Source: an uncultured Candidatus Rokubacteria bacterium
GTDB taxonomy: Bacteria > Methylomirabilota > Methylomirabilia > Rokubacteriales > DASRDR01
Assembly (NCBI GenBank): GCA_963708025.1
Contig: CAVPSB010000011.1
Span: 13,749 to 77,748 of the forward strand
Reading direction: 5' to 3'
Length of the DNA: 64,000 nt
Positions 1 to 64,000 of this stretch are shown piece after piece. The notes under the pieces were generated by a model, which saw only the letters and a program-made list of their open reading frames with translations, was not told where the DNA came from and did no database searches. The translations under genes and the position numbers were made by a program. The number at the start of each line of letters is the position of its first letter. Position 1 is the stretch's first letter.

Positions 1-394
1 GCCGATTCGCCTCGAGCTCGCGGCCGACCTGCCGAGAGTCCACGGCGACCGGGTTCAGCTCCAGCAGGTGGTGCTGAATCTGGTGCTCAATGGCCTCGAA
101 GCCATGCGGGAGTCCGGCGCGGGGGATCGAACCCTCGTCATCCGGACAGCCAGGGACGGCGCGGCCACCGTCGCGGTCGCGGTCCAGGACTCAGGGATCG
201 GGATCGACGAGAAGGAATTGGACCGCCTGTTCCAACCGCTCTACACGACCAAAGCCGAGGGACTGGGCATGGGCCTGGCCATTGCACGCACCATCGTCGC
301 CGCGCACGGCGGCCAGCTGGGCGCCGCGAACAACGTGCACGGCGGGGCGACATTCCATTTCACGTTGCCAGTGGGCACCGACGACACGCGATGA
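1..394 (+). CDS. Sensor histidine kinase, C-terminal HATPase_c domain (5' partial)
   Basis: GDRVQLQQVVLNLVLNGLEAM (N box), VQDSGIGI (G1), YTTKAEGLGMGLAI (F/G2). Confidence 0.93.
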   Translation, partial: PIRLELAADLPRVHGDRVQLQQVVLNLVLNGLEAMRESGAGDRTLVIRTARDGAATVAVAVQDSGIGIDEKELDRLFQPLYTTKAEGLGMGLAIARTIVAAHGGQLGAANNVHGGATFHFTLPVGTDDTR

Positions 395-1017
395 TCGCGG
401 TCGCGCCGATGGTCTTCGTCGTGGACGATGACCCCGCCGTACGGACGAGCCTGACTCGATTGCTTTCGGCGGCCGGGTACGCGGTCGAGGCGTTCGCGTC
501 GGCCCGAGAGTTTCTGGCGCGCGAACGGTACACCGGTCCGTGCTGCCTGGTCCTGGACGTGCGGATGCCCGGTCTGACCGGGCTCGAATTGCAGGAAGCA
601 CTGGCGGCGGCGGGGCACCGGATGTCCATCGTCTTCGTCACCGGCCACATCGACGTCCCGAAGAGCGTCAGAGCCATGAAAGCCGGGGCAGTCGATCTTC
701 TCACCAAGCCGGTCGATGTCAAGGATCTCCTGGCCGCCATTCAGCGGGCCGTGGCGAAGGACGTGGAGGAGCTGGGCGCCGAGGCCCGCGTCGCAGAGAT
801 CCGGGAGCGCGTCAAGACGCTGACCCCGCGCGAGACCGAGGTGTTCGCCCTCGTCGTGACCGGCATGCTGAACAAGCAGATCGCGTTCCAGCTCGGCGTT
901 GTCGAGAAGACGGTCAAGGTGCACCGCGCCAAGGTCATGGAGAAGATGCGGGCGGGATCGGTCGCCGAGCTGGTTCGGCTGGCTGACCGAGTGAGCGTGA
1001 TCGTGCCGAAGTCCTGA
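391..1017 (+). CDS. FixJ/StyR-family response regulator (REC + LuxR HTH)
   Basis: VFVVDDD, LVLDVRMPGLTG, LTPRETEV...LNKQIA...EKTVKVHRAKVMEKM; ATGA overlap with the kinase. Confidence 0.95.
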   Translation: MIAVAPMVFVVDDDPAVRTSLTRLLSAAGYAVEAFASAREFLARERYTGPCCLVLDVRMPGLTGLELQEALAAAGHRMSIVFVTGHIDVPKSVRAMKAGAVDLLTKPVDVKDLLAAIQRAVAKDVEELGAEARVAEIRERVKTLTPRETEVFALVVTGMLNKQIAFQLGVVEKTVKVHRAKVMEKMRAGSVAELVRLADRVSVIVPKS

Positions 1018-1054
1018 TCGCCGCCCACCCTCGCCTCGCCGCTCTCTCTGGACC

Positions 1055-1102
1055 CTATTGGACCAAGGTCCAATAGCTCCCCCGCCGGCCCCCGCCTAGA
1101 GT
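1055..1102 (+). promoter_or_regulatory. Palindromic operator CTATTGGACC-AA-GGTCCAATAG plus -10-like TAGAGT upstream of the SOD gene
   Basis: Perfect 10-bp inverted repeat; a second copy at 3809-3827 has the same 20-bp spacing to a TAGAnT hexamer. Confidence 0.7.
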
Positions 1103-1244
1103 CTTTCCTGAGGCGATCACGCCGTCGGCCTCTGTGGCCGACGCGCCAGTCATCGCCGCCCTCGCGTCGGAGCGAGAAGGGGCCGCTCCGAGCCCGGATG
1201 ACCGACCGCTGAATGGACCGATGAGCTCAAGGAGGTCTCCGACC

Positions 1245-1904
1245 ATGGCGTACAAGGTTCCGCCGTTGCGATTCGCTTACGATGCCCTCGAGCCGTACAT
1301 CGACGCCGAGACGATGGAGCTCCATCACGACAAGCATCACCAGACGTACGTCGACAACCTGAACAAGGCGATCGAGCCGTATCCGCGACTCGCCGATCTC
1401 ACGATCGAGGACCTGCTGCGTCGCCTCGACCAGGTGCCCGAGGCGATCCGGACGGCCGTTCGGAACCATGGTGGCGGCCACGCCAATCATCAGTTCTTCT
1501 GGGAGATCCTCGGGCCGAACGCGGGCGGTTCGCCGAAAGGCGCGATCGGCGATGCCATCAAGAGGGACTTCGGCTCGTTCGAGCGATTTCAGTCTTTCTT
1601 TACCGACGCGGCAGCGAAGCATTTCGGCTCGGGGTGGGCGTTCCTCGTCGTGAACCCACCGATGGACCGGCTCGAGATCATGTCGCTGCCCGACCAGGAC
1701 AGCGTGCTGTTGCACGGCAAGCGGGGGCTCCTCTGCTGCGATGTCTGGGAGCACGCGTACTACCTGAAATACAGGAACAGACGCCCGGACTACCTCCGTG
1801 CCTGGTGGAACGTCGTCGCCTGGGACGTCGTCGACCAGAAGCTGCACGACGCCATGGCCAGGCCACTGCTGCCATTTCCGGAGACAGGACTCGCCCCGCG
1901 TTGA
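1245..1904 (+). CDS. sodA: Superoxide dismutase, Fe/Mn family (Mn-type signature)
   Basis: [55 protein letters not shown]. Confidence 0.93.
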
Positions 1905-1938
1905 GCGGGGCGGTACCGGTCAGACGAGGAGGACCACG

Positions 1939-2228
1939 ATGAGAACCAGTGAGACGTTTGTCCTGGGAGCGATCATGGGCGCAGTCGTCGTATGGATCTG
2001 GGGCAAAGAGATCGAGAGCTATGTGGGGGAGAAGACGCGCGGGGTGCGCGCCAAGGCGGCGGAGGGCCTTCGGGCGGTGGAGGAGAGGACCGGGACGGTG
2101 CTGGACCACGGCGGGGATGCCTGCGTCGCGCCGAGGAATTCGTGCAGGACACGAAGGAACACGTCAGCGGGGCTCTCCGAGCAGGGCAGGACACGATTCG
2201 CCCGGCACCATCAACGGGAAGGGCATGA
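1939..2228 (+). CDS. Small membrane-anchored coiled-coil protein (YtxH-like); one frameshift near 2120
   Basis: RBS GAGGAGG; FVLGAIMGAVVVWIW TM helix then amphipathic repeats; continues in the 1992 frame (LRRAEEFVQDTKEHV). Confidence 0.65.
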
Positions 2229-2343
2229 CCCGGGAGTGAAGAAAGGCGACGAAACTGGGCCGACCGATGGCCCCCACTCAGGCATTTCACCCAATGAAGA
2301 CTTGCTGGCTCGCGATAGGTCATGGGGTGCCGGGAGGTGCACT

Positions 2344-2823
2344 GTGGCTGACATCAGAGAGCGGCTCGAGCAGGACCTGAAGACGGCGGTATCCCGACTG
2401 CGCCACCTGGCTGGAGCGGCGGCGATCGAGGAGCTGTCCTGGACGATCCGGGACAGCGGCCCCTTTGCGGACGAGGTGGACGGGATCCAGGCCAACGAGA
2501 GTCGGGAGGTCGGCTTGGCCACGCGCGAACTGTTGATGGAGCGCGTGAATCGTCTGTCGGCGGCGCTCGATCGGATGAGCGAGGGTGCGTACGGCACCTG
2601 CGTGGAGTGTGGCGAAGCGATCTCGGCGGCGCGACTGCACGCCATGCCCGAGGTGCAGACCTGCGTCCGCTGCCAGGACGGCATCGAGCGTCGCGGTCGC
2701 CAGTCCGATCTGAGGAGACGCAGCGTGTTCGCAGTCGGCGAGGACGACACCATGAGCGCGGCGAGTCTCGCATCGGTCCGTGCCGCGAGTGCCGTGACTC
2801 CATGCCCCACGCCGTGCCGCTGA
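2344..2823 (+). CDS. TraR/DksA C4-type zinc finger protein
   Basis: ADEVD acidic tip, ALDRMSEGAYGTCVECGEAISAARLHAMPEVQTCVRCQ; GGAGGT RBS before GTG. Confidence 0.88.
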   Translation: MADIRERLEQDLKTAVSRLRHLAGAAAIEELSWTIRDSGPFADEVDGIQANESREVGLATRELLMERVNRLSAALDRMSEGAYGTCVECGEAISAARLHAMPEVQTCVRCQDGIERRGRQSDLRRRSVFAVGEDDTMSAASLASVRAASAVTPCPTPCR

Positions 2824-3176
2824 TCTCCATCGTGGACGACGACCTCTCCGTCCGGCTGGCGCTCGGTCGATTGGTCGAGTCGGCAGGCTACAGCGCCGAG
2901 ATCTTCGCGTCGGCCCGCGAGTTTCTCGGCTCATTCGCGCTGGGCCGAACGGCATGCCTGGTCCTCGACATCCACCTGGGGGAGATGAGCGGATTCGAGC
3001 TTCAGGAGCGGTTAGCGGCGGACGGTAGCGCCATCCCGATCATCCTCATCACAGCCCATGACGATGGCCCAACGCGCAAGCGCATCGAACGATCCGGCGT
3101 AGCTGCCTCCCTGCTCAAACCGTTGGACAAGCGAGCCTTGCTCGATGCGATCCGGAGGGCAGTCGGGCAGGCGTGA
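2802..3176 (+). CDS. Single-domain response regulator receiver
   Basis: ISIVDDD, LVLDIHLGEMSG, ILITAHD, LLKP. Confidence 0.9.
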   Translation: MPHAVPLISIVDDDLSVRLALGRLVESAGYSAEIFASAREFLGSFALGRTACLVLDIHLGEMSGFELQERLAADGSAIPIILITAHDDGPTRKRIERSGVAASLLKPLDKRALLDAIRRAVGQA

Positions 3177-3245
3177 TGTCCGGAGCCTCCGGAGAGATCG
3201 GCGGCCGCCCGCACAGAACCTTCCGGGCACCAGGAGGTACGGGCG

Positions 3246-3722
3246 ATGACGGTAAACGGAGTCCACGCTCTCAGCCGCCGGTTGGAGGCCCTGGCGCGTA
3301 CGATCACGCGATTCACCGGAAGCGCGATGGGGTTTGCCCTCGCGCTCGGAACCATCGTGGTCTGGGGCCTGACCGGTCCCCTATTTCACTTCTCCGACAC
3401 GTGGCAGCTCGTGATCAACACCGGAACGACCATCGTGACGTTTCTGATCGTCTTTCTCATTCAGCGGTCCCAGAACAAGGACTCGCTGGCCCTCCAGCTC
3501 AAGCTGAACGAGATCGTGGCCGCACTCGACGGAGCGAGCAATCGTCTCGTCAACGTCGAGGATCTCACGGAGGCGGAGCTGGATGTTCTCCACGACCATT
3601 ACGCCCAGCTTGCGACGATGGCCAAGCGGGACGTCGATCTGATGCAGTCTCACTCGGTCGACGAGGCGACGACCCGGCATGAGATGAAGCACGGCCGAAA
3701 GACCAGTGGGCGAGAGTCGTAG
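3246..3722 (+). CDS. Low-affinity iron permease (Fet4-like) family protein
   Basis: FSDTWQLVINTGTTIVTFLIVFLIQRSQNKDSLALQLKLNE signature. Confidence 0.9.
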   Translation: MTVNGVHALSRRLEALARTITRFTGSAMGFALALGTIVVWGLTGPLFHFSDTWQLVINTGTTIVTFLIVFLIQRSQNKDSLALQLKLNEIVAALDGASNRLVNVEDLTEAELDVLHDHYAQLATMAKRDVDLMQSHSVDEATTRHEMKHGRKTSGRES

Positions 3723-3808
3723 GGCGCGCCTCAACCCAGGCGCTGGCTGGCTGGGGCCGGAGGCAACTGGAAGAGCACGACCCGGGAGTGAACTCACGGG
3801 CAATCGGG

Positions 3809-3853
3809 TTGGACGAAGGTCCAATAGCCAGGCCGGATGACGTTGACTAGATT
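3809..3853 (+). promoter_or_regulatory. Second operator copy TTGGACGAAGGTCCAATAG plus -10-like TAGATT
   Basis: 18 of 19 nt identical to 1058-1076; same spacing to the -10-like hexamer. Confidence 0.65.
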
Positions 3854-4103
3854 CTGGGCGAGGGCGCATGACGTGTGACCACTCTCGCACGCGTGGTGGT
3901 GGCCGGACGTCCCGCCATGAATCACAGGAGGAGGTGAACCTAGTGCTGCCATGGGCCGGTGCCATCTCTGGTTCTCCTGAGTGTCCTTCTTCTGTCGCTG
4001 CGCGGCAGGACCTCGAAGGAACCGGCTTGCTGTTCAACCTAGCCCGAGCCCCTTCGGCTCAGACTTGCTATCAACAGAACAGCAGAACGAGGCGAGAAAG
4101 AAC

Positions 4104-4178
4104 ATGAACAACGTCTTCTACATCATCGGAGTCGTGGTTGTCGTGTTCGTCATCCTGGGATACTTCGGGCTCCGTTAG
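4104..4178 (+). CDS. 24-aa single-TM small protein (MNNVFYIIGVVVVVFVILGYFGLR)
   Basis: Hydrophobic helix, typical codon usage, purine-rich upstream region. Confidence 0.65.
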   Translation: MNNVFYIIGVVVVVFVILGYFGLR

Positions 4179-4291
4179 GAATCGGACACCTGTCTCGGGG
4201 GGCGTCCTTTTGTCGACGCATCCGGTAATTGTCGAAGCCGCCCCAGCGAGGTCCTCAAACGCTTGCGGTTGTCAGGGACAGGAGAGACGTG

Positions 4292-4486
4292 ATGAACGAG
4301 TTCGTCGTGGGCGTGGTCGTCCTTGCGTTGCTTGGGAGTGGCGTCTTGGTGGGATGCGAGAAAGGTCCGGCCGAGAAGGTGGGTGAGAAGCTCGACAGGG
4401 CTCTGGACAAGTTGAGCGGGAAGGGACCAATCGAGAAGGCTGGCGAGCGGATCGACAAGGCCGTGGACGAACTCAAGAAGAAGTAG
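4292..4486 (+). CDS. Small lipoprotein with a GPxEKxGExxDxAxD tandem repeat
   Basis: Lipobox LVGC; two internal repeats; RBS AGGAG. Confidence 0.75.
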   Translation: MNEFVVGVVVLALLGSGVLVGCEKGPAEKVGEKLDRALDKLSGKGPIEKAGERIDKAVDELKKK

Positions 4487-4520
4487 AGGCGGCGCGGGCC
4501 GGCTTGCTCCGGAGAGCTGT

Positions 4521-5672
4521 GTGAGCGATACAAAAGAGGTCGGGGACCCCACCACGACGGCCGTGGCGGGTGCGTCATGGTCACAGACGCGGGTCCTCTT
4601 GCGTGTCATCTTCATGGCGCTCGCTGTTGCGGCGACAATGTGGATTCTCTACGTGCTCAGAGGCGTGATCCTGCTCGTCGTGCTGGCGATCTTCTTCGCC
4701 TATCTGCTGGCGCCGCTGGTGGAGCTTTCGTGCCGTCCATTCACTGTGCGGGGGCGTGCGCACGTCATGCCCCGCGCGCTGGCGATCGGTGTGGTGTATC
4801 TCCTCACCTTCGGGTCCCTGGCGATCGGGACCGCCCTCTTGCTCCCCCAAGTTGGCACTCAGATCACCCAGTTCGCACAGGAGGCTCCGATCTACCTCGA
4901 TCTTGCGCGCTCACGGGCGCTCGGGTGGACCACCTCCTATGAGGAGTATCGGCTCCCAGCCGCCGTCCGCGATGCCATCAATAAGAGTGCGACGCGCGCG
5001 GTTGAAACCGCAGGGACGTATGTGACGGAAGGGCTAGGCAACTTCCTCATCCAATTGTTCGGGTTTCTCCCGTGGCTCATCTTGATACCGATCCTCGCCT
5101 TCTTTCTCCTGAAGGATTCGGCCAGCTTTCGCGCGATCGCGTTGCAGACGCTCCCGCGGGGGCGTTGGCACTGGCGCGGCCGCAAGGTCCTTCAGGACAT
5201 CAACGCGACCTTGGCCGTGTACATCCGCGCGCAGTTGATCGCCTGTCTGTTGATCGGCACCGTCTGTACCGTTGGCTTCTATCTCATCGGCGTGCGTTAC
5301 GCACTCGTGCTGGGCATCGTCTCGGGCCTACTCGAATTCATTCCCCTGATCGGGCCGCTCGTCGTCGCGCTGATCGTCACGCTGATCGCCAGCTTCTTCT
5401 CGATCAAGCAGGCCCTCGGCGTGGTCGTGTTCTTGGGTATTGTGCGCATCGTTCACGACTACGTCATCTACCCGCGCATCATCGGACACGGCATGCCTCT
5501 CCATCCGTTCGCGGTGATCGTGGCGATCCTGTGCGGCGCGGCGCTGGCAGGCGTGCCGGGAGTCTTTCTGGCGATTCCGACCGTCGCGATCCTGTCCGTC
5601 GGGTATCGCCACTGGCTGGAACACACAGGCAGTGACGGTCTGGTGGCGGACCTGCTGAAACGACGTGAATAG
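4521..5672 (+). CDS. AI-2E family transporter
   Basis: LAIFFAYLLAPLV, ILAFFLLKD, YIRAQLI, LEFIPLIGP, IYPRIIG..MPLHP, LAIP. Confidence 0.92.
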   Translation: MSDTKEVGDPTTTAVAGASWSQTRVLLRVIFMALAVAATMWILYVLRGVILLVVLAIFFAYLLAPLVELSCRPFTVRGRAHVMPRALAIGVVYLLTFGSLAIGTALLLPQVGTQITQFAQEAPIYLDLARSRALGWTTSYEEYRLPAAVRDAINKSATRAVETAGTYVTEGLGNFLIQLFGFLPWLILIPILAFFLLKDSASFRAIALQTLPRGRWHWRGRKVLQDINATLAVYIRAQLIACLLIGTVCTVGFYLIGVRYALVLGIVSGLLEFIPLIGPLVVALIVTLIASFFSIKQALGVVVFLGIVRIVHDYVIYPRIIGHGMPLHPFAVIVAILCGAALAGVPGVFLAIPTVAILSVGYRHWLEHTGSDGLVADLLKRRE

Positions 5673-5761
5673 ATCGTCGCCGCCCCCGCTTCAGCGGATC
5701 CCGATTCAGAGGGTGTCCGGCCTGGATGCCACCCGCATCGCCCTTTAGGCGGGGCAGGACC

Positions 5762-5935
5762 ATGGCCATGACCACGCAAGGGTCGAGGTCTTGGCCAGAT
5801 CGTGACCAGACCCTTTGGGCCAGAGCGGTGCGCGTGAAGGGATCGCCCCTCGATTTCGCGCTGCGCGTCGTGTCTGGCTTCAACCGGAGCCAGGGGCTCC
5901 TTCTGTCCGGCGCGCTTGCCTAACTACGCGACGAC
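5762..5935 (+). pseudogene. Truncated YihY/BrkB-family membrane protein (N-terminus only)
   Basis: FALRVVSGFNRSQGLLLSGALA(YYA) resembles the YihY N-terminal motif; no continuation before the opposing gene. Confidence 0.6.
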
Positions 5936-5975
5936 GATTCGGTCCCCGCGCGGCCCGCTCAGGTGGCTGTACCGC

Positions 5976-6443
5976 CTACTCGGGTGGGGGCGCGGGCAGT
6001 GTCCCGTAGCGCGCCCGGAGCTGCGCCTCGTACTCCTTGAACCGGCGCTCGGCCTCCTCGTACTGCCGCTGCATCGCTTGTTTCGTCTCCGGCCGATCCT
6101 CCTCGGAGATCCGCCCGAAGATCTCGGCCACGGCACGCCGGAGGCGAACGAGCTCGGCGAGCTCCCAGGGCGGAGGCGGCGTCGTCGCGGCCGGAGTCGC
6201 GACAGCAGGGGCCGGAGCGGGTGCCGGGGCCGGCGACGCGGTGGAACCAGGGGCCTTGGTCGCGGCGATGCCACTCGGCGGCGACGCCTTCGATGCCGGT
6301 CGGTCGGGCGCTGGCGCTCGCGGCGAAAGCTCGACCGTGGGCGCCGGCACCGTGCCTTGCCAGCTGACCCAGATCGCGGCGGGCACACCGACGGCCACGC
6401 CAAGGACGATCACGACCCAGAGAACCGTCTCGATTCCTCGCAT
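5976..6443 (-). CDS. Hypothetical protein: N-terminal TM anchor, Pro/Ala-rich linker, C-terminal helical domain
   Basis: VLWVVIVLGVAVGVPAAIWV; PAPAPAPA linker; charged helix. Confidence 0.7.
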   Translation of the reverse strand: MRGIETVLWVVIVLGVAVGVPAAIWVSWQGTVPAPTVELSPRAPAPDRPASKASPPSGIAATKAPGSTASPAPAPAPAPAVATPAATTPPPPWELAELVRLRRAVAEIFGRISEEDRPETKQAMQRQYEEAERRFKEYEAQLRARYGTLPAPPPE

Positions 6444-6740
6444 GGCCGTCTACTCGAGCTCGAGTTGCGCCTGGGAAGCTGGCGGGACCGGACTCACGCC
6501 GGGCGCCCTCCGGTGTGGAAATGGTCGGACGCTGCGGAAGCGGCGGATGCCGAGGGTGGCGCAGACGTCGTCGTGCCCTCCTCCGATCGCGCCAGGATTA
6601 TACCCTTCCTGGAAGGGGAACCCGCGGCGATTGTCGATGAGTCGAGGGACCGCACCACCTGACCGGAATGGGCAGGCGGGCGCGGGCCAGGGGGCCGGGA
6701 CCGGAGAGCTCGCCGACCCGCGGCCGGTGCCGCGCGGCGA

Positions 6741-7043
6741 TCAGCGAGCCGGGAATCGGGGCTGGAGGGTGCGCGGCTCCTCGACCGCCCTGACCCACGG
6801 CAGGTCGAGCACCGCCCCGAGGGCCGCCGGGGTCACCGCCACCACGATGGCGCCCGCACCGGCGCTCTCGACCTGCACCCCGAGCCCCCGCAGCTCCCGT
6901 TCCGCGTCCTCGGGCGCCGTGGAGTACGCGGGGCGCAGCACGACCGTACGACGCTCGTCGGCCCCTGCTTCCCGGGCCCAGCGGGCGAGCGTCCCGGTCA
7001 TCTTGTCGCGGCCCGGCGTCGTACCCGAGGGCTCCACTGTCAC
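6741..7043 (-). CDS. Stand-alone subtilase prodomain-like (I9 inhibitor-like) protein
   Basis: Collinear similarity to the propeptide of the adjacent S8 protease (LPWVRAVEEPRTLQPR vs CPGIRRAEAPRQLLPR). Confidence 0.7.
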   Translation of the reverse strand: MTVEPSGTTPGRDKMTGTLARWAREAGADERRTVVLRPAYSTAPEDAERELRGLGVQVESAGAGAIVVAVTPAALGAVLDLPWVRAVEEPRTLQPRFPAR

Positions 7044-7109
7044 CCTCAGGCTAGCACGGGAAGCGCGGGCTCCGCGCGCCGGCGACGCCGTCCAGGGACC
7101 GGGTCCCGG

Positions 7110-8909
7110 TCACCCCTGGTAGTCGAGCAGCGCCTGGGCGTCCAGCTTGCCGAACCCGAAGCCCGAGGCCCACACCGGCCCTGTCTGCCCGTCGCGCCGC
7201 GCGGTGATGCGAAGCCGCTGCTGGACCTCCTCGGGCGTGAGCCGCGGCTCGCGCTGGAGCAGCAGGGCCACGACCCCGGCGACGAACGGCGTGGCCATGC
7301 TCGTGCCCTGGATCGTGATGTACTGCCCGGAGGGATGGTGGCGCGGCGTGTAGCGCGGATCCGTCGCCATCTCCGAGCCCGCGGCGAGGGCGGCCGTGAC
7401 GTACTGACCGGGGGCCGCGATGTCCGGCTTGAGGGCGCCGTACCGGGTCGGGCCGAGGCTCGAGAAGGGCGAGAGCTGACCGACGATCAGGCCGTTCGCC
7501 GTGAGCACGCCGCCGGTGACCGGGAACTGCGTGCGGCTCACGAACGAGCCCACCGCCAGGCAGCGCTCCTCGCTCGCCGGCATGCCGAGCGAGTAGCCGT
7601 CGTCGGTGGTCCCGGGGAAGAGGTGGGCCGAGGTGGAGGGGGAGACGGTGCCGCCCCAGGCGTGCACGGCGCCGTGCACCACGGCGTTCGCGTGAAAGCG
7701 GATGTGCCAGGTCTGATTGATCCGTCCCTGGGCGACGAACAGGGTGAGGTTCTGGTCGCGGTTGATCGGGTCCTCCTGCCAGTGGGCCTCGAACAGTCCG
7801 AAGACCGTGGTGACGAGATTGCCATCCGGAGCGTGCTGGACGCCGTCGGGCGTCTCGACGACCACGTCCACCTGATCGCCCCGCGGGACCCAGACGTTGA
7901 CGAACTGGAGATCCGGGTCGGCGATGCGGATCGGGACCACGAGGTCCTGCCCCGCCGTCAGCTGACCGTGCCAGTGGATGCCGTCGCCCCCCTCGTTGCC
8001 GGCAGCGACGACCACGATGCGTCCCGGCCCGGACTCGCGCGCGATGACGTTCTCGATCGCCGAGGTCCCGTCGTGCGGTCCGAGGTGGCCCCCCAGGCTG
8101 AGGCTCACGACCGCCGGGCGATCGCCCGCCAGCTCGAAGACGCGCCGGATGCCCCAGATCGTGTGCGTGTCGAGCAACGGCTCGCTCCGCACCCCCACCA
8201 GCGCCGCCTCCGGCGCCACCCCGTGGAGCGGCCCGCCACTGGCCCGCCCGTTGCCCCCCGCGATGGAGGCGCAGTGGGTGCCGTGACCCTGGGGATCGCC
8301 CTGCGGCACCTGGCCCTGACCGGCCAGGGCGTCGTTGATGGCCTTGGCCGGGAACTCGTCGAAGACCGAGACCTGCTGGCCCTGGGGCTGCCGGGCGTGG
8401 GCGAAGAGCTCGAGCCGGGTGGAGCCGTCGGCGTTCCGGAAGTCCGGATGCCGCCAGTCCAGGCCGGTGTCCACCAGGCCGAGGACCACGCCGGCGCCGG
8501 TCAGGTGGTGGACCGCCACCGCGGCGTCGCTGCCGGTGACCGGCCCCCGCGCCTCGTCGAGGCGGGGCAGGAGCTGCCGCGGCGCCTCCGCGCGGCGGAT
8601 GCCCGGGCAGGCCTGGAGGCGGGGCAAGACGTCGGGCGGCAGCTCCGCCAGGAGCACCTGCTCGCCGTCCGACAGCACGGCGCCGCCTGCCGCGCGGACC
8701 CAGTTGGCGGCCTCGCGCTCGCGCCCGGCCTGGGTGATCAGCTTGAGGCTCACGCGCGGCGGCGTCGGCGGCGGAGGCGCCGCCGCCCGGCGGCGAGCGG
8801 CCAGCGCCTCGAGCGGCACCGGGACCAGGGTGGCATCGGGGGAGGCGGCCTTGATCGCGAGCGAGGACAGGGCGGCGTCCATGATGGTACGGGTCGCTGG
8901 ACGGGTCAT
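7110..8909 (-). CDS. S8 (subtilisin-like) serine peptidase with an inserted beta-sandwich domain; no signal peptide
   Basis: Triad LVDTGLD / HGTHCAS / GTSMATP; oxyanion AAGN; KPDIAAPG; RBS GGAGG. Confidence 0.93.
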   Translation of the reverse strand: MTRPATRTIMDAALSSLAIKAASPDATLVPVPLEALAARRRAAAPPPPTPPRVSLKLITQAGREREAANWVRAAGGAVLSDGEQVLLAELPPDVLPRLQACPGIRRAEAPRQLLPRLDEARGPVTGSDAAVAVHHLTGAGVVLGLVDTGLDWRHPDFRNADGSTRLELFAHARQPQGQQVSVFDEFPAKAINDALAGQGQVPQGDPQGHGTHCASIAGGNGRASGGPLHGVAPEAALVGVRSEPLLDTHTIWGIRRVFELAGDRPAVVSLSLGGHLGPHDGTSAIENVIARESGPGRIVVVAAGNEGGDGIHWHGQLTAGQDLVVPIRIADPDLQFVNVWVPRGDQVDVVVETPDGVQHAPDGNLVTTVFGLFEAHWQEDPINRDQNLTLFVAQGRINQTWHIRFHANAVVHGAVHAWGGTVSPSTSAHLFPGTTDDGYSLGMPASEERCLAVGSFVSRTQFPVTGGVLTANGLIVGQLSPFSSLGPTRYGALKPDIAAPGQYVTAALAAGSEMATDPRYTPRHHPSGQYITIQGTSMATPFVAGVVALLLQREPRLTPEEVQQRLRITARRDGQTGPVWASGFGFGKLDAQALLDYQG

Positions 8910-9054
8910 GCTCCTACCTCCTTCCGGTCACGGCAAACCAGGCGCACGAGGGGCCGCGGCGGCGGTCTCCCACGTGCGCGATGCTCATCGCTCTGACGAT
9001 GAGCCCGTGCGCGGACGGCCGTCAAGCGTCTAACGCGGTTGGACCGCGAGCGGA

Positions 9055-9906
9055 TCAGGACTCCTCCACGATCGGGTTCCGGAGCACGCCGATCGAGCTG
9101 ATGTCCACCTCCACCTCGTCGCCCTTCTTCATCCAGACGGGCGGATCACGCCGCGATCCCACGCCACCGGGCGTCCCGGTGGCGATGACGTCGCCGGGGG
9201 CGAGCGGCGTGAAGCTCGTGACGTAGGCGATGATCACCGGGATCGTGTAGATGAGCAGGTCCGTCGTGGCGCGCTGCAGCTCGCGGCCGTCGAGGCGCGT
9301 GGACAGGGTGAGCCGCGTGGGATCGGGGATCTCGTCCGTCGTCACCACCCAGGGTCCGAACGCGCCGGAGGCGCGGAAGTTCTTTCCGGGGGTCCACTGG
9401 GTGGTGTGGCGCTGGAAGTCGCGCACCGAGCCATCGTTGAAGCACGCGTAACCCGCGATGCACCCGAGGGCCTCCGCCTCCGGCACGCGCCAGGCCGGCT
9501 TGCCGATGACGACGGCCAGCTCGCCCTCGTAGTCGAACTGCTCGCTGAGCCGGGGCTTGACCATGGGCTGGCCGTGCCCGACGACGCTGTCGATGAAGCG
9601 CACGAAGATCGAGGGATGCGGCGTCTCGGTGCGCCCCGTCTCGGCGACGTGCGTCTTGTAGTTGAGGCCGACGCACAGGAGCTTCTCGGGATCCCGGATC
9701 GGCGGCAGGAGCTCGACCTCGTCCAGCGCGGCGTCGGGCGGCTGGCCGGCGGTGGCCGCCCGGACCTCGCCGAGGGCCTCGGCGGCCAGCACGCCCCGCA
9801 GCCCCGCATAGCGGCCAGCCAGGCGTCGCCGGGCATCGACGACCCCGCCGTCAACGGCCACCCCGAACGTCTCGACTCCCTTGTGCCGATACGTGACGAG
9901 CTTCAT
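9055..9906 (-). CDS. Fumarylacetoacetate hydrolase family protein
   Basis: CVGLNY, FDYEGELAVVIGK, NDGSVRDFQ, GKNF, GDVIATGTPGGVG. Confidence 0.95.
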   Translation of the reverse strand: MKLVTYRHKGVETFGVAVDGGVVDARRRLAGRYAGLRGVLAAEALGEVRAATAGQPPDAALDEVELLPPIRDPEKLLCVGLNYKTHVAETGRTETPHPSIFVRFIDSVVGHGQPMVKPRLSEQFDYEGELAVVIGKPAWRVPEAEALGCIAGYACFNDGSVRDFQRHTTQWTPGKNFRASGAFGPWVVTTDEIPDPTRLTLSTRLDGRELQRATTDLLIYTIPVIIAYVTSFTPLAPGDVIATGTPGGVGSRRDPPVWMKKGDEVEVDISSIGVLRNPIVEES

Positions 9907-9951
9907 GCACGCCTCCCTGAGTGGTGACCGCCCTGGTGAAGGATCCGCGCC

Positions 9952-11810
9952 CTACGCGACGATGGCCGGGTCGAAGCGGAGCACGACGTAGCCGCCGACC
10001 GCGCCGGCGCCGAAGCCGGGGGCGAAGATCCGCATCGGCCGCGTGATCACGCCCTCCTTCACGGCGTCGACCAGGGCGATGGGAATGCTGGCCGACGAGG
10101 TGTTGCCGACCCGCTCGATGTCGAAGTAGAGCCGCTCGGGGGCGATGCCGGCCGCCCGCGCCAGGCCGACCACCATGGTCTTGTTGGCCTGGTGGGGGAC
10201 GATCAGGTCGATGGCGTCGAGCAGGGAGCCGGCCCCCCCGTCCGGGTGCGGGAGGGCCGCCAGCTCGCCGATCATCTGGCCGAGGTAGCGCTTGACCAGC
10301 GCCTTCACCTCCGGCCCGTACACGGTGATGTTGTTGTCGAACTCCGGGTTGGGCCAGATGATCGAGTCCACCTCGCTCATGGGCCCGCTGGCGTAGGTCT
10401 GGAAGAGCTCGATGTCCGGGGCCGCCCCGATCGGGGCGGGGCCCACGACGAGGGCGCCGGCGCCGTCGCCGAAGATCATCCGGGAGGTCCGCACGGTGCC
10501 GATCTTGTCCGAGAACTTCTCCCCGCAGACCACCAGCACCGGCCGCTCGACCTCCTGGAGGAGCCGCACCGCCTCCGACAGCCCGTACGGCAGCCCGGCG
10601 CAGGCGGCAACCAGGTCGCAGGAGACGTGGGTCTGGAACATGCCGAGCTGCCCCGAGAGCCAGGTGGCCAGGGACGGCATCATCTTCGCGCTGGTGCAGG
10701 AGCAGAAGAGCACCGCCCCGATCTCCTCGGGACGCCGGCCCGGCCTTGTCCAGCGCCTGCTGGGCCGCGATCAGCGACATGTGGTCGAGGTCCAGCTCGG
10801 TGTAGCGCCGCTCGACGATCCCGGTCTTCTCGCGGATCTCCTCGGCGCTCATGGGTGACCAGCAGTAGGCCGCGTTGCGGATCAGGTCGTCGTTCGTGCA
10901 CACGCGCTCGCCCTTGTAGACGGCGAGGGCCTCCAGCCGCGGCATCACCACGAACCGCTTCCGCACGTCCACCGGCGGATAGGGGGCGGCCGGCGGGCGC
11001 GACGGGGCCGGCGCCGGCTTGCGGGGCCGGCTACGCGGGCCGCGCTTGACCCGGCGGATGAACTGGAGGACCTCGTCGTTGCGGGGGTGGAAGACGACCA
11101 CGAAGTCGTCGTCGTGGAGCTTGCCGACCTCGGTCGCCCGCGTCTTGGCCCGGTCCCAGCGGTACTGGTTGTGGAGCACCATGGCCTGGCGCAGGAGCGC
11201 CTCCAGCTCGGGCACCTCGTGCGCGCACTCGATGATGTCGTCGTGGCCGTAGCCCGGGTAGTCGGCGTCGTAGTCGAGGAGGTGGTAGGTCAGGTTCCGG
11301 GGATCGCCCAGGATCTCCGGCACGGTGGGCTTGATCGCCGGCAGCTCCGCCCCCGCCCCCTTCTTGTGGCGGAAGACGTCGAGCAGGATGCGAGAAGACC
11401 TTGTCCTCGGTCCCGAGGTCCCAGCTGGCCGGCAGCGCCCGGTAGCCGGCCTCGATGGCCGCCGACAGCTCGAGGGCGTCCCAGGGCTTGTAGACCGGGA
11501 GGAAGACGTCGTCGCGGCGCCGCGGCACGTCGCGCCAGCGGGTCGGGCGCTTGACGTACATGGTCAGCGCGTAGCGGTTCACCCAGAAGAGGTTGAGCGC
11601 GAGGTCGCGGAGCAGCTCGTAGCGGCTGCGGTACCCACGCGACTCCACCCGGGCCACGATGTCGGTTTCCGTCGGCGCCTTCTCCTCGAAGTCGCGCTTG
11701 ATGACGCCCGCGAACTGGTCGAGCGTCTCGAAGATCGAGAAGTCGAGCTCCGGGAAGAAGTTCCCGGGAAAGACCATGCGGCCATAGCGGTTGAGCAGGA
11801 AGGGCTTCAT
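9952..11810 (-). CDS. 3-oxoacyl-ACP synthase III (FabH-like) with ~290-aa N-terminal extension; frameshifts near 11390 and 10735
   Basis: KTGIVERRY, DLVAACAG (Cys), IFGDGAGA, PHQAN, GNTSSASIP, GFGAG; RBS GAGG before ATG 11810. Confidence 0.85.
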
Positions 11811-11910
11811 CGAGGAGACCTCACTTCCGTGGCGACTGGAGCAGCGACCGGGTCCGCGGCGGGCACCCTGCCGGCCATTCTAGCAAAGCCGTGAGGGGGC
11901 CGGGGGGCGC

Positions 11911-11940
11911 TTGACACCCCCGACGGCGCTCGGCTATAAG
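11911..11940 (+). promoter_or_regulatory. sigma70-type promoter TTGACA-N18-TATAAG
   Basis: Near-consensus hexamers upstream of the ABC operon. Confidence 0.7.
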
Positions 11941-12034
11941 GGAGCCAGCATCCCTCGTGATCGGCCGACTGACCGTTCCCCGAGGCCTTTGTCCACGCGG
12001 CCTTAGGCGCACCCGACTGGCTGGCAGGCGCTCC
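11941..12034 (+). ncRNA. Candidate structured 5' leader (possible riboswitch-like cis-element)
   Basis: Begins immediately after the -10 box; GGAGC/GCTCC, GCCAGC/GCTGGC, CCTCG/CGAGG and AGGCC/GGCCT pairings; no family assigned. Confidence 0.4.
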
Positions 12035-12114
12035 GCGCCGCGCCGGCGCCGCCCGGGTGGTCGGACCGCCAGGCCACCGGTTCGGCTCGCGCCGGGCACC
12101 GGCTCCTGACCCCG

Positions 12115-13110
12115 ATGGGTGTCCTCCTCGACGTCCGCTCGCTCTCCACCGAGTTCGCCACGCGGGGCGGCGTCGTGCGCGCCGTGGACACCGTGTCCTG
12201 GGACGTCCTGGAGGGCGAGACCGTGGCGCTGGTCGGGGAGTCGGGCTGCGGCAAGAGCGTGACCGCGCTCTCGATCATGCGGCTGGTGCCGGCGCCGGGC
12301 GGACGGATCGTGGGGGGACAGGTGCTGTTCAAGGGGCGCGACCTCCTCGCCCTGTCCGAGGAGGAGATGCGCCGGGTCCGGGGCCGCGAGATCGCGATGG
12401 TCTTCCAGGAGCCCATGACGTCCCTCAACCCGGTGCTGACGATCGGCCGCCAGCTCACCGAGGGGCTCGAGATCCACCTCGGGATGACGCCGGCCGAGGC
12501 CCGGCGCCGCGCCGAGGAGCTGCTCGGCCTGGTCGGCATTCCCGACCCGGGCCGCCGCCTCCCCCAGTTCCCCCACCAGTTCAGCGGCGGGATGCGCCAG
12601 CGGATGATGATCGCGATGGCGCTCGCCTGCCAGCCGGCGCTGGTCCTGGCCGACGAGCCCACCACGGCCCTGGACGTGACGATCCAGGCCCAGATCCTCG
12701 AGCTGATGAAGGACCTCTCCCGCCGCCTGGGCGCGGCGATGCTCGTCATCACCCACAACCTCGGCGTGGTCGCGCGGTACGCCGACCGCGTCAACGTCAT
12801 GTACGCCGGCAAGATCATCGAGCGCGGCACCGCCCGCGAGCTGTACGCCAGCCCCCGGCACCCCTACACGCTCGGCCTCCTGCGGTCGGTGCCGCGGCTG
12901 GACGAGCCGCGGCGGGCCCGGCTCCAGCCGATCGAGGGCCAGCCGCCCGACCTGACGCGCCTGCCGCCCGGCTGCGCCTTCACGCCCCGCTGCGCGTTCG
13001 CGGTCGAGCGCTGCCGTCGCGAGCGTCCGACCCTCCGTCCGGCCGGTGACGACGGTCACGTCACCGCCTGCTGGGAGGCGGAGCGGCTGGCCGCGGAGGC
13101 GCTCCGGTGA
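12115..13110 (+). CDS. Peptide/nickel ABC transporter ATP-binding protein (DppD/OppD-like)
   Basis: [37 protein letters not shown]. Confidence 0.95.
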
Positions 13111-14100
13111 GCGGCAACGGCGCCGCCGGCGAGGTCCTCCTCGAGGTCCGCGACCTCGTCAAGCACTTCCCGGTCGGCGGGGGCCTCTTCCGCAAGCCGC
13201 GCGGCCTCATCCGCGCCGTGGACGGCGTGAGCTTCGCGATCCGGCGGGGCGAGACGCTGGGGCTGGTCGGCGAGTCGGGCTGCGGCAAGACGACGACCGG
13301 CCGCTGCATCCTCCAGCTCGAGCGGCCGACGTCGGGGAGCGTCGTGTTCGAGGGCCGGGATCTCACGCGGCTCGACCAGACGGCGCTGCGGGCGGTCCGC
13401 CGCCGGATGCAGGTGATCTTCCAGGACCCCTACAGCTCGCTCAACCCGCGCATGACGATCGGCCAGATCATCGCCGAGCCGCTGGCCGTGCACCGGATCG
13501 TGACCGACCCCGCCGCCCGGGCGGCGCGCGACGCAGAGCCTCCTCTCCCACGTCGGGCTCCTGTCCCAGCACGCCCACCGCTACCCGCACCAGCTCTCGG
13601 GCGGCCAGCGCCAGCGGGTCGGCATCGCCCGGGCGCTGGCCATGGAGCCGTCGCTGATCGTCTGCGACGAGCCGGTCTCGGCCCTCGACGTCTCCATCCA
13701 GGCCCAGATCATCAACCTGCTGGAGGATCTCCAGGCCGAGTTCGGCCTGACCTACCTCTTCGTGGCGCACGACCTCTCGGTCGTCCGCCACATCTCGGAC
13801 CGGGTCGCGGTGATGTACCTCGGGCGGATCGTCGAGATCGCCGACCGCAAGGCCCTCTACGACGACCCCCTCCACCCCTACACCCGGGCCCTCCTGTCGG
13901 CCGTCCCCATCCCGGACCCGGTGGTGGAAGCCCGGCGGGAGCGTCTCGTCCTGGGCGGCGAGGTCCCCAGCCCGCTCAACCCGCCGTCAGGATGCGTCTT
14001 CCACCCCCGGTGCCCGATCGCCGTCGAGCGCTGCCGGAGCGTCGTCCCCGACTTCCGGGAGGTCAAGCCGGGACACTGGGCGGCATGTCTCCTGACTTGA
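13107..14100 (+). CDS. Peptide ABC transporter ATP-binding protein (DppF/OppF-like); frameshift near 13530
   Basis: [20 protein letters not shown]; after the shift [31 protein letters not shown]. Confidence 0.92.
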
Positions 14101-14156
14101 TACACTGTCTGGCGAGCTCCCGCGCCGGATCCACCCGAGCCTCCGGAGGTCGTCGC

Positions 14157-15751
14157 ATGCGTCGTCTCTCGGTCTGCGTCGCCCTGCTGGTCGCCACCGT
14201 CGTCGCCGGGCCCGCCGCCGCCCAGGAGAAGCCGCGATCGGGCGGCGAGCTGCTCTTCGTGGTGCCGGCCGAGCCGCCCTCCTACGACGCCCACCGCGAG
14301 TCAACCTTCGCGTTGATCCACCCGGCGGCGCCGCACTACAACACCCTGCTCCGCACCGACCCCACCGAGAAGAGCGGCACCAAGATCATCGGCGACCTCG
14401 CCGAGTCCTGGACCGTGTCCAAGGACGGCCGCACCTACACCCTCAAGCTCCGCCAGGGGGTGAAGTTCCACGACGGGAGCGAGCTGACGTCGCGGGATGT
14501 CAAGGCCACCTACGACAAGATCATCAGCCCGCCGGCGGGCGTGGCCTCCGAGCGGAAGGGCGAGTACGTCAACGTGGAGGCGGTGCAGGCCCCGGATCCC
14601 TCCACGATCGTCTTCCGGCTGAAGTGGCCGTCCGGCTCTTTCCTCTCGTCGCTGGCGTCGCCGTGGAACTGGATCTACAAGGCGGACCTCCTGGCCAAGG
14701 ATCTTCACTGGTACGAGAAGAACGTCATGGGCACCGGGCCCTTCACCTTCGTCGAGCACGTCAGGGGCTCCCACTGGGTCGGGAAGAAGAACCCCGGCTA
14801 CTGGGACAAGGGCAAGCCCTACCTCGACGGCTACCGGGCCATCTTCGTCAGGGACGACGCCGCCCAGGTCGCCGCCGTCCGCGGCGAGCGCGCGATGATC
14901 CAGTTCCGCGGCTTCTCGCCCGCCCAGCGCGACGCGATGGTCCAGGCGCTCGGCAACAAGATCACCGTGCAGGAGAGCCCGTGGGACTGCGCGCTGTGGG
15001 TGGCGCCGAACCACGAGCGGAAGCCGTTCGACGACAAGCGCGTGCGCCGGGCCCTCTCCCTGGCGCTCGACCGCTACCAGGGCTCCCAGGCGCTGTCCAA
15101 GATCGCCATCGTGAAAGAGGTCGCCGGCGTCGATGGTGCCCGGCACTCCGTTCGCCACGCCGCCGGCGGAGCTGGAGAAGCTGGCCGGTTACGGCCGCGA
15201 CATCGCCAAGAACCGAGCCGAGGCCAGGCGGCTCCTCCGGGAGGCGGGCGTCCCCGACGGCTTCGGCTTCAAGCTGCTGAATCGCGGCCGTCCCGATGCC
15301 CTACGAGCCGATCGGGGTGTGGCTCATCGACCAGTGGCGCCAGATCGGGCTCAACGTCACCCAGGAGTTCGCGGAGACCGCGAAGTACTTCGCCGATTTC
15401 CGCGGGGGCGGCTTCGACGTGGGCGTGCACTTCCAGTGCGGGTACATCGTGGAGCCCGATCTCGACCTCTACATGTTCCAGTCCAAGGAGATCAGCCAGG
15501 CCAACTACGCCCGCTACACGGACAAGGCCCTGGACGAGCTGTACCAGAAGCAGAGCCGGACCGCTGACCCCGAGGAGCGGAAGAAGCTGGTGCGGGAGTT
15601 CGAGAAGCGCCTCCTGGACGAGGAGGCCCACTACGTGGCGACGCTCCAGTGGCACCGGATCATCCCGCACAGCGCGAAGGTGCGGGGGTGGACCATCACC
15701 CCGAGTCACTACCTGAACCAGCAGCTCGACACGGTGTGGCTGGCCGAGTAG
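14157..15751 (+). CDS. ABC SBP family 5 (copy 1); frameshifts near 15133 and 15290
   Basis: Signal peptide, GDLAESW, GVKFHDG, GTGPF; collinear paralog of 15779-17371. Confidence 0.9.
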
Positions 15752-15778
15752 GCCGGCCGACACGGAGGAGGTGTCCCG

Positions 15779-17371
15779 ATGCGACGCTTTCTGACGCTAA
15801 TCGTCGCGCTCATCACGGTGGTGGCGCTCCCGGCGCCGGCCCCGGCCCAGGAGAAGCCCCGCCTCGGGGGGGAGCTGGTGTTCCCGGTGCCGTCGGAGCC
15901 CCCGTCCTACGACGGGCACCGCGAGACGACCTTCGGGCTGATCCACCCGATCGCGCCCCACTACAACACGCTCCTGCGCATCGACCCGACCGACCGGAGC
16001 GGCACCAAGCCGGTCGGCGACCTGGCCGAGAGCTGGACGGCCTCGCCCGACGGGCTCACCTACACCTTCAAGCTGCGCTCGGGCGTCAAGTTCCACGACG
16101 GGAGCGACATGACCTCCCGCGACGTCAAGGCCTCCTACGACCACATCATCTTCCCGCCGGCCGGGGTCCTGAGCGCGCGGAAGGAGACCTACCAGGTCGT
16201 GGAAGCGGTGGAGGCCCCGGACCCCCAGACCGTGCGCTTCCGGCTGAAGTGGCCGGCGGGGTCCTTCCTGTCCTCGGTCGCCTCGCCCTGGAACTTCATC
16301 TACAAGGCGGACCTCCTGGCCAAGGATCCCCACTGGTTCGAGAAGAACGTCATGGGCACCGGGCCCTTCACCTTCGTCGAGCACGTCAGGGGCTCCCACT
16401 GGGTCGGCAAGAAGAACCCCAACTACTGGGACAAGGGCAAGCCCTACCTCGACGGCTACCGGGCGATCTTCATCAAGGACGACGCGGCCCAGGTGGCGGC
16501 GGTCCGCGGCGAGCGGGCCCACATCCAGTTCCGCGGCTTCTCCCCGGCCCAGCGTGACAGCATCGTGCAGGCGCTGGGGTCCAAGGTCACCGTCCAGGAG
16601 AGCCCCTGGGACTGCATCCTCATGGTCGGCATCAACCACCAGAAGAAGCCGTTCGACGACCGGCGCGTCCGGCGGGCGCTGACCCTGGCCGTTGACCGCT
16701 ACCAGGGCTCCCAGGCGCTGTCGAAGATCGCCATCGTCAAGGAGGTCGCCGGGGTCCAGGTCCCCGGCACGCCGTATGCCACACCGCCGGACGAGCTGGC
16801 CAGGCTGGCGGGCTACTCGCGGGACATCAACGCGGCCCGGGCCGAGGCCCGGCGGCTCCTCAAGGAGGCCGGCGCCGAGAACCTCTCCTTCACCCTGAAG
16901 AACCGCGGCATCCCGATGCCGTACGAGCCGCTGGGCGTCTGGCTCATCGACCAGTGGCGGCAGGTCGGGCTCACCGTCCGGCAGGAGATCATCGAGCCGG
17001 CCACCTACTACACGGTGCTCCGGAAGGGCGACACCGAGGTCCACCTCGACTTCCAGTGCGGCTACATCGTCGAGCCGGACCTCGACCTCTACAAGTTCCT
17101 CTCGTCCAGCAAGAACCCCGACAACTTCGGCTACTACGACGACAAGGTCCTGGACGACCTGTACCTCAAGCAGAGCCGGTCCATCGATCCGGAGGAGCGC
17201 AAGCGGTTCGTCCGTCAATTCGAGAAGCGGCTCCTCGACGAGGAGGCCCACTACCTCATGACGCTCCAGTGGAACCGGATCATCCCGCACAACGCGAAGG
17301 TCCGGGGCTGGACGATCACGCCCAGCCACTACCTGCACAACCAGCTCGATACCGTCTGGCTGGCGGAGTGA
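15779..17371 (+). CDS. ABC SBP family 5 (copy 2)
   Basis: Signal peptide, GDLAESW, GVKFHDG, PFDDRRVRRAL. Confidence 0.95.
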   Translation: MRRFLTLIVALITVVALPAPAPAQEKPRLGGELVFPVPSEPPSYDGHRETTFGLIHPIAPHYNTLLRIDPTDRSGTKPVGDLAESWTASPDGLTYTFKLRSGVKFHDGSDMTSRDVKASYDHIIFPPAGVLSARKETYQVVEAVEAPDPQTVRFRLKWPAGSFLSSVASPWNFIYKADLLAKDPHWFEKNVMGTGPFTFVEHVRGSHWVGKKNPNYWDKGKPYLDGYRAIFIKDDAAQVAAVRGERAHIQFRGFSPAQRDSIVQALGSKVTVQESPWDCILMVGINHQKKPFDDRRVRRALTLAVDRYQGSQALSKIAIVKEVAGVQVPGTPYATPPDELARLAGYSRDINAARAEARRLLKEAGAENLSFTLKNRGIPMPYEPLGVWLIDQWRQVGLTVRQEIIEPATYYTVLRKGDTEVHLDFQCGYIVEPDLDLYKFLSSSKNPDNFGYYDDKVLDDLYLKQSRSIDPEERKRFVRQFEKRLLDEEAHYLMTLQWNRIIPHNAKVRGWTITPSHYLHNQLDTVWLAE

Positions 17372-17401
17372 TCCGCGGCCTCCGCGACCCCCTCGGCTCG
17401 G

Positions 17402-17426
17402 CCCTCTCCCCCTCCGGGGGAGAGGG
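17402..17426. repeat. REP-like hairpin CCCTCTCCCCC-TCC-GGGGGAGAGGG
   Basis: 11-bp stem between SBP and permease genes; related to 19395-19490. Confidence 0.7.
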
Positions 17427-17464
17427 AACGGGTCCCGTCCTTCGCCGGAGAGGGCGAGAGACCG

Positions 17465-18418
17465 ATGCTGAAGTACGTCGTCAAGCGGCTGCTCCTGATG
17501 GTCCCGACGCTGCTGGGGGTCGCCGTGCTGATCTTCGTCCTGATGCGCGTCGTCCCCGGCGACATCGTGGAGATGCGCTTCGCCGGCGAGAGCGCCTTCG
17601 CCCAGAAGGCCGCCCTGGACCAGGAGCGAGCCCGCCTGGGCCTCGACCAGCCGATGTGGAAGCAGTTCCTCACCTGGCTCCGCGGCATCGTGGTGTTCGA
17701 CTTCGGCACGTCGATGTGGACGGGAGCGCCGATCCGAGAGGAGATCCGGCTGCGCTTCGCGCTGAGCCTCCAGCTCGCGGTGATGGCGACCGTCGTCGCC
17801 GTCTGTCTGGCCATTCCCCTCGGCGTGCTGGCCGCCCTCAAGCAGGACAGCTGGGTGGACTACGCCGTCCGCATCTTCTCGATCGCCGGGCTGGCCACCC
17901 CGTCCTTCTGGCTCGGCATCATCTTCATCCTGACCCTCCTGATCGTCTTCAGGTGGCTGCCGCCCATGGTGTACACGCCGTTCTGGGTGAACCCCTGGCA
18001 GAACCTGGCCCAGCTCATCTGGCCGGCGCTGGCCGTCGGGTACCGCTACTCGGCCGTCGCCACCCGCATGACCCGCTCGGCGATGCTCGAGGTCCTCCGG
18101 GAGGACTACATCCGGACCGCCCGGGCCAAGGGGCTCGCCCAGAAGCTGATCCTGTCCCGGCACGCGCTGAAGAACGCCATGCTGCCGGTGCTGACCGTCA
18201 TCGCCCTCGAGTTCGCGTTCCTGATGGGCGGCCTGGTGGTCACCGAGCAGGTCTTCAACCTGAACGGGCTGGGCATGCTCTTCGTCGAGGCGGTGGCCCA
18301 CCGGGACTACACGCTGACCCAGGCCCTGGTGCTCCTGGTCGCGTTCGTGTTCATCTTCGTGAACTTCCTGGTCGACCTGGCGTACGCCTGGATCGACCCC
18401 CGGATCCGGTTCCGATAG
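17465..18418 (+). CDS. Peptide ABC permease (DppB-like)
   Basis: PGD, GLDQP, DFGTS, TRSAMLEVLREDYIRTARAKGL. Confidence 0.95.
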   Translation: MLKYVVKRLLLMVPTLLGVAVLIFVLMRVVPGDIVEMRFAGESAFAQKAALDQERARLGLDQPMWKQFLTWLRGIVVFDFGTSMWTGAPIREEIRLRFALSLQLAVMATVVAVCLAIPLGVLAALKQDSWVDYAVRIFSIAGLATPSFWLGIIFILTLLIVFRWLPPMVYTPFWVNPWQNLAQLIWPALAVGYRYSAVATRMTRSAMLEVLREDYIRTARAKGLAQKLILSRHALKNAMLPVLTVIALEFAFLMGGLVVTEQVFNLNGLGMLFVEAVAHRDYTLTQALVLLVAFVFIFVNFLVDLAYAWIDPRIRFR

Positions 18419-19315
18419 TGGCCGACGTCACCGCGACCCTCGCCGACGCCGCCGCCCTGGAGGACCGCCGGGGCTGGTGGGCGGTAGTTCGCGAGTTCAG
18501 CCGGGCGCGCCCGCTGGGGGCGATCGGCGCCGCGGTCGTGATCGTGAACCTGGTGGTGGCGATCGGCGCCAACGTGCTCGCGCCCTACGACCCGCTGACC
18601 CCCGACTACGGGGCGATGCTGGCGGCCCCCGAACGCGGCCCACTGGCTCGGCACCGACGCCTTCGGCCGCGACGTGCTCTCCCGCATCGTCTACGGCTCG
18701 CGGACGGCCATGCTGGTCGGCTTCACCTGCGCGTTCTTCGGCGCCACGATCGGCGCGGTCCTGGGCGTGACCAGCGCCTACTTCGGGGGACGCGTCGACC
18801 TCCTCCTCCAGCGGGTCATGGACGTCTTCCTGGCCTTCCCGCTGATCATCCTGGCCCTGGCCGTCGTCTCCATCCTCGGGACCGGGGTCTCCAACGTCAT
18901 CCTCGCCATCACGGTGCCCATGATCCCCCGGGCCGCCCTGGTCGCCCGCTCGAGCGCGCTGGCGATCCGCGAGATGCCCTACGTCGACGCCGCCCGGGCC
19001 GCCGGCTACCGCCACGGCCGCATCATCCTCCGCCACATGCTGCCGAACGTGATGGCGCCCTACCTGATCCTGCTGACCGCGTACCTCGGCCAGGCGATCC
19101 TGCTCGAGGCCTCGCTCTCGTTCCTCGGTCTCGGCGTCGCCGAGCCGACGGCGGCCTGGGGGCTCATGCTGCGCGGGGCCGCCGTGCAGTTCGCCGAGTC
19201 CGCCCCGTGGATGGCGATCTTCCCGGGGCTCGCCATCAGCCTGGCCGTCTTCGCCTTCAACCTCTTCGGCGATTCCCTGAGGGATGCGCTGGATCCGCGG
19301 CTTCGCACCCAGTGA
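18418..19315 (+). CDS. Peptide ABC permease (DppC-like); frameshift near 18630
   Basis: LAPYDP, HWLGTDAFGRDVLSR, YVDAARAAG, HMLPN, GDSLRDALDPR. Confidence 0.9.
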
Positions 19316-19394
19316 TACAGCCCGGGGCGCCTGGCGGGGCCGATACCCGGCTAACCCTGATTCGAAAGAATCGAGTCGGCTGTGAACTCTCTTA

Positions 19395-19490
19395 CCCTCT
19401 CCCCCAGTTGGGGGCGAGGGTAGGGTGAGGGAGGAGACGCATCGGCCCCACCCTCACCCCAACCCTCTCCCTCCCGAGGGAGGGAGAGGG
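19395..19490. repeat. Inverted doublet of REP-like elements (CCCTCACCCCAACCCTCTCCC...GGGAGAGGG)
   Basis: Two hairpin units in opposite orientation in an intergenic gap. Confidence 0.75.
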
Positions 19491-19559
19491 AGCGGATAGG
19501 AAGCCACGCTCGTCGCGTCTGGGCGGCATCAGGAATATCGGATTGGGGCGGCTAGCTCG

Positions 19560-20348
19560 GTGAGCGCGCTCCTGTCGGTGCAGGAGGTCTCGATGCGGTT
19601 CGGCGGCATCGTGGCCCTCGACGGCGTGTCGCTCGCCATCGACGAGGGGCGGATCGCGGGACTCATCGGTCCGAACGGCGCCGGCAAGACCACCCTCTTC
19701 AACTGCATCAGCCGGCTCTACACGCCGCACCACGGCGAGATCGTCTTCGACGGGCGCTCGCTCCTCCGGCTCCCGCCCCACCGGATCGCCGCGCTCGGGG
19801 TCGGGCGGACGTTCCAGAACCTGGCGCTCTTCCCGCGGATGACCGTCCTCGAGAACGTGATGATCGGCGTCCACTCCCGGACGCGGAGCGGCTTCCTCGC
19901 CAACGCCCTCCGCCCGCCTTCGGTCGGCCGCGAGGAGGACGGGATCCGGGCGGCGGCCATGGAGCTGATCGCCTTCCTCGAGCTGGCCGCCGTCGCCCAC
20001 CACCCGGCCGCCGGCCTCCCCTTCGGGACGCTGAAGCGCGTCGAGCTGGCCCGGGCCCTGGCGGGTCACCCCAAGCTGCTCCTCCTCGACGAGCCGGCCG
20101 GCGGGCTGAACCACGAGGAGGTCTCGGTGCTGGCCAGCCTGCTGCGAGCGATCCGCGATCGCTGGGGCCTGACCATCCTGCTGGTCGAGCACCACGTGGG
20201 CCTGGTCATGCAGGTCTCCGACCGGGTGTTCGTCCTCGACTTCGGCCGCAAGATCGCCGACGGCCCGCCGGCCTCGGTCCAGCAGGACCCGGCCGTGATC
20301 CGCGCCTACCTCGGCAGCAGCGGGGGAGACGGGAGGAGCGACAACTGA
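19560..20348 (+). CDS. livG: Branched-chain amino acid-type ABC ATPase
   Basis: FGGIVAL, GPNGAGKTT, RTFQN, LLDEPAGGLN, EHH, AYLG. Confidence 0.9.
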   Translation: MSALLSVQEVSMRFGGIVALDGVSLAIDEGRIAGLIGPNGAGKTTLFNCISRLYTPHHGEIVFDGRSLLRLPPHRIAALGVGRTFQNLALFPRMTVLENVMIGVHSRTRSGFLANALRPPSVGREEDGIRAAAMELIAFLELAAVAHHPAAGLPFGTLKRVELARALAGHPKLLLLDEPAGGLNHEEVSVLASLLRAIRDRWGLTILLVEHHVGLVMQVSDRVFVLDFGRKIADGPPASVQQDPAVIRAYLGSSGGDGRSDN

Positions 20349-20437
20349 CAGACCGTGGTCAGCCGCAAGATCCCGGGACCGTGGACGTCCGGCCCGAAGA
20401 GACCGGGATCGGGCAGCGGCGGAATCGCGACGGCCGG

Positions 20438-20480
20438 CCCCCCTCCCCCCGGTGGGTGGGGAGGGGACGGGGGTGGGGGA
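20438..20480. repeat. C-rich/G-rich REP-like element
   Basis: CCCCTCCCCCCGGTGGGTGGGGAGGGG; near-identical copy at 31984-32027. Confidence 0.65.
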
Positions 20481-20491
20481 GGTTACGGATA

Positions 20492-21205
20492 ATGCCGGCC
20501 CTGCTCGAGGCGGAGGCGCTCGAGGCACACTACGGCCGGACCAAGGTGCTGCACGGCGTCGCCTTCGCGGTGGAGGAGGGCGGGATCACCACGATCCTTG
20601 GGGCCAACGGGGCCGGCAAGACGACGACGCTCCGCGCCGTCTGCGGCATGGTGAAGACGGCCGGGGCGATCCGGTTCGCCGGCCAGCGGATCGACGGCCA
20701 GGCCACCGAGACGATCGCGCGGCTCGGCATCGCCCACGCCCCCGAGGGGCGCGGCACCTTCGTCCAGCTCACCGTCGAGGAGAACCTGCGCCTCGGCGCC
20801 TACGCCCGGCGGGACCGGGGTCGGCTGGCCGATGACTTCGAGCGCGTCTATGGCTACTTCCCCGTCCTCCGCGAGCGGCGGAGCCAGACCGCCGGCACGC
20901 TGTCGGGAGGGGAGCAGCAGATGCTGGCGGTGGCCCGCGCGCTCATGCTGCGGCCGCGCCTCCTCCTCCTGGACGAGCCGTCCCTGGGTCTGGCTCCCAT
21001 GATCGTCCGCGAGATCTTCCGCATCGTGCGGGCCATCAACGCGGACGAGGGGGTCAGCGTGCTCCTGGTCGAGCAGAACGCGACCCTGGCCCTGGAGCTG
21101 GCCGATCACGCCTACCTGATGGAGACCGGCCGCGTCGTCGTCAGCGGGCCCTCCGAGCTGCTCGGTCGCGACGACGCGGTGCGCCGCTCGTACCTGGGGT
21201 ACTGA
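20492..21205 (+). CDS. livF: Branched-chain amino acid-type ABC ATPase
   Basis: GANGAGKTT, PEGRG, LSGGEQQM, DEPSLGLAP, VEQNA. Confidence 0.92.
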   Translation: MPALLEAEALEAHYGRTKVLHGVAFAVEEGGITTILGANGAGKTTTLRAVCGMVKTAGAIRFAGQRIDGQATETIARLGIAHAPEGRGTFVQLTVEENLRLGAYARRDRGRLADDFERVYGYFPVLRERRSQTAGTLSGGEQQMLAVARALMLRPRLLLLDEPSLGLAPMIVREIFRIVRAINADEGVSVLLVEQNATLALELADHAYLMETGRVVVSGPSELLGRDDAVRRSYLGY

Positions 21206-21207
21206 CG

Positions 21208-22089
21208 GTGGACATCTTCCTCCAGCAGGTCGTCTCCGGGCTGGCCACCGGCGGGATCTACGGGAGCCTGGCCCTGGCGCTGGTGATGATCTACCAGGCG
21301 ACGGACGTCGTGAACTTTGCCCAGGGCGAGATGGCGATGTTCAGCACGTACCTGGCCTGGACCATGCTGAACGCCGGACTCCCCTACTGGGTGGCGTTCG
21401 TGGCGACGCTGGCCATCGCCTTCGTCGGCGGCATCCTGATCGAGCGGGTCGTGATCCGGCCGGTCGAGAGCGCGCCGATCCTGACGATCGTCATCGTGTG
21501 CATCGGGCTCCTGGTAATCCTCAACAGCGTGGCCGGCTGGATCTACTCGTACATCCAGAAGCCCTTCCCGAGCCCGTTTCCCGAGGCGCCGATCCGGGTC
21601 GGCGCCGTCGTCTTCGGAGCCCACGACCTCGGCGCCATCGGGGTGACCCTCGTCGTGCTGTTCCTCCTCTACGCGTTCTTCCGGTACACCACGCTCGGCC
21701 TCGCCATGCGGGCCGCCGCCCAGAACCCGGCGTCGAGCCGGCTCTGCGGCATCCGGGTCGGCTGGATGCTGGCCCTCGGCTGGGGCCTGGCCGCCCTGGT
21801 CGGGGCCGTGGCCGGCATGATGGTCGCGCCCAAGGTCTTCCTCGACCCCAACATGATGGCGGGAATCATACTCTACGCCTTCGCCTCGGCCACCCTCGGT
21901 GGCTTCACGAGCCCGCTGGGCGCGGTGGTCGGGGGGCTGCTGGTCGGGGTCACCGAGAACCTGGTCGGCACCTACGTCCGCTTCATCGGCACCGAGCTGA
22001 AGCTCACCGTCGCGCTGGCGATGATCCTCGTCGTGTTGCTGGTCAGGCCGAGCGGGCTGTTTGGCCGCGCCGTGGTCCACCGGGTGTGA
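21208..22089 (+). CDS. livH: Branched-chain amino acid-type ABC permease
   Basis: VVNFAQGE, TTLGLAMRAAAQN, LGG, RPSGLFG. Confidence 0.92.
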   Translation: MDIFLQQVVSGLATGGIYGSLALALVMIYQATDVVNFAQGEMAMFSTYLAWTMLNAGLPYWVAFVATLAIAFVGGILIERVVIRPVESAPILTIVIVCIGLLVILNSVAGWIYSYIQKPFPSPFPEAPIRVGAVVFGAHDLGAIGVTLVVLFLLYAFFRYTTLGLAMRAAAQNPASSRLCGIRVGWMLALGWGLAALVGAVAGMMVAPKVFLDPNMMAGIILYAFASATLGGFTSPLGAVVGGLLVGVTENLVGTYVRFIGTELKLTVALAMILVVLLVRPSGLFGRAVVHRV

Positions 22090-22090
22090 C

Positions 22091-22214
22091 GGGCGGGGCC
22101 GATGAGCGTCGCATCGCGTCGTCCTCGGTCATCGCCGATCCTCGGCGTACTCGGAGTACGCCTGCGGTCGGCGACTCCCTGCGTCCTAGCGCTGCTCGCT
22201 CCTCGGCCCCGCCC
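22091..22214 (+). repeat. Structured intergenic repeat, copy 1 (MITE- or ncRNA-like)
   Basis: Terminal IR GGGCGGGGCCGA.GAGCG; core GCCGATCCTCGGCGTACTCGGAGTACGCCTGCGGTCGGC shared with 40153-40353 and 41302-41587. Confidence 0.85.
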
Positions 22215-22265
22215 AGGTAACCTTGGGGCACCTGCCATGACGTTGGACCTTCGAGGAATCTAGCG

Positions 22266-23288
22266 GTGGGAGACGCGGAGCTCACCGCCCGCGAGCTGGC
22301 CGGCGTGCCGCGCGCCACGCTGGCCGGGATGTCGCTGGCCTCGCTGCGGCTCACCGCGCTGGCGGTCGTGCTGGTGGTCGCCGGTGCCTTGCCGTTCTTC
22401 CTGAGCGGCTTCCGGCTGTTCCAGTTCACGCAGGTCTTCGTCTACGCGATCGCGCTGCTCGGGCTCAACATCCTCACCGGGTACAACGGCCAGATCTCGC
22501 TCGGCCACGGGGCCTTCTACGCGCTGGGCGCGTACACGACGGCGATCATGATCGACCGGTGGAGCGTGCCCTACGGGTGGACGATCCCGGCCGCCGGCCT
22601 CTTCTGCCTGGTGGTCGGCTTCCTGTTCGGAATCCCTGCCATCCGCCTGGAGGGCCTCTACCTGGCCCTGGCCACCTTCGCCCTGGCGCTGGCGGTGCCC
22701 CAGATCCTCAAGTACTTCGAGCACTGGACCGGCGGCTCCCAGGGCATCGTGCTGAGCAAGCCCGACGCCCCCGGCGGCCTGCCGCTCACCCCCGACCAGT
22801 GGCTGTACGTCCTGAGCCTGGCCGTGCTCGTGATCCTGTTCGTCCTGGCCTGGAACCTCCTCCGCGGCCGGACCGGCCGGGCGATCGTCGCCATCCGCGA
22901 CAACCCGATCGCCGCCGAGGCGATGGGCGTCAACACCGCGCTCTACAAGGCGCTGACCTTCGGTGTCAGCGCCGGCTACACCGGCGTGGCCGGCGCCCTC
23001 AGCGCGCTCGCCATCGCCTTCGTGGCCCCCGATGCCTTCAACGTGTTCCTCTCGATCACGTTCCTGGTGGGGATCGTGGTCGGGGGCCTGGCCTCGATCT
23101 CGGGCGCCGTGTTCGGCGGTCTGTTCATCCAGTTCGTCCCCAACTGGGCCCAGGACATCTCCAAGGCGGCGCCCTGGGCCATCTACGGCCTGTTCCTGAT
23201 CGCCTTCATGTACGTGATGCCGCACGGGATCGCCGGCGCGCTGCGCGCCATCGGGCTCCGCCTGGCGAGGAAGGGGGCGGTAAGGTGA
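22266..23288 (+). CDS. livM: Branched-chain amino acid-type ABC permease
   Basis: GLNILTGYNGQISLGHGAF, GLYLALATFA, GRAIVAIRDNPIAAEAMGVN. Confidence 0.92.
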   Translation: MGDAELTARELAGVPRATLAGMSLASLRLTALAVVLVVAGALPFFLSGFRLFQFTQVFVYAIALLGLNILTGYNGQISLGHGAFYALGAYTTAIMIDRWSVPYGWTIPAAGLFCLVVGFLFGIPAIRLEGLYLALATFALALAVPQILKYFEHWTGGSQGIVLSKPDAPGGLPLTPDQWLYVLSLAVLVILFVLAWNLLRGRTGRAIVAIRDNPIAAEAMGVNTALYKALTFGVSAGYTGVAGALSALAIAFVAPDAFNVFLSITFLVGIVVGGLASISGAVFGGLFIQFVPNWAQDISKAAPWAIYGLFLIAFMYVMPHGIAGALRAIGLRLARKGAVR

Positions 23289-23341
23289 GACCGTTCGCCT
23301 CGTCGCCCCGTCACCGACAACCCCGGAAACAGGAGGCACTC

Positions 23342-24550
23342 ATGAGTCGGAAGCTTCTGGCCCTCGCGCTCTCGCTGGCGCTCGGCCTGGCGCTGTCGGC
23401 GCCGGCCGGCGCCCAGACGCCCGGCGTGACCGCCACCGAGATCAAGCTCGGCAACACCAACCCCTACAGCGGCCCCGCCTCGGCCTACGGCACGATCGGC
23501 AAGGTCATCGGCGCCTACTTCAAGAAGGTCAACGACGAGGGCGGCATCAACGGGCGCAAGATCAACTACATCACCTACGACGACGGCTACAGCCCGCCCA
23601 AGGCGGTCGAGATGGTCCGCCGGCTCGTCGAGCAGGACCAGGTCCTGCTGCTCTTCCAGACCCTGGGCACCCCCACCAACAGCGCCATCCACAGGTACGT
23701 CAACCAGCAGAAGGTGCCGCACATCTTCGTCGCCACCGGCGCCACCAAGTGGGGCGATCCGCAGAACTTCCCGTGGACGATGGGCTGGCAGCCCACCTAC
23801 CAGGCCGAGGCGAAGATCTACGCCCAGTACGTCATGAAGAACATCCCCGACGCCAAGGTCGGGATCCTCTACCAGAACGACGACTACGGGAAGGACTACC
23901 TGAAGGGCTTCAAGGACGGCCTGGGAGAGGCGGCCAAGAAGCTGATCGTGATGGAGCAGAGCTACGAGGTGACGGACCCCACGGTGGACTCGCAGATCGT
24001 GAACCTGAAGAACAGCGGGGCCAACGTGTTCTTCAACATCACGATCCCGAAGTTCGCCGTCCAGGCGATCAAGAAGTCCCACGATCTCGGCTGGAACCCG
24101 CTCCACCTGCTGAACAACGTCTCGAACTCGGTGGGGACCGTCCTGAAGCCGGCCGGCCTCGACGCCTCCAAGGGCCTGATCACCACCTTCTACCTGAAGG
24201 ACCCGACCGATCCGCAGTGGAAGGAGGACGGCGCCATGAAGGAGTGGCGCGCCTTCATGGCGAAGTTCTACCCGGAGGGGAACGTCGACGACGTCTTCAA
24301 CGCCTATGGTTACACGGTCGCCCAGACCCTGGCCCACGTCCTCAAGCAGGCCGGCAGCGACCTGTCGCGGGCGAACGTCATGAAGCAGGCGGCGAGCATC
24401 AAGGACCTGGCGCTGCCGCTCTTCCTGCCCGGCATCAAGATCAACACGAGCCCGACCGACTTCTACCCGCTCGAGCAGGAGCAGCTCGCCAAGTTCGACG
24501 GCGAGCGCTGGGTGCTCTTCGGCGAGATCTACGACGCCTCGAAGAAGTAG
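23342..24550 (+). CDS. Liv-type ABC substrate-binding protein
   Basis: Signal peptide; GVTATEIKLG, YSGPASAY, NDEGGINGRKI, DDGYSP, YQNDDYGKD. Confidence 0.93.
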   Translation: MSRKLLALALSLALGLALSAPAGAQTPGVTATEIKLGNTNPYSGPASAYGTIGKVIGAYFKKVNDEGGINGRKINYITYDDGYSPPKAVEMVRRLVEQDQVLLLFQTLGTPTNSAIHRYVNQQKVPHIFVATGATKWGDPQNFPWTMGWQPTYQAEAKIYAQYVMKNIPDAKVGILYQNDDYGKDYLKGFKDGLGEAAKKLIVMEQSYEVTDPTVDSQIVNLKNSGANVFFNITIPKFAVQAIKKSHDLGWNPLHLLNNVSNSVGTVLKPAGLDASKGLITTFYLKDPTDPQWKEDGAMKEWRAFMAKFYPEGNVDDVFNAYGYTVAQTLAHVLKQAGSDLSRANVMKQAASIKDLALPLFLPGIKINTSPTDFYPLEQEQLAKFDGERWVLFGEIYDASKK

Positions 24551-24565
24551 CCTTCCGGGAGACCC

Positions 24566-24592
24566 GGCGGAGGGGGCCGCGCCCCCTCCGCC
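24566..24592. terminator. GC hairpin between convergent genes (terminator or mRNA stabiliser)
   Basis: GGCGGAGGGGGC-CGC-GCCCCCTCCGCC, 12-bp stem, no U-tract. Confidence 0.5.
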
Positions 24593-24760
24593 ACCAGCCG
24601 GACCACACTGACGCCCAGCTAGCCGCGTCGCCGCGCGCTCCGCCTTGCTCGCCCGCGGCTCGACTGCACCCGTTGGCCCCCGAGCCGACCGATTCGGCCT
24701 CGCCGTCTCCTTGCCGGGCTTCCGGCCGCCCACTCCGCGGCCGGAAGCCCGGTCATCGGA

Positions 24761-26081
24761 TCAGAGAGCGTTCAGGAAGGCCACCAGGTCGGCTCGCTCC
24801 TGGTCGGTGAAGACGAAGCCCAGGTGAGTCTCGTAGTGACGGACCACGTCCTCGAGGGTCGCGGCGATGCCGTTGTGGAAGTACGGCGCGCGCGCGGCGA
24901 GGCCGCGGATCGTCGGGGTCTTGAAGCGGCCGAGGTCGTTCCAGGCCCCGGTGACGTTGCCCCGGCCGGCATCGGTCAGCTTCCGGATCTCGCTCGTCGT
25001 GGTGTTCTTGAACGTGTACAGGGGCAGGTCCGGAGTGCGGGCCGCTTCCGACGCCGTGCGCGACGTCGAAGAGGGTGTTGCTGACGTTGGTGCCGTTGTT
25101 CGCCGAGTTGTGGCAGGCGCCGCACCGGCGTCCACCGGGGTTCGGATTGTTGAACAGCTCCTGACCCCGGAAGATCTGGCGGCGGTGCGGGCTCCCGTGA
25201 TGGGCCCAGGCGTCGAAGAGATCGAACCGTCCCGCAACCTTCGTCATGTCCGACATCGCCTCGGGGCCGCCCCGGGCGCCGTCCGAGTCGAGACGCCCCA
25301 CGCCCGGCACGATGAGCTGCGCGGTGAAGAGCGAGTTCTCGAACCCGACGATGTCGCCGATGATCGCGTCGAAGGGTGGGTCGAGGGGAAGGGGGAACGT
25401 GGGAAGGACGTCGCCCTGCTGACCACCCGTCACGTTGCGTCTGGCCTGGTTTTGGAGTCCACCGAGCTGGTCGGTCCCGATGCTGTTGCCGCCGTCCCAG
25501 TTGATGGTCGCGCTGCCGAGGGGGAAGTTGATCGTCGGCATCACGCGCCGCCAGTGCACGAGCCGGGTGAGGTTCGCGAACCCGTGCGGGTCCTCCACGG
25601 CGATCAGGTTCCACTCCCGGGGGGTCCGGAGAGCGCCGCCCCGGCGGAACACGCCGCGGCTCAACAGCATGCTGTACGCGGCCCGGCGCCCTTCGACCGT
25701 GGAGAAGTTCCCCGTCAGCGGGTTGTTGGCGTCCAGCGGGTTGAAGACGGGGTGCGTGCCGCCCGTCTCGTCGAACAGGCGCTGCAGGGTGCCGGGGTTG
25801 ATGCTCCAGGCCTCCTGCGGGATGTGGCACGAGGAGCAGCTCCGGCCGTTCGTGCCCTGAGCCTGGAAGTACTCGCCGATGAGATCGACGAGGCCCTCGG
25901 TGCTGAACGTCGCCGAGTGTCCACCCGGATTCAGAACCGGGTGGTTGTTGGGGATGCTGGCCGGGTCCGCCTCGGCGCGTAGCACGTGGTCCGGCGCCCA
26001 CCCCAGGCCCAAGACCAGCGCAACCGCCGCGACCGCCGCGCGCAGCCGACTGCCGGGACCCCGCGAACTAGACCGCCTCAT
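24761..26081 (-). CDS. Secreted di-heme cytochrome c peroxidase/MauG-superfamily protein; frameshift near 25060
   Basis: Signal peptide; [17 protein letters not shown]...[26 protein letters not shown]. Confidence 0.85.
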
Positions 26082-26235
26082 GTCAGTCCCTCCCTTGTGG
26101 AACGAACGCTGTTGGGCAGGGAATCCCCAACGTGGAGACACCGATTCAGCCCGGCCCGGCCCCAGGCAGAACCAGCGTCGCCATCGTGTGGCCTCCCCAG
26201 CCGACGACTTGGTCAACACGTCGGCCGGATCGGAG

Positions 26236-26251
26236 TGCAAGCGGCGAGCCA
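26236..26251 (-). promoter_or_regulatory. sigma54 promoter TGGCTCGCCGCTTGCA
   Basis: GG-N10-GC, ~155 bp upstream of the peroxidase-like gene. Confidence 0.6.
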
Positions 26252-26439
26252 CGGCTCGATTCGGTCCGGAATCGCAACCGGGCTCGCAGCAGATTGCGGT
26301 CGCTGCGACCGGCACCCCCGGAGGTGAGGATTCACGGTGTCCGGCGGACTCGGCCGGTCAGCCGGTTGCCAGGGGACGGCGCTGGACTGGCCAGTCGATT
26401 GCCGGGAAACGTCTCAAGTGGGACGCCGCAGGGAGCTGA

Positions 26440-26961
26440 AACCCGGCGTGCCGCGGCGGTGCTCGACCAGGTGCTCGGCCTCTATCCGGATTTCCCGCCG
26501 GCGCTGATGGCGCGCGCTACCGAGCGGCTGCTTCGACGCGAGATCGGGCCCGCGATCGCCGACCTCGGAGCTATCCGATGTTGCGGGCGCGCGACGTGAA
26601 AGCGCTGACCCTGCGCGCCGGGATCTGGATGGAGGTCGGGGAGGGCGAGCGGGCGCCGGGCGACTGGAACGCGGTGCCGGAGGTCGATGCCGACGATGCA
26701 ACCGGACTACTGAATCGCTCCCGGGTCCTGATCAACCTCGATCGATCCGAAGAAGCGCGCCGCGACCTCGACAAGCTGCTCGGCGCCCGGCCGGATCTAC
26801 CCGAGGCCCACTATTTCCGTGCCGGGTGCCGCGAGCGGCTCGGTGACGCAGCGGGCTCGGCGGATGACTTCGAGCGCGCGCTGCCGGCAGTCGGCGACGC
26901 CGCCGGCCGTACCCGGATCGAAGAGCGCATCGCGCGACTGCGCGGCGGGCCTCTGGTCTAG
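26440..26961 (+). pseudogene. TPR-protein C-terminal fragment
   Basis: LDQVLGLYPDFPPALMARA...AIADL; EEARRDLDKLL..PDLPEAHYFRA...LGD; frameshifted, no clear start. Confidence 0.55.
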
Positions 26962-27119
26962 AGCGGGCCACTCACGGGGGCTTCGGGCGCTCGGAGCTCA
27001 CCGGCAGGCATCACGTTCGTTGCCGGGAGCAGTTGGGCGGGCTGGTGCTACTGTCGGGCCCGCAGCCGCCAGATGGCCCGGCTCGGGCATCCGCTCACTC
27101 TCGGTAGTCCAGCCCCACC

Positions 27120-27310
27120 GCAGCGAGCCTGGCCTTGAAGGCGGCCCGGTCGCGAACCGGATGAAGGCTCGCCCCAGCTCCGGCGCCATGCTCTGGGCAC
27201 CCAGGACGGCCGAGTAGGTGGTCACCTTCTGGAGCTCTTTCGGCAAGGGTCCGACCAGCCTGACACCTCTCACGGGGATGATCTCGCTGATCCGGTGGAC
27301 GACCAGCTCG
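27120..27310 (-). pseudogene. Fragment of a ModA-like (SBP_bac_11) substrate-binding protein
   Basis: ISEIIPVRGVRLVGPLPKELQKVTTYSA C-terminal motif; N-terminus missing. Confidence 0.6.
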
Positions 27311-27448
27311 ATCTCGCCCAGACGAAGGTCATCGTGAACACGGTGGAGGCGGCGCCCCACCACCCCTGGTACGTGATGGTCGTCCGGACCGACTTCCTGA
27401 AGGAGAACCGTGACGCGGTGGTCCGGGCCGTCGACTCACCTCAGCCTC

Positions 27449-27479
27449 ACGACGCGATGCGACGCTCATCGGCCCGCCC
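27449..27479 (-). repeat. Truncated copy (5' end only) of the structured intergenic repeat
   Basis: Reverse complement GGGCGGGCCGATGAGCGTCGCATCGCGTCGT matches 22091-22122. Confidence 0.75.
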
Positions 27480-27682
27480 ACTAGCGCGGATCATTCGCGA
27501 GGCGTGGTGAACTGCGAGGAGCGGATGGCGTCGGGGGCCGCTCCCAGCGCGGAGCATCCCGTTTCTAGGGGCTCGCGGGCTGGCTTCAAGTTGGGGACGA
27601 AACCGGCGGGCGCATGTAGGGCCGCAGATGCGAGCACTGGGAGCGGGCGCCGGCGCCAGGCCCTGCCCCCCCCACGACGGCT

Positions 27683-28959
27683 TCACGAATGGATCGGGCT
27701 AGGGCAGCGGTCGCGGCGCATCGCGCCGCGGAGGATCGGGGCCACCTCCCCGTACAGCTCGGTGACCGCGCGGGCGATGCAGGGCCAGCCGAAGCCCCGC
27801 GCCCACTCCGCGGCCCGGGCGCCGAGCCGACGCCGGCAGCCCTCGTCCTCCAGCAAGTGCGCGATCGCGCCGGCGAGAGCCTGGGCATCGCCCTCGGGCA
27901 CCAGGAGGCCGGTCACCTCGTCCTGGACGGTGACCGCCAGCCCGCCGACCCGGGAGCCGACCACCGGCACGCCGCACGCCATGGCCTCCAGCGCCACCAT
28001 GCCGAAGGACTCGTAGAGCGAGGGCATCAGGCAGACATCGGCCGCGACGTAGTAGTCGGGGAGCCGGTCCTGCGGCTGGGGGCCCCGGAAGTCCACCCAC
28101 GCCGCGACGCCGAGGTCGGCGGCCATGCGCCGGAACGGCGCGCGCGCTCCGCGTCCCAGTGCTCCTCCTTGTCCCCGCCGACCACGACCAGCCGGACGTC
28201 GGCGCGGCCCAGGCCGTTGGCCTTGGCGGCCGCCAGGGCGTGCAGGAGCGTGGTGAGGCCCTTGATGGGCGTGAGCCGACCGACGAAGAGGAGCACGCGC
28301 TCGGCGTCGAGCCCCAGACGCGATCGGGCCTGCCGCGCGTCCCCCGGCTGGAACAGCTCGAGGTCCACGCCGCACGGGATCACGCGGATCCGCTCGACGT
28401 CCGCGCCGAGGGCCCGGGCGAGATGGGCCCGCTCCACCGGGTTGGACGCCACGACGCGATCGGCGGAGGCCGCGAGGCGCCGCTCGGCCGCCAGCCGCTC
28501 CTCGGGCTCCCGCTCGGCCTCGCTCCGGGCGACGGCGTTCTTCAGCGCCCCGAGCGTGTGGAACATCTGGATGACCGGGCGGTCCCAGCGACGGCGCAGC
28601 TCGAGGGCCGCCACCCCCGACAGCCAGTAGTGGCTGTGCAGGAGCGCGTAGTCGAGGCCCTCCCGGCGGCGGAAGGCCTCGACGCCGTCCACGAAGGCAT
28701 CGAGATGCGCCAGGAGCGCGCCCCGCGGCAGCGGCCGCGCCGGCCCGGCCGGGACGTGGATCACGCGCGCGTCCGGGCCGAGCGTCACGACCTCGGGAAT
28801 GGCCGGGTCCTGGCTTCGGGTGAAGACGTCCACCGGGACGCCGCCCCGCCCCAGCTCCCGCGCCAGCTCCCGGACGTAGACGTTCATCCCGCCCGTTTCC
28901 TTGCCGCCGAGAGCGGCCAGGGGGCAGGTGTGGACGGAAAGCAGCGCGACCCGCGCCAT
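27683..28959 (-). CDS. GT4 glycosyltransferase, MshA-like; frameshift near 28140
   Basis: SVHTCPL..GGMNVYV, HSHYWLSG, FHTLGALK, FVGRL..IKG, ESFGMVALEAMACG. Confidence 0.88.
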
Positions 28960-29954
28960 CAGCTCCGCTCCAGGGTGATGCGAAGCACGTCCGTCGGGAC
29001 CGCGCCGAACCCGTACTTGTACGGCTCGTCGCCGCGCAGGAAGTCGTAACGCCGGAAGCCGCGGGCGATGGCGTCCTCGATCGTCCGGGCGATCAGCACG
29101 ACCCCGGGCGACAGCGCCCGGGCGGCGGGGTCGAAGCCGGAGTTGTAGAGGCCAATCGACCCGCCGTACTCGAGGCAGAAGAGCGCCGCCGCCGGCTGGT
29201 CCTCGAGCCAGAGGAGCCAGAGCGCCGCCCAGCCCGCCGCGGCGAGCTCGGCGCCGACGTCCCGGAAGAAGCGCTCCATCGTCTCGTCCATGAAGCGCGC
29301 CTTGCCGACCTTGGACTTCCGATGGAGGGCGACGAAGCTGTCCATGAGGGCGGTGATCGCGGCGGGGCTGCGCGCCACCTCGATCCGCGGATTGCCGCTC
29401 TCGGCCCGGCGGAGCTTCCGCCGAAGCTCGTGGCGGTCCTTGCCGGACAGGGTGGCCAGGTAGTCGTCCCAGGACGGGGGCAGCCCGATGACCGGACAGC
29501 GCTCCTCGCGCTCGACGCGACAGCCGAAGCCGGCCGCCCGCGCCAGATCCGGAAGCAGCGCGGCGGTGGGCGAGCCGGCGGGCACGGGGCGGAGGTCCAG
29601 GGCGTGCCACGGGGTCTCCGGGAGGACGGCCAGCGCCGCCTTCCACACGGCCTCCTCGTGACCGGCCACGGCGACCAGGTCGAGGTAGTCCGCCACGTCC
29701 ACCCCACCCACCAGGCGCAGGACGCGACCTTCGGCGGTCTCCGTCTCGTACAGCGGCAGCGCGCCCACCCACTCGGCGGCGGCGTCCTGGAATCCCAGGA
29801 GGTGCAGAGACCCCTCCCCGAAGGCCCGCCACCATCGGGTCTGGAACTGCCAGGTGAGGAAGGGGACGCAGGTATGCGAGCGCTCGACCAGGCGATTCCA
29901 GGTCGCCTCGTCCAGGCCCTGCGCGCCCCAGGCAGGGAGGCGCTCTATCCGCAC
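28959..29954 (-). CDS. GNAT-fold N-acetyltransferase (CelD/BcsL, FemAB-like)
   Basis: PFLTWQF, DYLDL, SWDDYLATLSGKDRHELRRK, YNSGFDP, LSPG, DFLRGDEPYK. Confidence 0.88.
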   Translation of the reverse strand: MRIERLPAWGAQGLDEATWNRLVERSHTCVPFLTWQFQTRWWRAFGEGSLHLLGFQDAAAEWVGALPLYETETAEGRVLRLVGGVDVADYLDLVAVAGHEEAVWKAALAVLPETPWHALDLRPVPAGSPTAALLPDLARAAGFGCRVEREERCPVIGLPPSWDDYLATLSGKDRHELRRKLRRAESGNPRIEVARSPAAITALMDSFVALHRKSKVGKARFMDETMERFFRDVGAELAAAGWAALWLLWLEDQPAAALFCLEYGGSIGLYNSGFDPAARALSPGVVLIARTIEDAIARGFRRYDFLRGDEPYKYGFGAVPTDVLRITLERS

Positions 29955-30041
29955 CGGTCTGCTCCGAGCATCCCGCTCCCCGATGATGAGATGTGAAATC
30001 GTGAGGGGTCGATGCCGCTCAGCCCCTCCCCGAAAAGAAAC

Positions 30042-30416
30042 TCAGAGGCCGTCCGAGTCCGACTCGCCGGAGGGCTCCGACGTGTCTCCCTCGCCTCCGG
30101 CTTCCTGCTCGGTGACCTCGTCGACCATCTCGTTCCAGTCCTCACCGACGTCGTCGCCCATCGCCCCTCCCATCTTCTTCATCCACCGGGCGACGCTTCG
30201 CGGGTCGTTCTCGTCGAGGTCGCCGAGCTGACCGGGATCGGCCAGGGACTCGAGTCGGTCATCCTCCGAGCGGATCGTCGCGAATCGAGACATGAGCCGC
30301 GTCAGTTGCTGTCCGCCACACTGGGGACAGTGGGGAGTGGCCGGGTCCGAGATGCGCATCACCAGCAGGCTCACCCGTCGGCGGCAATCTGCGCAGTGAT
30401 ACTCGTAAATCGGCAT
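30042..30416 (-). CDS. FmdB-family zinc-ribbon protein
   Basis: MPIYEYHCADC...CPQCG...RLMSRF; acidic C-terminus. Confidence 0.88.
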   Translation of the reverse strand: MPIYEYHCADCRRRVSLLVMRISDPATPHCPQCGGQQLTRLMSRFATIRSEDDRLESLADPGQLGDLDENDPRSVARWMKKMGGAMGDDVGEDWNEMVDEVTEQEAGGEGDTSEPSGESDSDGL

Positions 30417-30639
30417 CGGGAGCTCCGCCCGAATTCTACTGGTGAGACACGGGCCGGTCAAGGAAGCCCAGGAGGTAACAGTCACTTATGAGCCGGGACG
30501 GGAAGCAGACCGATCAGGCAAGATCTCGCGCGACGAGGTGCGGCGGGCAGGCGCAGCCGAGCCGAAGCGCCGGGACGCTCGACTGCCGGTTCGCGCCGAC
30601 CGCTGACGGCGTTGTCAGGGCCGGCCGCGGCCGACCGTG

Positions 30640-30834
30640 CTACCAGCCGTGCTTCATCAGGGTCAGCATGATGACGATCGACGTCACCACCGAGGCCAGG
30701 TAGCCGATCACGATTCCGACCAGGTAGTCATGCCCGCCCTGTGGCGCGCCCCGATCGAGGTGACCCTCGGCATGAGCCGTCGGCGGCCGCCAGGCGACTG
30801 CGTCGAACCCTCGGGCCTTCCAGGGACCTCCCAT
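30640..30834 (-). CDS. 64-aa small protein with a C-terminal TM helix
   Basis: Strong RBS AGGAGGAGGTG; YLVGIVIGYLASVVTSIVIMLTLM; sigma54 promoter upstream. Confidence 0.65.
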   Translation of the reverse strand: MGGPWKARGFDAVAWRPPTAHAEGHLDRGAPQGGHDYLVGIVIGYLASVVTSIVIMLTLMKHGW

Positions 30835-30890
30835 GGCGCTCACCTCCTCCTGCTCAGTCCATGCTGGCGAGTGTGCCTGCCCATGTACCA

Positions 30891-30906
30891 AGCAAGTGCA
30901 ATGCCA
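30891..30906 (-). promoter_or_regulatory. sigma54 promoter TGGCATTGCACTTGCT
   Basis: Near-consensus -24/-12, 57 bp upstream of the ATG at 30834. Confidence 0.72.
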
Positions 30907-31083
30907 CGGAACGGCGCCTCGGTCCCGAGAGAGGTAACTGCACGTCCGGTCACGCATTTGGGACGGTGCGGGCCCTCCCGGCTCGTCGGGTGGGCGATCC
31001 CGTTCGTCCGGCAGGGACTGCACACGAGACGGGCAGGCTGGCCGGCACCGAGGCACCCTGGCCCGTTTCTGACCTGCCAGGGG

Positions 31084-31947
31084 TCAGCGGGCGAGGGCGA
31101 CGCAGGCCACGCCGGCCAGGATGACGGCGGCCCCGGCCAGCCGCGGCCCCAGCCGGCCCTCCCCGAGCCACCAGCTCCCGATGAACGCCGAGAGCACGAT
31201 GGAGAGCTCGCGGGCGGCCACCACGTAGCCGACCTTCGAGAGCCGGAAAGCGAACAGGACCAGAAGGTACGCGGTGAGGTTCAGGGCGGCGGCGACCAGG
31301 ATGGCCCGCCGGTTCACCGCCCACTCGCGACGCAAGGCCTCGGGATCGCGGAGGACGGCGGGAGCGAGGAGCAGTGCCGAGCCGATCCCGAGGAGTGCGA
31401 TGTACGGAACGGGGTTGAGGCGGGCGACGCCGGCCTTGTCGACCAGCGAGTAGGCGGCGATCGTGAGGCCGGTCAGCACGGCCCAGAACGTCCCGGGGCC
31501 GGTCGGGGGGGTGCTGACCGGACCGGCGGCGGCCGGAACCCGATGGACGGCGACGATCCCGACGACGACCAGGAAGACCCCGAGCGCTCCCAGCCCGGAC
31601 AGGCGCTCGTCGAAGATGCTCCAGGCGAGAGCCGGAACGAGGGCGACGCCCAGTCCCCGGGCGATCGGATAGACGCGGGAGAAATCGCCGGAGCGGTAGG
31701 CTCGGCCGAGCGCGTAGAAGTAGAGGGCGTGGAGGAGCACGGTGGCCACCACGAACGGCCAGGCGCCGGGCGGCACGCCCCCCGCTCGCCACGCGATCCA
31801 GAGACCGACCGGACACAGCACGAGTGAGGCCAGCGAGACCGAGGACCACAGGAAGGGCAGCGGCTCCCGCGCCCGCTTGGCGAGCGCGTTCCACGTGGCG
31901 TGGAGGATGGCGGCGCCCACGACCAGCGCCAGCGCCGCCGGAGTCAC
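31084..31947 (-). CDS. EamA/DMT family transporter
   Basis: LHATWNALAK, AYRSGDFSRVYPIARG, YSLVDK, AARELSIV. Confidence 0.92.
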   Translation of the reverse strand: MTPAALALVVGAAILHATWNALAKRAREPLPFLWSSVSLASLVLCPVGLWIAWRAGGVPPGAWPFVVATVLLHALYFYALGRAYRSGDFSRVYPIARGLGVALVPALAWSIFDERLSGLGALGVFLVVVGIVAVHRVPAAAGPVSTPPTGPGTFWAVLTGLTIAAYSLVDKAGVARLNPVPYIALLGIGSALLLAPAVLRDPEALRREWAVNRRAILVAAALNLTAYLLVLFAFRLSKVGYVVAARELSIVLSAFIGSWWLGEGRLGPRLAGAAVILAGVACVALAR

Positions 31948-31983
31948 GGCTCAGAGGGTGTGAAGGAATCGGGGCCTCCGGCT

Positions 31984-32027
31984 CCCCCCTCCCCCCGGTG
32001 GGTGGGGGAGGGGGGCTGGGGGGGTGG
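31984..32027. repeat. C-rich/G-rich REP-like element
   Basis: Matches 20438-20480. Confidence 0.65.
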
Positions 32028-32046
32028 GAGGGAGGTCCCGAACATC

Positions 32047-33696
32047 TCAGATCGCGAGACTACCGCCGCCTTCGCGGCGGTACGCCGTCGGGTCGAGGAT
32101 CACGTTGAGGCAGGCGACCCGCCCCGAGGCGAGGGCGCGCTCGAGGGCCGGGCGGAGGCGCGTCGGATCCTCGATCGTCTCGCCGATCCCGCCGAGCGCC
32201 TCGGCGATCCGGTCGTAGCGCGTCAGCGGGAGCGAGGTGCCGACCAGGCGCTCGCGGCCGTAGAAGCTCTCCTGGATCGTCCGGATCATCCCCCACCCGC
32301 CGTCGTTCCCCACGACGCAGACCAGCGGCAGGTCGAAGCGCACCGCCGTCTCCAGCTCCATGCCGTTGAGCCCGAAGGCGCCGTCGCCCGAGAGCAGGAG
32401 CACCCGCCACTCGGGATGGAGCAGCTTCGCCGCGATGGCGAACGGCGGGCCGACCCCGAGGACACCGAGCGGCCCCGGGTCGAGCCACTGCGCCGGCCGG
32501 GAGAGCGGCACGATCTTGGACGCGCAGGTGACGACGTCGCCGCCGTCGGCGACCAGGCAGGTGGCCGCGTCCATCACCGCGGCCAGCTCGGCGGCGAGAC
32601 GGTAGTGGCTGATGGGCGTCTGGTCGGAGGCGGCCAGGACGGCCTGCTTGGCCTGCTCCGCGTCCTCCTTCTCCCGGAGGCGGCGGCGCCACGCCTCGGT
32701 CCGCCGGGCGGCGCCGGCCGGCACGGCATCGGCCAGCGCCGCGAGGGCCAGCCGGATGTCGGCGGCGAGGCCCACGTCCACCGGCCGGTTCCGCCCGAAG
32801 TCGCCGGCGTCGGCGTCCACCATCACGAGCCGCGCCCCCTCGGCGATCGCCGGCGGCCGGCCGTAGCCAAGCCGGAAGTCCAGCGGCGTGCCGAGGACGA
32901 GGACGAGGTCGGCCTCCCGGAGCGCCGTGCCGCGGGCGAGCTGGAACGCCATCGGGTGCGCGCCCGGGAGGCAGCCCCGGCCCATTCCGTTGGTGAAGAC
33001 CGGCACCCCGGACCGCTCGGCGAAGGCCGCCAGGGCCGCGGCGGCGCCGTCCCAGTAGACCCCGCTGCCCGCGACGACCGCCGGCCGCTCGGCGGCGGCG
33101 AGGAGCGCCGCCGCTCGCTCGATCTCGGCCGCCACCGGCGCCGGCCGACCGACCGGACCTCGCTCGGGGAGCGGGGCGTCGGCGGCGTCGATACTGCCCA
33201 TGAGGAGATCGACCGCGATCTCGACGAAGACGGGACCGGGACGGCCGTCGAGCGCCGTCCGGACGGCCCGGGTCAGGTACTCGGGGATCAGCCGCGTCTC
33301 CGGCACCGCCCAGGCGCCCTTGGTGATGGAGCGGAAGAGGGCGACCTGCTCCATCTCCTGGAGGGCGCCCATCCCCTTGAGCGCGAGCGGCGAGGCGCCA
33401 CCGATCAGGAGGAGCGGGCTCCGGGCGGCGAAGGCGTTGGCGACGCCGGTCACCGCGTCGGTCACGCCGGGGCCCGGCACCACGGCCGCCACCCCGAGCC
33501 CCCGGGTGAGCCGGGCGTACGCGTCGGCGGCGTGGGCGGCCGCCTGCTCGTGGCGGGTGTTGACGACCGCGATGCCGTCCTTGAGGCAGGCGTCGTAGAT
33601 CGGCAGGATGTGGCCGCCGCAGAGCGTGAAGAGATGCCGCACGCCCTCCCGGGCTAGCACCTTCGTCACCAGCTCGCCACCCGTCACGTCCGCCAT
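32047..33696 (-). CDS. ThDP-dependent enzyme (acetolactate synthase / 2-hydroxyacyl-CoA lyase-like)
   Basis: FTLCGGHI, RHEQAAAHAADAYAR, GALQE, WLDPGPLGVLGVG, GDGAFG...N motif. Confidence 0.92.
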   Translation of the reverse strand: MADVTGGELVTKVLAREGVRHLFTLCGGHILPIYDACLKDGIAVVNTRHEQAAAHAADAYARLTRGLGVAAVVPGPGVTDAVTGVANAFAARSPLLLIGGASPLALKGMGALQEMEQVALFRSITKGAWAVPETRLIPEYLTRAVRTALDGRPGPVFVEIAVDLLMGSIDAADAPLPERGPVGRPAPVAAEIERAAALLAAAERPAVVAGSGVYWDGAAAALAAFAERSGVPVFTNGMGRGCLPGAHPMAFQLARGTALREADLVLVLGTPLDFRLGYGRPPAIAEGARLVMVDADAGDFGRNRPVDVGLAADIRLALAALADAVPAGAARRTEAWRRRLREKEDAEQAKQAVLAASDQTPISHYRLAAELAAVMDAATCLVADGGDVVTCASKIVPLSRPAQWLDPGPLGVLGVGPPFAIAAKLLHPEWRVLLLSGDGAFGLNGMELETAVRFDLPLVCVVGNDGGWGMIRTIQESFYGRERLVGTSLPLTRYDRIAEALGGIGETIEDPTRLRPALERALASGRVACLNVILDPTAYRREGGGSLAI

Positions 33697-33706
33697 GCGC
33701 TTGCCC

Positions 33707-34411
33707 CTACCAGAATTTCTCGTAGCGAATCTTGCGGCGCTCCATCCCACGCGCCAGGCAGAGCTCGCGCGCCGTCTTGACGAGCGCGCCACCCCCGCAC
33801 AGGAGCGCCTCGTGGTCCTCGAGCCGCCCGGTGGATCGCTCCACCACCGCCAGCACCGAGCCGACCTCGCCGGGCCAGGCGGGATCCGGGGCCGACAGGA
33901 TCGGCCGGTAGCGGAACCGGGCGTGGCGGGCGGCAAGAGCCTGGAGTTCGGCGTCGTAGAGCAGGTGCCCAGGCATTGGCGCGGTGAAGTAGAGGGTCAT
34001 CGGGCGCGGGAAGCCCTGCTCCTCCTGGGCGAGGAGGATGGAGCGAAACGGGACGACGCCGATCTCTTCCGCGACCATCAGGACCGGTGCCGTCGAATCC
34101 CGGATCAGCGTCAGCGTGCCGAGCGGGGGCTGGAACCGCACCTCGTCCCCCACCCGCAGGTCTCGGAAGTAGCGGGAACCCGAGCCGCCCGGCTTGACGT
34201 CCACGCAGAGACGGATCAGCCGGCGCTCCGACGGCGGCGAGGCCATCGAGTAGGGCCGGACCGTCTTGGCGTCGAGCGGGATCGCGATCCACTGGCCGGC
34301 CTCGAAGGCCAGCTCGGGCGGCTCGACCATGGCCAGGTCCACCTCGAGGACGATGGGGTCCAGCCAGCGGACGGCGGCGACGCGAGCGCGACACGAGGGC
34401 GCCCTCGGCAC
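33707..34411 (-). CDS. FNR-family FAD/NAD(P)H oxidoreductase (no 2Fe-2S domain)
   Basis: FEAGQW, RPYSMAS, GGSGS, LCG, EKFW. Confidence 0.85.
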   Translation of the reverse strand: MPRAPSCRARVAAVRWLDPIVLEVDLAMVEPPELAFEAGQWIAIPLDAKTVRPYSMASPPSERRLIRLCVDVKPGGSGSRYFRDLRVGDEVRFQPPLGTLTLIRDSTAPVLMVAEEIGVVPFRSILLAQEEQGFPRPMTLYFTAPMPGHLLYDAELQALAARHARFRYRPILSAPDPAWPGEVGSVLAVVERSTGRLEDHEALLCGGGALVKTARELCLARGMERRKIRYEKFW

Positions 34412-34423
34412 GGCGCCGCCCCG

Positions 34424-35359
34424 TCATTCCCGGCGGAACTGCGGGAGGACGTCGGCCGCGAAGCGCTCGATCTGCTCGGCCGCCCGCTCCACGCCGGCGG
34501 TGAAGCCCAGCACGAAGGTCCGGGCGCCGGCCTCCACGAAGCGGGCGAGCGTCTCGGCGCACTGCGCCGGCGGCCCGAGCACGGCGTACTTCTTGACCAG
34601 CTCGTCGAATGGCTGGTTGTACTGGCGGGTGAGGTAGCGGGTGGCGGCCGCGCGCGCCTGCTCCCAGTCGTCGTCGATGACGGTGAAGGCGAGGTGCGCG
34701 GGCTCGAAGCCGCGACCGTCCTCCAGCGAGCGGCCCGCCTCGTTCGCGAAGGCCCGGATCTTCTCGAGGCTCTCCCGGTAGCGCTCGGGCGTCACCACGT
34801 AGGAGATCCAGCCGTCCCCGACCCGCGCCGCCCGACGGAGCGCGTGGTCGGATCGGCCGCCGATCCAGATCGGGGGACCGCCTTCCTGGACCGGTCGCGG
34901 CGAGAGCGAGACGTCCGTGAAGCGGAGGAAGCGGCCCTCGAACGAGGCAGGCGCCTTCGTCCAGAGGAGCCGGCACACCTCGATCCCCTCGTCCACGCGC
35001 CGGCCCCGCTCGGCGTGGGGAACGCCGACGGCCTCGAACTCCTTGGGGAACTCGCCGCCCACGCCCACGCCGAAGACGAGCCGCCCGCCCGAGAGGACGT
35101 CGACGGTGGCCGCGGTCTTGGCCGCGATCGTCGGCTGGCGGAGGGCGAGGAGGTAGACCGACGTCCCGAGGCGCACGCGGCGGGTGAGCGCCGCCAGGTG
35201 GCTCAGGAGGGTGAGCGACTCGAAGGTCGGGTTGTGGAACTGGACGTGGTCACCGGTCCAGATCGAGTCGTAGCCCAGCGCCTCGATCCGCGTGGCGAGC
35301 GCCCGCACGGTGTCCGGCGGCGCGAAGGCCAGGCTGACACCGAAGCGGACCTCGGGCAT
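34424..35359 (-). CDS. LLM-class flavin-dependent oxidoreductase
   Basis: GYDSIWTGDH, LGTSV, DVLSGGRL.FGVGVG, PPIWIGG. Confidence 0.92.
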   Translation of the reverse strand: MPEVRFGVSLAFAPPDTVRALATRIEALGYDSIWTGDHVQFHNPTFESLTLLSHLAALTRRVRLGTSVYLLALRQPTIAAKTAATVDVLSGGRLVFGVGVGGEFPKEFEAVGVPHAERGRRVDEGIEVCRLLWTKAPASFEGRFLRFTDVSLSPRPVQEGGPPIWIGGRSDHALRRAARVGDGWISYVVTPERYRESLEKIRAFANEAGRSLEDGRGFEPAHLAFTVIDDDWEQARAAATRYLTRQYNQPFDELVKKYAVLGPPAQCAETLARFVEAGARTFVLGFTAGVERAAEQIERFAADVLPQFRRE

Positions 35360-35371
35360 CGTGGCTCAGTC

Positions 35372-35407
35372 GGGCCGGGGGGGAGCTACGCGCTCCTCCC
35401 CCGGCCC
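35372..35407. other. Intergenic GC hairpin
   Basis: GGGCCGGGGGGGAGC...GCTCCTCCCCCGGCCC. Confidence 0.5.
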
Positions 35408-35462
35408 CCCCCTCCGGCTGACCCGACGGTCACCGAGCAATATGCCACGAAATGCACGCCTC

Positions 35463-37524
35463 TCACCGCGGGAACGCGTCGCGGACGCCGCCGTTGACGG
35501 TCAGCGTGCAGCCGGTCGTCTTGGCCGACCGGTCGGAGGCGAGGAACAGGACCGACTCGGCCACGTCCTCCGGCAGGACGGAGACCCCGAGGAGGTTGCG
35601 CTTCCGGTAGAACTCCTCGAGCTGCTCGACGCCGATCCCCTGGGCGCGCGCCCGCTCGCGCCGGACCTCCTCGGACCACAGGCCCGAGTCGCGGAACACG
35701 GCGTCGGGGTTCACGATGTTGGCGCGGATGCCGTGGGGGCCGCCCTCGATCGCCGCCACCTTGGCGAGCTGGGCCTCGGCCGCCTTCGCGGCGCTGTAGG
35801 CGGCGAAGTCCTTGCCGGGCGACATGACGTTCTTGGTCGCCACGAAGACGAGGCTGCCGCCGAGTCCCTGGGCCTTCAGGACGCGGAGCGCCTCGCGCGT
35901 CACCAGGAAGTGGCCGCGCGCGTTCACGGCGAAGCTCCGCTCCCAGTCGGCCAGGGCCATCGTGTCGAGCGGCGCCGAGTGGGCGATCCCGGCGTTCGAC
36001 ACCACGATGTCGAGCCCGCCGTAGGCCTCGACGGCCGCGCGGATCCCGGCCTGCACCGACGTCTCGGAGGTGACGTCCATGGCCACGCCGAGCGCGCGGC
36101 CGGACCCGGCTTCCTTCCCGATCTCGTCCGCGGCCCGCGCCGCCCCTGCCCCGTCCAGGTCGGCCACCACGACGTGGGCGCCCTCCCGGGCCAGCCGCCG
36201 GGCGACCGCCCGCCCGATCGCCCCGGCCGCCCCGGTGACGAGGACGATGCGCCGGGCCAGCTCCTTCTCGGGCGGCGCCAGCGCCAGCTTGTACAGCTCG
36301 AGCGGCCAGTACTCGACGCCGAACGCCTCGGCCGGCGGTCAGCGAGACGTAGCGGCCGACGCCCGAGGCGGCCCGCAGCACCCACGCGGTGTGGTGATAG
36401 ATGTCGGCGACGATCCCCGCCGTCCGGGCGTCCTTGCCGCTCGTGAACATGCCGAGGCCGGGGAGGAGGATCACCCGCGGATACGGGTCCGCCAGCGTGG
36501 CGCCCTCGAACCGGTGGGCCTCGAAGTACGCGGTGTAGTCGCGCGCGAAGGCGTCGAGGGCCGGCCCCAGCGCCGCGACGACCGCGTCGGGCGAGGTCGG
36601 GTCGGCCAGCGGCACGAAGCACGGCAGGCGCTTCGTGTAGATGGTGTGGTCCGGCGTGGCCGGGCCGACCCGGGTCAGCTCCCCCGCCTCCGGCGCGCTC
36701 GCCAGCTCGCGCACGCTCTCGCCGTCGTCGAAGCGGAGGACCACGCGCCGATCGCGCCCGAGGAGCCCGCGCAGGACCGGCGCCACCGCGGTGGCGACGC
36801 CGCGGCGGGTGGCCGCGTCCGGCGCGGGGACGGTGGGCGGGCCGAAGACCCGGCGGCGGCGGGCGGCGTCGGCGAGACGCTCCTCGGCCCGGGTCACCAG
36901 GTCGAGGGTGCCGAGATAGGCCTCCTCGACGGTGGCTCCCCACGTGAGCAGGCCGTGCTTCTCGAGAACGATGCCCCGCGCCTCGGGATGGGCCCGCACG
37001 GCGTCGGCGACTTCCCGGGAGAGCCGGAACCCCGGCCGGCGGTACGCGATGCCGGCGACGTCCTTGCCGAACAGCTCCTGGACCACCTCGCGGCCGCGGT
37101 CGGTGTTGGTCAGGGCCACGATCGCGTCGGCGTGGGTGTGGATCACCGCCTCGAACGGGAGGAAGCCGTGGAGCAGCGTCTCGATCGAGGGACGGGGCGA
37201 GCCGGGCTCCTGGAGGCAGCGGGCCAGGTAGTCCACCATCTCCTGGTCGCCCATGTCGGCGCGGGCCACGAGCGGGCGGACGTCGTCCAGGCGGACCCCG
37301 GGGAAGTCCTTGCGGGTGACGCTCTTGAGGTCCGAGCCGCTCCCCTTGACGCGCAGGACGGGGATCGGCCGCCCCTGCAGGTCGGGCTCGGTCAGCTTGA
37401 TCGAGGTGTTGCCGCCGCCCCAGACGGCCAGCGAGGTCTCGGCGCCGACGAGGCGCGAGGCGTAGACCAGGAGATCGAGGGGATCGAGACCGCGCGCGGC
37501 CTCGTCGTTCCAGTGGCTCTGCAT
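35463..37524 (-). CDS. Bifunctional rhamnulose-1-phosphate aldolase / short-chain dehydrogenase (YuxG-like); frameshift near 36335
   Basis: GGGNTSIK, VKGSG.DL, PSIETLLH, HTHADA, TPDH, VEYWPLE; SDR YSAAK, VNPDAV. Confidence 0.9.
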
Positions 37525-37596
37525 GCGGGTGGGACCCGGCCCGTATCGTAGTCGGCCGCTCGCGCGGCGTCAAGGCACGCGCGATCCGTTCGAGGG

Positions 37597-37806
37597 TCAG
37601 CCGGCCGCCCGACCCGATTCCGGGGGCTCGCGTCCGTAGACGAGCGCCGGCAGGACGAGGACGAGAACCGACCACACCGGGTTGACGTGATCCCGCCGCG
37701 GCTCCACGAGGAGCTGCAGCAGCCCCAGGAGCCACGCGATCGAGGTGAGCGCCGTCCAGACGCCGAAGAGCTTGAGGCCGACTCGCCCCAGCTCACGCAG
37801 ATCCAT
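37597..37806 (-). CDS. Small two-TM hypothetical protein
   Basis: Two hydrophobic segments; overlaps the end of the upstream gene. Confidence 0.45.
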   Translation of the reverse strand: MDLRELGRVGLKLFGVWTALTSIAWLLGLLQLLVEPRRDHVNPVWSVLVLVLPALVYGREPPESGRAAG

Positions 37807-39004
37807 CTGGCGTTCCGCGAGCCGGCGGCGCGGACTCCCCCCGGTGGAGCCGTTCGGCGTCGGGAAGGCTGGCCTGCCAGCCCTCGGTGAAGAGGGTCTT
37901 GCCGCCCCAGTATTCCTGGAACGGGTGGGCGAGGGCGGCCGCCTCGTGCAGCTCGACGCCGAGCCCCGGCCGGTCGGACACGACGATCTCTCCGTTCACG
38001 ACGCGGGGGCCGCCCTCGACGACCTCGTCGATCCAGGGGGCCTGGGCCACGAAGTACTCCTGGATGAGGAAGTTCGGGATCACCGCGTCGAGCTGGACGG
38101 CGGCGGCGGTGCCGATCGGCCCCGAGGCGTTGTGGGGCGCCACCTGGACGTAGTGGGCCTCGGCCAGGGCGGCGATCTTCTTGACCTCGGTGAGCCCGCC
38201 GGCGTGGCAGAGGTCGGGCTGGACGATGTCCACCGCCCGGCGCCGGAGCAGCTCCTGGAACGCGAACTTCGTGCAGAGCCGCTCGCCGGTCGCGACCGGG
38301 ATCCGGATCGCCCGCGCCACCTTCACCAGGGCATCGACGTTCTCGACGGGGACCGGCTCCTCGTAGAAGAACGGATCGAAGGGCTCGAGCCGACGCGCCA
38401 TGGCGATCGACCAGGCCGGGGCCAGCCGGCCGTGCACCTCGATGCAGAGGTCCACGTCGGGGCCGACCGCCTCCCGCACCGCCGCCACGTTCGCCACGGC
38501 AGCCCGCATCGCCACCGCCCGCATCGTCAGGTCGGCGTCGCCGAAGGGGTCCCACTTGAGGGCCGTGTAGCCCTCGGCGACGACCTTGGCCGCCGCCCGG
38601 GCGAACTGCTCGGGCGTCTCGCAGCCCCAGTACCAGGCGTTGGCGTAGGCCCTGAGCTGCCCGCGTCGCTTCCCGCCGAGGAGGGCGTGGACCGGCACCC
38701 CCAGCTTCTTCCCCTTCAGGTCCCAGCAGGCCTGGTCGATCGCGCTGATCGCGCTGTTGATGATGAGGTCGTTCCGCCAGTAGCTGTCCCGGTAGAGCCG
38801 CTCCCACAGGGCTTCGGTCGCCCCGGCGTCCGCGCCCCGGATCCGGGCGCAGGTCTGGCGGAGGCAGGCTTCGGCGGCCAGCTCGTTCCACTCGACGGTC
38901 GCCTCGCCGACGCCGGTCAGCCCGTCCTCCGTGTAGAGCTTGAGGAAGACGAAGCTCCGGTAGCCGTCGTGGACGATGAAGGTGCGGAAGTCCTCGATCC
39001 GCAC
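37793..39004 (-). CDS. Mandelate racemase/enolase superfamily dehydratase (galactonate dehydratase-like)
   Basis: SAIDQACWDLKGK, YANAW, KWDPF, EVHGR, EEP, GER, QPD, APHN. Confidence 0.92.
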   Translation of the reverse strand: MRIEDFRTFIVHDGYRSFVFLKLYTEDGLTGVGEATVEWNELAAEACLRQTCARIRGADAGATEALWERLYRDSYWRNDLIINSAISAIDQACWDLKGKKLGVPVHALLGGKRRGQLRAYANAWYWGCETPEQFARAAAKVVAEGYTALKWDPFGDADLTMRAVAMRAAVANVAAVREAVGPDVDLCIEVHGRLAPAWSIAMARRLEPFDPFFYEEPVPVENVDALVKVARAIRIPVATGERLCTKFAFQELLRRRAVDIVQPDLCHAGGLTEVKKIAALAEAHYVQVAPHNASGPIGTAAAVQLDAVIPNFLIQEYFVAQAPWIDEVVEGGPRVVNGEIVVSDRPGLGVELHEAAALAHPFQEYWGGKTLFTEGWQASLPDAERLHRGESAPPARGTPDGSA

Positions 39005-39019
39005 GGGTGGGCGGCGGCG

Positions 39020-40084
39020 CTACCGGACCTTGCCGCGGGCGGCGATCGGCCAGACGACCTCGACGCGGTCGCCGCGCACGCCGTAGACCTCGTCCACCAT
39101 GTTCGACACCACGCAGCAGTGGTTCGGCACCACGTGGACGACGTCGCCCACCGCGGGGCGCTCGGGACAGGCCGAGAGGTCCAGGGTCCCGTGCTCCTCG
39201 GAGAGCCCGGTCACGGCAGCCGCCGGATACTCCATGACGTGGCCGTAGCCCTTCATCCCGTAGAGGTCCGAGGTCAGCACCTTGGTCCCGGCGTCGATGA
39301 TGGCCCGGGTATCGGTCGGCCGGCTCACCACGGTGACCCGCACGCGCATGGCGCACTCGTCCCAGGTGGCGTTCTTCGCCAGCTCCACGACCATCGCGTC
39401 GTTGTAGACGCAGGTGCCGGCCCGGTGCTCGGTCAGCATCGGGAACTTCCCCACGGTGGCCAGGGCCGGGGTGCCCCCGCCCGAGACGATCGGGACCGGG
39501 ATCCCGGCCTGCTTGAAGAGGGCCAGGGCGCGCTCGAAGAAGGCCCCGGTGCCGGGGTCGCGGTTCGGGAACGTCATGAGCCCCTGGAAGTCCATCCGGG
39601 GCAGCTTCATCGCGGCCCGGGCCAGGTCGAACGCCGCCTCGGGACTCTGGACCCCGTTCCGGCCGAAGCCGGTGTCGCACTCGACGAGGAAGCGCACGTC
39701 TACGCCGTGGCGGGCGCCGGCCTCGGAGAGCCCCCGGGCCACCGTCTCGTTGTCGAGGGCCACGGTGAGGCGGCGCACCCGAGGAGCCAGCGCCATGAGC
39801 CGGTCGAGCTTCGGTCGGCCGAGGATGTTGTAGCTGAGCAGCACGTCCTGGGCGACCCCGGCGTCCACGAATACCTCGGCCTCGCCGACCTTCTGGACCG
39901 TGATGCCGATGGCGCCCGCCGCCATCTGCATCTGGCCGATGGCGGGGATCTTGTGGGTCTTGACGTGGGGCCGGTTGCCGACGCCGTGGCGGTCGAGGAG
40001 CGCCTGCACCCGCCGGATGTTGGCCTCCATGACGTCCAGCTGAACGGTCACGGCCGGCGTGTCGAGCTCACGGACGTCGTTCAC
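39020..40084 (-). CDS. PLP-dependent D-threonine aldolase / D-serine dehydratase-like enzyme
   Basis: DTPA, RPHVKTHK, SGGGTP, EHRAG, DAGTK, SEEHG, PNHCC. Confidence 0.92.
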   Translation of the reverse strand: MNDVRELDTPAVTVQLDVMEANIRRVQALLDRHGVGNRPHVKTHKIPAIGQMQMAAGAIGITVQKVGEAEVFVDAGVAQDVLLSYNILGRPKLDRLMALAPRVRRLTVALDNETVARGLSEAGARHGVDVRFLVECDTGFGRNGVQSPEAAFDLARAAMKLPRMDFQGLMTFPNRDPGTGAFFERALALFKQAGIPVPIVSGGGTPALATVGKFPMLTEHRAGTCVYNDAMVVELAKNATWDECAMRVRVTVVSRPTDTRAIIDAGTKVLTSDLYGMKGYGHVMEYPAAAVTGLSEEHGTLDLSACPERPAVGDVVHVVPNHCCVVSNMVDEVYGVRGDRVEVVWPIAARGKVR

Positions 40085-40152
40085 CTACGCCTCCTTATGG
40101 CGGGGCCAGGCCTTTGAAGCGCCAGAGTCATTGCAGTCGGGTCAAGTTCCTT

Positions 40153-40353
40153 GGGGCGGGGCCGAGGAGCGAGCAGCGCCCACAGGCCGAAGGCCGTCCA
40201 ATGGACGCAGGGAGGAGCCGACCGCAGGCGTACTCCGAGTACGCCGAGGATCGGCTCCGACCGAGGACGACCAGAGGTCGGGACGGACGCGAGGCCGTAG
40301 GCCGAGCGCGTCCCGGCCGAGATGAACGTTGCGACGCTCATCGGCCCCGCCCC
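40153..40353 (-). repeat. Structured intergenic repeat, copy 2 (with extra GGCC-NNN-GGCC hairpins)
   Basis: Same terminal IR and core as 22091-22214; begins right after the permease stop codon. Confidence 0.85.
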
Positions 40354-41283
40354 CTACAGCACCTTGCGGGGGTCGATCGCGTCCCTCAGCCCGTCCCCGA
40401 TGAAGTTGATGGCAAGGACGGTCAGGAAGATGGCGGTGCCGGGGAAGATCGCCCAGTGGGGCGCGAAATCGAGGTTGTCCTTGGCGTCGAACAGGATGCG
40501 GCCCCAGGTCGGAATGTCCGGCGGGAAACCGAGGCCCAGGAAGGAGAGCGAGGACTCGGCGATGATGGCCGCCGCCACGTCGAGGGACGCCGCCACGATG
40601 ACGGGCCCGATGGCGTTCGGCAGGATGTGGCGCGCCACCTGACGAAACACCGGCACCCCGAGCCCCCGGGCCGCCTCGACGAACTCCTTCTCCCGGAGCG
40701 ACAGGAACTGGGCCCGGACCAGCCGGGCCACCGGCATCCAGCGGAGTCCTCCGATCACGACGACGATCAGGATGAAGACGCCGGCCTCCGGCCCGAATGC
40801 CCGCCTGAGGGAGTCCCGGAACAGGTAGACGATCAGGAGCAGGAGCGGGAGCTGGGGGAGCGAGATGAACAGGTCGGTGACCCGCATCAGGGCGTTGTCG
40901 AGGACGCCCCCGAACTGCCCGGACAGCGCCCCGACGAGGGTGCCGGCCGTGATCGCGATGAGCATGGCCGCGACCCCGACGGCCAGCGAGATCCGCCCGC
41001 CGTAGAGCATCCGGGCCAGGAGGTCCTGGCCGAGGTCGTCCGTCCCCAGCGGATGCGCCTGGGAGGGTCCCTTGAGCTTGGCCTTGAAGTCGATCTCGTC
41101 GATCGGGACGCGGTAGACGAAGGGGCCGGCGAGGACCGCCAGCACCATGAGCGCGAGCACCACCCCGCCGAGGACGGCCAGCCGGTGGCGCCGGAAGCGC
41201 CGCCAGGCCTCCAGCCAGAGCGAGTCGGACCGGCGCACCGCCACCACGCGAACGCCCGCCACCACCGCCTCGGACGCCGCCAT
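40354..41283 (-). CDS. Peptide ABC permease (DppC-like)
   Basis: HPLGTDDLGQD, GGRISL, EFVEAAR, GDGLRDAIDPR. Confidence 0.93.
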   Translation of the reverse strand: MAASEAVVAGVRVVAVRRSDSLWLEAWRRFRRHRLAVLGGVVLALMVLAVLAGPFVYRVPIDEIDFKAKLKGPSQAHPLGTDDLGQDLLARMLYGGRISLAVGVAAMLIAITAGTLVGALSGQFGGVLDNALMRVTDLFISLPQLPLLLLIVYLFRDSLRRAFGPEAGVFILIVVVIGGLRWMPVARLVRAQFLSLREKEFVEAARGLGVPVFRQVARHILPNAIGPVIVAASLDVAAAIIAESSLSFLGLGFPPDIPTWGRILFDAKDNLDFAPHWAIFPGTAIFLTVLAINFIGDGLRDAIDPRKVL

Positions 41284-41301
41284 CACCCTACCCTGGTGTC
41301 C

Positions 41302-41587
41302 CGGCCGTGGCCGAGAAGCGAGCAGCCCTAGGACGCAGGGAGTCGCCGACCGCAGGCGTACTCCGAGTACGCCGAGGATCGGCGACGACCCCAAAGGCCG
41401 AAGGCCGTCCGGAGGACGACGGAATGCGAAGCTTATGGCCCCTCGGGATCCTCGAAGGGCAACGGCCGCAGACCTGCGGGGGCAAGGTCGAGGAGCGAGA
41501 CGCCCACAGGCCGAAGGCCGTCCGAACGACGCAGGCCGAGCGCGTCCCGACCGAGATCGACGTTGCGAAGCTTATCGGCCACGGCCG
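41302..41587 (-). repeat. Structured intergenic repeat, copy 3 (internally duplicated; altered but still paired terminal stem)
   Basis: Terminal IR CGGCCGTGGCCGA.AAGC / GCTT.TCGGCCACGGCCG; identical GGCGTACTCGGAGTACGCC core. Confidence 0.85.
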
Positions 41588-42547
41588 CTAGCGGTAGCTG
41601 ATCCGGGGGTCCAGCCAGCCATACACGATATCCGCCACCAGGTTGAACGCGACGACTAGGCACGCGAAGACGAAGGTGATGGCCATCACCACCGGGGTGT
41701 CGTTCGACAGGATGGAGCTGATCAGGAGCGCGCCGATCCCGGGGACCCGGAAGATCTGCTCGGTGATCACGGCCCCGGTGAAGATGGCCGGGATCTGCAG
41801 GGCGACCAGGGTCACCACCGGGATGAGCGCGTTGCGGACGACGTGCTTGAGGATCGTGAAGCGCTCCGAGAGCCCCTTGGCCCGCGCCGTGTTGATGTAG
41901 TCGAGGCGGACGACTTCCAGCACCCCCGACCGGACGAAGCGCGTCAGGGACGCGCCCTGGAAGACCCCCAGCACGGTGATCGGCATGATCCCCTGCTTGA
42001 GGTTCTCCCACACCCACCGGAGCCCGGTGGCCTGGATGTCCGAGCGGTAGATGAACGGGAGCCAGTCCAGGTAGATGCTGAACAGCAGGATGAAGAGGAG
42101 GCCGGTGAAGAACGTCGGCAGGGAGAAGCCGACGAAGGCCAGGGTGGTGGCGACCTGGTCGAAGACCGAATATGGTCGGACCGCCGAATAGATCCCCACC
42201 GGCAGCGCGATCAGGAGTCCCAGGAGCTGGGCCAGCCCCAGGACGAACAGCGTCGTGGGCAGCCGCTGGAGGATCAGGGTGTCCACGTTCACGCGGCTCA
42301 CGAAGGAGAAGCCCCAGTCGCCCTTCAGCATGGAGACGAACCACCGGACGTACCGCAGCGCGATGGGATCGTCGAGGCCGAACTGGGCCCGGAGGTTCAT
42401 CCGCACCTCGGGGGGGACGTTGGGGTTGGTGGCCAGCTCCTCGAAGGGGTCGCCGGGGGCCATGGCGAGGATGGTGAACAGGATGACGCTGATCCCCATG
42501 AGGACCGGGATCATCGTCAGCAGCCGGCGGATCAGATAGGTGCGCAT
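41588..42547 (-). CDS. Peptide ABC permease (DppB-like)
   Basis: PGDP, GLDDP, GDWGFS, DYINTARAKGL, LDPRI. Confidence 0.94.
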   Translation of the reverse strand: MRTYLIRRLLTMIPVLMGISVILFTILAMAPGDPFEELATNPNVPPEVRMNLRAQFGLDDPIALRYVRWFVSMLKGDWGFSFVSRVNVDTLILQRLPTTLFVLGLAQLLGLLIALPVGIYSAVRPYSVFDQVATTLAFVGFSLPTFFTGLLFILLFSIYLDWLPFIYRSDIQATGLRWVWENLKQGIMPITVLGVFQGASLTRFVRSGVLEVVRLDYINTARAKGLSERFTILKHVVRNALIPVVTLVALQIPAIFTGAVITEQIFRVPGIGALLISSILSNDTPVVMAITFVFACLVVAFNLVADIVYGWLDPRISYR

Positions 42548-42552
42548 CGGAG

Positions 42553-42583
42553 CGGGGCCCGGAGGTTCAGGCTCCGGGCCCCG
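42553..42583. other. Hairpin between SBP and permease genes (likely mRNA stabiliser)
   Basis: CGGGGCCCGGAG...CTCCGGGCCCCG, 12-bp stem. Confidence 0.55.
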
Positions 42584-42592
42584 GATGGATTC

Positions 42593-44389
42593 CTACGCTT
42601 CCCGATACCAGTTCGCCAGGTTCCAGAAGCTCGAGTCCCAGCCGCTGATGTCGGTGCCCTTCAGCTTGTTGGAGACGCCCGAGACCCAGCTCCGCCAGAT
42701 GAGGGGCACCACCACGACGTTCTGGACGACGAGGTCGTTCATCCGGATGAAGGTGGCCGCCCGCTTGACGGGGTCCATCTCGGTCTCGGCGGCCTTGTAC
42801 AGCCGGTCGAACTCCTCGTTGTGCCAGCGCGTCGTGTTGCGGCCGGACCACTTGTTGTCCTTGGTCGCCACCTCCCAGGACGCGAATACCCGCATCGACG
42901 CCTGGGGATCGACGTCGAACTGCCAGGCGTACATCTGGAGATCGGCGCCGAACTTCGCGAGGGTGTCCGGGTTCCCGGGGTCCGACCCGAAGAACACGGA
43001 CGCGACGATCGTCTTCAGCTCCATGTCGATCCCGGCCTTCGCCGCCGCCTGCTTGACGATCGCCTGCTGCTTCTGGCGGGCCGCGTTGATCGACGTCTGG
43101 AAGAGGAACTTCAGCCGCTTGCCATCCTTGGCCCGGATGCCGTCGGCACCCCGCTTCCAGCCGGCGTCGTCCAGGACCTTGTTGGCCTTCTCGACGTTGA
43201 ACTCCCACTTCGTGTTCTTGGACTGGAACCGGGAGGGCGCGTTGAGGTAGTTCCCCGTCGCCTGGCCGCCTCGGCCGTAGACCTGCTCCTGCATGGATCC
43301 GCGATCCACGATCAGGGTCAGGGCCTGCCGGACCGCCGGATCGGCCAGCAGCGGGTGCTTGGTCTTGACGCTGGACTTCTCGCCGTCCACCTCGGTCCAG
43401 GGGTCGGTCTGGTTCACGTTGATGTGCTCGATGGTTCCCGACGCGACGAAGTCCACCCGTCCCTTGCCGCCCTGCTCCATGCGCTTGAGGATGTCGTCCT
43501 CGACCTGGAGGTTCCAGGCGAAGTCGTACTCGCCCGTCTGGATGACCGCCCGTGCCGCGGAGACCGCGTCCCCACCCCCCTTCATCTCGACCCGGTCGAA
43601 GAAGGGCCGGTTGGCCACGTGGTAGCTCGGGTTCAGCTCCCCCCGCACCACGTCGTTCGGCTTGAAGTCGGCGTAGCGATAGGGCCCGGTGCCGACGGGC
43701 TTCATGTTCGCTGGGGCCTCACGCGACTTCGCCCCCTTGAACGGTTCGAACACGTGCTTTGGGATGATGAGGCCGGACCCCGTCAAGCAGAAGGCGATCG
43801 GCCAGAAGGGTGTGGGGCTCTTGAAGACCACTTTGACCGTGTGGCTGTCCAGCTTGTCCACCCGGACGACATCCCGGTAGGTGCCGATGCTCGTGGCCGC
43901 GGTGGCCGGATCGGCCGCGAACTCCCAGGTGAAGACGACGTCGTCGGCCGTGAACGGCTTCCCATCGTGCCACTGGACGCCGCGCTTGAGCTTCCAGGTC
44001 ACCGACAGGCCGTCCCTAGCGACCCCGCCGTTGTCCAGACTCGGCAACTCGGCGGCGAGGATCGGCACCAGGTTGCCGTCGGGGTCGAAGCAGGCCAGCG
44101 GCTCGTAGAAGAGCCGGGACCCGTCGTTGTCCTTCACCCCCACCGCCAGGTGAGGATTGAGGATGCTCACGGCCTGCCACCAGAGGACCTTCAGCTCCCC
44201 GCCCCCGCCCCGCTTCGTCGGGTTGAAGGCCGGCCGGGTCTGGGCCTGGGCCAGGCCGGCCGACCCCAGCATCTGGGCGGCCAGGGGAGCGGTGAGTCCC
44301 ATCCCGACCATGAGGCGCGTGAAGGCGCGCCGGCTCAGGACGCCGGCCTCGACCGATCCGATCAGCTCGCGCAGCCCGCGCTCGTCCAT
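42593..44389 (-). CDS. Peptide ABC SBP family 5 with Tat-like signal
   Basis: SRRAF twin-arginine; WHDGKPFTADDV, GTGPY, DPAVRQAL. Confidence 0.94.
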   Translation of the reverse strand: MDERGLRELIGSVEAGVLSRRAFTRLMVGMGLTAPLAAQMLGSAGLAQAQTRPAFNPTKRGGGGELKVLWWQAVSILNPHLAVGVKDNDGSRLFYEPLACFDPDGNLVPILAAELPSLDNGGVARDGLSVTWKLKRGVQWHDGKPFTADDVVFTWEFAADPATAATSIGTYRDVVRVDKLDSHTVKVVFKSPTPFWPIAFCLTGSGLIIPKHVFEPFKGAKSREAPANMKPVGTGPYRYADFKPNDVVRGELNPSYHVANRPFFDRVEMKGGGDAVSAARAVIQTGEYDFAWNLQVEDDILKRMEQGGKGRVDFVASGTIEHINVNQTDPWTEVDGEKSSVKTKHPLLADPAVRQALTLIVDRGSMQEQVYGRGGQATGNYLNAPSRFQSKNTKWEFNVEKANKVLDDAGWKRGADGIRAKDGKRLKFLFQTSINAARQKQQAIVKQAAAKAGIDMELKTIVASVFFGSDPGNPDTLAKFGADLQMYAWQFDVDPQASMRVFASWEVATKDNKWSGRNTTRWHNEEFDRLYKAAETEMDPVKRAATFIRMNDLVVQNVVVVPLIWRSWVSGVSNKLKGTDISGWDSSFWNLANWYREA

Positions 44390-44393
44390 GGGC

Positions 44394-46205
44394 CTAGCCC
44401 TCTTTGTACCAGTAGGCGTGGTTGTAGAGGTTCGAGTCCCAGCCGCTGATGTCGGTGCCCCTCAGCCGGTTGGACACCGCCGAGATGACGCTCCGCCAGA
44501 GGACCGGGACGACGATCACGTTCTGGATGAGGAGGTCGTTCATGCGGATGAAGTTGGCGGCCCGCTTCACCGGGTCCATCTCGGTCTCGGCGGCCTTCCA
44601 GAGCCGGTCGTACTCCTCGTTGCGCCACCGCGTGATGTTGCGGCCGGCCCACTTGTTCTCCTTCGACGCGACCTCCCACGAGCAGAACTGCTCCATGAAC
44701 CGCTGGGGGTCCGGGTTGTTCATCGTCGTCGTGTACATCTGGATGTCGGTGTAGAAGTGGGGGTAGGTGTCCGGATTGCCCGCATCGGAGGCAAAGAAGA
44801 CCGACGACACCACCGACTTCAGCTCCATCTCGATCCCGGCCTTGGCCGCCGCCTGCTTCACGATGGCCTGGGTCTTCTGGCGGGGCGCGTTGATGGCGGT
44901 CTGGAAGACCATCTTGAGCCGCTTGCCGTCCTTGGCCCGGACGCCGTCGGCGCCCCGCTTCCAGCCGGCGTCGTCCAGGATCTTGTTGGCCTTCTCGACG
45001 TTGAACTCCCATTTGTTGTTCTTCGAGTTGAAGCGGGACGGGGCGTTCAGGAAGTTGGCCGTGCTCTGGCCGAGACGGCCGTAGATCTGCTCCTGGACCG
45101 ACGCGCGGTTGACGAGCAGATTCAACGCCGACCTCACCGCCGGGTCGGTCAGGAAGGGGTGGGATGCCTTCAGGCTCGAGCGCTCGCCGTCGATCTCCTT
45201 CCAGGGATCGGTCTGGTTGCACTGGATGTGCTCGATGTTGCCGGCCACGGCGATGTTGACCTTCCCCTTGCCGCCCTGCTCCATCCGGCGGAGGATGTCG
45301 TCTTCCACCTGCAGGTTCCAGGCGAAGTCGTACTCACCCGTCTGGATGACGGCGCGCGCCGCCGAGACCGCGTCCCCACCGCCCTTCAGCTCGAGCTGGT
45401 CGAAGAACGGCCAGTTCGGGACGTGGTAGCCGGGGTTCGCCTCGGCCCGGATCATGTCGCCCGGCTTGAACTCGACGAGCCGGTAGGGGCCGGTGCCGAT
45501 CGGCTTGAGGTTCGCCGGCGCCTCCCGGGACTTCGCCCCCTTGAACGGCTCGAAGACGTGCTTGGGGACGATCTGGCCGCCGGGGCCGCAGAAGGCGATC
45601 GGCCAGAACGGGGTGGGATTCTTGAAGACGACCTTGACCGTGTGGCTGTCCGGCTTGTCCACCCGGGCGATGTCCCGGTAGAAGCCGATCGTCCAGGCGG
45701 CGGTGGCGGGATCGACGGCGTACTCCCAGTTGAAGACCACGTCGTCGGCGGTGAACGGCTTCCCGTCGTGCCACGTCACGCCCCGCTTGAGCTTCCAGGT
45801 GACGGAGAGCCCGTCCTTCGCGACGGCGCCGTTCTGGAGGCTGGGGATCTCGGCGGCGAGATTCGGCACCAGGTTGCCGTCGGGGTCGAAGGAGGCCAGC
45901 GGCTCGTAGAAGACCCGGGAGCCGTCCTGGTCCTTCGTCCCGTTCGCGAAGTGGGGGTTCAGGAGCGTCGGGGCCTGCCACCAGAGGACCTTGAGCGGCC
46001 CGCCCATGCCGCGCCGGGTCGGGGTGAACGCCTTGGTCTGCGCCTGCGCCACGCCGCCGAGGCCGCCAATGCCCAACGATGCCAGCATCTGGCCGACCAT
46101 GGGCGCCGCCAGGCCGAGCCCGACCATCATCCGCGTGAAGTCGCGCCGGCTGACACGCCCGTCCTTCACGCGGCGAATCCAATCCCGAAGCTCGCGCTCA
46201 TCCAT
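44394..46205 (-). CDS. Peptide ABC SBP family 5 with Tat-like signal (tandem paralog)
   Basis: SRRDF; WHDGKPFTADDV; collinear with 42593-44389. Confidence 0.94.
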   Translation of the reverse strand: MDERELRDWIRRVKDGRVSRRDFTRMMVGLGLAAPMVGQMLASLGIGGLGGVAQAQTKAFTPTRRGMGGPLKVLWWQAPTLLNPHFANGTKDQDGSRVFYEPLASFDPDGNLVPNLAAEIPSLQNGAVAKDGLSVTWKLKRGVTWHDGKPFTADDVVFNWEYAVDPATAAWTIGFYRDIARVDKPDSHTVKVVFKNPTPFWPIAFCGPGGQIVPKHVFEPFKGAKSREAPANLKPIGTGPYRLVEFKPGDMIRAEANPGYHVPNWPFFDQLELKGGGDAVSAARAVIQTGEYDFAWNLQVEDDILRRMEQGGKGKVNIAVAGNIEHIQCNQTDPWKEIDGERSSLKASHPFLTDPAVRSALNLLVNRASVQEQIYGRLGQSTANFLNAPSRFNSKNNKWEFNVEKANKILDDAGWKRGADGVRAKDGKRLKMVFQTAINAPRQKTQAIVKQAAAKAGIEMELKSVVSSVFFASDAGNPDTYPHFYTDIQMYTTTMNNPDPQRFMEQFCSWEVASKENKWAGRNITRWRNEEYDRLWKAAETEMDPVKRAANFIRMNDLLIQNVIVVPVLWRSVISAVSNRLRGTDISGWDSNLYNHAYWYKEG

Positions 46206-46343
46206 GATCGCCCTCCTGAAATCAGAGGTTCGCGGACGGAATGGGCGGCCCACGGCCGGGAGCCGGCACGTGGCCCAGAAGCCAGGATTGGGGCGATCTT
46301 AGCTCCACGCCGCCCACCCGGTCAAGACGGCTGGACGCTCCTG

Positions 46344-46724
46344 TCAGTGGCCCCCGGCGCCTTCGTAACCGATCAGCAGGTGCTCGGTGACGAGGGCGAC
46401 GCCAGCACCCGGGCTGGCGCTCGCCCGATAGTACATGTACGGAATGCGAAGCGCCCTGGCAACGTAGCGCTCGGTGCCCCGAAAATACCACTCGCCCGGA
46501 TACTCCTGGCTCTGGGCCTCCTCGAGGCGCAGGCCGTACAGGATGTTGACCGGCACGCGGGGAAGCGCGACATTCGGGGGCACGACCGGCGCGGGAACCG
46601 GATCGGGAATCAGAGGCGGCACGCCGATCCAGTTCTGATTCACGGGTGGTCCCGGGAGTGGTACCGCCGCGTACGGATTCATCACGTAGACGTACGGGCC
46701 CAGATTCGCGACCGGAACGGGCAT
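46344..46724 (-). CDS. Pro/Tyr-rich hypothetical protein (126 aa)
   Basis: RBS GAGGGAGG; typical codon usage; no family recognised. Confidence 0.7.
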   Translation of the reverse strand: MPVPVANLGPYVYVMNPYAAVPLPGPPVNQNWIGVPPLIPDPVPAPVVPPNVALPRVPVNILYGLRLEEAQSQEYPGEWYFRGTERYVARALRIPYMYYRASASPGAGVALVTEHLLIGYEGAGGH

Positions 46725-46859
46725 GATGACCCTCCCTCTGGCGGCTAGGGGTCCGAGGCCACAGGGCGGGCGGCACTTGGTCGAGCCTGCGCATCGGCTC
46801 GCACAGGGCCGCTCCCTTTGTCAGAGGCGTTCGCGAGACCGAGCGGAGCCGGCCTCACC

Positions 46860-46979
46860 CTACTTCGTCGGCCTCTCCGTCCCTTCTTTCATGGCCTTCT
46901 GGAGGGCCGCCATCTCCGCATTCAACCGAGCGATCTGGTCCCTGATCGAGATCAACAACGGCACGATCTGATCGACCAT
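46860..46979 (-). CDS. 39-aa coiled-coil small protein
   Basis: RBS AAGGAGG; LISIRDQIARLNAEMAALQKAM heptad pattern. Confidence 0.6.
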   Translation of the reverse strand: MVDQIVPLLISIRDQIARLNAEMAALQKAMKEGTERPTK

Positions 46980-47120
46980 GGCTTCCTCCTTTGCACGATC
47001 GGGTTCTGCGCCAACAGGCCCCTCCGAGTCTATCGTCGGAGCGAGGAACGAAGCAAGGCCCACGCGGCTGCTCGCAAGCCCGTGCTCACGCGGGTTCCCG
47101 CGCGCCCGGTGGCCGGGCCG

Positions 47121-50100
47121 TCACGCGGACGGCGGGTCTTCCAGAGCGGCGAGGGCCGCTCGAACGCGCGGGGGTTCGTCCAGCGTCCCCAGTGTCTCGA
47201 AGAGCGCAAGGGCGTGCTCGAGGAGCACTCGCGCGCCCGCAGCGTCGCCGCCCACGTGGCACAGCTGGGCCTGGGCCACCCACGCCTTGGCCAGCTCGTC
47301 TCGGGCGCCCATGGTCTCGAGGATGCCCACCGCCCCCGCCAGGTGCACCGTCGCCGCCGCCCGATCCTCCAGCATCAGGATCTCGCCGAGCAGGCGCTCG
47401 GCCACGCCCTCCAGAAACCTATAGCCGCCTTCACGGCTCTTGTCGAGAACCTCCTCGAAGCAGGCCCGGGCTCGCTCGCGGTCGCCCAGCCGCAGGTATC
47501 CCTCGCCCAGCCGGATCACGAACGACCACCGCGTGTAGTGCAGCCGCGAGCGCTCGAACCAGGCGACCGCCTCGCCGAGCCCCGTGGTCCCGGCGGCGGC
47601 GTCTCCGCCCTTGACGAGCCCGTACCCTCTCATGGCTCCGACCATGGCAGCATCGAAGGGGATCGGCGAGGAGGGCCAGGGCTTCCTCACAATACCGGAG
47701 CCCGGTCGTCGGGTCGCCCCGAAGGATGTGCGTCGAGCCGGTGCGCCACAAGCCCACAACCTTCAGACGGAGGTCGTTGACCGCCTGGCCATGATCGAGA
47801 GCACGGCGGCAGTAGTCCAAGGCACGCGCCCATTCGCCGAGGGCGTTGGCGGCGGTGCTCAGGACCCACAGCGTCCGGCAAGCCCACCACACGTCGCCAC
47901 GGGCCTCGAAGCTCGCGAGGGCGCGCTCGCCGACGTCCACGGCGTCTCGCAGATCGCCCGCCAGTCCGTACACGTGGGCGAGGCAACAGTCGGCGAACCC
48001 GCGGATGTCGTCGAGGCCGGCCGCATCGGCCAGCGCGGAAGCCTCGCGGCAATAGCCGATGGCGACCTCCGGGCGGGCGCCGGTCAGGCTGTGGAGGAAG
48101 CCCGTCCAGTAGTACCAGGCGGCCCGGCGCCGGGGATCCGGGCAGCCCTCGACCAGGTCCCGGATGCCCTCCAGCGCGCGAATGTGGTCCGCGTGCTCCC
48201 CCAGCGCGAACTTGACCTCCGCCTGCTTGACGACCGCGTCGATGCGTCGGAGCCGGTTCGCCTCGCCGTCCGGCATCCCGGCCAGGCGCTCGAGCGCCAC
48301 GTCGAAGTGGGCCAGCGCCTGCGTGTTGGCCCACCGCCGCTGGGCCTTCTGGGCGGCGAGGATCGCGTAGTCGACCGCCTTCTCGTCCTCGCCGCTCTGC
48401 CGGTAGTGGTGCGCGAGCAGCTCGACGATCTCGTCGATCCGGCCCGCGTACTGCTGTTCGAGCACCGCCCCCACGGCCGCGTGGTAGCGCCGGCGATCCG
48501 GCTCGAGGAGGGTCGCGTAGGCCACCTCCCGGGTCAGCGTGTGCTTGAAGACGTGGGCGGGCTCATCGAGCCCCATCTGCTCGACCAGGAACTCGTGCCG
48601 GGTCAGATCCCGGAGCCCGGCGGCGAGGTCACCGGGTCCGTCCCAGATCCCCGCCAGGAGCCGGAGCGGCACGTCCGGCCCGAGCACGGAGGCCGTCTGC
48701 AGCAGCCGCCGCAGCGGATCGGGCAGCCGGTCGATGCGCCCGAGGATGAGCTCCTGGATGGTGTCCGGGACCGCGGCGGCCACCTCCGGGTCCGCCTGCT
48801 CGCCAACGCTCCGGGCCAGCTCCTCGAGAAAGAACGGGTTCCCCTGCGCCTTGGCCACGATGCGCTCGGTCAGCTCGGGCGACAGCTCCCGCGCCCTCAG
48901 GGACGACCGGACCACCGCCAGGCTCTCCTCGGCCGAGAGCGGTCGCAGCACGACCTGCGTCGCGTACGAGCGCTCCATCCAGGCGGGACGGTATCCCGGC
49001 CGGTAGGTGGCGATGCACATGATCGACGCCCGCCCGAAGCTCTCCACGAGCGAGGCGACGTATTCCTCCGACGTCCGGTCGATCCAGTGCAGGTCCTCGA
49101 CCACCATGATCAGCGGGCGCGCGAGACTCGCCCTCAGGCTCATCTGCCGGATGGTCTCGAAGGTCCGGGCGTTGATCACCTCCGGGCTCAGCGCATCGAG
49201 CGCGAGCCGTCCCCTCCTTCACACCCAGCAGGTGGAGGAGGCAGGGCGCCGACCCCTCGTCCTCCATGCCCAGCTGCGAGAGCGCCGTGCCGACCTTCGT
49301 CCGGATCACCTCGGGGGTGTCGGTGTCGAGGATCGCGCAGCTGTCCCGGACCAGATCGAGCAGCGGCAGGTAGGGCATGGTCGTTCCGTAGGAGACGCAG
49401 TAACCCTCGAGGTACGTGACCCGCTGGTCGGCGAGGCTCTGGCGGAACTCCAGGAGGAGCCGGGACTTCCCGATGCCAGCCTCGCCGACGATCGCCACCA
49501 CCTGGCCCTGCCCGCGCGCGGCCGACGTGAAAACGCCCCGGAGCAGCTCCAGCTCGTGCTGCCGCCCGACGAACCGGGCCATCCGCCGCTTCAGGCCGGC
49601 GCGGTCGAGCTTCCCGAGTCGGTAGCCCCGGCCGGTGGTCCCGGTCAGCGGCGCCGGGGAGAGCTCGAAGCGACGCTCCAGCAGCCGCGCCGCCGGCTCG
49701 CTGACCAGGATGGTCCCCGGCTCGGCGCCGGCCAGGAGGGCGTCGAGGACGAGCCATGCCGGTCGCTTGGCGTCCTGATCGATCTCGACCCGTGTGCCCA
49801 GCCGCCCGAGCAGGAACGGGCCGGCGTGGATCGCCGCCTTGACCGCGAACGGCGCGGCCAGCCCGTCCCACTGGCGCGCGGCCGCTCTCTGGATCGCCAG
49901 CGCGGCGTGGGCGGCCCGCGTGGGCGCGCCTTCCACGGGCTCCAGCCCGAACGCGGCGACGATGCCGTTGAGTCCCAGCTCCACCAGGCGACCGCCGAAG
50001 GTCTGGACCTTTTCCACCACCAGGGCGAGCGGCCGACTCCGATCGGCATCCCCCGGGTCCTCGCCCGGCGACAGGAGCACCGCCCGCAGCAGCGTGACAC

Positions 50101-51216
50101 GGCGGCGCTCCCACCGGACGACCGCCGCCGACGGGACCGGGGGCGGCGGCACGGTCACCGGCGCGACGGCCAGGGGCACGGCGGGCGCCGGCGCGGGAGG
50201 CGGCGGGCCCGGGCGCGCCGCCCTGCGGGGACGAGGCGCGCCGCCACCCTCCGGCCGGAGCTCGTGCTTCTCGATCCGGTACCGCAGCGTGTTGCGGGGA
50301 ACGCCGAGGAGCGCGGCGGCGCGCGAGATGTTCCAGCCGGTCTGCGCGAGCGCCTCGAGGAGACGCTCGCGCTCGACGCTCCCGACGGCTTCCTCGAGCG
50401 GCAGCCGCGGGGCCGGCGGCCCGGCCGCCGGCCCCCGTCGCGCGCCGGCAGCCCGAGGGTCTCGGCGGTCACCTCCGCCGCCTCCGAGAGCAGCGCGACC
50501 CGCTCCATCACGTTGGCCAGCTCCCGCACGTTGCCCGGCCAGCCGTAGGCCGTCAGCGCCCGCCGGGCGTCCTCCAGCAGGCGCTTCGGCGGCAGCTCGT
50601 AGTCGGCGCAGGCGCGGGCCAGGTAGTGCTCGGCGAGGAGGACGATGTCCGACCCGCGCTCGCGCAGGGGCGGCAGCCACAGGGTGAGCACCGCCAGCCG
50701 GTGGTAGAGGTCCTCCCGGAAGCGCCGCTCCCGCGTCGCCGTGGTCAGGTTCTCGCTGGTGGCCGTCAGGATCCAGACGTCGACCGGCTCGCTGCGAGTG
50801 CTCCCCAGACGCCGCACCTCGCGCTCCTCGATCACCTTGAGGAGCTTGCTCTGGAGCGCCTCGGGTAGGAGGCCGACCTCGTCGAGAAAGATCGTGCCGT
50901 GGTGCGCCGCCTGGAAGAGGCCGCGCTTGGCGTGGCGCGCGTCGGTGAACGCGCCGCGCTCGAAGCCGAACATCTCGGCCTCGAGCAGCGTGGCGGGGAT
51001 GGCGGCGCAGTTGACGTCCACGAAGGGGCCGCTCGCCCGGGGACCGGCCCCGTGCAGCGCGCGCGCGACGAGCCCCTTGCCGGTGCCGGTCTCGCCCTGG
51101 AGGAGGATCGGGGGCAGCCGGCGGGTCTCGGACTGGCGCTGGAGCAACCGCCCGATCGTCTCCCGGATCGCGGCGATCCCCGGGCTCTCCCCGATCAGCT
51201 CGCTCAGGGGCTTCAT
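47121..51216 (-). CDS. sigma54 enhancer-binding protein fused to Fis-HTH, degenerate class III cyclase, STAND-like AAA ATPase and TPR region; frameshifts near 50430, 49200 and 47680
   Basis: GETGTGKG, DVNCAAIP, GAFTDA, FLDEV, WPGNVREL, WNISRAAALLG..RNTLRYR; GEAGIGKSRL, VEDLHWID, GNPFFLEEL. Confidence 0.9.
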
Positions 51217-51335
51217 GGACCGGTTCCTCATCTTACTCCGCCGGCCACTGTCGAAGCTGCCGAAGATTCGGCATCGTCACTGTCGAACGGCGCTGGTGCG
51301 ACGGCTAACTACCCGGATTATAAAGCGTCTGGTCG

Positions 51336-51351
51336 TGGCACCCCGATTGCG
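51336..51351 (+). promoter_or_regulatory. sigma54 promoter TGGCACCCCGATTGCG, divergent from the activator
   Basis: Consensus TGGCAC-N5-TTGC; AT-rich patch upstream. Confidence 0.8.
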
Positions 51352-51381
51352 ACCCTCCAGAGCATGGCCAAGAGAGACGGC

Positions 51382-51932
51382 ATGAGTGAAGCGAAGCGAC
51401 GGTGGGTGAACGCGCTCGTTCTCGCCGCCGCGGTCGTGATCGGGCTGGCGGCCACCTCGGACGCCGGCCCGCAAGGCGCGACCCGGATCGGCGAGGTCCC
51501 CTGGCTCGCGCATCTCCGGGTCGTCGAGGCAGCCCTGGTCCGCGGGGACCTCGGCGGTGCCGAGCGGGCCTGGCAGGAGGCGTACCTGGCCGCGCTCGGA
51601 AGCTGGCGGTGGGACGGGCATGCTGGAGGTCGCGCACGCCTACCTCCGGATCGGAGCAGGCAGCCGGCCGGCAGCAGGCCTCGGCGGCCCGCGCCCGCAA
51701 CCTCTACCTGGCGGCGCTCTTCCGCGCCCGGGAGCAGCGATCGCTCGACGGCGTGCTGCGCACGGTGGAGGCCTTCGCCCGGCTCGGGGACCGCGACATG
51801 GTCGAGCAGTGCCTGCGGATCGCGGAGGCGCTCGCCGCCGAGGCGCGCGACCCCCACGCGCCCGCTCGCATCCGCGCGTTCACGATTCGGCTCGCGGACC
51901 CGACGTTCGCCACCCGAGACGCCGGGCGCTGA
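51382..51932 (+). CDS. Exported alpha-helical (TPR-like) hypothetical protein; frameshifts near 51615-51665
   Basis: Signal/TM WVNALVLAAAVVIGLAA; AERAWQEAYLAAL..WDGMLEVAHAYLRIG..ARNLYLAALFRAR..SLDGVLR. Confidence 0.75.
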
Positions 51933-52044
51933 GCCTCGCCGGGAGAACCGGACCATGGCTAGGAGTCGACGCCGTGCCCGATGCGCGGGTCGAACTGCGC
52001 CAGCGATCGCTGGATCGTGTCCGACTCTGCAATAGACTTGCCTA

Positions 52045-52072
52045 TTGACACGACTCGGACCGCTGTCATACT
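52045..52072 (+). promoter_or_regulatory. sigma70-type promoter TTGACA-N16-CATACT with TG extension
   Basis: Consensus -35, TGn extended -10. Confidence 0.55.
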
Positions 52073-52446
52073 CACGTTGTTCCGAGTGGGAGCAGACATC
52101 GGAGGGGCTCTGACGTCCGACTCCCACGTCCCGTCGCGGCGGTACGTCGCCGCTAACGGCCCGCAGAGCTGACCCGGCCTGCGGCGCGCCAGTCGGGTCG
52201 AAGACCCGACCGAGCCATCGGAGGGTGACGCGGTGGATTGCCTCGCCGGCGAGGCACGTGCCTCTGAAGTGCTCGAACATCTGTCCGATCCCGGACAACC
52301 GTAGTGGGTCGGCGACTATGGTGATGGCGTGATGGCCTACCGCCAGCACTTTCGAGCTCCATCGACCGGTCTCGGCTCCCGGCCCGTGCTCGGGATGGGA
52401 GATCGTTGGACACGGAGGGCATGCGATGAGCGGTCGGTTCAGATGA

Positions 52447-53278
52447 GTGAGTGGCGGTAGCCAAATGCCCGCGGAGCGGAGGCGAGCATGGGGAAAGAGC
52501 GTCTGGGTCGCGGTCCTGGCCGGCGTCGTCGCGCTGACCGCTACCCCCGCTCGACCACAGGCCCCGGGCGAGATCGAGACCCTCAAGCGCGAGATCGACG
52601 CCCTGAAGGCCGGGCAGCAGTCCCTCCGGAAGGAGCTGTCCGACATCAAGGAGCTCCTCCGCGGTCGCCAGCCGGCGACGAAGGAGTTCCAGCCGATTCG
52701 CCTCCGCGTGGCAGGCTATCCGGCCAAGGGCGAGCCAGGCGCGCGCCTGACGGTCGTCGAATTCTCGGACTACGAGTGTCCCTTCTGTGCGCGCCACTTC
52801 CGCCAGACGCTGCCCACGCTCGAGGACGAGTACGTCAGGACCGGGAAGGTGCGGTACGTGTTCCGGAACTTCCCGCTCGAGGCGATCCACAAGAAAGCGT
52901 TCCGGGCGGCAGAGGCCGCGCTCTGCGCCGGCGAGCAGGGGAAGTACTGGGAGATGCACAACCGGCTCTTCGCCAACCAGGGGATACTCGAGGACCTTGC
53001 CGGCCATGGCCAGGCCGTTGACCTGGAGCCGACCGGCTTCGCGGCCTGCCTCGGGAGCGGTCGGTCATGCCGCGCTCATCCGGCAGGACCTCTCGGATGG
53101 CCAGCTCGCCGGGATCCGCGGTACGCCGGCGTTCTTCATCGGGCTGACGGATCCGACGGGAGAGACCTTCCTGGCCACCAAGGCCATCACCGGCGCCGTT
53201 CCCTACGGGGCGTTCAAGGAAACCCTGGATGCGCTTCTCGCGGATGCAGAGCGGGGCGACCCTCGGGCGGCCCGCTAG
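52447..53278 (+). CDS. DsbA/thioredoxin-fold disulfide oxidoreductase with N-terminal coiled coil; frameshift near 53070
   Basis: Signal peptide; VEFSDYECPFC, NFPL..IH, QGKYWEMH, GIRGTPAFFI. Confidence 0.9.
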
Positions 53279-53318
53279 GGTCATCGTCATGGCTGTCAGT
53301 AAACGAGGGAGGTGAGCG

Positions 53319-55984
53319 ATGGGCAGTACGCACGTTCTGAGGTGGGGTGTTCTGGGGCTCGTGGTCATGCTGGCGGTGGCCGGGATCGCCCCATCGGCCG
53401 ATGCTGTCGTCGGGGGCACGCTCTTGACCGTCAACATTCCCTCGGCCGCCCAGTGTGGAGGCAGCAGCGGGAGCGCGGTGGCGGTCGTGCCGGGCGGGAA
53501 GCTCAACTTCCCCAAGTTCCATAGCCTGCTGGTGACGAGCTGCATCCAGAGCGGCCAGGTCAAGCTGTTCTTCCTGGATCCGTCGACCGATCCGGCTGCG
53601 CTGGTCTCGACCCTCAACACGATTTTGCCGACGGGGGTTACGCTGGACGCCGGCTGGGAATCGCTGGCGCTGCGTTCCGACAAGGTTGACCTCATCGGCT
53701 GCGGGATGGTGGGGGGCACGCCGAAGGTCTACTCGATCGACTTCAACCAGATCACCCCCAACACCACCGTTGACGGGACGGCTACCCTGCTCTTCACCGG
53801 ACCCGCCGGGTCGACTTGCCAAGGGCTCGCATGGGACGTCACCAGTAACCCGAAGACCATCTATCAGAGCTCCTCGGGAGCGTCGCCGAACGTCCTCCAC
53901 CTCTCGGACGCTGGGGCCTCCATCGCCGGGAGCGTTCCTTCGGGCTGCGCAGGTCCCATGACCGGGGTGGCGGTCGGCGTGGTCAGCGCGGAGACGCCGG
54001 CGTTCTCCGGCTCGGTCCTGTTCGTCGCCTGTCCGGCGGACGATTTCACGCCTGAGATCCGCCAGATCAAGAGAGCCGACGGCGCCCTGGTGACCTCGGT
54101 CGAGGTCCCCACCGGCTCCTTCGCGCTCCCGACTGACCAGCCCGGGGACATCGAGTGCGACCCTGTGACCTTCGCCGTGTCGCAGAGCTGGCATCCCACC
54201 ATCAGGAACAAGGACGTGCTGTGGGTCAAGGATACGGATCCCCTTAACCCACACCAGGTGCATGCGATGGAGCTGCCGTTTGCCGCGTGCGGGCCGGTGG
54301 CGCCTCCGCCGACTCCTGCCGTGAACGCGTGCCCGACCGGCGACCAGGACACCGATGGCGACGGCCTCCCGGACTGCTGGGAGGATGGCACGTACTGGGC
54401 CGATAGCCTTCCCGGAATCGCCCTCGACGGGAAATATATCGGGGGGCGGGCGGACACGTCCCAGCGCTTCACGCTGTGCGTGGATACGAACGGCGTCAAC
54501 GGGTTCGAGCCGGCCCTCGGCGAGTGCGCCACCCCGCTCAACCGGGACATCTTCGCCGAGATCGACTACATGGAGTTCCACCGGCCCAACCCGCAAGCCG
54601 TGAGCGATGTGGTCGCCGCCTTCTCGACCGCTCCCGCGTTCGCGGCGGGTTCCGGGAAGTGTGACGGGGCTGGCTGCACGCCTGGCGTCCGGCTGCACGT
54701 TCAGGTCGACGAGCAGATTTCGCACGTGAACAACACCGCGTTGTTCCCCTGCACGGGGCCGAAGGGGGTAAGCGACGCCGACTTCGACACGACCAAGACC
54801 GCGAAAGTTCGGGACCACTACCGACCGCGCCTCCGCCAGCGTGCTCAACGCGAAGCGTCTTGCCTTCCATTACGGGCTCTTCGTCCACAACCAGTCTCCG
54901 ACCCCGCCCGCGACCACCAACTCGTCTTCGGGGTGCGCCGAGCTGTTCGGCAACGACTTCATGGTGTCGATGGGGAGCTGGACGCCACCGAACCCCGCGA
55001 TCGCCGGTCACACCGGAGGCGTGGGGAGCCGATCCGAGCAGGCGGGGACCTTCATGCACGAGCTCGGGCACAACCTGGGCCTGCGCCACGGCGGCGTCGA
55101 CAACGTCAACTGCAAGCCGCACCACGTGAGCGTGATGAACTACGTGTACCAGTTCCCCAACTCCGTCCCCGACCGTCCGCTGAACTACTCGCCGTTGCTC
55201 GGAGTGGCGGCGCCGCTCACGTGCAACATCGCGAACCCCCCGGGAGCGCCGCTCGGCCTCAACGAGGCCTGTCTTGTCGAGTCGCTCGGCGTGGGGACCA
55301 GCTACACCGGCAAGATCGCCTTCGGCCCGCTGGTGGGAGTCCCGGCCAAGCCGACCGTCGTGGCGGTGTCGCCCAGTGTCCCGGCGATCAGCTGGAACAA
55401 GGACTCGGACTTGATCGACACGAACATTTCTCGCGACCTCACCGGCATGACCAGCACCGGCGGCGGCTGCCCGGCGTCAAGCACCAGGGAGTTCCTCGAG
55501 GGCTCCGACGACTGGGCGCTCCTCCAGCTCAACCTGCGGGCCTCGACGGACTTCGCCGACGGCGTCACCGCGAACTTCGATCCGTCCCTGGACAGCGGCA
55601 CCCAGGACATCACGGTGGAGTCCGCGCTCGAGCTGAGCGGCGACCTCATCGACATCAAGAAGAAGACCATCAGCGTGCATCAGCTCGGCGACCGTCGAGG
55701 TGTCGATCTTCAGTCGAGAGGGTGTGGATGCCACGACCCTCGATCCGCTCAGCGTGACACTGCGCGGCCTCCCTCCCGGCGCGGAGTGGGTCCTGTACGT
55801 GAGGCGGGGCGACGACTGCAAGGTGAAGGACGTGAACAAGGACGGCCTGCCGGACCTCGTCTGCAAGTTCGACTTTCAGACGGACACGCCGAGGACTCCC
55901 GGAAACCAGAAGGCCGTGCTGACGGGGACAACCTTCGACGAAACCTACGACTTCCACGGCTCGGACACCGTCCTCTTCAAATGA
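53319..55984 (+). CDS. Large secreted Cys-rich zinc metalloprotease (metzincin-type); frameshifts near 54810 and 55690
   Basis: Signal peptide; DTDGDGLPD; HELGHNLGLRH plus SVMNY Met-turn; C-terminal DVNKDGLPDL. Confidence 0.82.
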
Positions 55985-56036
55985 GGGAGACGAGCCGGCG
56001 CGGAGACCACCTCAAAACGCAGCGTAAGGAGGAGAC

Positions 56037-56495
56037 ATGATCAGGACACGGACGATTCACGCGGCAGTGTTGGCTCTCGCGCTCGCGGCCTCGGCGCCGA
56101 TCGCCCACGCGGGCGGTGGAGGCGCGGTGGAATCGCCCGGCACGGCTTCTTGTTCGAGTGCTACCTGATCAGCGGCGTCAACGCTCCGCAGGTAGCTCAC
56201 GATGGACGATCAGTTCGGCGAGCGGACCGGCGTGAAGCTCGGCAAGGCGAAGCTCCTCTGCACGCCCGCCGACGGGACGGTCGACGTCCGGACAGCTCCG
56301 ACACCGGGAGACTTCACGCCGGCCGACCACATCAAGTGCTACGACGCGCCGCCCAAGGGCGCCAACCCGAAGGTCACGGAAGTCGTCGTCGATCCGTTCG
56401 TCACGGAGACGGTGAAGGTGGGCGTGCCGCAGTTCGTCTGTGTCGAGGCCTTCAAGTGCCCGGTGGGGGAGGCCTGCCCGCCGCCCAGCGAGTGA
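56037..56495 (+). CDS. Secreted Cys-rich protein with an internal duplication (CY...D(Q/P)F...C); two frameshifts near 56143 and 56195
   Basis: RBS AAGGAGG; signal peptide; FECY..DQFG..KLLCTP and IKCY..DPF..QFVC. Confidence 0.7.
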
Positions 56496-57074
56496 GACTG
56501 TCCCGGCGGGCGCTGCTTCGCAGTAGCGCCCTCGTCCTCGGTGTCGAGCCGAGACGGAGTCCTGGGCCCGCTCTGGCGGCGGGTCCAGGACAGCACAGCC
56601 GGCGTCGTCGGCGAAGCCCATGCCGCGCCGCCGGCCTCCAGGCTCTCCGATCCCGAGCTGGAGGATCTGATCGCCTTCGCCGAGCTGCTGGTCGAGGGCC
56701 GGGCTCTGTCGCCAGTCGAGCGGGATTCTCTCGTCGAGAACATCGCGGAGCGCGTGGCGCGCGAGCAGGACTATCGCGAGCTGTACCGGACGACGGTCAA
56801 CCTCCTCCAGCGGCTGGCCGGCCGCCGCTTCTCGAGCCTCGACGTGGCCGCTCGAATCGAGCTCATCGCCCGCCATCGACTCGATTCCACCGACGTGCGG
56901 CCGGATGACGACCTCGGCCCCTTCGCCGACGACGTGCGCGCCGTGCGCACGCGCGCCCTGCGCGACCTGATCGCCGACTACTACAACTCGCCGGCGGGCT
57001 GGGCGGTGGTCGGCTACGACGTGTTCCCCGGGAGGTGCGGCGACCTCGGGCGGTACACGCGGCCGGAGTCCTAG
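56492..57074 (+). CDS. Gluconate 2-dehydrogenase subunit-3-like Tat carrier protein; frameshift near 56550
   Basis: LSRRALL twin-arginine; RFSSLDVAARIELI; YYNSPAGWAVVGY..PG. Confidence 0.8.
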
Positions 57075-57098
57075 CCTCGCGGAGGGCACGCGACCTCC

Positions 57099-58720
57099 GT
57101 GGATGCGGACGTCTGCATCGTCGGCGCGGGCGCGGCCGGGGGTATCCTGGCCTTCGAGCTGGCCCGGCGGGGCATCCGGGTCGTCGTGCTCGAAAGCGGT
57201 CCCCGGCATGACTTCGCGCGCCGCTCGGAATACGTGCGGCGCTATGTGCGGCACCAGGACCCGTGGCGAACCCCGCTCCTGGAGCTGGATCGCCATACGG
57301 TCGGGGGCCGGCACGCTTACAGGCTCGAGGGGAAGCGCGCCCGCGGCGTCGGCGGCAGCACCCTGCACTGGGAGGGTTACGCCCTTCGGCTCCATCCCAG
57401 CGACTTCCGGCTGCGGTCGCTCTACGGGATCGCCGACGACTGGCCGCTCTCGTACGCGGAGCTCGAGCCATACTACGCCAGGCGCCGAGCGGGCGCTCGG
57501 CGTCGCGGGCGCGATGGACGAGCCGTGGGGCTTGACGCGCAGCGAGCCGTTTCCGCTCCCGCCATTCCCGTTCAGCTACTCCGACGGGCTGTTCGCCCCG
57601 GCGTGCCGCCAGCTCGGCATCGCGCTCCATCACCTGCCGCAGGCGCGCAACTCCCAAGCCTACGGGGGCCGCCCGCAGTGCCGGCCTGCGGAACCTGCCA
57701 CGTCTGTCCCACCGGCGCCAAGGCCAGCGTGGACCTGACCCACGTCCCCGATGCCGAGGCCACCGGCAACGCGCGCATCGTCACGGACGCGACCGTCCTC
57801 AGGCTGGAGCTCGACCGATCGGGGGAGGTGAGCGCGGCCGTCTACGCGAGGCCGGACAAGGTCGAGCGGCGACTGACGGCCCGTGTGTTCGTTCTGGCGG
57901 GGGGCGCCATCGAGAACGCGCGGCTCCTCCTCCTGTCGGCGTCGCGGGGGTTTCCGACCGGGCTGGCGAACCGGAGCGGGCTGGTGGGGAAGTTCTTCAT
58001 GTCGCACCCGTCGATCGACGTGATCGGGCGTGCCCGCGAGAGGTGTATCCCTATCGCATCGGCTTCTCGACCGCCATGTCACGGCAGTTCGCGATCGAGC
58101 GCGACCGCGCGACCCGAGGGGCCTTCCTGCTCGAGTTCCTGAACTCGGCCGGGCCGACGCCCGAGCGGATCGCGGTCGCGAGCGGGCTCTCGGGGGAAGC
58201 CCTGCGCCAGCACGTCCGCGACGAGTTCGGCCGCTGGCTCGGGGATCCGCGTGTACTGCGAGCAGCTGCCGGACCGCGTCAACGCCGTGTCCCTCGCCCC
58301 CGGGTGAGGGACTACTTCGGCAGCCCCGCGCCGCACATTCACTGCAGCCTGGGCCCGTACGAGCAGAAGGCGCTCGACGACGCCAAGGACGTCGCGACCA
58401 AGATCCTGACGGCGATGGGTCTGAGTCAGATCCGGGCCACCGGCCTGACCTACGCGGGCCACCAGATCGGGACCCACCGGATGGGCACCGATCCTCGCAC
58501 GAGCGTGGTCGACGCCAATCTCACGAGCCACGACGTCCCGAACCTGTACCTCGTGGGCAGCGGGTGCTTCGTCACGGCCAGCGCCTCACCGCCCACCCTC
58601 ACCATCGCGGCGCTCGCCATCCGAGCGGCCGAGCACATCGCCGGGCTGCTGCGCCCCGGCGGCGGAGCGGAGTCGCCCGCTAACCCCGGTGTGGTGGGCG
58701 GGTACGACGCGAAGAGCTAG
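57099..58720 (+). CDS. GMC-family flavoprotein oxidoreductase; several frameshifts
   Basis: IVGAGAAG, GVGGSTLHW, DWPLSYAELEPYY, C..CGTCH.CPTGAK, AIENARLLL, HQIGTHRMG, PTLTIAALA. Confidence 0.9.
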
Positions 58721-61700
58721 GAAAGCGCGGCGCGGACAGCCTGCGTCGCGACGTGACCATCTAAGGTCCCCAGCGCCTGGAAGATCTCCTCGGCTTGCTC
58801 GAGCCACCGCCGCGCGCTCTCGACGTCGCCCGCCGTCCGGCACAGCTCGGCGCGCGTCACGAGGGCCTTGGCGACATCGTTGCGCGCGCCCATCGCCGCG
58901 AGTATTTCCATCCCACGCTCGAGATGAGCCAGCGCGGACGGGACGGCCGGCGCCAGGACCGCGCCGAGCAGGCGCTCGGCCACGCCTTCCAGGTGGCGAT
59001 AGCCGTTCTCGGCGCTCGCGGCCAGGATCTTCTCGAGCGTCGCCTCCGCCGCGTCGCGCTTCCCCCTTGAAGCTGGGCCTCGGCCAGCCAGAGCCCGAAG
59101 AGCGACCGGGTGTATCTCAGATTCGATCGTTCGAACCACGCCACCGCCTCCGCCAGCTCTCGAGTTCCGAGCTCGAGCTGGCCCGCCTTGACCAGACCGT
59201 ATCCCCGGACCGCCCTCACCATCGCGGCGTCGAAGGCGGCCGGGGAAAGGGCCATCGCCTCCTCGCAGCAGCGGAGCCCGGCTTCCACGTCGCCTTGCTG
59301 GATGTAGGTCGACCCCGTCCGCCACCAGCCGACCACCTTGAGCCGGAGGTCGTCGACCGCCCGGCCGTGATCGAGCGCGCGTCGGCAGTACTCCAGGCCG
59401 CGCTTCCAGTCGCCGAGCGCGTTGGCGACCGGGCTGAGGGCCCAGAGCGTCCGGCACGCCCACCAGATGTTCCCGCGCGCCTCGAAGGTCGCCGAGCGCG
59501 CTCTCGCCGGCCGCGACAGCACCGCGAAGATCGCCGGCTACGAGCAGGACATGCGCGAGGCAGCACTCCGCGAACGCGCGGAGCTCGTCGAGACCGTCGG
59601 CCTCGGCGATTGCCTGAGCCTCGCGGCAGTAGGCGATGGTGGTGTCGACGTGACCGCCAGTCAGGCTATGAAGGAACCCGGCCCAGTAGTACCAGGCGGC
59701 ACGGCGCGAGGGGTCGGCCACCGTGTCGACGAGGCCATGGATCTCCTCGAGGGCCTGGACGTGCTCGGCGTGCCGGCCGAGGGCGAACTTCACCTCGGCC
59801 TGCTTCACCACGGCGTCGATCCTGCGAAGCCGGTTGGGCTCGGTGTCGGGCATCGAGGCCAGGCGCTTGAGCGCTCCTTCGAACAGGGCCAGGGCCTCGG
59901 TGTTGGCCCAGCGGCGCTGCGCCTTTTCGGCGGCGAGGATGGCGTAGTCGACCGCCTTCTCGTCCTCCGCGCTGTGCTCGTAGTGGTAGGCGAGGATCTC
60001 GACGACGTCGTCGATCCGGCCCGCGTAGAGCTCCTCGAGGCCGCGCCCGGCCGCGGCGTGGAAGCGCCGCCGCCGGCGCTCGAGGAGGCTCGTGTAGACG
60101 ACGTCCTGCGTCAGCGCGTGCTTGAAGCTGTACATCAGCTCGGGGTCGTGCGCGCTCGGGAAGACGAAGTCGACGGCGTGGAGGTCCTTCAGGTCGCCCG
60201 CCACCAGCTCCCGCTCGGTCTCGCGGACATGGGACACCAGAGAGACACCGAAGCGGCGGCCGACGACCGAGGCCACCTGGAGCGTCCGCTTCGGCGACTC
60301 GGCCAGGCGGTCCACGCGGGCCGCGATGATGTCGCGGATCGTCTCCGGCACCGTCACGTCGGCCGCCCGCAGCCGCGCTTCGCCGTCCTCGACGACGATG
60401 CCCCCCGTCTCCTGCAGCTGGCGGACGATCTCCTCGACGTACAGCGGATTCCCCTCGCCCTTGGCCAGGAGGAGCTGGAAGAGCGACTCCGAGACCGAGC
60501 GACTGGCGCACAGAGCGTTCCACCATCTCCCTGATGTCGTCGTGGTCGAGCCCCTCCAGCTTGAGCCTCTCGGTCGCGCTGGGGAGCCAGTCCAGGGAGG
60601 CGCCCGGTCGCGTGGTGAGCACCAGCAACACCGCGTGCTCGTGCACGCGCGCCGCCAGCGATTTCAGCAGCTCCTCCGAGCTGGCGTCGATCCAGTGCAC
60701 GTTCTCGACGACGAGGATCACCGGCCTCAGCGCGCTCTCGCGGAAGATGACGGAGCCCAGGATCTCGTGCGTGCGGCTCCGGAGCTGGGCGCCCTGCACG
60801 CGCAGGAGGAACTCCGGCGGCACCGAGAGTCCCAGGAAGTGGTGAAGCAGGAAGGCAGGCTCCTCGCCCTCGACCCCGAGCGCCACGAGCCGCGCGGCGA
60901 TCCTCCGCCTCACGTCCTCCGGCGAGGTCTCCTCGGGGAGATCGAAGTATCGGCGGTACAGCTCGACCAGCGGACGGTACGCCATGGCGCGACCAAAGGA
61001 CGCGCAGGTCGTCTCGAGCTCCAGGTGTCCGCTTCCGTCCAGGCCCCGCAGGAACTCGTAGAGCAGGCGCGACTTGCCCACGCCCGGGTCGCCGGCGATG
61101 ACGACCACTCCTCCGAGACCGCCGGCGGCTCTTCCGGAACGCCTCGGCCAGCCGCTCCTGCTCCGCCGCACGCCCGATCAGGGGCGTCAGCCCGCGCTCC
61201 CTCGACACCTCCAGCCGGGTCCGCCCGCCGATCTCGCTCTTCACGGCGTAGGCACGCTGGGGCTCGGTCTTGCCCTTGACCTGGAAGTCGCCGAGGTCCT
61301 CGAACACGAAGAAGCCCTCGCAGAGATCCTTCGTGTGCCGGCTGGCCACGATCTGCCCCGGCTGCGCGACGTTCAGGAGCCGCGCGGCCAGGTTCACGGT
61401 GTCGCCGATCGCGGTGTAGTCCATCCGGAGATCGCGGCCGATGGCCCCGACCACGACGGGGCCGGTGTTGATGCCGATCCGCATGAGAAAGTCGCGTCCG
61501 TGCATCCGCTGGACGTCGGCCCGGAGCGGCGCGAGCTTCTCCTGGATGGCCAGCGCCGCCCGCAGGGCGCGGCCGGCGTGATCCTCGTGGGCGATCGGCG
61601 CGCCGAAGAGCGCCATCACGCCGTCGCCGAGGAACTGGTTGATCGTCCCCTCGTAGCCGTGGACCGACCGCCAGGATCACCTCGAAGGCGCGGTCCATGA

Positions 61701-62134
61701 TGGCGTGGACCTCCTCGGGATCGAGGCGCTCCGACATCGCGGTGAAGCCCGAGACGTCGGTGAACATGACCGTGACCTGCTTGCGCTCCCCCTCGACCGC
61801 GCGCCCTGGAGGTGAGGATCTTCTCGGCGAGGTGCCTGGGAGTGTAGCTCTCGGGCGACGCGAAGCGCTCCCCGGGCGGACGTGCCGGCGGTGACGCAGC
61901 CGGGAGCTGGCCCGGCGGGGCCGCGACCGAGGTGACGGCCGGCGTCGAGGCGGGCGGCGTGGGGGTGGCCCCGGACGCGCCCGCCCGCAAATTCGCTCCG
62001 CACTCGCCACAGAACTTGTTCAGGGAAGGATTGGGGGTGCGACAGGCCGGGCAGACCGCGACGAGGCGGGCCCCGCACTCGCCGCAGAACTTCTGCTCGT
62101 CGGGATTCTCGTGCTGGCACTGCTGGCACTGCAT
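58717..62134 (-). CDS. Double zinc ribbon - class III adenylate/guanylate cyclase - STAND-like AAA - TPR protein; several frameshifts
   Basis: CQQCQHEN..KFCGECG repeated; FTDVSGFT, QFLGDG, GDTVNLAARL; GDPGVGKSRL; GNPLYVEE. Confidence 0.9.
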
Positions 62135-62279
62135 CTCGGCTCGAACGCTCCCCCGGCGGACCCAATCACCTGCTTAGCGTATCTGGCCTATACTCCCCGC
62201 TATCCCCGCGCGTGTCAATGCGCCAATGCGGTCCGACCATACCACGCCTTGACGTGACGCGACGGCTCGGCAACCCGGG

Positions 62280-63266
62280 ATGACGGAGGCTTCCATGCAC
62301 ACCGACTGGGTCAGGAAGGGACAGCGGGCGGTCGTCGCCGCCTGCCTCGGACTCCTCGTCGCCGGCAGCGCCGAGGCGAAGACGCTCCGGCTCAACGTCG
62401 AGGCGGATCCCGCCACGCTGAGCCCGATCCAGAACTCGGAGCTGATCTCGGGCGACATCATCGACAACATGTACGAGGGGCTGACTGCCATCGACAAGGA
62501 CGGCAAGGTCGTGCCGGCGCTGGCCGAGCGCTGGCAGGCGCACGAGGACGGACGGGGCTTCCGCTTCTTCCTCCGCAAGGGCGTGAGGTTCCACAGCGGC
62601 CGGGAGCTGGGAGCCGCCGACGTGAAGTGGACGTAGGCGCTGGTGAAGGGGCTCTGCGGCGGCGCCGCCGTCGCTCTCTACGGCTCCATCACCCCCGGGG
62701 TCCCCGGCTTCAACCCGGAGGCCCCGAAGATCCCCTACGACCCCGAGCGCGCCCGGAAGCTGCTGGCCGAGGCCGGCTTCCCGGGCGGCAAGGGGCTGCC
62801 GCCCGTGGAGCTCCAGAGCACGGCCCTGAACAAGGACGAGCTGGCCTACCTCGCGAACCAGTTCAAGAAGGAGCTGGGGCTGGACGCGCGGGTCCAGATC
62901 GTGGAGCGCGGCACGTTCATCAAGGCCATGAACGAGGGCCAGGTGCCGTTCTTCTCCTGGGGCTGGACCGCCGACTACCCGGACGGCGCCTACTTCCTCT
63001 CGCAGATGTGGCACTCCCGGAGCAAGTGGAACCGGCCGCGCTACGCCAATCCGAAGTACGACGAGCTGATCGATCGGGCGATGACGGTCGCCGACAACGA
63101 GGCCCGCTACCGGCTCTACCACGAGGCCGAGCGGGTCCTCATCGAGGACGCCGCGATGGTCGCGCTCACCGTGCGCGTGCAGGTGGCGATCCGGAAGCCG
63201 AGCGTCGCCAACGTCTACCTGACCCCGTTCCGCTACCGGCCGTTCTCGGAGGTGCGGATCCAGTAG
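62280..63266 (+). pseudogene. ABC SBP family 5 with a large internal deletion and an in-frame TAG
   Basis: PALAERW..GVRFHSG..DVKWT* jumps directly to YDPERARKLLAEAG..GWTADYPD; the central GTGPF region is missing. Confidence 0.8.
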
Positions 63267-63297
63267 TCGACCGGGGCGGTGGCCGGTGAGCTGATCG

Positions 63298-64000
63298 GTG
63301 CTGACCTGCGCGGCCCGCCGCCTGGCCGGGCTGGTCCCCCTGCTGTTCGTCGTGGTCCTCCTCGCGTTCGTCGCCAATCTGCTGACGCCGGGCGACCCCG
63401 TCCTGATGATGCTGGGCACGCGGGCCGGGGACGCCGAGCTGATGCGGAGCCTCCGCCACCAGTACGGCCTGGACCAGCCCCTGTGGCGGCAGTTCGCCGG
63501 CTACCTCTGGGGGGTCTGTCGCGGCGACTTCGGCTTCTCCTACCGGCTGGTCGGCGTGCCGGTGCTGGAGGTGATCAAGGACGGGCTCCGGATCAGCCCG
63601 GCCCTCGCCCTGGCCGCCCTCGCGCTCGCCGTCCCGATCGGGGTCTCGCTCGGCACCTTCGCCGCGCTCCGCCGCAACACCTGGCCGGACACGGGGGTGA
63701 TGGTGGCGCTCATCGCCGGGATCTCGGTCCCGAACTTCGCCATGGCCGCGTTCCTCGTCTACCTCTTCAGCATCGAGCTCGGTCTGGTGCCCGTGGCCGG
63801 CTGGGGCACCCTCCGCCAGGCGGTGCTGCCCGTGCTGCTGCTGGCGCTCCACCCCTCGGCCTACCTGGCCCGGCTCAGCCGCACCTACATGCTCGAGGTG
63901 CTCCGCCAGGACTACGTCCGGACCGCCCGGGCCAAGGGGCTCCCCGAGACGCTGGTGGTCTACCGCCACGCGCTGCGCAACACGCTGGTGCCGCTCCTGA
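63298..64000 (+). CDS. Peptide ABC permease (DppB-like), 3' partial
   Basis: PGDP, YGLDQPLWRQF, GDFGFS, MLEVLRQDYVRTARAKGL. Confidence 0.9.
   Translation, partial: MLTCAARRLAGLVPLLFVVVLLAFVANLLTPGDPVLMMLGTRAGDAELMRSLRHQYGLDQPLWRQFAGYLWGVCRGDFGFSYRLVGVPVLEVIKDGLRISPALALAALALAVPIGVSLGTFAALRRNTWPDTGVMVALIAGISVPNFAMAAFLVYLFSIELGLVPVAGWGTLRQAVLPVLLLALHPSAYLARLSRTYMLEVLRQDYVRTARAKGLPETLVVYRHALRNTLVPLL

Follow-up and report, generated by a model that had tools for sequence, protein, structure and literature searches.

In a 64,000-nucleotide stretch of DNA from an uncultured Candidatus Rokubacteria bacterium (the window), two reverse-strand genes, here called A (47121..51231) and B (58717..62134), end in similar TPR regions and begin with different output domains, a sigma54 activator in A and a class III cyclase in B. 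They enclose a set of genes on the forward strand. The locus raises the question of whether A and B form a pair that couples cyclic-nucleotide synthesis to sigma54-driven transcription of the enclosed genes, as the original prediction had it, or whether they are separate modules that lie next to each other.

Domain architecture of A and B

If read through, A encodes a protein of ~1367 aa. Its Sigma54-interaction AAA+ domain and lid (50443..51216; PF00158 Sigma54_activat, 5.4e-58, residues 13-184 of the frame piece; AAA_lid_14, 4.7e-21) form the extreme N-terminus, with no regulatory domain ahead of them. This domain carries a Walker A motif (GETGTGKG, 51073-51096), and its sigma54 loop reads GAFTDA (50938-50955), which differs from the canonical GAFTGA. 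It is followed by a Fis-type DNA-binding helix-turn-helix (HTH_8, 3.3e-14; 50273..50329), a cyclase-homology domain located by alignment (49553..50122), a STAND NOD of the AAA_16 type, counted together with the helical region that precedes the TPR (48448..49486; Walker A GEAGIGKS at 49463-49486, Walker B VVEDLHWID at 49078-49104) and the TPR sensor (47121..48447), with a core of ~300 aa from AGRIDEIVELLAHHY. The alignment supports a catalytically dead pseudo-cyclase in A: the two metal Asp residues, like the Asn/Arg residues, are substituted in all five sigma54-type sequences aligned, A included, the catalytic residues replaced in A are kept in B, and the Guanylate_cyc profile has no match on A at E<=0.01. 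The sigma54-STAND architecture is common, with 3010 matches at E<=0.001 and PF00158 in all but 2 of the 120 matches listed, and rpoN was found in the source genome.

B would encode ~1134 aa if read through. A double zinc ribbon (61988..62134; DZR, 2e-12) precedes the cyclase domain (61149..61788; Guanylate_cyc, 1.2e-18), which keeps its FTD, GDG and NLAAR motifs, and a STAND NOD with helical region (60025..61093; Walker A GDPGVGKS at 61070-61093, Walker B VVENVHWID at 60686-60712) leads into the TPR sensor (58717..60024), which begins at AGRIDDVVEILAYHY. The domain content originally proposed for the two genes is thereby confirmed. Two SBP genes and two permease genes follow A in the window, and the downstream SBP gene is retained beside the A ortholog of the relative G002 (85% identical); B faces an SBP and a permease gene.

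Frame breaks across the locus

Neither gene is the continuous ORF that had been described. A is split into four frame pieces (stop-to-stop ORFs 50155-51276, 48629-51232, 47431-49218 and 47121-47762, reverse strand) and B into seven, and the peptide motifs quoted for them lie in different frames. There are three breaks in A, six in B and at least seven more in the genes between them, that is, at least 16 within ~16 kb affecting at least six adjacent genes, including those for a small exported protein, a DsbA-like protein, a metalloprotease and a GMC flavoenzyme. The first break of A lies in a low-complexity Gly/Pro/Arg linker (50404..50445), the second at 49198..49206 (near 49202), where the window is one base longer than both orthologs, and the third at 47663..47672 (near 47667), with one extra base beside a CCCC run. 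Those of B span 59067..61803, with one extra base each at 61803, 61665, 61133, 60519 and 59491 and one base missing at 59067; the break at 61665 splits the cyclase domain and that at 61803 falls just upstream of it. Homologous metagenome contigs are also one base short at 61667 and 61802.

Two explanations have to be weighed, errors in the assembly consensus and true decay of a genomic island in which A, B and the enclosed genes would be pseudogenes forming no working system. The density of breaks speaks for decay, as the region ranks first for frame disruption among the genome's 1878 windows of 16 kb, and so do the paralogs elsewhere, where 8 of 21 anchor points have no long open frame and breaks accumulate in certain copies and spare the rest. 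On the same side, rpoB and many paralogs are free of breaks, and contig ends in general show no enrichment of them. In the neighbouring SBP gene, moreover, ~190 aa are deleted, with an in-frame TAG at the junction, a lesion that is not explained by consensus error. Against decay, the breaks of the locus are all single-base and mostly insertion-like; in A and B all nine are net single-base changes, seven of them insertion-like, none requires a stop codon, and there is no nonsense codon in the 7.5 kb of the two genes. Bacterial spontaneous indels are usually deletion-biased and of varied size. The insertion bias is moreover assembly-wide (62 insertion-like vs 18 deletion-like among 80 other breaks in family homologs from the rest of the assembly), and the codon-position GC signal and a protein identity of 79-93% to the G013 ortholog persist across the breaks. 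Two further few-contig assemblies, G018 and G016, also have frame-split genes at their loci. Orthologs elsewhere are unbroken: A is a single frame in G005 (1390 aa) and in G002, B is intact in G013 (1158 aa), and B-like genes encode 1120 aa and 1123 aa at the metagenome loci L098 and L100. Taken together, we regard decay as a serious but rather unlikely explanation, and the single-base breaks as probable consensus errors. As the breaks most likely arose in the assembly, the organism itself probably carries uninterrupted genes.

A TPR sensor common to two chassis

Segment alignment places the similarity of A and B at the C-terminus. The TPR cores (the initial ~300 residues of each TPR region) are 71.5% identical (213/298) and the tails 46.2% (61/132), vs 35.8% from the NOD to the TPR start (131/366) and 25.4% in the cyclase-homology domain (47/185). 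All six peptide strings cited for the C-terminal likeness align in both genes, and the greater divergence of the ATPase and N-terminal parts holds as well. The two cores are as alike as either is to that of its own ortholog (70.6% and 68.6%). In tblastn searches of the source genome with A, the top match in the TPR region is B (54.1% over 340 aa, 74% over 81-82 aa), followed by other paralogs at 41-43%; A and B are mutual nearest paralogs in that genome. The two regions are therefore closest relatives among the paralogs, rather than equally similar to many.

Trees of the separate regions disagree. The TPR-only tree contains a clade of eight, four sigma54-type and four cyclase-type, with 100/100 support, whereas this clade is not recovered in the NOD-only tree, where B and its G013 ortholog sit on a long branch of their own and A clusters with other sigma54 types. 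The NOD of B is 83% identical to that of the G013 ortholog and 36% to that of A. In the whole-core tree the output type switches at least 5-6 times. These comparisons support a distinct TPR sensor type common to sigma54-output and cyclase-output STAND proteins.

The probable sigma54 target of A

A sigma54 promoter, TGGCAC-N5-TTGC (51336..51350, forward strand), faces away from A and ends 13 nt ahead of an ATG at 51365. Of 22 sigma54-STAND genes, 12 have the strict -24/-12 motif in divergent orientation and one has it in the orientation of the gene. A candidate enhancer of A, the palindromic element CTGTCGAAnCTGCCGAAnnTTCGnCA with a second one, CTGTCGAA (51249..51288, forward strand; 12-nt arms, 83% complementary), precedes the -24 box by some 60-85 bp and is kept in the corresponding intergenic region of G005. 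The gene behind the promoter (51365..51932, forward strand; frameshifted near 51616) encodes a small helical protein with a predicted signal or anchor sequence, from a family of ~173-183 aa with the motifs WRWDGM and FRARQQ.S..G.LR. No Pfam family was found for it by profile search, and its Atlas clusters belong to the Methylomirabilota. Of the 11 loci examined, six have a member of this family as the first ORF after the motif. An intact ortholog adjoins the ortholog of A in G005, and in G016, G011, G010 and G018 intact members stand beside sigma54-STAND genes whose sensors belong to a different clade. The sigma54 target gene placed between A and B by the original prediction is thus recovered, and as judged from promoter and conserved neighbourhood it is a credible target of A.

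The enclosed operon goes with B

After a gap of ~530 bp come the remaining genes of the interval, all on the forward strand. The first encodes a DsbA-like thioredoxin-fold protein (52465..53278; CPFC motif, N-terminal anchor, break near 53040-53090; 276 aa in an intact L098 relative) and is preceded by a sigma70-like promoter, TTGACA-16-CATACT with a TG before the second hexamer (52045..52072, forward strand; 1 found vs 0.2 expected in shuffles), whereas the sigma54 promoter precedes the small gene only. Next are a secreted zincin metalloprotease (53319..55984; HELGH, signal peptide, HELGHNLGLRHGG, breaks near 54810 and 55700; 875 aa when intact in L098) and a Cys-containing DUF7450-like protein (56196..56495), of which ~99 aa are in frame; its N-terminal half was not found in frame in the window, and the L098 relative has 215 aa. 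A partner protein of ~177-195 aa (56541..57074), without a family match in the profile search, always lies ahead of the GMC flavin oxidoreductase gene (57099..58720; breaks near 57483, 57684 and 58039), whose stop overlaps that of B and whose intact orthologs have 531 aa (G013) and 555 aa (L098). The enclosed genes had been described as DsbA, metalloprotease, Cys-rich and GMC genes; DsbA-like, metalloprotease and GMC genes are present, as is one for the Cys-containing DUF7450-like protein, and the protein at 56541-57074 is not Cys-rich. The L098 cluster also encodes a MalT/SARP-like STAND regulator.

These genes had been assigned to sigma54 and A, an assignment that their distribution contradicts. 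GMC, partner or protease genes stand beside B-like genes in 15 of the 22 metagenome loci that extend 3 kb or more downstream, and all three are present in 10 of the 14 that extend 5 kb or more, in several gene orders and orientations; in G013 the partner and GMC genes are 6 kb from the B ortholog. The operon, which in the window has its own sigma70-like promoter, thus accompanies B instead of A or sigma54.

Pairing of A and B in relatives

The sensor module, on either chassis, was found in 27 of the 183 genomes of the order, as a single copy in 21 of them and as two copies in six. Judged by ORF length, four or five of these six have one copy of each type: besides the source genome (G000), each of G028, G058, G088 and G158 combines a sigma54-length ORF with a cyclase-length one. 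Side by side the two types occur solely in the source genome; in every other two-copy genome they are on different contigs. No partner gene was seen in ~35 kb around the B ortholog of G013, on the whole 37.5-kb contig of G005 or on the 7-kb contig of G002. The expected conservation of the pair therefore does not hold, even though the TPR regions themselves proved to be nearest paralogs.

The proposal that A and B are obligate partners, sensing one signal perhaps as a hetero-oligomer or a heterodimer of active and pseudo-cyclase domains and coupling cyclic nucleotide to a sigma54-driven exported operon, draws on their TPR cores, on the pairing of an active-looking cyclase in B with a pseudo-cyclase in A, on the four other genomes with an ORF of each length and on a divergent sigma54 promoter at 14 of 40 B-like loci of relatives. 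However, the NODs that would mediate co-oligomerisation are divergent and fall in different clades, the enclosed operon travels with B-like genes where an A-type gene is absent, and the sigma54 promoter precedes only the small gene. Class III cyclases form their active sites from half-sites. Since A lacks the residues of both, a mixed A/B dimer would have no complete active site, and the alignment makes a productive heterodimer unlikely. We consider such an obligate partnership of A and B improbable. Still less probable is peptide signalling, in which the TPR sensors, like RRNPP receptors that bind imported peptides, would recognise peptides taken up by adjoining multi-SBP Opp-like importers, with the small protein or protease products as the signal: SBP_bac_5 arrays (3-4 genes) with permeases do adjoin the sigma54-STAND loci of G010, G011, G016 and G018, SBP and permease genes likewise follow A and face B in the window, the small protein has its signal or anchor sequence, and a secreted protease and DsbA-like protein lie within the interval, but the small protein is conserved over its whole ~175 aa and resembles a folded helical protein rather than a pro-peptide, tblastn found its gene in none of the 33 B-like loci that include 1.5 kb or more of upstream sequence and nowhere else in the 80 loci, and the SBP linkage is one of neighbourhood alone.

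Comparison with known systems

In A and B, as in MalT/LAL/AfsR-type STAND activators, a TPR sensor follows an AAA_16 NOD that carries Walker A and B motifs, and the effectors would presumably be activated by ligand-driven oligomerisation. Unlike those activators, A and B carry the effector at the N-terminus, as a sigma54 AAA+ domain with Fis-type HTH or a class III cyclase, and not as a LuxR or SARP domain acting on sigma70 promoters. The mycobacterial cyclases Rv0386, Rv1358 and Rv2488c combine a class III cyclase, an NB-ARC-like ATPase, TPR and an HTH; B shares the order of cyclase, STAND ATPase and TPR, yet adds the double zinc ribbon in front and is without the C-terminal HTH. The NCBIfam profile TIGR03903 (TOMM system kinase/cyclase fusion protein) aligns over cyclase domain, NOD and TPR: residues 433-1331 of an A ortholog score 325 bits and residues 90-1069 of a B-like protein score 335 bits, in both cases far under the cut-off of 705.75 bits. 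The kinase domain is absent, and no TOMM/RiPP genes were seen nearby. Among bEBPs, A is most like PspF, which has no N-terminal regulatory domain and is controlled in trans by PspA. A resembles these proteins in its N-terminal Sigma54_activat AAA+ domain and Fis-type HTH and in the sigma54 promoter that diverges from it behind a palindrome, but in A ~1000 regulatory residues (dead cyclase domain, STAND and TPR) follow the HTH.

Probable reading: two modules with a shuffled sensor

On balance, we favour two separate signalling modules in an uncultured Methylomirabilota/Rokubacteria-like soil bacterium, neighbours in the source genome alone, with a shuffled sensor and with frame breaks that are probably errors. 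The first would comprise A, the palindrome, the sigma54 promoter and the small exported helical protein, and the second B with the convergent genes for the DsbA-like protein, secreted zinc protease, DUF7450 protein, partner and GMC flavoenzyme. By analogy with MalT-type STAND proteins, bEBP hexamers and class III cyclase dimers, a cytoplasmic ligand would bind the TPR arm of A or B, switch the STAND ATPase and trigger oligomerisation, which would bring the N-terminal output domains into proximity. For A this would mean formation of the sigma54 AAA+ ring on the enhancer, and for B pairing of the cyclase domains and synthesis of a cyclic nucleotide. A and B would have one sensor type because the TPR module was exchanged between chassis by recombination, an exchange that would predate the split from the relatives examined. 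The adjacency of A and B may yet have a function, given that four or five other genomes also keep one copy of each type and that the TPR cores are so alike, and because the TPR module is common to both, A and B may respond in parallel to one ligand or to similar ones.

Results

The window is the final 64 kb of contig C11 in an 8.17-Mb assembly, G000, of 49 contigs and 71% G+C. Gene A (47121-51231, minus strand) encodes a sigma54 AAA+ domain that covers positions 2-167 of the 168 in Pfam Sigma54_activat (PF00158, 5.4e-58), together with its lid; the Walker A and B motifs are present (GETGTGKG and IFLDEVG). The canonical sigma54-contacting loop of bEBPs is GAFTGA; in A and its ortholog in the related genome G005 it reads GAFTDA. 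An HTH_8 domain (3.3e-14), a nearby -24/-12 promoter and an rpoN gene in the genome, on contig C10, are as expected of a bEBP. The usual N-terminal regulatory domain of bEBPs is absent from A, where the AAA+ domain begins at residue 13 of the first frame piece and the regulatory region is placed C-terminally. That region has the organization of a STAND NTPase, as does the corresponding part of gene B (58717-62134, minus strand): a NOD with Walker A and B (AAA_16 matches at 4.9e-18 in A and 2.5e-16 in B), followed by a repeat sensor arm with TPR families in both proteins.

The metal-binding Asp and the Asn/Arg residues have established roles in class III cyclases. The cyclase-homology domain of A gave no Pfam match at E≤0.01, and in the alignment the catalytic Asp, Asp, Asn and Arg are substituted in all five sigma54-type sequences, so this domain is predicted to be catalytically dead. 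B carries a double zinc ribbon (2e-12) and a cyclase domain matched by Guanylate_cyc in two separate frame pieces (1.2e-18 and 5e-4), whose FTD, GDG and NLAAR motifs line up with those of other zinc-ribbon cyclases and supply both Asp residues and the Asn/Arg pair. The closest curated model, the TOMM kinase/cyclase fusion TIGR03903, scores 325 bits against an A ortholog and 335 bits against a B-like protein, well below its cut-off of 705.75, and the match begins at profile position 280-333, past the model's kinase part. The nearest studied relatives of B's chassis are presumably the mycobacterial Rv0386-type cyclases. The sigma54-STAND architecture is common, with 3010 database matches at E≤0.001; PF00158 is present in all but 2 of the 120 matches listed, which are named as sigma 54-interacting transcriptional regulators of Candidatus Rokubacteria/Methylomirabilota. 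Full-text searches found no paper on a STAND module controlling a sigma54 enhancer-binding ATPase or on these Rokubacteria families.

The original prediction held that A and B share a TPR sensor, and this was right in substance. All the peptide strings on which it was based are present in both proteins, and A-B identity rises from 25.4% (47/185) in the cyclase-homology domain and 35.8% (131/366) from the NOD to the start of the TPR to 71.5% (213/298) in the first 300 residues of the TPR core, then falls to 46.2% (61/132) in the tail. The two are mutual best matches in the TPR region within G000, with the next paralogs at 41-43%. Using the NOD-TPR part of A as the query, we found matches in all 31 related genomes and 46 in G000. 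A tree of 48 NOD-TPR cores places A and B in a clade of eight (SH-aLRT 99) that holds both output types, namely A with sigma54-type proteins of G002, G005 and G028, and B with its G013 ortholog and cyclase-type proteins of G011 and G028; over the whole tree, the output type changes at least 5-6 times. With the alignment cut at the TPR boundary, the segments disagree: in the NOD tree, B and its G013 ortholog stand alone on a long branch and A falls among other sigma54 types, whereas the TPR tree supports the clade of eight at 100/100. This disagreement points to one TPR cassette that moved between chassis before these lineages split, and the sequence evidence for a sensor shuffled between sigma54 and cyclase chassis is clear.

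Whether the two TPR regions are sisters, a check proposed with the prediction, is answered at the level of this clade, inside which the order is star-like. AU tests on this star-like TPR tree, addressing recent gene conversion between A and B, rejected none of three groupings: B with its G013 ortholog (p 0.349), A with B (p 0.134) and the A orthologs as one group (p 0.086). B and its G013 ortholog (locus L019) are 93.5% identical in the cyclase domain, 83% in the NOD, 68.6% in the TPR core and 47.7% in the tail; judged from this gradient, the sensor end of B would have either evolved much faster than the rest or been replaced. With TPR cores about 72% identical, A and B may share a ligand or respond to related ones.

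The predicted obligate pairing of the two receptors did not hold across genomes. The sensor is present in 27 of 183 genomes of the order (E≤1e-60), only six of which have two copies; in four to five of these six, G158 and G058 among them, one ORF is of sigma54 length and one of cyclase length, and the copies lie on different contigs everywhere but in G000. No A-type gene was found in the ~35 kb fetched around the G013 ortholog of B, no B-type gene on the contigs of the A orthologs in G005 and G002 (the latter only 7 kb), and no A-type gene adjoining a B-like gene among the best 80 of 269 metagenome loci. Co-occurrence in only four to six of 27 genomes makes shared sensing by A and B optional.

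On the A side, a strict sigma54 promoter, TGGCAC-N5-TTGC, at 51336 ends 13 nt before the ATG (51365, plus strand) of a small gene divergent from A. Near sigma54-STAND genes this motif is divergent in 12 of 22 cases and in the same orientation in one, and in 6 of the 11 loci examined the first ORF behind it encodes a member of a single family of exported, helical ~175-aa proteins. Family searches matched neither this small target protein, which has no Pfam counterpart, nor the partner protein of the GMC gene; clusters of the small protein in the Atlas contain Methylomirabilota/Rokubacteria exclusively. A palindrome 60-85 bp upstream of the promoter is kept in G005, and the G002 ortholog of A retains the same downstream SBP gene, 85% identical.

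Related arrangements occur in other loci. In L044-L047 (from G011, G010, G016 and G018), the small target gene is faced by sigma54-STAND genes from a different sensor clade; it is present as two tandem copies in G010, G016 and G018 and is followed by three to four tandem SBP_bac_5 genes, ~70% identical to the SBP gene at 44394-46298 of the window, and permeases. L113 holds a sigma54-type gene of the A/B sensor clade with an AAA+ domain 67% identical to that of A and a sigma54 motif at 1335; upstream of it, a gene with a cyclase domain, encoded on the other strand, occupies the place of the small helical protein. Two further sites in the window, 26236-26251 and 30891-30906 (both minus strand), fit the sigma54 consensus with one mismatch each.

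On the B side, a metagenome scan with the NOD-TPR piece of B confirmed 269 relatives, of which the best 80 (52-79% identity) were kept; 75 of these are in a single frame, as judged by eye. Where the sequence extends 3 kb or more past the end of the B-like gene, GMC, partner or protease genes are found in 15 of 22 loci, and all three are present in 10 of the 14 loci with at least 5 kb, in convergent and co-directional arrangements and varying gene orders. The metagenome locus L098 has an intact set: protease (875 aa), DsbA-like protein (276 aa), GMC (555 aa), partner (195 aa) and DUF7450 (215 aa). For the N-terminal part of the protease, only two remote archaeal relatives (~30% identity) were found among species-representative genomes. 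By tblastn, the small gene was not found in any of the best 80 of the 269 metagenome loci, including 33 with at least 1.5 kb upstream. Ahead of the DsbA-like gene, the window has a ~530-bp gap and a sigma70-like promoter. Linkage to B-like genes and a promoter of their own assign the cargo genes to B, and nothing ties them to sigma54. The enclosed operon had been proposed to be sigma54-driven; this reading fell, since the cargo travels with B and the small gene was not found in the 80 B-like loci. With the pairing not conserved either, the proposed obligate twin circuit around sigma54-driven effectors is left mostly unsupported.

Among the 40 metagenome loci whose upstream sequence reaches 450 nt or more, 14 (L059, L064, L069, L075, L077, L085, L099, L100, L101, L106, L108, L110, L123 and L129) have a divergent strict sigma54 promoter 165-234 nt upstream of the B-like gene, an element absent from the window. 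Twelve of these promoters precede a lone cyclase-domain protein of ~246 aa, and in L100 a PAS histidine kinase and a REC-sigma54 regulator lie just beyond. In L098, the DUF7450/partner/GMC/DsbA/protease cluster is headed by an 842-aa protein (12441-14969, minus strand) that combines a MalT-like NOD with a SARP/BTAD domain.

Reading A and B as genes requires bridging frame breaks. The domain matches of A are spread across four overlapping stop-to-stop frames, and those of B across six stop-to-stop ORFs that we read as seven frame pieces; the third-position G+C signal switches frame at the same places. Breaks were placed by tblastn with intact paralogs of the same genome, followed by DNA alignment to single-frame orthologs of relatives. 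On the minus strand, A carries a net frame shift within the low-complexity linker at 50404-50445 plus one surplus base each near 49202 and near 47667, and B has one surplus base each at 61803 (just upstream of the cyclase domain), 61665 (inside it), 61133, 60519 and 59491 and one base missing at 59067, so that B, unlike its G013 ortholog, is not an uninterrupted reading frame. All nine breaks are net single-base, seven are insertion-like, and none requires an in-frame stop codon. On the plus strand, the small gene is broken near 51616, the DsbA-like gene near 53040-53090, the protease gene near 54810 and near 55700, and the GMC gene near 57483, 57684 and 58039. The SBP_bac_5 gene at 62253-63266 (plus strand) matches profile positions 1-43 and then 230-366, an internal deletion of ~190 residues with a TAG at the junction (62634-62636); behind it, at 63295, lies a gene for a permease. 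In 40354-46298, by contrast, SBP and permease genes remain intact, and a control alignment made for one of these genes gave zero single-base indels within the coding part.

In G000, rpoB reads as one uninterrupted frame (1339 aa), which shows that assembly quality is not poor throughout. We flagged ORFs whose coding-like signal ends at least 240 nt ahead of the stop codon; these number 1294 of 9271 genome-wide (14%), 25 of the 98 ORFs of C11 and, in the loci of relatives, 14 of 125. Of 1878 stretches of 16 kb, 46252-62252 deviates most, at 12 flagged ORFs versus 9 in the runner-up. Low coverage at contig ends was rejected as a general cause of breaks, as the mean number of flagged ORFs is 2.18 at 60 contig ends versus 2.36 in 408 interior windows. 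Elsewhere in G000, 8 of 21 anchor points of family paralogs lack a long open frame, and chained tblastn with intact paralogs found 80 further breaks outside C11 (62 insertion-like, 18 deletion-like), concentrated in certain gene copies, with other copies clean. Clusters of breaks in STAND/cyclase/sigma54 homologs lie on C20 (~43-47.6 kb), C18 (~459-465 and 113-114.5 kb), C13 (~119-121 and 523-528 kb), C25 (~245-246 and 289.5-290.3 kb) and C37 (~56-57 kb). It seems that the consensus of G000 is poor in patches, or else that dead paralogs are numerous. Two further assemblies of few contigs, G018 and G016, likewise have frame-split genes in their loci.

Poor consensus fits the A-B interval better than decay, given that the breaks are single-base with an insertion bias, that nonsense codons are lacking and that protein identity to orthologs stays at 79-93% over the breaks. 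A GC3-based frame-switch caller favoured insertions by 169 to 82, but regained only one of the nine known A/B breaks, so we take its bias as a weak hint. The pseudogene reading still has some support, from the SBP gene with its internal deletion and from how sharply localised the patch is. On balance, we regard consensus error as the probable cause of the breaks in the interval, with real decay a lesser but substantial possibility. No reads of the source assembly were found. The only public runs found, two metagenomes, contain 0.09 and 0.06 of the sampled words, and their contigs are short and mostly from homologs. Near-identical pieces cover 47770-48172 and 48830-49091, neither reaching a frame break; a single gap interrupts a piece 96% alike over 49123-49631, another piece, at 60407-61213, has two bases fewer than the window, and no break was settled in a same-strain contig of either run. 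The reading frames of the interval are not to be trusted without reads, and frame-broken patches of metagenome assemblies are easily read through by eye, unnoticed.

Discussion

Known outputs of STAND/NLR-type switches are sigma70-type activators, cell-death effectors and defence enzymes. By analogy with MalT-type STAND proteins, ligand binding to the TPR arm would switch the NOD and cause oligomerisation, which would bring the N-terminal outputs together. A would then assemble a sigma54 AAA+ ring at its enhancer, as bEBP rings do, and B would form a cyclase dimer like those of other class III enzymes. As A lacks residues of both half-sites, a mixed A-B dimer would have no complete catalytic site, and the dead domain of A is more likely a dimerising spacer.

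A bolder reading is that one intracellular ligand is read twice, through an exchangeable TPR cassette recombined onto two proximity-activated STAND chassis, one ending in a sigma54 ring and the other in a cyclase dimer; for the former, no description of a bEBP switched in this way turned up in our searches. We consider this unlikely. The cue might be a peptide imported by the adjacent multi-SBP importers and, if the reading were true, the same cue would be answered by transcription of an exported protein and by a cyclic-nucleotide pulse.

Judged from sequence, A appears to be an uncharacterised kind of STAND-switched sigma54 activator encoded beside its putative target, and B its cyclase-type sibling, whose neighbourhood of secreted-enzyme genes is conserved. 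The link of a cyclase-type receptor to a secreted protease/GMC oxidoreductase cluster is a second, undescribed lead. The locus is compact enough to serve for testing how a bEBP that lacks an N-terminal regulator is switched on, as it combines activator, candidate enhancer and promoter with just one small target. The movement of the cassette between transcription and cyclic-nucleotide chassis, seen in the domain-wise trees, suggests sensor swaps and a route to the ligand.
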